The notes under the pieces were generated by a model that had not been told where the DNA came from, did not search any database, and saw only the letters and a program-made list of their open reading frames with translations. DNA of 32,000 nt, from contig NC_014537.1 in assembly GCF_000148385.1 (NCBI RefSeq), positions 360,001 through 392,000 on the forward strand, given 5' to 3'. Numbering within the stretch: position 1 is the first letter of the stretch; each line of letters starts with the position of its first letter. The stretch comes from Vulcanisaeta distributa DSM 14429. Lineage in GTDB: Archaea; Thermoproteota; Thermoprotei; Thermoproteales; Thermocladiaceae. A program made the position numbers and the translations under genes. Of the stretch, positions 1-32,000 are shown one piece after another.

Positions 1-191
1 TCCTCACCCTTACTCGTTAACTCCGCCCCACCTCTCATAACCCTAATGGCACCTTTATCCCTAAGCTCATTGAGCACGCGCCTCACGACGCCCTCCCCCA
101 TGCCTGAGACAGCACTTAGTGAGTATCTGCCCATCCTCCCATACCTCTTAAGCATTAGGAGCACCGTTAACTCCTCAGCACTCATTTGCAT
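1..191 (-). CDS. Partial CDS (N-terminal 63 codons, continues past the window edge): putative winged-helix/HTH DNA-binding protein
   Basis: Not in the supplied track because it runs off the edge. The reverse complement from ATG 191..189 reads MQMSAEELTVLLMLKRYGRMGRYSLSAVSGMGEGVVRRVLNELRDKGAIRVMRGGAELTSKGE with no stop down to position 1. The function call rests only on the HTH-like pattern. Confidence 0.45.
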   Translation of the reverse strand, partial: MQMSAEELTVLLMLKRYGRMGRYSLSAVSGMGEGVVRRVLNELRDKGAIRVMRGGAELTSKGE

Positions 192-261
192 TAGTTATTA
201 ATTATCTAAGGTAAAAATAATTTTCCTCACCAAGTTATACTTATTAATCCTTACAATAATT

Positions 262-1770
262 GTGCCTGGTGGTCATCATTTGCCCAGTAAGGGCATGTAC
301 GCAAATTCGAAGGAATTACCAATAATAGTCTACAACACGGCATCAAAGAACCTCGAGAAGATAACCCTCCTACGCCCTGGCCTGGCTAGGATTTACGTCT
401 GTGGATTGACGCCTTACGACTCAATGCATGTTGGTCATGCAAGGACGTTCGTGTTCTACGACATATTCAGAAGATACCTAGAGTACCTGGGTGTTGAGGT
501 TAGGTTTGTGACTAACTTCACCGACATTGACGACAAGATAATTAACAGGGCTAGGCAGGAGTTTGGGGGTGAATTGATTAATAGGTGGTATGAGGTACCC
601 AGTAGGTACATTAAGGAGTTCTTTGATGCCATGGATAGGCTATACGTGAAGAGGGCGTACGCATACCCAAAGGTCACTGAGAACATAAACGACATGCTAA
701 AGTGGATTCAGGAATTAGTAAGTAAGAACCTGGCCTACGTAAGCCCCGATGGCTCTGTTTACTTCGACATAACCAAGGTACCCAGGTACGGCGAATTCTC
801 CGGGCAGAAAATCGAGGACTTAATAGCGGGTGCCAGGGTGGAGCCAGAACCAGGTAAGAGGAACCCGCTGGACTTCGCGCTTTGGAAGTCGTGGAGCGAA
901 GGTGAGCCTTGGTGGAACAGTCCCTGGAGCCCTGGTAGGCCTGGCTGGCACTTGGAGTGCGTTGTCATGTCCAGTAAGTACCTCGGTGTACCCTTCGACA
1001 TACATGGAGGTGGGCAAGACCTGATATTCCCACACCATGAGAATGAGATTGCCATCGCCAGGGTCTACTTCGGCATTGATTACTTCGCTAGGTACTGGAT
1101 ACACGTTGGTTTAGTGACAATCAGGGGGCAGAAGATGAGTAAGTCCCTTGGTAACATAATACCGATAATGGAGGTGTTGAGGAAGTACGATGGCGAAGTA
1201 CTGAGGCTTTACTACGCCATGACCCAGTACAGGAAGCCCATGGACTTCGATCCAGACGCCCTGGACCAGGTTAGGAATTCACTAATGAGTGTGTACGCGG
1301 CCTATGACATGCTGACCGAGGCAATAAACGAAGCCCCAGACACCGGTGATAGGGATAATGAGTTATTAAGTAAAGTTAATGAGTTCGTTAACTCCTTCGA
1401 AGAGTCACTAAACAATGATATTAACACAAGCGGCGCGGTGGCGGCGCTAATGGACTTCGCGAGGTACATAGCATCCACGGTCATTTACAACACACAACAC
1501 TACTCGAGAAACGCCTTAACCAATGCGTTAACAGCATTTAGCGATCTGGCAAACATACTCGGCATTCTAAATAGGACGAGACTACCACCATCGCTTGTGT
1601 CATTGATAGATACGTTAATAAGAATTAGGGCGCAACTAAGGGCTAGGAAAATGTTTGACGTAGCCGATGAAATCAGGAACGAACTTAGCAAACTGGGCGT
1701 TGTGGTGAGCGATGTCGGTAATAAGACGTATTGGTATATCGACAGAGACAAAATAACCCAATGGCATTAA
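262..1770 (+). CDS. cysS: Cysteinyl-tRNA synthetase (class I aaRS)
   Basis: Carries the HIGH-type motif HVGH (YDSMHVGHART), KMSKS (GQKMSKSLGN) and the CysRS-typical GWHLEC. The track start at 262 is GTG. ATG at 295 (MYANSKELPIIVYNT...) is an alternative start. Confidence 0.95.
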   Translation: MPGGHHLPSKGMYANSKELPIIVYNTASKNLEKITLLRPGLARIYVCGLTPYDSMHVGHARTFVFYDIFRRYLEYLGVEVRFVTNFTDIDDKIINRARQEFGGELINRWYEVPSRYIKEFFDAMDRLYVKRAYAYPKVTENINDMLKWIQELVSKNLAYVSPDGSVYFDITKVPRYGEFSGQKIEDLIAGARVEPEPGKRNPLDFALWKSWSEGEPWWNSPWSPGRPGWHLECVVMSSKYLGVPFDIHGGGQDLIFPHHENEIAIARVYFGIDYFARYWIHVGLVTIRGQKMSKSLGNIIPIMEVLRKYDGEVLRLYYAMTQYRKPMDFDPDALDQVRNSLMSVYAAYDMLTEAINEAPDTGDRDNELLSKVNEFVNSFEESLNNDINTSGAVAALMDFARYIASTVIYNTQHYSRNALTNALTAFSDLANILGILNRTRLPPSLVSLIDTLIRIRAQLRARKMFDVADEIRNELSKLGVVVSDVGNKTYWYIDRDKITQWH

Positions 1771-1788
1771 ATGGCGTAACTTGGACCT

Positions 1789-1826
1789 GGAGAGTCGCCG
1801 TGTATATATAACTGCGGCGACTCTTC
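1789..1826. promoter_or_regulatory. Stem-loop: about 12-bp stem (perfect 10-bp core agagtcgccg / cggcgactct) with a 14-nt loop tgtatatataactg
   Basis: The core arms are 1791..1800 and 1815..1824, extended by a G-T pair and a G-C pair. It lies about 20 nt after the cysS stop and upstream of the GH15 gene. The loop is TATA-like. Confidence 0.35.
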
Positions 1827-1932
1827 CCGCCCAAATTCTCATGGGCATCATCAATTAATGCCTCGTGGCCTCAGTATTGATTTGCCAGGCTTTCCGAACA
1901 AAATACTTTATTATTCTCCTCTAATTAAAATT

Positions 1933-3783
1933 ATGCGGATGAGGACGGTATTCCTCAGTAACGGCTCATTGGCTGTATTATATGACGAGAATTATTACAT
2001 AAGGGACATTTACTATCCATTACTCGGTCAGCACCATCACCACTCCTTCGGTGGCAGGTTTAAAATTGGTATTTGGCATGATGGTAGGTTCACGTGGCTT
2101 GAGGGCATTGGTAATAAGGGGATTAGGTTGTCGGGTTCAAAGGCAGAGCTTCATGCCCAGTGGGATGGGCTTGACATTCACATGGAGGATACGGTACTAA
2201 TACCGCAGCCCGTACTGGTTAGGCACGTGTCCATTAGGGGACCCGGCTTTGTCAGGGTTATTTTCTACCATGACTTTAAATTAAATGATTATGAGGCCGG
2301 CGACACTGCGTTCTACGACCCATCGCTGGACGCCGTATTTCACTATAAAGGAACTACATGGTTTGGCATTGCATCCACGAACCCAATCTATGAATACACC
2401 ACGGGTAGGAGGGACCTTAACGTGGTCCTGCCTGACTGTGAGGATGGTATATTGAGTAAGAACCCAATAGCCCAGGGCTCCGTGGCCTCCGCAATATCCA
2501 TAGCAAGCCCCGAGTTCTATTACTTCATTGTGGCTGGGGATAATTATGAGAGGGTTATGAGACTGATAATTGAGCTTAGGGATAGGAGGAACGTGGAGAC
2601 CTACTTCCGCAGGTCAGTGAATTACTGGAGTAATGTGGCTGCGGAGTACAGCGATGATGAGTTGGCGTCTCAAAGCATTGTGGTTCTGCTTGGGCATGTG
2701 GGTGTTAATGGTTCAATACCCGCCTCACTGGACACATCAATAATAAAGTTTAACCTGGACACATACGGTTACCTATGGCCTAGGGATGCTGCGTTCGCTG
2801 CAATGGCGTTAGACATGGCGGGTTACTACACATTCACGAAGCGCTTCTACTCCCTTGTGTTTAGGTTGTTTGGTGGTGAGGGCTTCCTATTCCAGAAGTA
2901 TAATCCGAGTGGTACCTGGGGCTCGACGTGGCATCCATGGACTGTCAGGAGTAGGAGGTCCCTGAACATTCAGGAGGATGAGACCGCAACCGTGATCTAT
3001 GCCTTCTGGCACTATTTCCAGAGGACGAGGGATTACGACTTGCTTAGGGAGGTCTATGACGTGATAGCCAGGGCCGCGAACTTCATGGTTAATTTCAGGG
3101 ATGAGAAGCTGAAACTACCCCTTGAATCCTATGACCTATGGGAGGAGAGACTCGGCGTGCATACGTACACCGCAGCCTCAGTATACGCCGGACTACTTGC
3201 GGCGAGCAACCTGGCTAAGATGCTTGGTGAGTATGAGAGCGCCAGTAAGTGGGAGGAGGCTGCCATGGAGATTCGAGAGGCCATTAGGAATTACCTATTC
3301 GATAGGGAGAGGGGCGTGTTTTACAGGTTTGTCAGGATCGATGATGGTAAAATAACGGAGGTTGATAGGACAGTCGACGCGAGCATAATGGGTGTATACA
3401 TATTCAATGTGTTCGACGTGTACGAACCCATGCTTGAGAGCAGTGTTAAGGTTATTATGGATAGGCTTTGGGTTAAGCCCGTAGGGGGTGTCGCCCGTTA
3501 TGAGGGTGATTATTATCAAAGGGTTCCCGGTGATTATAGTGGTATTCCTGGTAATCCGTGGATAATAACCACACTCTGGGTTGCCCAGTACTACATGGCT
3601 AAGGGTGATTGTTATAGGGCTAAGGAGTTGATGAGCTGGGTCAATAGGGTAAAGACACCCACGAACCTACTGCCCGAGCAGGTTGACCCGTTTAAGGGAT
3701 TACCGGTTTCCGTAACCCCACTTGTTTGGAGTCATGCGGAGTATTTAAGGGCTTACATAATGAGGAGGAAACATTGTGCCTAA
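1933..3783 (+). CDS. Glycoside hydrolase family 15 (glucoamylase/trehalase-like)
   Basis: The ORF 1858..3783 carries GH15-type motifs LWPRDAAF, YDLWEER and LPEQVD. The N-terminus typical of the family (MRMRTVFLSNGSLAVL...) starts at ATG 1933, so the first 25 codons of the track ORF are probably not translated. Confidence 0.85.
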   Translation: MRMRTVFLSNGSLAVLYDENYYIRDIYYPLLGQHHHHSFGGRFKIGIWHDGRFTWLEGIGNKGIRLSGSKAELHAQWDGLDIHMEDTVLIPQPVLVRHVSIRGPGFVRVIFYHDFKLNDYEAGDTAFYDPSLDAVFHYKGTTWFGIASTNPIYEYTTGRRDLNVVLPDCEDGILSKNPIAQGSVASAISIASPEFYYFIVAGDNYERVMRLIIELRDRRNVETYFRRSVNYWSNVAAEYSDDELASQSIVVLLGHVGVNGSIPASLDTSIIKFNLDTYGYLWPRDAAFAAMALDMAGYYTFTKRFYSLVFRLFGGEGFLFQKYNPSGTWGSTWHPWTVRSRRSLNIQEDETATVIYAFWHYFQRTRDYDLLREVYDVIARAANFMVNFRDEKLKLPLESYDLWEERLGVHTYTAASVYAGLLAASNLAKMLGEYESASKWEEAAMEIREAIRNYLFDRERGVFYRFVRIDDGKITEVDRTVDASIMGVYIFNVFDVYEPMLESSVKVIMDRLWVKPVGGVARYEGDYYQRVPGDYSGIPGNPWIITTLWVAQYYMAKGDCYRAKELMSWVNRVKTPTNLLPEQVDPFKGLPVSVTPLVWSHAEYLRAYIMRRKHCA

Positions 3784-4784
3784 GGTCCCCAGTATGTTTC
3801 ATAAAGCTTTATCCAATAACCACTAACCAGCCTATTCTTGCCCAGGACCTCCGTTATTGGCACCCTGACTATGTCACCACCCCTATAAGCAACCATCTTA
3901 CCAAAGTCATCATCCTCAATCGCGTTGAAGGCCTCCGTGGCGAACCTAACGGCTAACACCCTATCAAACGCGGTTGGTGGTGCACCCCTAATAATGTGGC
4001 CTGGAATCACTGCCCTGGTCTCGAGACCCGTGACCTTCTCTATATACTGGGCAAGTTCATTACCAACACCACCAAGTCTCGAGTGTCCAAACTCGTCCTT
4101 AGGCCCACCATACTCCTTAATACCCTCGGAGACCACGACCAACGCCCACCTCCTATCCTTGTAAACCTCCTTAACCCTATTAGCAACGATGTCCCAGTTA
4201 ACAGGCTTCTCGGGTATCAGGACGAAGTCCGCCATCGTGGCTAAACCAGTGAATAGGGCTATCCAACCGGCCTCCCTACCCATGACCTCAACAACACCAA
4301 CCCTCTCATGGGATATCAACGTAGTCTTGAAGGATTCAGTGACCTTAATGGCCTCGTTAACCGCCGTGTCAAAGCCTATTGTGTAGTCAGTGCCATATAC
4401 ATCATTGTCTATCGTCTTCGGAATACCAACCACATTAGCTAAACCCCTTGCCTGGGTCTGGGCCGCTGCGCTCAGCGTATCGTCACCGCCAATCGCCACA
4501 ATCACGTCTAAACCAAGCTCCCTTAAATTTCTGGCAAAGACCTCAGCCCTAGTTTCATCCTTAAATGGGTTGGTCCTTGATGTCCTAATGAACGTGCCAC
4601 CCTCGAATGCGAAATCTATTAGGTCCCTAGACGTGACCCTCCTAACCTCCTTATCCAATATACCCCTCCAGCCATGGAATATTGCGTAAACCTCGTGCTT
4701 CCCCTCTAATAACTTAGTCAGCGTGTACACGGCTATGTTAAGTCCCGGTGCATCACCGCCTCCCGTGAGGATACCCACCTTCAT
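3780..4784 (-). CDS. pfp: Pyrophosphate-dependent 6-phosphofructokinase (PFK-A family)
   Basis: The N-terminus MKVGILTGGGDAPGLN is PFK-like. The GGDD motif (AIGGDDTL) and PKTIDND place Asp and Lys at the two positions that are Gly104/Gly124 in E. coli ATP-PFK, which is the PPi-type signature. It overlaps fba by 4 nt. Confidence 0.85.
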   Translation of the reverse strand: MKVGILTGGGDAPGLNIAVYTLTKLLEGKHEVYAIFHGWRGILDKEVRRVTSRDLIDFAFEGGTFIRTSRTNPFKDETRAEVFARNLRELGLDVIVAIGGDDTLSAAAQTQARGLANVVGIPKTIDNDVYGTDYTIGFDTAVNEAIKVTESFKTTLISHERVGVVEVMGREAGWIALFTGLATMADFVLIPEKPVNWDIVANRVKEVYKDRRWALVVVSEGIKEYGGPKDEFGHSRLGGVGNELAQYIEKVTGLETRAVIPGHIIRGAPPTAFDRVLAVRFATEAFNAIEDDDFGKMVAYRGGDIVRVPITEVLGKNRLVSGYWIKLYETYWGP

Positions 4785-5581
4785 CCGACCTCACCTAACA
4801 CCTCAGCAACCTTCTTACCACCATACACGATCTCCGAAAGAACCCTAGCGAATTTTAACGCGTCCTTCCTCTGCCACACATTCCTACCAACGGCAATGCC
4901 AACGGCGCCGGCCTCAAGGACACCCTCAACCTGCCTCAGGAACTCCTCCTCAGTCTTCGTCTTAGGACCACCAGACATTAACACTGGGACCTTACCCGCC
5001 ACCTTGACGGCCCAGGCAAAGGTCTTTGGGTCACCTGTGTACTTTATCTTCATGGCATCGGCACCAAGCTCAAGGGCCACCCTCGCCGCGTAGGCCACTA
5101 TCTCCGGCGCAGTCTCGTTCGTGACCTTACCACCCCTTGGGTACGACCAAACAATCAGCGGTATGTCAAACTTAATAGCCTCCCTCTTTATCTTAGCCAA
5201 CTCCTCAAACATCTTCCACTCATAACCACTGCCTGGGTATATCGTGTAACCCACCGCGGAGGCGCCAAGGCTCACGGCCTCCTCAACCGTGCAATTAGCC
5301 ACTGATATTGGCTCACCATTGTATAGGCTCGTCTTACCATTTAACTTAACAATGAGCGGCACACTGCCATCATAGTACTTCTCCGCAATACCCCTCTGGA
5401 AAACGACGCCGTCAAAGCCAGCCTCACGTGCCAGTTTAAGTATGTACTCAGGATCTGCGGAGTCTGGGTTGTCGAGGAAGTCCGTTGGTCCATGCTCAAT
5501 ACCGTGGTCGTAAGCAAGTATTATTGACCTACCCCTCCTCGCGAATACCTTCAGGAACTTCTCGATTAAACCTGCCATCAA
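4781..5581 (-). CDS. fba: Archaeal class I fructose-1,6-bisphosphate aldolase (DhnA/FbaB family)
   Basis: Shows DhnA-family similarity (ILAYDHGIEHGP, GADAMKIKYTG, VLMSGGPK). It lies directly upstream of pfp and is translationally coupled to it, the same arrangement as the Thermoproteus tenax fba-pfp operon. Confidence 0.85.
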   Translation of the reverse strand: MMAGLIEKFLKVFARRGRSIILAYDHGIEHGPTDFLDNPDSADPEYILKLAREAGFDGVVFQRGIAEKYYDGSVPLIVKLNGKTSLYNGEPISVANCTVEEAVSLGASAVGYTIYPGSGYEWKMFEELAKIKREAIKFDIPLIVWSYPRGGKVTNETAPEIVAYAARVALELGADAMKIKYTGDPKTFAWAVKVAGKVPVLMSGGPKTKTEEEFLRQVEGVLEAGAVGIAVGRNVWQRKDALKFARVLSEIVYGGKKVAEVLGEVG

Positions 5582-5658
5582 TTACTTCGTTTGTTAAAAC
5601 CCATATTTAATGTGTGAATGTTAGAAATGTGTTGTTGGGTATAATGATTACACCACCT

Positions 5659-6387
5659 TTAGGCATTATTACCCTCATTACCAATTGTAATACCGTAAAT
5701 AACCTGAATCTGCTCAAGTAAGTCATTAACAATGAATCTAAGTATTTCGGAACCAACCTCAGGCCTTACGAGGTCCCTACGTAGCGAACCAATAACGCCC
5801 GTCTCACTAACGTCAATAGTCCTAAAAATGTTTATGTTACCGCTAACCTCAATATCAGTAACCCTATCCCACCTAACAAGGTCCTTACTTATTGCGGCGA
5901 TCAATGATGTCTCAACAGCATCGGCATGCCCAAAGGATGGGAAGTACCTCGTTATGTAATCAACGACCCTCTTATTATATATGTAATAATGATAAGCCCT
6001 GGGCCTAACCCTTGAGTAATTCCACTCCTTAACAACAATGGTTAGTGCATCAACGTTACCGCCATGCCCATTAACAAACACAATCCCAACAGGGCTCCAC
6101 GCAGATACGCTCTCGATAAAGTCGAGAAGGTAGTGGATTAGGCTTTCAAAGCGAACCCACGTTGTGCCCACGAAGCCCGCATGCTCCATTGAGGAGCCAA
6201 CAGCAATTAACGGGTAGAGCAAGGCCTTATTTTGCATTTTGCGTTCAACCTCAGCGGCGATATAATTAGCGATTATTGAGTCGGTGCCCAGGGGTAAGTG
6301 AGGCCCGTGTTGCTCTATGGATCCGACCGGCACGATGATTAAAGGATCCTTAGGTACTTCATCACGTGTTATTTCCAATATCCTCAC
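5659..6387 (-). CDS. Creatininase-family amidohydrolase (creatinine amidohydrolase / ArfB-like)
   Basis: Family motifs are present: SIEQHGPHLPLGTD and VNGHGGN. Confidence 0.75.
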   Translation of the reverse strand: MRILEITRDEVPKDPLIIVPVGSIEQHGPHLPLGTDSIIANYIAAEVERKMQNKALLYPLIAVGSSMEHAGFVGTTWVRFESLIHYLLDFIESVSAWSPVGIVFVNGHGGNVDALTIVVKEWNYSRVRPRAYHYYIYNKRVVDYITRYFPSFGHADAVETSLIAAISKDLVRWDRVTDIEVSGNINIFRTIDVSETGVIGSLRRDLVRPEVGSEILRFIVNDLLEQIQVIYGITIGNEGNNA

Positions 6388-6410
6388 GCAGTAACGTTAA
6401 TGCATTACTA

Positions 6411-6843
6411 TTAAAAACCTGTGTTTAAGTTTCGGATCCTCACCCTAACAACCTCCCTAGTATGCAGACCCAATGCCACTCCAGGGACACGCATCACTAA
6501 AACCTCTGAATAACTCGGTATTTCCTGGTCAACATGCAATGCGATTAAGTCGAACTTAAGGTCTTTCCTAAGCTCAGGAAGAGTACTTGAAGCATTGTGG
6601 AACTATCCTTATCACCTGAGATGGATGCCATGACGGTATCACCACCCCTAATCAGTTTATACTTATCAATAACCTTACAATCCTTCTCCTAACAAACTCA
6701 ATAAAATGCTCCTTACAAAGCGTCAACCTAGCATAGGGGATCCTAACAAAGGCCCTCCTATCATAAACACTACATCTGTCAAGTATCGACTCCCTAACAA
6801 CTCTAACCACATCGCCAGCACGTATCGACCTCCTAAAAATCAT
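6411..6843 (-). pseudogene. Decayed N-terminal remnant of a PP-loop ATPase (TtcA / tRNA thiolation-like)
   Basis: Track ORF 6652..6843 reads ...CSVYDRRAFVRIPYARLTLCKEHFIEF, a degenerate zinc ribbon. After its stop, homology continues in a second frame (KLIRGGDTVMASISGDKDS, compare SGGKDS). It then continues in a third frame (KDLKFDLIALHVDQEIPSYSE...) to a stop at 6411..6413. About 140 of roughly 300 expected codons remain. Confidence 0.65.
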
Positions 6844-6914
6844 TAGTTAACTACATTCCTGAATAAACTCAACTTAATTAAACTAGAACGTAAAATAAAG
6901 GATAGAACAACCCG

Positions 6915-6993
6915 TGGTGCGGCCGCCGGGATTCGAACCCGGGTTCTGCGGCTCGGCAGGCCGCCATCCTAGACCAGGCTAGACTACGGCCGC
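6915..6993 (-). tRNA. tRNA-Gly (anticodon GCC), 3' CCA encoded, no intron
   Basis: The reverse complement is GCGGCCGTAGTCTAGCCTGGTCTAGGATGGCGGCCTGCCGAGCCGCAGAACCCGGGTTCGAATCCCGGCGGCCGCACCA. It folds with acceptor GCGGCCG/CGGCCGC, anticodon arm GCGGC-CTGCCGA-GCCGC and T arm CCGGG-TTCGAAT-CCCGG. The D-stem has one mismatch. Confidence 0.9.
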
Positions 6994-7018
6994 GGTTTGA
7001 AACACGCTGTTTTGGGTT

Positions 7019-7519
7019 TTAAGCTTTTTGTATTGATCCCAGGTCTTCCCTCTCGATCTTAAAGGGCTTCGTTAGTAGTAGGGCATTATCCATTTTTCTC
7101 AGTAGCTTCTCCTTGTTTATGTAGGGTATTTGGTTTTTCATGATTAACTCCCTCGCCCTAATGATTAATCTCTTAAACGCCTCTGGATTGTTTTCCTGGA
7201 TTTTCACGAAGGCTGCCGCCAATATTATCAATCCCTGTATACCCTCGTCCCTATTTTTACGCCATACCCTTTCAAGCACTTCATGGGCCTCCCAAAACCT
7301 CTCCTCGTTGAATAGCTCGATATACCTCTTAATTGCGTATTCCTCGTTATATTTCTCATCCTCCTCCAGGTCAATTTTTACGGTGTCCATTACTTTAAAT
7401 CCCAAGTTCTCTATTATGTATACATAATCGTTATTATCGACGTTTAAGTCAATCTCGATGTGACTACTCGCAATCCTAATATTTATTATCTTTAGCTTTG
7501 TTGCTTTACGCAGGTTCAT
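7019..7519 (-). CDS. DUF309-domain protein
   Basis: The C-terminal half carries the DUF309 signature (YIELFNEERFWEAHEVLERVW...GLIILAAAF). The N-terminal 60 aa are uncharacterised. Confidence 0.65.
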   Translation of the reverse strand: MNLRKATKLKIINIRIASSHIEIDLNVDNNDYVYIIENLGFKVMDTVKIDLEEDEKYNEEYAIKRYIELFNEERFWEAHEVLERVWRKNRDEGIQGLIILAAAFVKIQENNPEAFKRLIIRARELIMKNQIPYINKEKLLRKMDNALLLTKPFKIEREDLGSIQKA

Positions 7520-8036
7520 AAATAATGCTTCTCTATCCTCTGGTTTGAATCCCGGGTTTTTCGTTATTAATAATACCCTAATGATTAGTGAAACTTTATG
7601 GTATTTTTAATCCCTTTATATTTAGGTAGATATTAAACCGCCGTAAATATTAAGTAAGCTAGGAATACCACAATCTTAACTATAAGGTACCGCAACCACC
7701 TCATAGGGTATGAAGGTATCTATTGCCACTAACGTGAATAATAAGTCGCTTAACTATGCTTAAGCCTATAAAGCCGAAGACAGCCAGTGCGCTTAGAAAT
7801 GCGAATATCACAACGACTGATAAGACTACGACCTATATTGACGTTATACAGAAACTTCATAAACGAAATTCCATATATTTTTCTTATGAAATATACACGT
7901 ACCTATTAGGGCATAATACCATACTTATGAGCGTGCTCGTATTAAGCTTGCACACATCGACAATTAGGCAAAACTGGTTAATTCTAGCTAGTTAGTTATA
8001 ACATTAAAATAAAGCATCGCTGACTTTTATTTTCGT

Positions 8037-8360
8037 ATGGAGTCTGTAGTCGTAAGGAGCGCACCTGCGGTGGTGCTTAATCCAGGTGATAATGTTGCGG
8101 TTGCCCTTAGGGATTTGAGGGCTGGTGAGGATGTTGAGTTAATAATTGGTGGCTCAAGGGTCAGGGTTAGGTTACTTAATGATATACCCTTCGGGCATAA
8201 GTTCGCGATTAGGGATATTCGCATGTGTGATTATGTTATTAAGTACGGTCATGTGATTGGTAGGGCTAAGCGTGACATTAAGGTTGGTGAGCACGTCCAT
8301 GTTCATAACGTGGAGAGCCTAACGGCAGTTCATAGCGTCTGTAGGGGTGGTAATCCATGA
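8037..8360 (+). CDS. UxaA-family (altronate/galactarate-type) dehydratase, small SAF-domain subunit
   Basis: Shows a SAF-domain pattern (LNPGDNVAVAL, DIPFGHKFA, VGEHVHVHN). It has a 4-nt ATGA overlap with the large subunit. Confidence 0.8.
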   Translation: MESVVVRSAPAVVLNPGDNVAVALRDLRAGEDVELIIGGSRVRVRLLNDIPFGHKFAIRDIRMCDYVIKYGHVIGRAKRDIKVGEHVHVHNVESLTAVHSVCRGGNP

Positions 8361-9526
8361 GCAGGCCAACAATACTTGGTTATGTGAGACCGGATGGTAA
8401 GGTTGGTATTAGGAATTACTTGCTCGTGATGTCGACTGTCGTGTGCTCAAGCTTCGTAACCCGCAGAATTGCCGACCAGGTGCAGGGCGCCGTGGCTATT
8501 GAGAACCCATTCGGTTGCGGTCAACTTGAGCCTGACCTTGAAATTACTAAGAGGACGCTGATTGGTATGGCTAAGAATCCAAACGTGGGCGGTGTCCTAG
8601 TCGTTGGCCTTGGATGTGAGCAGATTCAAGCTGATGATTTGGTCAAGGAGATTGAGAAGACGGGTAAGCCTGTGGAGAAGGTCGTAATTCAGGAGGTTGA
8701 TGGTGGGACCCCAGCGGCGATTGAGAGGGGTGTTACGTTACTTAGGAAGATGGCTGAGGAGGTGCTTTCGCAGAGGCCTGAGGAGGTTGACGTATCAAAC
8801 CTAGTCATGGGCGTTGAGTGCGGAGGGTCAGACGCAACCTCCGGGTTAGCGGCTAACCCGGTTGTTGGCTATGCATCTGATAAATTAGTTGATCTCGGTG
8901 GCACAGTAATACTCTCCGAAACCCCTGAAATGATCGGTGCCGAGGATATACTTGCCAAGAGGGCTGTGTCTAAGGAGGTTGGTGATAAAATAGTTAGGGT
9001 CGTTAAGAGGTGGGTTGACTTAGCCGCGTCCTACGGCGTTGACCTGGTTGGTACACAGCCATCGCCGGGTAATATCGCTGGTGGTTTATCGACAATTGAG
9101 GAGAAGTCCTTAGGCGCCATAATTAAGGGTGGTTCCAGGCCAATACAGGGTGTTGTTGACTATGCCGAGGAGGTGAGGGATAAGGGCTTATGGATAATGG
9201 ACACACCTGGTTACGACATAATGTCCGTGGTCGGCATGGTGGCTGGCGGCGCCACCCTAGTCGTATTCACCACCGGCCGCGGGACGCCAACGGGTAACCC
9301 AATAGCACCCGTGATTAAGGTCACGGCAAACCCATACACGGCTAAGAAAATGCATGAGAACATAGACTTCGATGCAAGCACCGTGACCCTCGGCCAGGAA
9401 ACCATTGAACAGGCTGGTGAGAGATTGTTCAAGCTCATAATTGACGTGGCCAGGGGCAAGCCGACGAGGGCTGAATTGCTCGGGTTTAGGGAGTTCGTGA
9501 TACACAAGATAATACCATCATTCTAA
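8357..9526 (+). CDS. uxaA: UxaA-family sugar-acid dehydratase, large subunit
   Basis: The N-terminus GYVRPDGKVGIRNYLLVMSTVVCS, GLGCEQ and the remainder are typical of the UxaA/GarD C-terminal domain. The split two-ORF form is translationally coupled. Confidence 0.85.
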   Translation: MSRPTILGYVRPDGKVGIRNYLLVMSTVVCSSFVTRRIADQVQGAVAIENPFGCGQLEPDLEITKRTLIGMAKNPNVGGVLVVGLGCEQIQADDLVKEIEKTGKPVEKVVIQEVDGGTPAAIERGVTLLRKMAEEVLSQRPEEVDVSNLVMGVECGGSDATSGLAANPVVGYASDKLVDLGGTVILSETPEMIGAEDILAKRAVSKEVGDKIVRVVKRWVDLAASYGVDLVGTQPSPGNIAGGLSTIEEKSLGAIIKGGSRPIQGVVDYAEEVRDKGLWIMDTPGYDIMSVVGMVAGGATLVVFTTGRGTPTGNPIAPVIKVTANPYTAKKMHENIDFDASTVTLGQETIEQAGERLFKLIIDVARGKPTRAELLGFREFVIHKIIPSF

Positions 9527-9527
9527 A

Positions 9528-9926
9528 TCAAAGTAGTAATTGTTCAGTTTCCTTAAGCGTCCCCCTAACTATATCAACCTCAAGGCCCAGCGCCTCTAAC
9601 GCAGTGACCCCAAGCACATTAATGTCCCCTTCCTCACCGAAGATCACGGTTACGGCACCCCTCCTACCCATAACCTCAATGATCGCACCACCAACATTCC
9701 TCTCAACATAACCACCAAAGGCCAAGAACCTCCTTTTCTCAAGTGGCTTGATCCCTATTGAGTTTAGGAATGACGATGCTATTACAGAGTAAACAGCCCC
9801 AGTATCCACAATTCCATCAACATCAACGTACCTACTCATGTCCGCTGGATTATAAACCCTAAATTTAACCCTAACAATACCCATCAAATACGCATTGATA
9901 CGGCAACTTTTAAACCTACCCATCAC
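9528..9926 (-). CDS. Retropepsin-like (clan AA) aspartic protease, single domain
   Basis: The active-site motif VDTGAVYSVI sits in a protein of about 120 aa. The real start may be ATG 9884 (MGIVRVKFRV...), which would remove the overlap with the upstream dehydrogenase gene. Confidence 0.65.
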   Translation of the reverse strand: MMGRFKSCRINAYLMGIVRVKFRVYNPADMSRYVDVDGIVDTGAVYSVIASSFLNSIGIKPLEKRRFLAFGGYVERNVGGAIIEVMGRRGAVTVIFGEEGDINVLGVTALEALGLEVDIVRGTLKETEQLLL

Positions 9927-10806
9927 TAATACCAGCCATCTCGTAATATAACTTCAACAAGGCCTGAGTCCCCTTCTCACCCAGCCCCTTGGCTACTAAG
10001 GCGTTGTATAGTTGTAGTGTTAATGCCGTGCCTGGGAGTGGCACGTTGAGCCTATTGGCGGTTTCGAGGGCGTACCTTAAGTCCTTCTTTAGGTGGGCAG
10101 CCCTAAACCCTGGTTCGAAGTCGCCCTTCATCATCTTCGGCATGTAGTATTGTACTGTGAATGAGTTTGCGGCCCCGGTGGATAGTACTGTGAATAACTT
10201 TTCCATGTCGATGCCCGCTTTCCTGGCGAGTGCCATTGCCTCGGCTACGGCTAGCATGTCAATACCAACGACTATTTGATTGAGAAGCTTGAGCATCTGC
10301 CCATTACCAACATCGCCGGCGTATATTATCGTCTTACCCATTGCCTGGAGTATTGGTTTTACCTTCTCAAAGACCTCATACTTACCGCCGACCATTATTG
10401 TTAATGTGCCCTGCCTAGCCCCAATATCGCCGCCCGTCACCGGTGCGTCTAGGAATTCAATGCCGTACTTACCCAACTCCCTGGCGAAGTATCTGGCGTG
10501 GTCAGGGGAGTTCGTGCTCATGTCAATGACTATAAGCCCTGGGTGGGCGCCATGGACAACACCATTAGGGCCCAGCAGGACCTCCTCCACATCCGGCGCG
10601 TCTGTAACCATGTCAATTACGACGTCTGATTTCTCAGCAACCTCCCTGGGGCTCTCGGCGACGGGAATACCGAGCTTTGCGAAGGGCTCTGTCTTTGACT
10701 TGGTCCTGTTATAAACAATTAGTGGGAAGCCGGCCTTATGGATGTTCATGGCCATGGCACTACCCATTATACCAAGCCCTATGAAACCCACCCTAAGTCT
10801 CTCCAT
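9916..10806 (-). CDS. NAD(P)-dependent 3-hydroxyisobutyrate / tartronate-semialdehyde reductase family oxidoreductase
   Basis: The N-terminal Rossmann motif GFIGLGIMGSAMA, the length and overall similarity fit the HIBADH / 6PGDH-NAD-binding family. Confidence 0.8.
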   Translation of the reverse strand: MERLRVGFIGLGIMGSAMAMNIHKAGFPLIVYNRTKSKTEPFAKLGIPVAESPREVAEKSDVVIDMVTDAPDVEEVLLGPNGVVHGAHPGLIVIDMSTNSPDHARYFARELGKYGIEFLDAPVTGGDIGARQGTLTIMVGGKYEVFEKVKPILQAMGKTIIYAGDVGNGQMLKLLNQIVVGIDMLAVAEAMALARKAGIDMEKLFTVLSTGAANSFTVQYYMPKMMKGDFEPGFRAAHLKKDLRYALETANRLNVPLPGTALTLQLYNALVAKGLGEKGTQALLKLYYEMAGISDG

Positions 10807-10899
10807 ACAGGTAATTCAAGGTGCACCACTTAATAATCATTGCCTATAACTTGTTTAAATGGAATCATTATTTAAAGGCGCATTTGATAAGTCGGTAAT

Positions 10900-11889
10900 G
10901 TGAGGCTTGTTAGGGTTGAGGATGCGATTGGGCAGGTGCTTGGCTATGACACGACCTACGTGGGTAGGGATGGGGCAACGGTATTACTGCCCAGGGGCCA
11001 CGTGATCACTAGGGATGATGTTGAGAAGCTGAAGGACTCTGGCGTCTACTTTGTCTGGGTTGAGGGTAATGAGGAATCGAGCGACTTAATGTATGAGTGG
11101 GAGATTGCCGAAACAGTGGCTAGGGCGGTGGCTGGGGAGAATACGTACATCAAACCAGCTAGGCAGGGCTCGGCTTGGATCATGTCCAGCGTTAATGGTG
11201 TGCTTAAGGTCGATATACACGGCTTAACCGAGCTAAACCTGGGTGGTAACGTTCTCCTGATTACTAGGCAGGGCATGAGTGGTGTTGTTAAGGATGAATT
11301 GGTTGGTATTATTGACGTGATACCGCTCAGCATGAGGAGGAGCGAGGTTGAGGAATTACTGAGGTATAGGAATTTAATTAGTGTCGTGCCGTTTAGGAGG
11401 AGGAAGATTGGCATTGTCATCACGGGTACTGAGATTTACCAGGGTAGGAAGAGGGACCTTTACTACCCAGTGATTAAGGCTAGGGCCGATAAATACGGCT
11501 GGGAAGTGACATTCAACACAGTGGTGCCTGATGACGAGGATAAAATAATGAATGCCGTGAAGGAAGCCATAAGCAATGGTGTGGAGGCCATAGTGATTAC
11601 AGGTGGTATGTCCGTGGACCCAACGGATAAGACACCAAATGCAATAAGGAGACTCGGGGCTAGGGTCATAGCCTATGGAGTGCCCATTAAACCGACCACA
11701 ATGACCATGATAGCCATGCTCGATAATACACCAATACTCGCAATCTCCGCCGGAGGAATATACTACAGCGACTACAACGCCATTGACATATTCCTACCAA
11801 GACTAATGGCAGACCTAATACCAAGTAGGGAGGAAATAGCTGCAATGGGCCACGGAGGAATACTGCCGAATTACAGGCCCCATCATTAA
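10900..11889 (+). CDS. Molybdopterin-binding (MoaB/MogA/MoeA-type MoCF) domain protein
   Basis: GTG start. The C-terminal half has the MoCF-biosynthesis fold pattern (IGIVITGTEI...VITGGMSVDPTDKT). The N-terminal domain is unassigned. Confidence 0.6.
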   Translation: MRLVRVEDAIGQVLGYDTTYVGRDGATVLLPRGHVITRDDVEKLKDSGVYFVWVEGNEESSDLMYEWEIAETVARAVAGENTYIKPARQGSAWIMSSVNGVLKVDIHGLTELNLGGNVLLITRQGMSGVVKDELVGIIDVIPLSMRRSEVEELLRYRNLISVVPFRRRKIGIVITGTEIYQGRKRDLYYPVIKARADKYGWEVTFNTVVPDDEDKIMNAVKEAISNGVEAIVITGGMSVDPTDKTPNAIRRLGARVIAYGVPIKPTTMTMIAMLDNTPILAISAGGIYYSDYNAIDIFLPRLMADLIPSREEIAAMGHGGILPNYRPHH

Positions 11890-12317
11890 ACGGTAATGCC
11901 AAGTGCATTAAATACGCTAGTCACTATGTCCCTAGCCCTATGCGCCATGGACAAAGCCCTCGCGGCAATCTCACGGTTATAAATCATTCCAGGTGTTAAG
12001 CCAGCCGTCGGCTCACCATAGGTCGAGCGTGCATGCTCAGCAGCTAACTCATGGCTCATCCTGGCTAATTCAATGATCAACTCCTTAACACTACCTGGTA
12101 CTTGACTTATGATGCTCATTAATTGGTTTAATGGATCGTGGCTCCATGTTGGTACCTGGTAAATCGCAATAATGGCCTTCGCAAAATTCTCAACCGCCAA
12201 TTGTGAAGAATGTACACAACCGGCCCAATCATCAAGCTCATAATACCTCTCGGCCCTACTTAAATGCTCGTTAGCTAACTCATATCTATATTTAACTTCA
12301 TTCATTGGGTCTATCAT
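11886..12317 (-). CDS. HEPN-domain protein, putative toxin partner of the upstream MNT
   Basis: All-alpha protein of 143 aa with a HEPN-like pattern (AERYYELDDWAGCVHSSQLAVENFAKAII ... EHARSTYGEP). It overlaps the nucleotidyltransferase gene by 4 nt. Confidence 0.7.
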   Translation of the reverse strand: MIDPMNEVKYRYELANEHLSRAERYYELDDWAGCVHSSQLAVENFAKAIIAIYQVPTWSHDPLNQLMSIISQVPGSVKELIIELARMSHELAAEHARSTYGEPTAGLTPGMIYNREIAARALSMAHRARDIVTSVFNALGITV

Positions 12318-12775
12318 ATTATCCTAACCCTCTCTAGGGGCTTTGGCAATACCCAATAGTAGGCTTTACCATCTCTAATCCTCCTGAGGCCGCTCTCAAC
12401 TATCCTGCGCCTAACTTGTTCTAGGAATTCGTTCAATTTGCCTGTCCTGTCCAGGAGGACCATGGCGTCCCAGTAAATGTTTAGTAATAATGGCGTGATA
12501 ATACCTGGGTTGAGGAACTCGTTAATGTCCATATCAATGACTGTCAATGGATAATCACGAAGTAGGGCGCTAATGGCCAGGTAAACAGCCCTCCTCCGCT
12601 TAACACGGTCGATCCTACCCAAGCCGCTGTGAAGCACCAGTAAATCAACGTCACTATACTCATCAGCCTCACAACGGGCCAGGGAACCAAAGAGGAGCAC
12701 GGCCATGAAACTACCACCCACTAACCTGCTTAGCTTAGCCCTCACGTCATTGATGACGGCTTGGCAGTTAATCAT
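12314..12775 (-). CDS. Minimal nucleotidyltransferase (MNT, Pol-beta superfamily), putative antitoxin
   Basis: Carries the motif LFGSLARCEADEYSDVDLLVL (GS-x10-D-x-D). Confidence 0.8.
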   Translation of the reverse strand: MINCQAVINDVRAKLSRLVGGSFMAVLLFGSLARCEADEYSDVDLLVLHSGLGRIDRVKRRRAVYLAISALLRDYPLTVIDMDINEFLNPGIITPLLLNIYWDAMVLLDRTGKLNEFLEQVRRRIVESGLRRIRDGKAYYWVLPKPLERVRII

Positions 12776-12886
12776 TATCGCGATATTATTGACCTAATCC
12801 TTAAAATCCCTTACGGCCCTACCGGCTAATGATTTTAAGGCATGGTCTTAGGAAGAACGCTTTATAAGTTTAGGTACAAACTATTA

Positions 12887-13372
12887 ATGAATGACATGGA
12901 GGAATTGATTAGAATGGCTGAGGAACGTGGCATAGATGTTGAGGACTTAATAATAAATGCCATAAGGAGTAGAAGCAAGGATCCATTAGAGTCAATACGA
13001 TTAAGGATTGAGTTGGCCAGAAAATTTATTACAGAAGCTAGGGAAAGGCTAAACACTGGTGATTCAATACAGGCCAGTGAGAAGGCATATAAGGCGGCTG
13101 AGGAGGTTGTTAAGGCCTTGGCCGAGAAATTCAACATACCCGAGTATCAGCAAGCAATTAAGGAGGGCAGGTGGTATACCCATCAATTAAGTTCCGCAGC
13201 TAGTAAGCTATCAAGGACATTAGGTAATTGGGTATTAAACGGCTGGAGTAGTGCATACCTACTTCATGTCTGGGGTTTCCACGAGGCCAAGTTGAGCGCT
13301 GATGACATAGTTGGTTATGTCAATGAGGTTGAGAGAATGGTTAAGGAGGCCGAGAAGTTATTAACGCATTAA
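12887..13372 (+). CDS. PaREP1/PaREP8-family protein (paralog 1)
   Basis: The track ORF starts at 12842. ATG 12887 (MNDMEELIRMAEERGIDVEDL...) aligns with the start of paralog 15248..15727, which it closely resembles along its whole length. It shares the motif QASEKAYKAAEE..KALAE and HVWGFHEAK. Confidence 0.75.
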   Translation: MNDMEELIRMAEERGIDVEDLIINAIRSRSKDPLESIRLRIELARKFITEARERLNTGDSIQASEKAYKAAEEVVKALAEKFNIPEYQQAIKEGRWYTHQLSSAASKLSRTLGNWVLNGWSSAYLLHVWGFHEAKLSADDIVGYVNEVERMVKEAEKLLTH

Positions 13373-13432
13373 ATTTGGGATTAAATATGTAAAATAAAGC
13401 ATTTTTAAGGTTGGTCATTAAATGACATAGCC

Positions 13433-14113
13433 GTGGCATTATTTGGTTGGGTTGGGAAGGTGTTATACGTTAACTTAAGTAATGGTAAGATCTGGGTGGA
13501 GACCGTTGGGGAGGATGTTTATGATAAGGTGCTTGGTGGTGAAGGGCTCGCCGCTTACATAATTTACAAGCGCTTCAGGGAGATAAAGGGCCCGCTTGAC
13601 CCATCAAACATTCTCGTGTTCGCATCCGGGCCTTTAACGAGTGATATCATCCCACAGAGTGGTAGGGTGTCTATAGGGTTCATATCGCCATTGACTGGGA
13701 TATGGGGTTCAACCCACGTGGGCACTAGGTTTGCGTATGAATTGAAGAGGGCTGGTCTTGATGCCGTGGTTGTGATGGACAGGGCCGAGAAACCGGTCTA
13801 CATATACATTGAGGAGGGGCAGGCGGACATTAGGGATGCCGGTAAGTACTGGGGTCTCGATATAATAGAGACTGTGAACGCCCTAAGGAGGGACCTTAAC
13901 GACCAGTCAATTAAGGCGTTAGCCATTGGACCCGCTGGGGAGCACTTGGTTGAGTTCTCGACGATAGCGAATGAGGAGGGTATTGGCGGTAGGGCTGGCG
14001 GTGGCGCTGTCATGGGTAGTAAGAACCTAAAGGCTATTGTTGTTAAAGGTACTAGGCCCATTGAGTACGCATATTCTGAGGAATTGAGGAGGTATGTACA
14101 TTGGTGGCTTTAG
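13433..14113 (+). pseudogene. aor: Aldehyde:ferredoxin oxidoreductase, N-terminal domain only (truncated)
   Basis: GWVGKVLYVNLSNG...GGAVMGSKNLKAIVVKG matches the AOR N-terminal domain, which is about 210 aa. The roughly 400-aa tungstopterin/FeS-binding domains are absent, and the ORF stops at TAG 14111..14113. Confidence 0.7.
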
Positions 14114-14704
14114 TTATAAGGACATTGAGGGTGCGCCGCCGCATAGGCTCGTTAAGGAGTACGGCATGATGCAAATAAGCTTTGGGAAAATCTGAAGAAT
14201 TTCCTTGAGTATATCGTGCCGCTTGCTGAGCAGAGGGGTGTTTACCTGGCTATGCATCCTGATGATCCGCCAATACCTGAGTTTAGGGGTGTGCCTAGGA
14301 TCATGAATAGTGTTGAGTCCTTCGAGAAGTTGGTTAGCCTTGTTAGGAGCGAGCATAATGGCATTACCTTCTGCATGGGTAATTTCACGCTCATGACTGA
14401 TGACGTGCCTGGAGCCGTTAGGAGGTTGAAGGATAGGATTTACTTCGTCCACTTCAGGGATGTGAAGGGTGATAGGTATAATTTTGTTGAGACATTAATT
14501 GGTGAGGGTAAGACTGACCTAGTCGGAGCCGCCAGGGCGATGCTTGAGATAGGTCATGAATGGTATATAAGGGTTGATCGCACACCAACTCTTGAGGGTG
14601 ACACCGAATTGGGTGCCGCGGGCTATAATTACCTCGGTAGGCTCTACACGATTGGTTATATTAAGGGTTTGTTCACGGCCGTGGCTAAGCAAATGAATAA
14701 ATGA
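14114..14704 (+). pseudogene. uxuA: Mannonate dehydratase, C-terminal half only (truncated, probably also frameshifted near its 5' end)
   Basis: [46 protein letters not shown]...RIYFVHFRD matches the C-terminal part of UxuA. There is no N-terminal half. A UxuA-like YKDIEG at 14115 is in a different frame. Confidence 0.65.
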
Positions 14705-14729
14705 TTAGGTATTAAGTTGTTAAAATTTA

Positions 14730-15206
14730 TTAAATTCTATTCTTCAATCTATCCCTTATGAAGTTAATAACCTCGACTACGTCCTTCCTTACCAATTCCT
14801 CGCTTGAGTACCTCGACACTTCGCTATCTCTATCAAGACCGTTGTACTGAAATTCGTGCAAATTTAGAGCTATTTCTACGTAGAGCCTGAGCTCCTTATC
14901 GCCTATTATTGAGGCCACTTCCCTGAGCCTTGAGCTTGGCATAACGGCTATTAACCAATCAACCCTATCAACCACCTTATTCGGACCCAACCTCCTAACA
15001 CCTGGATAATGCTTCGTTAATTCCTCCCTATAATCAACGGCTAGCCCGGCTACGTAGGCCTTAATAGCCTGAAATGCCTTACCAGCCGCATTTCTTAATA
15101 ACCCATTCTGAAGAAATCTCTCGGCAAGTTCGGCTTCGTAGAACGCCTCCCTGAACCTATCCTCCTGGTACCTCCTTGCGTCTATCCAGGGCTTTGTAAC
15201 CTCCAT
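14730..15206 (-). CDS. PaREP1-like protein (paralog 2, divergent subtype)
   Basis: All-alpha protein of 158 aa with AELAERFLQNGLLRNAAGKAFQAIKAYVAGLA, the same helix motif as the other three paralogs. It lies in tandem with 15248..15727. Confidence 0.65.
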   Translation of the reverse strand: MEVTKPWIDARRYQEDRFREAFYEAELAERFLQNGLLRNAAGKAFQAIKAYVAGLAVDYREELTKHYPGVRRLGPNKVVDRVDWLIAVMPSSRLREVASIIGDKELRLYVEIALNLHEFQYNGLDRDSEVSRYSSEELVRKDVVEVINFIRDRLKNRI

Positions 15207-15247
15207 GAATACTCAGCAGTATAGTCGGTGCAGGTTAAATTAAATCC

Positions 15248-15727
15248 TTAGGTCCCGAGGGCCTTCTTGGTGTTTGTTACTAGGTTTTCAACGAGCCTTA
15301 GGTAATTCGATAAGTCACCCACGCTAAACTTAGCCTCATGAAAGCCCCAGACATGAAGTACGTAGCCAGCTGCCCAACCCGTCGCAACCCAATCACCAAG
15401 TATTGAGGCAAGGGTGTTACTAGCCATGCCGAGTAGATACGTGTACCACCGACCCTCCTTAATAGCCTGCTGGTGCTCAGGTATATTATATCTCTCGGCT
15501 AGAGCCTTGATGCACTCCTCAGCGGCTTTATATGCCTTCTCGCTGGCTTGCACGGCATCACCCTTCCTCACATATTCCTTAGCCTCATTTAGATATTTCT
15601 CGGCGAGTTCAAGCCTAATCCTAATAGCGGTTGATGGGTCGCTCCTGCCAATGGCGCTTATTAAGAGATCAATTATGTCTATACCCTTTTCCTCGGCCGC
15701 CTTAATTAACTCCTCGGGTATTTCCAT
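15248..15727 (-). CDS. PaREP1/PaREP8-family protein (paralog 3)
   Basis: Aligns over its full length with 12887..13372 (GIDIIDLLISAI..., QASEKAYKAAEECIKALAERYNIPEHQQAIKEGRWYT, HVWGFHEAK). Confidence 0.75.
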   Translation of the reverse strand: MEIPEELIKAAEEKGIDIIDLLISAIGRSDPSTAIRIRLELAEKYLNEAKEYVRKGDAVQASEKAYKAAEECIKALAERYNIPEHQQAIKEGRWYTYLLGMASNTLASILGDWVATGWAAGYVLHVWGFHEAKFSVGDLSNYLRLVENLVTNTKKALGT

Positions 15728-15751
15728 TATGCAATTTTTAAATCCCTATTT

Positions 15752-16580
15752 TTATTTACCTAACTTTATCACCGGCGTTCTTTGCGTCCCTAGCTTTGTT
15801 ATTGATATTTCGACTATGTCGCCATGAATTAGGGTTATGGGTCTTGGTGGTATTATTGCTGTCCCTGTTGATAGTAATGTTCAGTCAGGAACAGTATTAT
15901 TCCTGATTAAATACTTTATTTGTTCCTCAATTTTTCCTCCTCATCTTAGACGTGCTTATGCTACCCTCAAATATTACTGAGCCACCCCTTATTATCCTCA
16001 TGCTGATGGTTAAGTTGTATGGATTACCAACCTCATCAGGCGTCACTAGGAATGGCCCAATGGCGCAGGATCCATTATAAATCTTCGACTGTGGCAGGTA
16101 AAGTAGGTTTTGAGCCTCCAAGTCCCTTGCCGATACATCGTCACTAATTGTATAAGCCAATACTTTACCGCTTGAGTCTATCACAACGCCAAGTTCAGGC
16201 TCAGGTAGTGTCCACTCAGAGTCGCTCCTGATGGTTATTGGTTCGCCATGGCCAACGCACCTATTTGCCGTGCCCTTAAAGAAGATCTCCGGCCTCTCCG
16301 CATCGTAAACAAGCTCATATATTGTCCTTCCTCTTATCATGGCCACGTCCTCCTCACTATACCTAGCCCTGGCAACCTCATAGACTATACCGCTATCCCA
16401 CACCTCTAATGGGTCGTAAGGCTTCGTGAACCTAAGCCCCCTATACGTGTAATCCCTAGCCAATAACTCATTAACGTTGATATTAACCTCAGGGCCAAGT
16501 GGTACCTCCTTACCTTCTGAGTGGAGTTTTAGTGCTGTGATTGGGTCGCTTAGTAATACGTAAACCCTGTCATTAATCAT
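15752..16580 (-). pseudogene. kdaD: 2-keto-3-deoxy-pentonate dehydratase (KdaD-type, FAH family), disrupted by one frameshift and one in-frame TGA
   Basis: Track ORF 15927..16580 ends ...SKMRRKN*. Removing one A from the A5 run (15931..15935) gives MRRKIEEQIKYLIRNNTVPD, then TGA at 15881..15883, then TLLSTGTAIIPPRPITLIHGDIVEISITKLGT... to TAA 15752..15754. The whole reading is collinear with the Sulfolobus KdaD family, as recalled from memory. Confidence 0.7.
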
Positions 16581-16728
16581 TACGAAGTTCCCTACCTAAC
16601 CACCGTTGATGAGTCTGAAGATTTTCATACATTCACTATGAATTTCAGAGCCATTTATGCATTATATATAACATGGTTTAATTGCGTGATGCGTTAAGCT
16701 AATTTTCTGCCACCATTACCTTTACCTA

Positions 16729-17199
16729 ATGCAGAGCCTATTGGAATTATTAAGTGAGATTGCCAAGAAGAGGGACTTAAGCCCTGAGCTCTATTTGGCT
16801 GAGTTAATAAGTAGGGATTTAGATCCTAAGGATCGGGTAAGTATTTATTTGAAGATTCACAGTGAATTACTTAACGAGGCTGAGAAGGAATACGCGGATA
16901 ATGACCTTGTGCAGGCCGGCGAGAAGTATTGGGGTGCCGTGGTGGCGTTACTTAATGCCATTGCCGAATTAAAGGGTTGGGAGCACTTCAGTCATAGGGA
17001 TTATGCAATAATAATTGAGAGGCTCGCTGATGAGTTTAATGACGATGAATTAAGGACCTTATTTGACTCCGTAGAGAAACTTCATGCAAATTTTTACCAT
17101 AACTTTCTTGATAGGAGTGGCTTTAATTTACGTAGAGATAGGGCCCTTGCACTTATTAAAAGACTGAGTGAGTACATGGCAAGGTTAAAGGGTGACTAA
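16729..17199 (+). CDS. PaREP1-like protein (paralog 4, divergent subtype)
   Basis: All-alpha protein of 156 aa with the motif QAGEKYWGAVVALLNAIAE and LHANFYHNF. Confidence 0.6.
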   Translation: MQSLLELLSEIAKKRDLSPELYLAELISRDLDPKDRVSIYLKIHSELLNEAEKEYADNDLVQAGEKYWGAVVALLNAIAELKGWEHFSHRDYAIIIERLADEFNDDELRTLFDSVEKLHANFYHNFLDRSGFNLRRDRALALIKRLSEYMARLKGD

Positions 17200-17205
17200 T
17201 GATTA

Positions 17206-18354
17206 TTAAGTAATGTACCTTCTCAATTTCTCCTCATTTATCTCAATACCCAGCCCTGGCCTATTGGGTATTTCCACATCGTCCCCCTTAAACACCTCCA
17301 CTGGTTCATTGGTCGTATCGTAGGCCAGTGGATTCCTCTCAACATAGTAGTATTCGTACGTTGGTGTGAAGGTTATGTGGCTTGGTAGTGATGCTATGAA
17401 TTGTAGTGTCGCGGCCCTGCACATGGCTCTCGATAATCCCACGTGGAATGTCATGGGTATGCCGAAGGCATCTGCCAGCGCCGCTATTCTCATGGCCTCT
17501 GTTATACCACCGATCCTGGCTATGTCCGGCATTGCTATGTCCACTGCCTCCTTAATCATGAACTCAAGCCACTGGTACTTAGTGAATAGTGTCTCGGCGG
17601 CGGCTATAGGTATGTCAAGGGCCTTGGCAACCCTTGAGTAAGCCTCAATATTGTCGGGTGGTACAGGCTCCTCGAACCAAAGTACGTCGTACTTCTCGAG
17701 CATCCTACCGACCTTAATGGCCGTGGACACATTATAAGCGGTGTTGGCGTCAACCATAATCTCGACCTCACTACCCAATGAGTCCCTTATAGCCTTAATC
17801 ACGGCCTTGTCCATGTCATAGCCCCTACCAATCTTAACCTTAACGTACCTAAACCCCTCCTGAACTAACCTCTCAACCTCCTTAACTGTGTCTTCAGGGC
17901 TCATGAAGAGTACGGATGATGCGTAGGCCTTGACCCTATCCCTAAAGGCACCACCGATCAATTTATACACTGGCTTCCCGAGGTACTTACCCTTGATGTC
18001 CCATAGGGCTAGGTCGACCCCAGATAGGGCTTCCACGTAATAACCGGCATAATGCCCGCGGATCCTCATTGCGGAGAATAGCTGTTCCCAGAGGACTTCG
18101 CTGTCCAGTGGGTCTTTGCCGATAAGCATGGGCTTAAATAAACTATTAATGACTGAGGCTGCGGCTTCAGGGGCCTCCCTAGCAATCGCCTCACCCCAGC
18201 CAACCAACCCCTCATCAGTCACTACCTTAACGTAAACCGCCGTGAAGCCATGACTAATCCTTGAAGCAACATCCTCATAAAACCCCCTAAAACCCGTGAC
18301 GGGTTTGCCAACGTAAGCCTTAGCCACGTATGCAGTAACGTCGGTTATCCTCAT
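17206..18354 (-). CDS. Enolase-superfamily (mandelate racemase/muconate lactonizing enzyme) sugar-acid dehydratase, arabinonate/xylonate/galactonate dehydratase-like
   Basis: Shows the MR/MLE pattern (GWGEA, DLALWDIKGK, YVKVKIG, MVDANTAY, LWFEEP, DIARIGG). Confidence 0.8.
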   Translation of the reverse strand: MRITDVTAYVAKAYVGKPVTGFRGFYEDVASRISHGFTAVYVKVVTDEGLVGWGEAIAREAPEAAASVINSLFKPMLIGKDPLDSEVLWEQLFSAMRIRGHYAGYYVEALSGVDLALWDIKGKYLGKPVYKLIGGAFRDRVKAYASSVLFMSPEDTVKEVERLVQEGFRYVKVKIGRGYDMDKAVIKAIRDSLGSEVEIMVDANTAYNVSTAIKVGRMLEKYDVLWFEEPVPPDNIEAYSRVAKALDIPIAAAETLFTKYQWLEFMIKEAVDIAMPDIARIGGITEAMRIAALADAFGIPMTFHVGLSRAMCRAATLQFIASLPSHITFTPTYEYYYVERNPLAYDTTNEPVEVFKGDDVEIPNRPGLGIEINEEKLRRYIT

Positions 18355-18519
18355 ACGAATCCCACAATATTGCCTATAAGAATCTTTATAACCTATTATA
18401 CTTACTCATTTTATACATTATACGCATTGTGTTCCCGTAAAATCGCATGCCCATGCATTGAGTGGTAAAATATGCGCTGTCTTGCCTTTTAGTGGGGAGC
18501 AGGGTTTATAATGAGAGTT

Positions 18520-19566
18520 TTATGAGGGGATTATCTCTAGTACGGTCTTTATATCATCGTGCGTCCACGTATAGGCCTCCTGGTAATTACTTAGGCTTGC
18601 CCTTTTCGTTATTAATTTGGCAGGCCAATTACTGAATTCCTCCTTAGCCCTCCTCAGGTGTTCCAGCGCCATCTCGAAGTGCTTGATCCCAGCGTTTACA
18701 GAGCCTACAATAACCTTATTGTTAAGTACTACGTTGGTCATTAACTCGCCAAGATTATTTAGTGAGCCACCGCTTGGGTATACACCCAGTAAGACGTACA
18801 CGCCATTCGGCGCCACATGCCTGAACCCCTCATTAACCACCTGTGGCGCACCAGTTGCCTCAATGACTATGTCAAACTCACCACTTATCTGCTCAATCGC
18901 GGAATCCACGTATACACCACCCAACTCCTTAACGAGCTTAGCCTTCAAGCTATCTGGTGGCCTCGTGGCAGTCGTTACTGTGCTCAGGCCCATCAGCCTA
19001 AGTACCATCGTGGCTAGTAAGCCCACGGGCCCGGCGCCAAGTATCAATGCGGTCTTCGGCTTCCAGTCAAACCTCGATTGCCCAAGCCTCATCGCCATGT
19101 CAATGCCCTTCTCAACCACCGAGAGGGGTTCGGTAAGCACTGCGATGTCGATGACCTCCTTCGGCACCTTGACCAGGTACTTGGCATCAGTGACCGAGTA
19201 CTCGGCTGCGTGGCCATGCAATCCCCAGATGCCATGCTCAAGGTAATGACCAACTGGGCAGAAGTCCACGGGTAGGTCGCAATTAAGTGGTCTTCTCACT
19301 GTTGGTACTACGATGTCGCCAACACCCACATTATCAACGCCATCACCAAGCTCCACAACCTCAGCCACAGCCTCATGACCAAGGATTAGGTATTGACTGC
19401 CCTCGGGCGCCTTGCCGTATCTGCCCTCGATTATCTCCTTATCCGTACCACAAACACCAACCCTAATTGGCTTGAGTAGGACTTGACCCTTGCTAGGGCT
19501 TGGCTTAGGGACCTCCATTAATCTGAGGGATTCCGGTACGCCAGGTATGACTGTAACTGCCTTCAT
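18520..19566 (-). CDS. Glucose/aldose 1-dehydrogenase (zinc MDR family, archaeal type)
   Basis: VGVCGTDKEIIEGRYG, LGHEAV, GAGPVG and the C-terminus resemble Sulfolobus/Thermoproteus GDH. Confidence 0.8.
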   Translation of the reverse strand: MKAVTVIPGVPESLRLMEVPKPSPSKGQVLLKPIRVGVCGTDKEIIEGRYGKAPEGSQYLILGHEAVAEVVELGDGVDNVGVGDIVVPTVRRPLNCDLPVDFCPVGHYLEHGIWGLHGHAAEYSVTDAKYLVKVPKEVIDIAVLTEPLSVVEKGIDMAMRLGQSRFDWKPKTALILGAGPVGLLATMVLRLMGLSTVTTATRPPDSLKAKLVKELGGVYVDSAIEQISGEFDIVIEATGAPQVVNEGFRHVAPNGVYVLLGVYPSGGSLNNLGELMTNVVLNNKVIVGSVNAGIKHFEMALEHLRRAKEEFSNWPAKLITKRASLSNYQEAYTWTHDDIKTVLEIIPS

Positions 19567-19644
19567 ATGGTTATGTATAGGGTGCTTATATAAATGTTTT
19601 AGAAACTGAGGTTTTACGTGATTTACGACTTGAGTTTGAGGTGA

Positions 19645-21576
19645 TTAGGGCCCCTTCATCAGTATTATCTTCTCATCCTTATCCTTCAGTATCTTCTTGA
19701 CTGCGTCGTAAACCTCGTCAACGAATATCGGCCTCCCCGTGACTTTAACAACCCTGTGCTTAATCTCTATGCCCGTCTTCTCCCTAATGACACCGGCGGC
19801 CTGAGCTTCATAGTTTGACTCAACATCAATTATTAACTGGCCCTTACTCAGCACATTCCTCACGAACTCGCTTGGGAATGGTATGAACATCTTAAGCTGT
19901 AGGAAGTTAACTCTGTAACCCTCCCTGCTTAACATATTCATTACATCTAGCAGGACACCCTTTGTTGATCCCCAGCCGACTAGGGTTATGTCTGCGCTCT
20001 CTGGTCCGTAGAGCCTAACCTTGTCCGTGATTGGTATCTCCCTGTCCGCAAGCTCGAGCTTACCCATCCTCTTCTCATACATCTCCGTCCTAGTGACTGG
20101 GTCCTCCGTTATGTGACCAAACTCATCATGCTCATCACCGGTTAACCAGAATATTGGTCCTAACCCAGGTATTGACCTTGGCGATACTCCGTCCTTCGTA
20201 ATCCTGAACCTCCTATAGTCATTCTCATCCTTAGTCACGATTAAGCCCCTATCAATCTTGAGGGTCCTCTTGTCAATGTCCCAGATGACCGTTGAGTATG
20301 AATTGGCGAGGGTCTTATCAACTAAGTGAATAACAGGCATTTGATACCTCTCGGCCCAGTTAAGGGCTTTGAACGCATCCTCAATCGCCTCCCTATGGTC
20401 TCCGGATGAAATTACAATCCTCGGGAATTCGCCGTGGCCCATGTGCATTACGAACCTAAGGTCCGACTGGCTATTCCTCGTCGCCATTCCAGTGCTTGGT
20501 CCAGCCCTCTGGTAGTGCGTTATCACGACGGGCACCTCGTTCATCCCCGCGAAGCCCGTGCCCTCAACCATCAGGCTTAATCCAGGTCCTGACGTAGCCG
20601 TGGCAGCCCTGGCACCTGCTATCCCGGCGCCTATCGCCATGTTTATGGCCGATATCTCATCCTCGGTCTGAACAACCACAATGCCGGCCCTCTCAAGGGC
20701 CTTGGCCTCCTCAGTGACTGGGTCAAGGCTAACAATGTTGTGGGCCTCTATGAAAAATGATTCATCAGCCGCAGGCGTTATTGGGTAGTAGGTCTGGAAT
20801 CTGAGACCGCCGAGTATCTTGCCTATTGCCACTGCCTCATTTCCATTAACGATTATTGCCTTAACATCCCTCTTTATTGGCGGTAGTGATATACCCGTCT
20901 TAATCGGCTTTGCGTAGTCATAAACCACCTCCACAATGGCCTTATTATACTCGAGAAGCTTACCCCTCCTACCCGTGAATACATCCTCAAGGCCCTTGAA
21001 CACATAATCAATGGGCAGACCCATTATTGCGGTTGAGTACGCGGTCATTACTACGTTTGAGTATCTGCCAATTAATGATGGCAGATCGATGTCGTGAAGT
21101 CTCTTCTTAACATCCTGGAGTAGGTCCGCGTAATGTATGGTTAGTACATTGACGCCATTACCCCTTAGGTAATCAATGACTCCCTTAACCGTGGGTTCAA
21201 TCCCAGCCTTACTGAAGAATTCCCTTAACCTATCCTTCAACTCATCCTCCATGTACTGCAGTTGGTCGAGCCTCGTGTTGAATGTGGAGGTGTCTACTAT
21301 CACGTAACCACCACGCTTAACATCCTGGAAGTGCGTAAACACTGACTCTGCATCAAGGGCCACTAGCATGTCTATGGAGCTTAGTAGGCCTCCCCTGGGC
21401 TCGTCGCTGACCCTAACCATGAAGTAGCTATGCCTACCCTTAATGTTTGAGAAGTACTCCCTATCACCAATTACGTAATAACCAGCCCTGGCCATAGCCC
21501 TCATGAAGACGTTAGCGCCTGTGTCGATACCGCCACCCTGTGGTCCACCAATAACCCACATTATGTCCGTAGGCAT
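19645..21576 (-). CDS. 2-oxoacid:ferredoxin oxidoreductase, alpha subunit (fused gamma-alpha type)
   Basis: At 643 aa it has an N-terminal gamma-like domain (VIGGPQGGGIDTGANVF...REYFSNIKGRHSYF) followed by an alpha domain (NGNEAVAIG...YYPITPA). Confidence 0.85.
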   Translation of the reverse strand: MPTDIMWVIGGPQGGGIDTGANVFMRAMARAGYYVIGDREYFSNIKGRHSYFMVRVSDEPRGGLLSSIDMLVALDAESVFTHFQDVKRGGYVIVDTSTFNTRLDQLQYMEDELKDRLREFFSKAGIEPTVKGVIDYLRGNGVNVLTIHYADLLQDVKKRLHDIDLPSLIGRYSNVVMTAYSTAIMGLPIDYVFKGLEDVFTGRRGKLLEYNKAIVEVVYDYAKPIKTGISLPPIKRDVKAIIVNGNEAVAIGKILGGLRFQTYYPITPAADESFFIEAHNIVSLDPVTEEAKALERAGIVVVQTEDEISAINMAIGAGIAGARAATATSGPGLSLMVEGTGFAGMNEVPVVITHYQRAGPSTGMATRNSQSDLRFVMHMGHGEFPRIVISSGDHREAIEDAFKALNWAERYQMPVIHLVDKTLANSYSTVIWDIDKRTLKIDRGLIVTKDENDYRRFRITKDGVSPRSIPGLGPIFWLTGDEHDEFGHITEDPVTRTEMYEKRMGKLELADREIPITDKVRLYGPESADITLVGWGSTKGVLLDVMNMLSREGYRVNFLQLKMFIPFPSEFVRNVLSKGQLIIDVESNYEAQAAGVIREKTGIEIKHRVVKVTGRPIFVDEVYDAVKKILKDKDEKIILMKGP

Positions 21577-21712
21577 TACACTAAGCCCTCTGAGACCTAT
21601 TTATTAAGCCTTCTCCCATTGTAGAATATGTATTGATCCTGTAAACCTAAATCCACGTAGTTAATTCAATGAAATGCTACATTATTCAAATGAATTAATG
21701 AGTATTGATGAA

Positions 21713-22714
21713 TTAAGGTTTAATAAGTATCTTCCCAATCCTGGAATTATTTCTCATAAATTCCAACGCATCACCGAACCTCTCTAATGGGTAAGTAGCA
21801 GCTATCACAGGCTTAACCAAACCCTTACTCAGTATTTTGAGGGTTTCAGCTACGTCAGACCTATTCGACCTAACATTACCAATCATCACTACGTCCTTCA
21901 TAATCAGATAGCCAAGCCTTAATTGGTATGTCTCGTCAGGGTTCACATTACCAATAATTATTACACGACCTCCAGAGCGTAGGCTCCTTAATGATTCCTC
22001 AATCGTCGGCGTACCCACAGCCTCAATTACCATGTCCGCGCCAAGGCCGTTCGTTAAATCCTTAACAACCTTACTAAACCTCTGCTCGGTAACAACATCA
22101 TCCGCAAACTGCCTAATGAACCTGGCCTTATCTGGGGATCTCGTGACGGCTATTACCCTGGCGCCCAGGGCCTTGGCTAATTGAACCGCGTGAATACCAA
22201 CACCGCCACTTGCCCCGGTCACAACCACGGTCTCCCCATACGTCAACCCTGCCCTTTTGAGACCCTTATAAACCATGGCTATGACGCAGGGTGTGAATGC
22301 AGCTAGCTCGTCAGGAACTCCATTGGGCACCTTAACCAGTGCATTACCTGATACCCTGGCATACTCTGCAAAGAATCCGTTAACATTCTCACCATAACTA
22401 AGCGCATTGATGCAGTATGAGTCAAGACCGCGCATGCAGAATTCACAGGTTCCATCGGGCTCGTGGAGTAGTGGTACAACCCTATCACCTGGCTTGAACC
22501 TGGGGTCCTTTGATTCTACCACAACGCCGACAGCCTCATGACCCAAGATGACGGGGTACTTCATGCGTGGGTAATAGCCAGCCAATTGAAGTAGGTCGCG
22601 GTAGCACAGTGCCGCGTAACTTATCTTTATCAGGACATCACCATCATTAAGTCTTGGCATTGGTACATCACGCACCTCGTACTTACCCCTCTCATAAACA
22701 ACAACTGCCCTCAT
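21713..22714 (-). CDS. Zinc-binding alcohol dehydrogenase family (MDR) oxidoreductase
   Basis: AALCYRDL, LGHEAVG, the structural-zinc lobe CEFCMRGLDSYC and GASGGVG are all present. Confidence 0.8.
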   Translation of the reverse strand: MRAVVVYERGKYEVRDVPMPRLNDGDVLIKISYAALCYRDLLQLAGYYPRMKYPVILGHEAVGVVVESKDPRFKPGDRVVPLLHEPDGTCEFCMRGLDSYCINALSYGENVNGFFAEYARVSGNALVKVPNGVPDELAAFTPCVIAMVYKGLKRAGLTYGETVVVTGASGGVGIHAVQLAKALGARVIAVTRSPDKARFIRQFADDVVTEQRFSKVVKDLTNGLGADMVIEAVGTPTIEESLRSLRSGGRVIIIGNVNPDETYQLRLGYLIMKDVVMIGNVRSNRSDVAETLKILSKGLVKPVIAATYPLERFGDALEFMRNNSRIGKILIKP

Positions 22715-22767
22715 TAATTGATAGTGGGATTACTGCATTTTAAGGAATTCCCTGAAAAACCAACTAC

Positions 22768-23568
22768 TCATCCCCTAAGCTCTACCCTGGCCATTTCATA
22801 ATCACTGGGTTTCATATTGTATAATTCATCAATTAGATTCACCTTTAATGATGCAGGTCCTGAGGATTTCCTCTCGGCCTTCTCAGCGGCTATCTCGAAC
22901 GTGACCAAGCCCTCCACGGAGGCAATTAGGAAGTCCCTATTCACCGCCATGAAGCTCGCGATCACGGAGCCAACCATGCAGCCACTACCCGTTATGTACT
23001 GTAGCATTGGTGTTCCGTTACTGACTATTGCGACCCTCTTACCGTCAGATACGTAATCCCTCGGCCCCGTAATCACGGCCGTAACGCCATACTCCCTAGC
23101 CAACCTCTCAGCAATCTCGGGACTGGCCTCGCCCAGTGAGTCCACGCCCTTAATCATACCGGCAACGCCCGCCAGAGCCATCATCTCACCGCCATTCCCC
23201 TTAAGCACGCCGACCTCAACCTCATCGAGTATCCTAAGCACGGTCTCGGTCCTAAACCTAGTAGCGCCAGCGCCAACTGGGTCTAGGAGCACAGGCACGT
23301 TATTCCTACTTGCAGCCTTACCAGCCAGTATGAAGGACTCAACCCACCTATCATCGAGCGTACCAATGTTTATATACAAAACATCAGCCTTAGCCGCCAA
23401 CTCCTCAACCTCCTCCCTGGCATGGGCCATTATTGGCGATGCACCAACGGCAAGGGTTACGTTTGCGGCATCATTCATAACCACGTAGTTCATTAGATGG
23501 TGAACTAGGGGTCTCTTCCTCCTAATGGCCTGCAAATCATCCCAATAATTGATCATTGATTGACTCAA
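22768..23568 (-). CDS. thiM: Hydroxyethylthiazole kinase
   Basis: Collinear with ThiM (PLVHHLMNYVVMNDAANVTLAVGASPIMAH, NIGTL, LDPVGAGAT, ITGSGC). Confidence 0.85.
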   Translation of the reverse strand: MSQSMINYWDDLQAIRRKRPLVHHLMNYVVMNDAANVTLAVGASPIMAHAREEVEELAAKADVLYINIGTLDDRWVESFILAGKAASRNNVPVLLDPVGAGATRFRTETVLRILDEVEVGVLKGNGGEMMALAGVAGMIKGVDSLGEASPEIAERLAREYGVTAVITGPRDYVSDGKRVAIVSNGTPMLQYITGSGCMVGSVIASFMAVNRDFLIASVEGLVTFEIAAEKAERKSSGPASLKVNLIDELYNMKPSDYEMARVELRG

Positions 23569-23722
23569 TAACGCAATAATTAATAAGTATTAATAATGTT
23601 ATTCATTAATTAAGAAAAATGCTTCATGAAGGCTCCCTGCAATACACGTTAATTCTTATTATATACTTATTGCGTGTAATGTCATTAAGGTTTATTAATT
23701 CATTAGTGAAACACTATAAGGG

Positions 23723-24625
23723 ATGAGTAGAAACCTTAAGGATGAGTTTTTGCGTTTGTTGAGGGAGGATGAGGTTTTTAGGTTGGCGGTAATAGGGTTC
23801 TTGGGTATTTCTGATGTTCAGTCTTCGCTTAGGCAGTTGGTGAGTGTTGTTAGTGATTTAACGAGGACTGTTCAGAGGCTTGTTGAGGGTCAGGAGAGGC
23901 TTTGGGAGGAGAATAATAAGTTGTGGCAGGAGGTTAGGAGGCTTGCAGAGGGCCAGGAGGCCCTTAGGACCGACGTAAGTAAACTCTGGGAGGAAAACAA
24001 CAAGATTTGGCAGGAGATCAAGGCGCTCCGCGAGAATCAAGAGAAGCTTTGGGAGAACCAAAACAAACTATGGCAGGAAGTCAAGGCACTCAGGGAGGAG
24101 CAGGAGAGGAGGTGGCAGGAGAATGAGAGAAGATGGGAAGAGAATAATAGGAGGTGGGAGGAGGCGTATAAGAGGTTTGAGGTTATTGAGACTGAATTGA
24201 GGAATTTGAGGGAGGACTTTAATAAGTCCATGGCAGCCATTAACAGGAGGTTAGACGCGTTGGGTGCCAGGTGGGGTGTTATTTCTGAGGAGGCGTTTAG
24301 GGAGGGTATGAAGGGTGTTATTGAGAGGATACTTGGTACTGCCAAGGTTGAGAAGTGGACGTATAATGATACCAATGGTGAGGTTTATGGGCATCCTGCG
24401 ATTGTTGATGTGGATCTGGTGATTAGGGATAATGTGCACGTGCTTGTTGAGGTTAAGTCGAGCATTTCCAGGGGCGATGTTGCGGAGTTCTGGAGGGTTG
24501 GAAGGCTTTATGAGAGGGTTAATGGTGTTAAGCCTAGGCTTGTGATGATCTCGCCATACGTTGATGATAAAGCCATGGAGCTCGCCAGGGAGTTGGGTAT
24601 TGAGGTTTATACTAACGTTACGTGA
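23723..24625 (+). CDS. Coiled-coil (LW-heptad, DUF3782-like) protein with a C-terminal PD-(D/E)XK-like domain, twin A
   Basis: 300 aa. Residues 52-184 form an unbroken heptad register (RLWEENN KLWQEVR ...). The C-terminus contains IVDVDLVIRDNVHVLVEVKSS, a D...E-x-K pattern. The first 125 codons are shared with 26105..27076. Confidence 0.75.
   Translation: MSRNLKDEFLRLLREDEVFRLAVIGFLGISDVQSSLRQLVSVVSDLTRTVQRLVEGQERLWEENNKLWQEVRRLAEGQEALRTDVSKLWEENNKIWQEIKALRENQEKLWENQNKLWQEVKALREEQERRWQENERRWEENNRRWEEAYKRFEVIETELRNLREDFNKSMAAINRRLDALGARWGVISEEAFREGMKGVIERILGTAKVEKWTYNDTNGEVYGHPAIVDVDLVIRDNVHVLVEVKSSISRGDVAEFWRVGRLYERVNGVKPRLVMISPYVDDKAMELARELGIEVYTNVT
23736..24098. repeat. Left arm of a perfect 363-bp inverted repeat (partner 26707..27069)
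   Basis: A base-by-base comparison against the reverse complement of 26707..27069 found no mismatch. Identity stops abruptly at 24099 and 26706. Confidence 0.9.
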
Positions 24626-24788
24626 GAACACCCATTAATAATTATGACCGCATATCACTTAATCGCTAAGTGCCTATGATGAGTTATTGGAGAGTGATCA
24701 ATGAGTTTATTGATATATGATACAGTTATTTATTTGCCTTCGGCACTTACCTCTGTTATGTTAAAAGTTTCGATGGGTTGAAGAAGTA

Positions 24789-25112
24789 ATGCTTATTAAT
24801 TGCCTTTTCATGTGGAATTTAATGAATAGGGATAAGGCGATTGGCATTGGGTTGCTTGTGATATCAGTAGTGATTATACTCGCCTACATATACCTGACCT
24901 TCTTCACACCATACACAACATTGGTTCTTCAAATAACGGATACACTAATAATAATAGTGGTCTTTGGAATACTCGCCTGGGTAGGCTACGCATTAGCCAC
25001 AACACCACCACCAAAGCCTATTGAGGAGATTGAGAAGGAGATTGAGGCTGAGCTTAAGAAACTTGAGGAGGAGACAAAGCAGGAACAACAAAAGGCCCAG
25101 CAACAGCAGTAG
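24789..25112 (+). CDS. Small membrane protein: two predicted TM helices plus a charged E/K/Q-rich tail
   Basis: The hydrophobic segments are GIGLLVISVVIILAYIYLTFF and LIIIVVFGILAWVGYALA. They are followed by TTPPPKP and EEIEKEIEAELKKLEEETKQEQQKAQQQQ. The start is probably ATG 24822 (MNRDKAIG...). Confidence 0.55.
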   Translation: MLINCLFMWNLMNRDKAIGIGLLVISVVIILAYIYLTFFTPYTTLVLQITDTLIIIVVFGILAWVGYALATTPPPKPIEEIEKEIEAELKKLEEETKQEQQKAQQQQ

Positions 25113-25472
25113 TCCATGCAAGCCAAGAACCGATTTAAAAGCAGTAACAACCCGGTAGAACTCCATCAATAATCCACAATGCATTCCTATGGACTAGCCA
25201 GGAATTGTTCCTCCCTGTGAAATTGGCAGTAATAGCACGGGTGTATTAATCAAGGCATTAAGCGGTGAGGTATCTCGACACCAATCAGTTAAGGCGTTTG
25301 AAAGTAAGGTTTTTCAGGAAGCCGGGCTCTGCATTATAAAGCCACCATGAGGTCTGTTTTAAGAGCTGGAATTGAGGGACGAGCAACACCAATTAATGGT
25401 GTGGTAACGATGGTTAATACTGAGCATGCTACGGGGTTGGTTACCATGAAAGCATTAAGTACGTGCCCATAG

Positions 25473-26099
25473 GTGCCGGTAATGGTCCATGATAGGATAT
25501 GCCTATTCGGACCCGATGGGTCCGGTAAGAGCACGCTGGCCAGGTTGCTCGCCCAATACCTGGCGAGGGGTGATTACGTTAGGATTTCCTGGGTCAGGGG
25601 CTCACACATGGCTGCGTCACTGCTGGCTAGGTTTTTGGCATTATTCCCAAGCATGAGGGGAGTTGATAATCCTTATTACGGAATTTCAATACCGAAAAAC
25701 CTGAGGCCCCTTTGGTGGTTCCTGGAATTCATATCAGTACTACCCAATTGGTTCTTCAGGTTCATAATGCCCAGCATTTACGAGACTGTGATTGGCGAGA
25801 GGGGGCTCCTGGACTTCCTGGTTTGGGTCTGCGTAACCACCGAGCCAGGCTTCCTCAAGACGCTGTGGGGAAGGGCGACACTGGCGTTGGCGCTTAAGCA
25901 TTGCAGAAATGTGTTTATAATCGCCGACCTCAAGACCCTAATCAGGCGTAAAGGCCGTGAACCGACTGCTAGGACATTACCGAGGCAGTGGGTAATATAT
26001 AATGCATTGGCTAAGTCGCTTAACCTAATCAGTGTGGATACAAGCAGTGATACTCCCATTCAGTCTCTAATTAAGTTAATAAGCGAATTAGGCATGTAA
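25473..26099 (+). CDS. P-loop NTPase / nucleotide-kinase-fold protein with a hydrophobic insert
   Basis: Has Walker A LFGPDGSGKST and a Walker-B-like NVFIIAD. The track start is GTG 25473, and ATG 25482 is more likely. The central segment LRPLWWFLEFISVLPNWFFRFIMP is strongly aromatic. Confidence 0.65.
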   Translation: MPVMVHDRICLFGPDGSGKSTLARLLAQYLARGDYVRISWVRGSHMAASLLARFLALFPSMRGVDNPYYGISIPKNLRPLWWFLEFISVLPNWFFRFIMPSIYETVIGERGLLDFLVWVCVTTEPGFLKTLWGRATLALALKHCRNVFIIADLKTLIRRKGREPTARTLPRQWVIYNALAKSLNLISVDTSSDTPIQSLIKLISELGM

Positions 26100-26104
26100 A
26101 ATCA

Positions 26105-27076
26105 TCAAATACCCGGTGAATTCCTCTCCCTACCAGACTCAAGGAACCAAATACCAAGCCTATTGGCCTCCTCGACTGCCCCCGGCATTGCCCTTAGGCA
26201 GTAAATGACCTTAATTACCCTGCCGGGGAATTTGTCTGGCATTGCCCTGATGGCCTCATCAATCTTCTCAGCAACCCTCCTAACAGTGTTGGGGCTAGCC
26301 CTCGTCTTAGCCTCGCCGACTATCGTCAACCGCCCATCGGTACCATAAACATCAAACTCAAACCTAGCATTCAAATGCGTAGGCCTGGTCTCCACCACGA
26401 CACCTCTCTGCCTAAGGAAGTACTGAACCACCTCATTGGCCTCCTCCTCAATCGACAAAGTCACATGCTCCAAAGTCCTCCTAATACCCCTCAACTCCCT
26501 CCAAATCTTATTATTCTCCTGCCATAGTTTTTCTATGTTTTCGTTTATTCTCCTTATCTCCTGCCATATCCTATTGTTCTCCTGCCATAGCCTCTCCTGG
26601 CCTTCGTGTAGGGCTCTGATTTCCTGCCAAATCCTCTCGATATTCTCATTAATCCTCCTATTCTCCTCCCATAGCTTATTGACGTCTACCCTCAATGCCT
26701 CATAACCCTCCCTGAGTGCCTTGACTTCCTGCCATAGTTTGTTTTGGTTCTCCCAAAGCTTCTCTTGATTCTCGCGGAGCGCCTTGATCTCCTGCCAAAT
26801 CTTGTTGTTTTCCTCCCAGAGTTTACTTACGTCGGTCCTAAGGGCCTCCTGGCCCTCTGCAAGCCTCCTAACCTCCTGCCACAACTTATTATTCTCCTCC
26901 CAAAGCCTCTCCTGACCCTCAACAAGCCTCTGAACAGTCCTCGTTAAATCACTAACAACACTCACCAACTGCCTAAGCGAAGACTGAACATCAGAAATAC
27001 CCAAGAACCCTATTACCGCCAACCTAAAAACCTCATCCTCCCTCAACAAACGCAAAAACTCATCCTTAATACTCAC
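26105..27076 (-). CDS. Coiled-coil (LW-heptad, DUF3782-like) protein with a different PD-(D/E)XK-like C-terminal domain, twin B
   Basis: 323 aa with a GTG start. It has 24 consecutive heptads without a register break (residues 50-217). The C-terminus contains FEFDVYGTDGRLTIVGEAKT, a D...E-x-K pattern. Confidence 0.75.
   Translation of the reverse strand: MSIKDEFLRLLREDEVFRLAVIGFLGISDVQSSLRQLVSVVSDLTRTVQRLVEGQERLWEENNKLWQEVRRLAEGQEALRTDVSKLWEENNKIWQEIKALRENQEKLWENQNKLWQEVKALREGYEALRVDVNKLWEENRRINENIERIWQEIRALHEGQERLWQENNRIWQEIRRINENIEKLWQENNKIWRELRGIRRTLEHVTLSIEEEANEVVQYFLRQRGVVVETRPTHLNARFEFDVYGTDGRLTIVGEAKTRASPNTVRRVAEKIDEAIRAMPDKFPGRVIKVIYCLRAMPGAVEEANRLGIWFLESGRERNSPGI
26707..27069. repeat. 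Right arm of the perfect 363-bp inverted repeat (partner 23736..24098)
   Basis: Its reverse complement is identical to 23736..24098 at every position checked by eye. Confidence 0.9.
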
Positions 27077-27535
27077 ATTGAATTATTATTGCAAATCAAA
27101 TATAAACTTACCGCAAAGACAGCACCTCTTAATGAGAATATCCATCCATGCGATCGAATCTAGGTTATTAATTAATGATTAGCGGCATGATGCTGTACTA
27201 CCTCATTAAATTCCACTAATCATTAGGTTCCATGAATCGATTAAGATCACGATTAAAGAGTGCACAAGGGCCTGGGGATTGCGATACATAAAATGTAAGG
27301 AGCTTACGTGATGAGTAAGAGTATACGTAACTCACTTTAGGACACCAAGTTAGGTGCTCTTTCTTAATTAATGCTATGAAGGCCATTTAACGCTTCGATC
27401 ATCGAGACTCATGTAGATGGCATTTAACATGAGAATAGGAGGGGGTCCTGGTCGTCAATGTGAATATGGATAGGAAGACATTGGAGAAAATTAAGTAACT
27501 TGAAGTGATGATGAAGCGAGTGTCTGATTGTTTGT

Positions 27536-28144
27536 TCATATTACTGTTGATATTGCCCAGAATATCACTAGGGCTATTAATGTTGGTATTAATGCCTTGG
27601 TAATGCCCGTTCCGTAAACCCTGGCGAATATGTAGGCTAGGAGTAATGAACCCACCACTACAAAGGCCAGGCTAACCGTCAGTACCATTGGTTCGCTTAA
27701 AATGCTGTGGTGCGTCGCCACTGCATTAATTGAGTATTCAAGGAGTGGTGTTGTCGCTGTTATTGCCGTCTGGACCACACTCACGTAGAAGTAATTCCCA
27801 CTAAGTAGCCAGGTATCCATGAAGCCCGCGTTTATCCTGAAGGCCCTTAGCAGCGCCATGAGTACCGCAGCCTCTATCAACCAACCAATAACCAAGCCCA
27901 CCAGAGTCGTTATTGGCATTATGGCTTTTATAAACGAAATAAAGCCCGATATATCACCCTGGCTTATAGTCACCCCCTCACTGCTTAATTGCGCCTCGAT
28001 TTGATGAATGAATATTGGCGTTATTGCTGGTATGAGTATGTAGGTTACATATAGGTAGGTGGCTATGACCGCTATGATGAAACCGACAATCCCCGTAATC
28101 CTCAACAAGGACTTAATATTCATTAACAACGTACTTATAATCAA
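27536..28144 (-). CDS. Polytopic integral membrane protein (about 5 TM), co-oriented with the ABC ATPase
   Basis: Multiple long hydrophobic segments. It lies 22 nt downstream of the ATPase gene. The family is not recognised, though it may be Yip1-like. Confidence 0.55.
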   Translation of the reverse strand: MIISTLLMNIKSLLRITGIVGFIIAVIATYLYVTYILIPAITPIFIHQIEAQLSSEGVTISQGDISGFISFIKAIMPITTLVGLVIGWLIEAAVLMALLRAFRINAGFMDTWLLSGNYFYVSVVQTAITATTPLLEYSINAVATHHSILSEPMVLTVSLAFVVVGSLLLAYIFARVYGTGITKALIPTLIALVIFWAISTVI

Positions 28145-28166
28145 TTATTAATGCATTACTTCCAGC

Positions 28167-28889
28167 CTATATGGCAGTTAACTCCCTAATTAATTGCTCA
28201 AGGCTCTCACGTACCTGTGGGACTTCGTAGGTCCTCGTTATTACGCCGTCGCTTATCCTAGAGACCTTGTGGCAGTTACCTATTAACTCGAGGTTGTGTG
28301 TTACCATGACTATGGTCATGCCGAGCTCCCTATTCAATTTCCTGAATATTTCCATGATTATGGCCGCGGTCTTACTATCAAGGTTGCCAGTGGGTTCATC
28401 AGCCAGTAGGAGCCTTGGCCTGGCCACTATCGCCCTGGCAATGGCCACCCTCTGCTGCTCACCGCCACTAAGCTCATTAGGCCTCCTCCTGGCCTTATCC
28501 CTAAGACCAACCATCTCAAGGGCCTCAAGGGCTAGTCTCCTCCTTTGGCTTGGATCCACGCCCCTGGCTATTAACGGTAACTCGACGTTCTCGAGCACGG
28601 TCATCCTAGGTATTAAGTAGTATAGTTGGAATACGAAGCCCACGAACTCATTCCTATACCTATCAAGCTCCGCATTACCAAGCCTATGCAATTCGTAAGG
28701 CCCAACCCTAAGGTAACCCCTACTAACCCTGTCTAAACCACCTATTAGGCTGAGTAGGGTCGTCTTACCACTACCACTAGGCCCAACTATACATCTAAAC
28801 TCACCCTCATTAATCTCCAGGTTCACACCACGGAGTGCTGGGTAATCACCGTAGTACTTCCACACGTCCCTAGCCTCAATGAACGACAC
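28167..28889 (-). CDS. ABC transporter ATP-binding protein (MacB/LolD-type, COG1136-like)
   Basis: GTG start. Walker A GPSGSGKTT, the signature LSGGEQQR, Walker B LLLADEPTGNLD and the H-loop VTHN are all present. Confidence 0.9.
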   Translation of the reverse strand: MSFIEARDVWKYYGDYPALRGVNLEINEGEFRCIVGPSGSGKTTLLSLIGGLDRVSRGYLRVGPYELHRLGNAELDRYRNEFVGFVFQLYYLIPRMTVLENVELPLIARGVDPSQRRRLALEALEMVGLRDKARRRPNELSGGEQQRVAIARAIVARPRLLLADEPTGNLDSKTAAIIMEIFRKLNRELGMTIVMVTHNLELIGNCHKVSRISDGVITRTYEVPQVRESLEQLIRELTAI

Positions 28890-29013
28890 ACGGGTTACTA
28901 CGGCACCTCTTTAAAATACATACTCACCAAGCATTCATATATTGAACATCATAGTAATAATACCTTTGTAAAGAGAGTATGGTTTATAAGGGTACTCGCG
29001 GTCTCAAGACCCG

Positions 29014-30645
29014 ATGTCGAAAATGATAACTAATAGGCATATACTTGTAATAACCATGGCTGTACTGGCCCTGCTGGCTTTAATACCCTTGGCACAGGCG
29101 CAGCAGTACTCAAACACGGCACCACCCTTCTCGATAGTCAGCATATCATCAACACCATCACCAACAATTACGGGGATCTCTAAGGTATCAATAACCCTAA
29201 TATACACAGGCGGTTATTACCTATACAACACTGAGTTCTCCCTAACACCCTGCAGCGGCGCTGTGGTTTCACAAAACCCGGTATTCATTGGCTGGTTAAA
29301 CCCTGGTCAGGAGGTCACAGTAACTTACCTAATAAACTCAACATTACCCATTAACTGCCAATCCACGCTAACCATAAGCTGGGGTGCCGAGTACGAGACA
29401 TCACCAAGGGCTCAGGTGACCACATATATACAGGTGGCGGGCTCAGGCTCAATGAACATAAATTTCCCACTGGTCGTTTATGGCTCGCCGATAATCACGG
29501 CATACACCAAGACCCAGTACCTAGTTAGTAATCTTGTTAATCCCGTGGAGCTCGTGATTAGTAATAATGGTAGTGGGCCCATCTATGACTTACAGGCTAA
29601 CGTGGGGATTGAGGGCGCCACATTAGCCGCAGGCTCAAACACGTTGATAATTGGTACGTTAAATCCAGGGAGCAACTACACCACGACACTGTATGTATTA
29701 CCGACGGGCAGTGGCCCCGTAACAATGACAATAGGTTACTCAGGACTTGATCAAAACGGTAATGTGGTCAGTGGGAGTATTTCAATAAGCATGGGCGTCA
29801 CCACAGTATCCTCAAGCCAGGTCATTGTTTACCCAGTGAATTCCTCGCTAAGCATCGGCTCTGGTAGGTTGGTCATTGGTATTAGGAACGTGAACCCCGT
29901 GACCATCTACAACGTGACCCTAGTCATAGCGTCAACCCAGGGACTAAGCCTAGCGGGTAGTACGGCCTATGATATTGCCGAGATACCGCCTGGTTCAACG
30001 GATTACGTCTATGTACCTGTCGCCGTACCAATAACCTCATCCTCAGCATCAATAACATACTCACTGACATACCAATACGCCGGTGGATACCCAGGTAGTA
30101 TTCAGGGCGCCATGACCCTCTCCGTGCTTAACCAACCATCAATACTAGTAACCGGTTACCAAGTGGCCCCAACGCCATTAACAATCGGCGAGACGGGCTC
30201 CGTGTCGCTGAACTTCGTTAACACCGGTCCAGTGCCGGCCTACAACCTAAACATAACCGCAATACCAGGCCCTGGCATTAAGATTATTAGTCAATCAAGC
30301 ACGTACATGGGCACACTAAACTCCCAGCAGTTGAGTGCCGTGGCCTTCAGCTTCAGCGTTACTAGGGTGATGAACACCACCATAACCTTCCAAATACAGT
30401 ACACGGACCAATTCGGTCAACAGCACGTGCAGTATTACACGGTGCCGATAACCGTGGTTAGGAACGCAACATTGTTTATACAGTCATCCTCCCAGGTGGG
30501 TCAGCAGGGCACAGTCATCAATTACTATAGGTTCCACAGGACTAACTACTTCACCTACGTAATAATTGCGTTGGCTGTGGTTGCCGTGGCCATAATAATC
30601 ACCGTGGTTCTGCTTCTGCGTAGGAGGCATGGTGGTTCCACATGA
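29014..30645 (+). CDS. Secreted, C-terminally membrane-anchored multi-domain surface protein (CARDB / COG1361 S-layer-domain-like beta-sandwich repeats)
   Basis: The signal peptide is ILVITMAVLALLALIPLAQAQQ. The motif x-(L/I)-x-PG-x recurs in Thr/Ser/Val-rich modules (LNPGQEVTVTY, LNPGSNYTTTLYV, IPPGSTDYVYV). There are at least eight N-x-S/T sequons. The C-terminal TM is followed by RRRHGG. Confidence 0.65.
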   Translation: MSKMITNRHILVITMAVLALLALIPLAQAQQYSNTAPPFSIVSISSTPSPTITGISKVSITLIYTGGYYLYNTEFSLTPCSGAVVSQNPVFIGWLNPGQEVTVTYLINSTLPINCQSTLTISWGAEYETSPRAQVTTYIQVAGSGSMNINFPLVVYGSPIITAYTKTQYLVSNLVNPVELVISNNGSGPIYDLQANVGIEGATLAAGSNTLIIGTLNPGSNYTTTLYVLPTGSGPVTMTIGYSGLDQNGNVVSGSISISMGVTTVSSSQVIVYPVNSSLSIGSGRLVIGIRNVNPVTIYNVTLVIASTQGLSLAGSTAYDIAEIPPGSTDYVYVPVAVPITSSSASITYSLTYQYAGGYPGSIQGAMTLSVLNQPSILVTGYQVAPTPLTIGETGSVSLNFVNTGPVPAYNLNITAIPGPGIKIISQSSTYMGTLNSQQLSAVAFSFSVTRVMNTTITFQIQYTDQFGQQHVQYYTVPITVVRNATLFIQSSSQVGQQGTVINYYRFHRTNYFTYVIIALAVVAVAIIITVVLLLRRRHGGST

Positions 30646-31886
30646 GGGTTAGCGACTACTTTAAACTGGCGTGGAGTGCAGCGTGGGAGCGTAGGGGTAG
30701 GACTATAGGCGCCATTGTCGGGATAATAATAGCCATAGTGGCCCTTGGACTAGCCATAGGCATGGGGCAGGGCTATAAGGTGTTGACCACAAGCTTCTTC
30801 GAGAGGGTCTTCGGGACGAACACAGTGTTCCTATTCCCAGGGCAGAACTCACAGTTGACGCTTACTGACGTCTATGAGGTCATGAACATACCGCACGTGA
30901 CCAACGCCATACCCATACTCTCCACGGTGGCCAGGGTGAATATTAATGGGCATGAGGTCACGGCCACGATAATAGGGGCCACGGAGCAGGAGATAATGCA
31001 GCTCTACGGAGTAACCTCACTTAGCAATGCCATACTGGCCGGCGCCCCGGTACTTTCGCCAGGACTTGCGTTGGTTGGTTATAATATTGCCTTCACAAGC
31101 ACTGGTCAGCAAATTGCATACCCTGGGCAGGTGATGGTTATAACAACGCCAGGTGGTTCCGAGATAACCTACACGGTAGGGGCCATAATGCAGCAAAGCG
31201 GTATTGGCGTCATTGGCTTAAACCCAAACAATGCAATATTTATTGATGAGAACACATTCCTCTCGCAATTTGACCCGTCGGGCACGGTTGATGGGATAAT
31301 AGTTTACGTGGATTCACCAAACAACATTAACTACGTCACGGATGAGCTAAAGGCGATGTTCCCAATGGATCAGGTATTAAACCTATCAACACTACTATCA
31401 AGCATTAACCAATTCTTCACGGTACTCGAGCTCTTCTTAGCCTTCATAGCCGGGATAAGCTTCGTAATAATTGGCATTTGGATGTTCGACACAATGATGC
31501 TCAATGTGATCCAGAGGACGAGGGAGTTCGGGATAATGAGGGCCGTGGGCTTCAGCGGAAGGTCAATACCACTACTCCTAATTATTGAGGCTGCGATAAT
31601 AGCCGTAATCGGCTCCGTGATCGGCACGGCACTACTCATGGCCATAGTCAGTGTCTTCCCAAGTCCATCATCGTTCATGGGACCAGCCTTTGGAGGACCT
31701 GGCAGGGTTGCTAGGGGTGCTGCGGCAGCCGCCGCGTCGCCATCAATAATGCTACCCATAGCCCTAACGCCTCTTGACTTCGCCGCAATATTCATACTAC
31801 CCATCGTTATAAACGTGATAGCCGCATTGGTACCGGCATTAAGGGCCATGAGAATACCACCAGCCCAGACCCTGCGCTATGAATGA
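30642..31886 (+). CDS. ABC transporter permease, FtsX/MacB family
   Basis: Has an N-terminal TM, a large extracytoplasmic domain of about 220 aa and a C-terminal three-TM FtsX domain (REFGIMRAVGFS). It has an ATGA overlap with the upstream surface-protein gene. Confidence 0.85.
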   Translation: MRVSDYFKLAWSAAWERRGRTIGAIVGIIIAIVALGLAIGMGQGYKVLTTSFFERVFGTNTVFLFPGQNSQLTLTDVYEVMNIPHVTNAIPILSTVARVNINGHEVTATIIGATEQEIMQLYGVTSLSNAILAGAPVLSPGLALVGYNIAFTSTGQQIAYPGQVMVITTPGGSEITYTVGAIMQQSGIGVIGLNPNNAIFIDENTFLSQFDPSGTVDGIIVYVDSPNNINYVTDELKAMFPMDQVLNLSTLLSSINQFFTVLELFLAFIAGISFVIIGIWMFDTMMLNVIQRTREFGIMRAVGFSGRSIPLLLIIEAAIIAVIGSVIGTALLMAIVSVFPSPSSFMGPAFGGPGRVARGAAAAAASPSIMLPIALTPLDFAAIFILPIVINVIAALVPALRAMRIPPAQTLRYE

Positions 31887-31919
31887 GACAATGGCGGCAA
31901 TAGCCTCAAAGTTAATGCA

Positions 31920-32000
31920 TTATAACTTGAGTACGGCCCTTCTGAGTATTGGGTCCGCAATCACGTAATCCTCATCAACCTTCTCCACAATTCCGTGGTC
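31920..32000 (-). CDS. Partial CDS (C-terminal 26 codons of a gene that begins beyond the window end), unknown product
   Basis: The reverse complement reads DHGIVEKVDEDYVIADPILRRAVLKL then a stop (TAA at 31922..31920). It is too short to assign. Confidence 0.3.
   Translation of the reverse strand, partial: DHGIVEKVDEDYVIADPILRRAVLKL

Follow-up and report, generated by a model that had tools for sequence, protein, structure and literature searches.

In the window, which is the whole stretch of 32,000 nucleotides of the Vulcanisaeta distributa DSM 14429 chromosome that was analysed, two convergent genes, here called A and B, carry the arms of a perfect inverted repeat. The arms span the N-terminal module and the proximal stalk of the two encoded coiled-coil proteins, and the genes of a small membrane protein and of a P-loop protein lie between A and B (Table 1).

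Table 1. Features of the twin-gene locus, in window coordinates.
Feature	Position	Strand	Description and basis
TATA-like box TTTATTAATTCA	23691..23702	+	~25-30 nt upstream of gene A start, thiM side
Gene A (ADN49796.1)	23723..24625	+	ORF, 300 aa; N-terminal helical module, heptad coiled-coil stalk, DUF3782, PDDEXK_10 head
Left arm of perfect inverted repeat	23736..24098	+	gene A codons 5-125; repeat search and binned identity
Interior, 2608 bp	24099..26706	.	orientation relative to flanks opposite in JCM 11217 (blastn, window vs L005 and L066 vs L005)
Two-TM protein	24789..25112	+	ORF, 107 aa; charged Gln-rich tail
Thymidylate-kinase-fold P-loop protein	25473..26099	+	ORF, 208 aa; Walker A GPDGSGKST
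Gene B (ADN49799.1)	26105..27076	-	ORF, 323 aa, GTG start; N-terminal module of A, longer coiled coil, DUF8196 head
DUF8196 head of B (residues 206-323)	26108..26461	-	predicted PD-(D/E)XK; motif E210-212, D242, E255-A-K257
Right arm of perfect inverted repeat	26707..27069	-	gene B codons 3-123; repeat search and binned identity
TATA-like box TTTATATT (minus-strand letters)	27099..27106	-	~25-30 nt upstream of gene B GTG, membrane-protein/ABC side

Gene A, for which we found more than 1700 homologs, is a full member of the DUF3782/PDDEXK_10 (formerly DUF1626, COG5493) coiled-coil PD-(D/E)XK proteins of Crenarchaeota. Its DUF3782 domain (residues 143-225) and PDDEXK_10 head (residues 228-294) were detected with Pfam E-values of 1.4e-25 and 9.4e-26, and its scores against PF12644 and PF07788 (89.7 and 90 bits) are above the curated gathering cut-offs (24.4 and 21.2, respectively). 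The motif quoted in the initial annotation is present in the head as VDVD(231)...VE(243)VK(245), with an acidic residue in strand 2 and E-x-K in strand 3. Its D and E are invariant in an alignment of 11 head sequences, and some members of the family have Thr in place of the Lys (PMC1913061). As judged from its sequence, gene A is a predicted PD-(D/E)XK nuclease-like protein. Such proteins are not new: the combination of a coiled coil with a restriction-endonuclease fold was described for DUF1626/PDDEXK_10 in 2007 (PMC1913061) and its members with coiled-coil stalks were discussed in 2016 as 'prokaryotic endonucleases' (PMC4786415), so that the initial remark that no described system was recognised does not hold for the families themselves. 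Neither paired inverted copies nor head exchange are described for the DUF3782/PDDEXK_10 family in the literature searched.

Gene B, whose protein is named 'DUF8196 domain-containing protein' in UniRef, shares with DUF8196 proteins the PF26618 domain and its C-terminal position after a stalk. Indeed, precomputed PF26618 annotation was found for all ten close homologs (10/10) as well as for the ortholog present in V. moutnovskia. Our local Pfam search matched PF26618 neither to B or its isolated head nor to this annotated ortholog, the model being apparently missing from the local set. DUF8196 counts ~230 representative clusters and is mostly C-terminal, behind a stalk of 100-250 aa. The AF2 model of the B head (pLDDT 91.4) has the element order H-E-E-H-E-H-E, and its best Foldseek matches in the PDB are EndoMS/NucS structures (5gkj, 5gke, 2vld), at a probability of 0.99-1.0; the TM, at 0.52, is modest. 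Type II restriction enzymes rank lower. In the alignment of B heads, E240-F-D242 and G254-x-A256-K257 are invariant, and at position 255 five of the six sequences have Glu and one has Asp. The fold modelled for the B head is thus of the PD-(D/E)XK type, with NucS/EndoMS as its closest relatives and with the putative motif E..D-x12-ExK; the FDVYG..VGEAK pattern first noticed is present. This assigns a predicted PD-(D/E)XK fold to DUF8196. Profile comparison of the A head with the B head detected no significant similarity. A PD-(D/E)XK-like nature had been claimed for both C-termini, and it is now backed for A by Pfam PDDEXK_10 and for B by the AlphaFold model, the NucS/EndoMS matches and the motif residues.

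The two-TM protein encoded between the arms is 91-97% identical in JCM 11217, JCM 16161 and JCM 16159, and family searches with it gave no significant match. The P-loop protein matches at 100% a V. distributa 'thymidylate kinase' entry; the database form has 205 aa, three residues less than the ORF, so that the start would be at 25482. It combines an NMP-kinase fold with a Walker A motif (AF2 pLDDT 89.3; Foldseek top matches dTMP kinases, best TM 0.70), with Pfam and NCBIfam scores under the cut-offs. Its stop lies 5 nt from that of gene B, as initially noted.

A repeat search of the window confirmed that the two arms are 363 nt long, 100% reverse-complementary and separated by 2608 nt. In bins of 30 nt, identity is 30/30 everywhere inside the arms, 7-12/30 directly upstream and 6-19/30 downstream, and the last shared position is the first base of codon 126 in A and of codon 124 in B. 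The codon ranges and the abrupt end of identity within one codon, as first read from the sequence, are thus right. A perfect repeat of 363 nt cannot have arisen by chance. The arms are identical at synonymous sites too. At the orthologous locus of JCM 11217, DNA identity between the arms of the same two genes reaches only 73%. The window arm is also a mosaic: its first ~60 nt resemble the thiM-side arms of the other strains, and its nucleotides 133-198 are 96% identical to the A-type arm of JCM 11217.

We compared the window with the syntenic loci of JCM 11217 (L005) and JCM 16161 (L066). By blastn, the window flanks align to L005 in reverse (22005-24098 to 12357-10311, 26707-27136 to 6361-5933 and 27535-29999 to 5551-3079), while the interior aligns forward (23764-25111 to 6027-7408 and 25421-27061 to 9070-10627). 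The left-flank alignment ends exactly at 24098. L066 shows the same inversion pattern against L005, and neither of these two loci has a perfect repeat; the inversion is thus independent of the window assembly. The interior of JCM 16161 has the orientation of the window, that of JCM 11217 is inverted. The interior is therefore inverted between strains, with breakpoints inside the shared 5′ modules of coding genes. In JCM 16161, gene B lacks the N-module, so that the twin arrangement is not kept in every strain.

Across strains, each flank keeps its putative promoter and first codons, while the nuclease heads are swapped. On the thiM side, the TTTATTAATTCA box is conserved in all three sequences compared (window, JCM 11217, JCM 16161), irrespective of the head on the gene behind it; this gene starts with MSRNLKDEF, MSENLRSEF or MREDLRSEF and bears the A head in the window and JCM 16161 and the B head in JCM 11217. 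On the membrane side, the gene starts with MSIKDE behind GGTAAGTTTATATTT and bears the B head in the window and the A head in JCM 11217, where the TTTATATT box is kept at the same flank, there ahead of the A-type gene. TTTATTAATTCA and TTTATATT are putative promoter elements, and both genes are probably expressed from their own promoters. Recombinational inversion had been predicted to swap which promoter drives which nuclease module, and this is what the strains display. The compared strains are ~15-23% apart at the DNA level, so that one old event could account for the inversion. Both orientations were not seen within a single strain, and the chimeric proteins expected of a flipped DSM 14429 are absent from a collection of 15 billion proteins, in which one full assembly of the strain was found.

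The length of 454 Titanium reads is probably near that of the 363-bp arm, and an artefact of finishing, in which a collapsed repeat in a 454-only genome would account for the identity of the arms and/or the orientation of the interior, has to be weighed. We regard it as quite improbable. The genome report (PMC3035369) describes 454 Titanium data with a 22.9-kb paired-end library, assembly with Newbler and phrap, consensus 'fake reads' and the use of Dupfinisher for repeats. By such finishing a few differences between the arms could be masked, so that the exact figure of 100% carries this caveat, and the interior orientation in DSM 14429 also rests on the same process. Short-read Logan contigs, too, break at the arm. 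However, both genes, each with its own N-module, are found at the orthologous JCM 11217 locus, which indicates that the two copies are real, and JCM 16161 independently has the orientation of the window. Moreover, 106x coverage with paired ends should allow the orientation of a 2.6-kb segment to be resolved. Finally, an independent assembly covers window positions 24069-26545 at 100% identity, in a Logan contig of run SRR060963. This contig begins 30 nt inside the left arm, as expected from an assembly-graph branch at the inner edge of the arm for an assumed k-mer of ~31. The exact shared end is thus supported by raw reads.

We consider it likely that the paralogs A and B recombine through their shared 5′ modules by host homologous recombination, which would produce both the conversion of the arms and the inversion of the 2.6-kb interior, with the interior genes as passengers. 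A and B belong to a multi-copy archaeal family whose members are all built on a common N-terminal helical module and a coiled-coil stalk of heptad repeats, to which alternative PD-(D/E)XK-type heads are joined (DUF3782+PDDEXK_10 in A, DUF8196 in B). As the two genes lie tail to tail with their 5′ ends outward, their shared 5′ module forms an inverted repeat. Non-reciprocal exchange, or gene conversion, would recently have copied one arm over the other along the full length of the shared homology, and reciprocal exchange would invert the interior. On inversion, each flank would retain its promoter and the first 2-4 codons and be joined to the stalk end and nuclease head of the other gene, with the membrane-protein and thymidylate-kinase-like genes riding along.

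Gene conversion over the whole shared stretch explains why the arms are perfectly identical over 363 bp and why this identity has sharp edges, and the window tract is probably recent, since the JCM 11217 arms have diverged. The initial suggestion of conversion is thereby upheld. No recombinase, integrase or invertase domain was found among the annotated ORFs of the window or the called genes of L066, and homologous recombination rather than a dedicated enzyme appears to be at work. Inverted rRNA operons, IS copies and tuf genes in bacteria are known examples of conversion or inversion between inverted copies. The V. distributa locus shares with inverted paralogs under general homologous recombination the long identical arms, edges set by the limits of homology, an interior inverted between strains and the apparent lack of a dedicated enzyme. 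It differs from the rRNA, IS and tuf cases in that the exchange point lies inside two coding genes with different C-terminal domains, so that promoters and heads are re-paired.

The exact exchange of promoter-head pairings by inversion, the full homogenisation of the arms, the recurrence of head exchange in the family and the family's PADLOC entry, C3a181, which lists it as a candidate accessory protein of type III CRISPR, would also fit a programmed switch of the shufflon type. Such a switch would flip frequently and place alternative heads under two promoters of different regulation, with the arms kept identical by selection. In the G segment of phage Mu, the R64 shufflon and the hsdS shufflons of type I restriction, inversion at repeats in coding sequence likewise lets one constant 5′ part be joined to different 3′ modules; these systems use short specific sites, a dedicated recombinase and usually one promoter with silent cassettes. 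The V. distributa inversion resembles them in swapping C-terminal modules via repeats in coding sequence, but its arms are 363 bp of paralogous coding sequence, no recombinase gene is adjacent among the window ORFs or the L066 genes, and instead of a single expressed locus with promoter-less cassettes, both genes are complete. Since each has its own start and TATA-like box in either orientation, inversion alters only 2-4 N-terminal residues and the promoter. Mixed orientation was not observed, and the divergence of the JCM 11217 arms and the loss of one arm in JCM 16161 indicate that identity is not maintained across strains. Such a switch is therefore improbable. Still less likely, and indeed highly so, is that selection at the protein level keeps the N-terminal coils identical in order for A and B to co-assemble as two heads on one stalk. 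The stalks of gene A's family have been discussed as oligomerisation elements (PMC4786415) and identical segments would in principle permit mixed oligomers, but protein selection, proposed in the initial annotation, cannot fix every synonymous site over 121 codons, and it is at odds with the 73% figure for the same genes. Hetero-oligomers may be a side effect of conversion and would leave the repeat unexplained. A broader proposal is that the shared N-module and stalk serve as a recombination handle by which PD-(D/E)XK heads are moved among loci and promoters with no dedicated recombinase, the twin locus actively flipping under diversifying selection in conflict with viruses or plasmids; we hold this to be speculative and rather unlikely.

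The initial annotation also likened the gene content to defence or conflict cassettes, and on such a reading the two nucleases, the membrane protein and the NTPase would act jointly. Linkage was indeed observed: the genes of A, the membrane protein, the NTPase and B are linked in three V. distributa-group genomes, the NTPase gene is convergent with a coiled-coil nuclease gene in ~29 of the 35 loci mapped in Vulcanisaeta genomes and related metagenomes, and PADLOC model C3a181 (PDLC01085) matches A with E = 2e-58. However, this was the sole specific PADLOC match, to the same family as A, the others being coiled-coil or P-loop noise, so that no defined system emerged; C3a181 itself is based on three occurrences and scored low in its source study. 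The NTPase has a dTMP kinase fold and, outside Vulcanisaeta (Caldivirga, a Desulfurococcaceae and a Bathyarchaeia genome), is followed by an NTP_transf_5 gene in glycosyltransferase/polysaccharide clusters without a nuclease gene; in V. souniana it is present without a nuclease neighbour. Being convergent, NTPase and nuclease genes are not co-transcribed. The surroundings are mostly metabolic and transporter genes, no viral homologs were found, the window holds no cas genes, CRISPR array or recombinase, and no defence island is nearby. We thus find joint action in defence unlikely. The two-TM and thymidylate-kinase-like genes look like bystander cargo of the recombining segment and should not be taken as parts of a system. 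The locus is a case of ordinary recombination between gene copies and not a new defence system, and it reveals no new kind of system.

As a probable product of homologous recombination between A and B, the locus offers a clean and dated example of inverted paralog evolution in a hyperthermophilic archaeon, in which the conversion tract would coincide exactly with the shared module, and the interstrain inversion, whose breakpoints lie in coding sequence, re-pairs promoters and protein heads. It also presents a widespread uncharacterised archaeal family as modular, with a common N-module and stalk and interchangeable nuclease-like heads, which is a rationale for studying the heads separately. 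The gene convergent with the NTPase gene has a B head in JCM 16159, in V. moutnovskia and at loci L070 and L085; in 16 metagenome loci that are more distant, namely L069 and 15 of L071-L089, it has an A head. Head exchange is thus recurrent in this coiled-coil nuclease-like family, and at least four head types are found on the same N-module in Vulcanisaeta genomes.

A repeat search of the window confirmed that the oppositely oriented genes A (DUF3782 and PDDEXK_10 domains) and B (DUF8196) carry a perfect inverted repeat, with the ORFs as given by the initial annotation (see table). The arms are 363 nt long, 100% complementary and 2608 nt apart. In bins of 30 nt, their identity is 30/30 throughout; in the adjoining sequence it drops to 7-12/30 on the upstream side and to 6-19/30 on the downstream side. 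BLASTP aligns A and B over an identical block followed by a diverged coiled coil. Identical antisense ORFs of 67 aa lie within the arms; they are a side effect of the repeat and of bias in the sequence coding for the coiled coil, and are not likely to be genes.

Coordinates of features in the window, of its blastn alignments to L005 (V. distributa JCM 11217) and of related loci
Feature	Position	Strand or direction	Counterpart or remark
Gene A	23723-24625	+	ORF, 300 aa; ADN49796.1
Two-TM protein	24789-25112	+	ORF, 107 aa
P-loop protein (NTPase)	25473-26099	+	ORF; 100% identical to V. distributa DSM 14429 entry
Gene B	26105-27076	-	ORF, 323 aa; ADN49799.1
Repeat arm in A	23736-24098
Repeat arm in B	26707-27069
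Antisense ORF, 67 aa	23858-24061	-
Antisense ORF, 67 aa	26744-26947	+
tRNA gene	6918-6993	-	only Rfam match in the window
HEPN-domain gene	11886-12317		accessory patch 11886-17199
PaREP1-family genes (4)	12842-13372, 14730-15206, 15248-15727, 16729-17199		accessory patch
Aldehyde:ferredoxin oxidoreductase, N-terminal fragment	13433-14113		accessory patch
blastn alignment	22005-24098	reverse	L005 12357-10311
blastn alignment	26707-27136	reverse	L005 6361-5933
blastn alignment	27535-29999	reverse	L005 5551-3079
blastn alignment	23764-25111	forward	L005 6027-7408
blastn alignment	25421-27061	forward	L005 9070-10627
Position of missing 243-aa gene	25112-25420		L005 7409-9069; L066 6953-7700
thiM-side breakpoint	L066 5644-5729		stalk-coding part of gene
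Carriers of head types C/D	L006 5992-6795, L007 5914-6942, L011 5980-6759, L040 5833-7065
Tandem B-type and A-type genes	L093 5924-8139, L094 5911-8307	same strand	metagenome contigs

Scanning species-representative genomes with the shared 5' module yielded 59 loci (L-numbers); DSM 14429 itself was not among them at 100% identity. In V. distributa JCM 11217 (L005), an inverted module pair lies 4.2 kb apart and is only 73% identical over 195 nt. The gene order there is ABC ATPase, 196-aa membrane protein, A-type gene (+), 107-aa membrane protein, 243-aa coiled-coil protein, NTPase, B-type gene (-), thiM and ADH. Thus, while thiM adjoins the A-type gene in the window, it adjoins the B-type gene in L005, and the membrane-protein/ABC flank, beside the B-type gene in the window, is found beside the A-type gene. 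The blastn alignment of the left flank to L005 stops exactly at 24098, the inner edge of the arm. The locus of Vulcanisaeta sp. JCM 16161 (L066) is oriented as in the window, with a B gene devoid of the N-module, and its comparison with L005 reproduces the inversion. Since neither L066 nor L005 contains the perfect repeat, the inversion is independent of the assembly of the window.

Alignment of the gene starts showed that the upstream region and the first codons track the flank and not the head, the C-terminal domain of A or B: the thiM side carries TTTATTAATTCA and MS(R/E)NL(K/R)(D/S)EF, and the opposite side GGTAAGTTTATATTT and MSIKDE. Flank-bound starts with swapped heads are the product expected from reciprocal exchange in the shared module. 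Altogether, the recombinational inversion of the interior put forward in the initial annotation is supported between strains, both for the window and for L066 against L005. The chimeric proteins expected from a flipped state of DSM 14429 were absent from the protein collection. As the strains are 15-23% divergent in the region of the locus, a single old inversion and a single recent conversion would suffice.

The window also lacks a gene for a 243-aa coiled-coil protein, which in JCM 11217 and JCM 16161 separates the 107-aa membrane-protein gene from the NTPase; about 309 bp are unmatched at this position. In both of these drafts many genes are split or shifted, often after an extra G (for instance the ABC ATPase, NTPase and B genes of L005). 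The pattern resembles homopolymer error in sequencing, and apparent pseudogenes there are not trustworthy.

How did the arms become identical? Selection for identical N-terminal coils had been suggested, and has to be rejected: the arms are identical at every synonymous site across 121 codons, so that selection on the protein cannot be the cause. The simplest account would be a recent gene-conversion tract over the whole shared segment, possibly with a linked crossover. This reading, also raised initially, is supported by the synonymous identity as opposed to the 73% of the same gene pair in JCM 11217. The identity tract begins where homology between A and B begins, the upstream regions being unrelated, and stops at the divergence of the A-type from the B-type stalk. 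The window arm is also a mosaic, its first ~60 nt resembling the thiM-side arms of other strains and its nt 133-198 being 96% identical to the A-type arm of JCM 11217. An assembly effect may bear on the exactness of the repeat. DSM 14429 was sequenced by 454 only, and its finishing relied on consensus-derived reads and Dupfinisher (PMC3035369), which could mask a handful of arm differences. An independent Logan contig matches window 24069-26545 at 100%; its support is limited to the final 30 nt of arm identity and a single junction. Exact look-ups of protein A and of the NTPase read from its GTG start gave no match; contigs from short reads end at the arms, so that the index has no full-length A or B. 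In V. distributa JCM 11216 (L008), a 507-bp contig holds the N-module alone; it may be a collapsed repeat, in which case the arms would be near-identical in this strain too.

The initial annotation had read both C-termini as nuclease-like, and our analyses support such a fold, through a domain match for A and through a modelled EndoMS/NucS-like fold and a motif for B. Two Pfam domains match protein A well over their gathering scores: DUF3782 at residues 143-225 (E = 1.4e-25) and PDDEXK_10 at residues 228-294 (E = 9.4e-26). More than 1700 homologs were scored, mainly from Thermoproteota, many of them labelled 'PD-(D/E)XK nuclease family protein'. This family (formerly DUF1626, COG5493) was placed in the PD-(D/E)XK superfamily in 2007, when its N-terminal coiled coil was remarked (PMC1913061), and its crenarchaeal coiled-coil stalks have also been discussed (PMC4786415).

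For B, the local Pfam copy returned coiled-coil noise only. Nonetheless, PF26618 (DUF8196) is annotated on its V. moutnovskia ortholog (62% identity over the BLASTP alignment, ~82% for the head by tblastn) and on 10/10 close homologs, and DUF8196 is the UniRef name of the exact protein. In the B head, the E-F-D and G-x-A-K blocks are invariant, x being Glu, or Asp in one sequence, which gives D-x12-(E/D)-A-K. Its AlphaFold model (pLDDT 91.4, pTM 0.85) has EndoMS/NucS as top PDB match (probability 0.99-1.0, TM 0.52), with type II restriction enzymes lower in the list. A word-indexed search with this head retrieved just 10 relatives; the family becomes visible only with an exhaustive profile search, which gave ~230 representative clusters, the domain being mostly C-terminal after 100-250 residues. 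When the A and B head profiles were compared, the D and ExK motifs lined up but the match lacked significance (probability 0.9%). The two heads are thus not detectably homologous by this comparison, and we do not claim sequence homology between them.

We then considered whether the four genes form a system. Marker proteins served to map the linkage across 35 loci. In about 29, which all come from genomes of Vulcanisaeta or from related metagenomes, the NTPase faces a convergent N-module/coiled-coil nuclease-like gene, and an NTP_transf_5 gene usually comes next where the contig is long enough. In V. souniana the NTPase has no nuclease neighbour. Outside the genus, in Caldivirga, one Desulfurococcaceae genome and one Bathyarchaeia genome (L067, L097, L098), there is no nuclease gene, and the NTPase pair is intact: a same-strand gene of ~288-308 aa follows the NTPase, matching NTP_transf_5 in Caldivirga and the Bathyarchaeia genome and having no Pfam hit on record in the Desulfurococcaceae genome. 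In 3/3 of these genomes the pair lies within glycosyltransferase/polysaccharide-synthesis clusters. The NTPase, whose database form is 3 residues shorter than the GTG-start ORF, has homologs across archaea at 45-50% identity, and its model (pLDDT 89.3) matches dTMP kinases (TM 0.70). The thymidylate-kinase-fold protein and the nucleotidyltransferase thus look like a conserved pair of archaeal glycan loci, and we read the nuclease-like gene as lodged inside this pair rather than as part of a functional cassette.

The NTPase fold and its genomic surroundings outside Vulcanisaeta led us to reject a four-gene defence cassette as the main reading. Nor is the proposal of an undescribed system supported, the families being known though uncharacterised. 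The sole PADLOC match, PDLC01085 'C3a181', is A's own family (A at E = 2e-58); C3a181 goes back to a candidate type III CRISPR accessory protein that scored low, occurred 3 times and is labelled 'Diadenylate cyclase' (PMC6546367). This profile aligns end to end with a DUF3782/PDDEXK_10 protein, positions 48-226 on the A stalk and head and 1-117 on the B N-module, and its label looks wrong. Neither cas genes nor a CRISPR array nor a recombinase occur in the window, no genuine relatives turned up among viral contigs or in PHROGs, and Rfam and promoter/terminator scans found nothing in the locus, the sigma-70 model not being relevant to archaea. The genes of the window are mainly metabolic, save a HEPN/PaREP1 patch at 11.9-17.2 kb, 6.5 kb from gene A; in some archaea, PaREP1 and DUF1626 nuclease genes share operons (PMC3710099).

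In Vulcanisaeta genomes, the common N-module with its LWEENNKIWQE-type stalk carries at least four head types, each D..E-x-K-like: DUF3782 + PDDEXK_10 (type A), DUF8196 (B), EIDAICYDP..GEATIK (C) and GEFDGYAEVDNKVIAAEVK (D), the last two without Pfam match. Beside the NTPase, a B-type head is found in V. moutnovskia, JCM 16159, L070 and L085, and 16 more distant loci from metagenomes (L069 plus 15 of L071-L089) have an A-type head there; this alternation also points to head exchange. Head exchange via the shared module appears to recur in this family, and the twin locus of V. distributa appears to show the mechanism in action. The locus documents well how an established process works on known, uncharacterised families, and the modularity of these N-module/stalk nuclease-like families is a modest new insight. 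Finally, in two metagenome contigs (L093, L094), B-type and A-type genes lie in tandem and flank an NTPase fragment restricted to residues 105-202, a layout that suggests further rearrangements at the locus.
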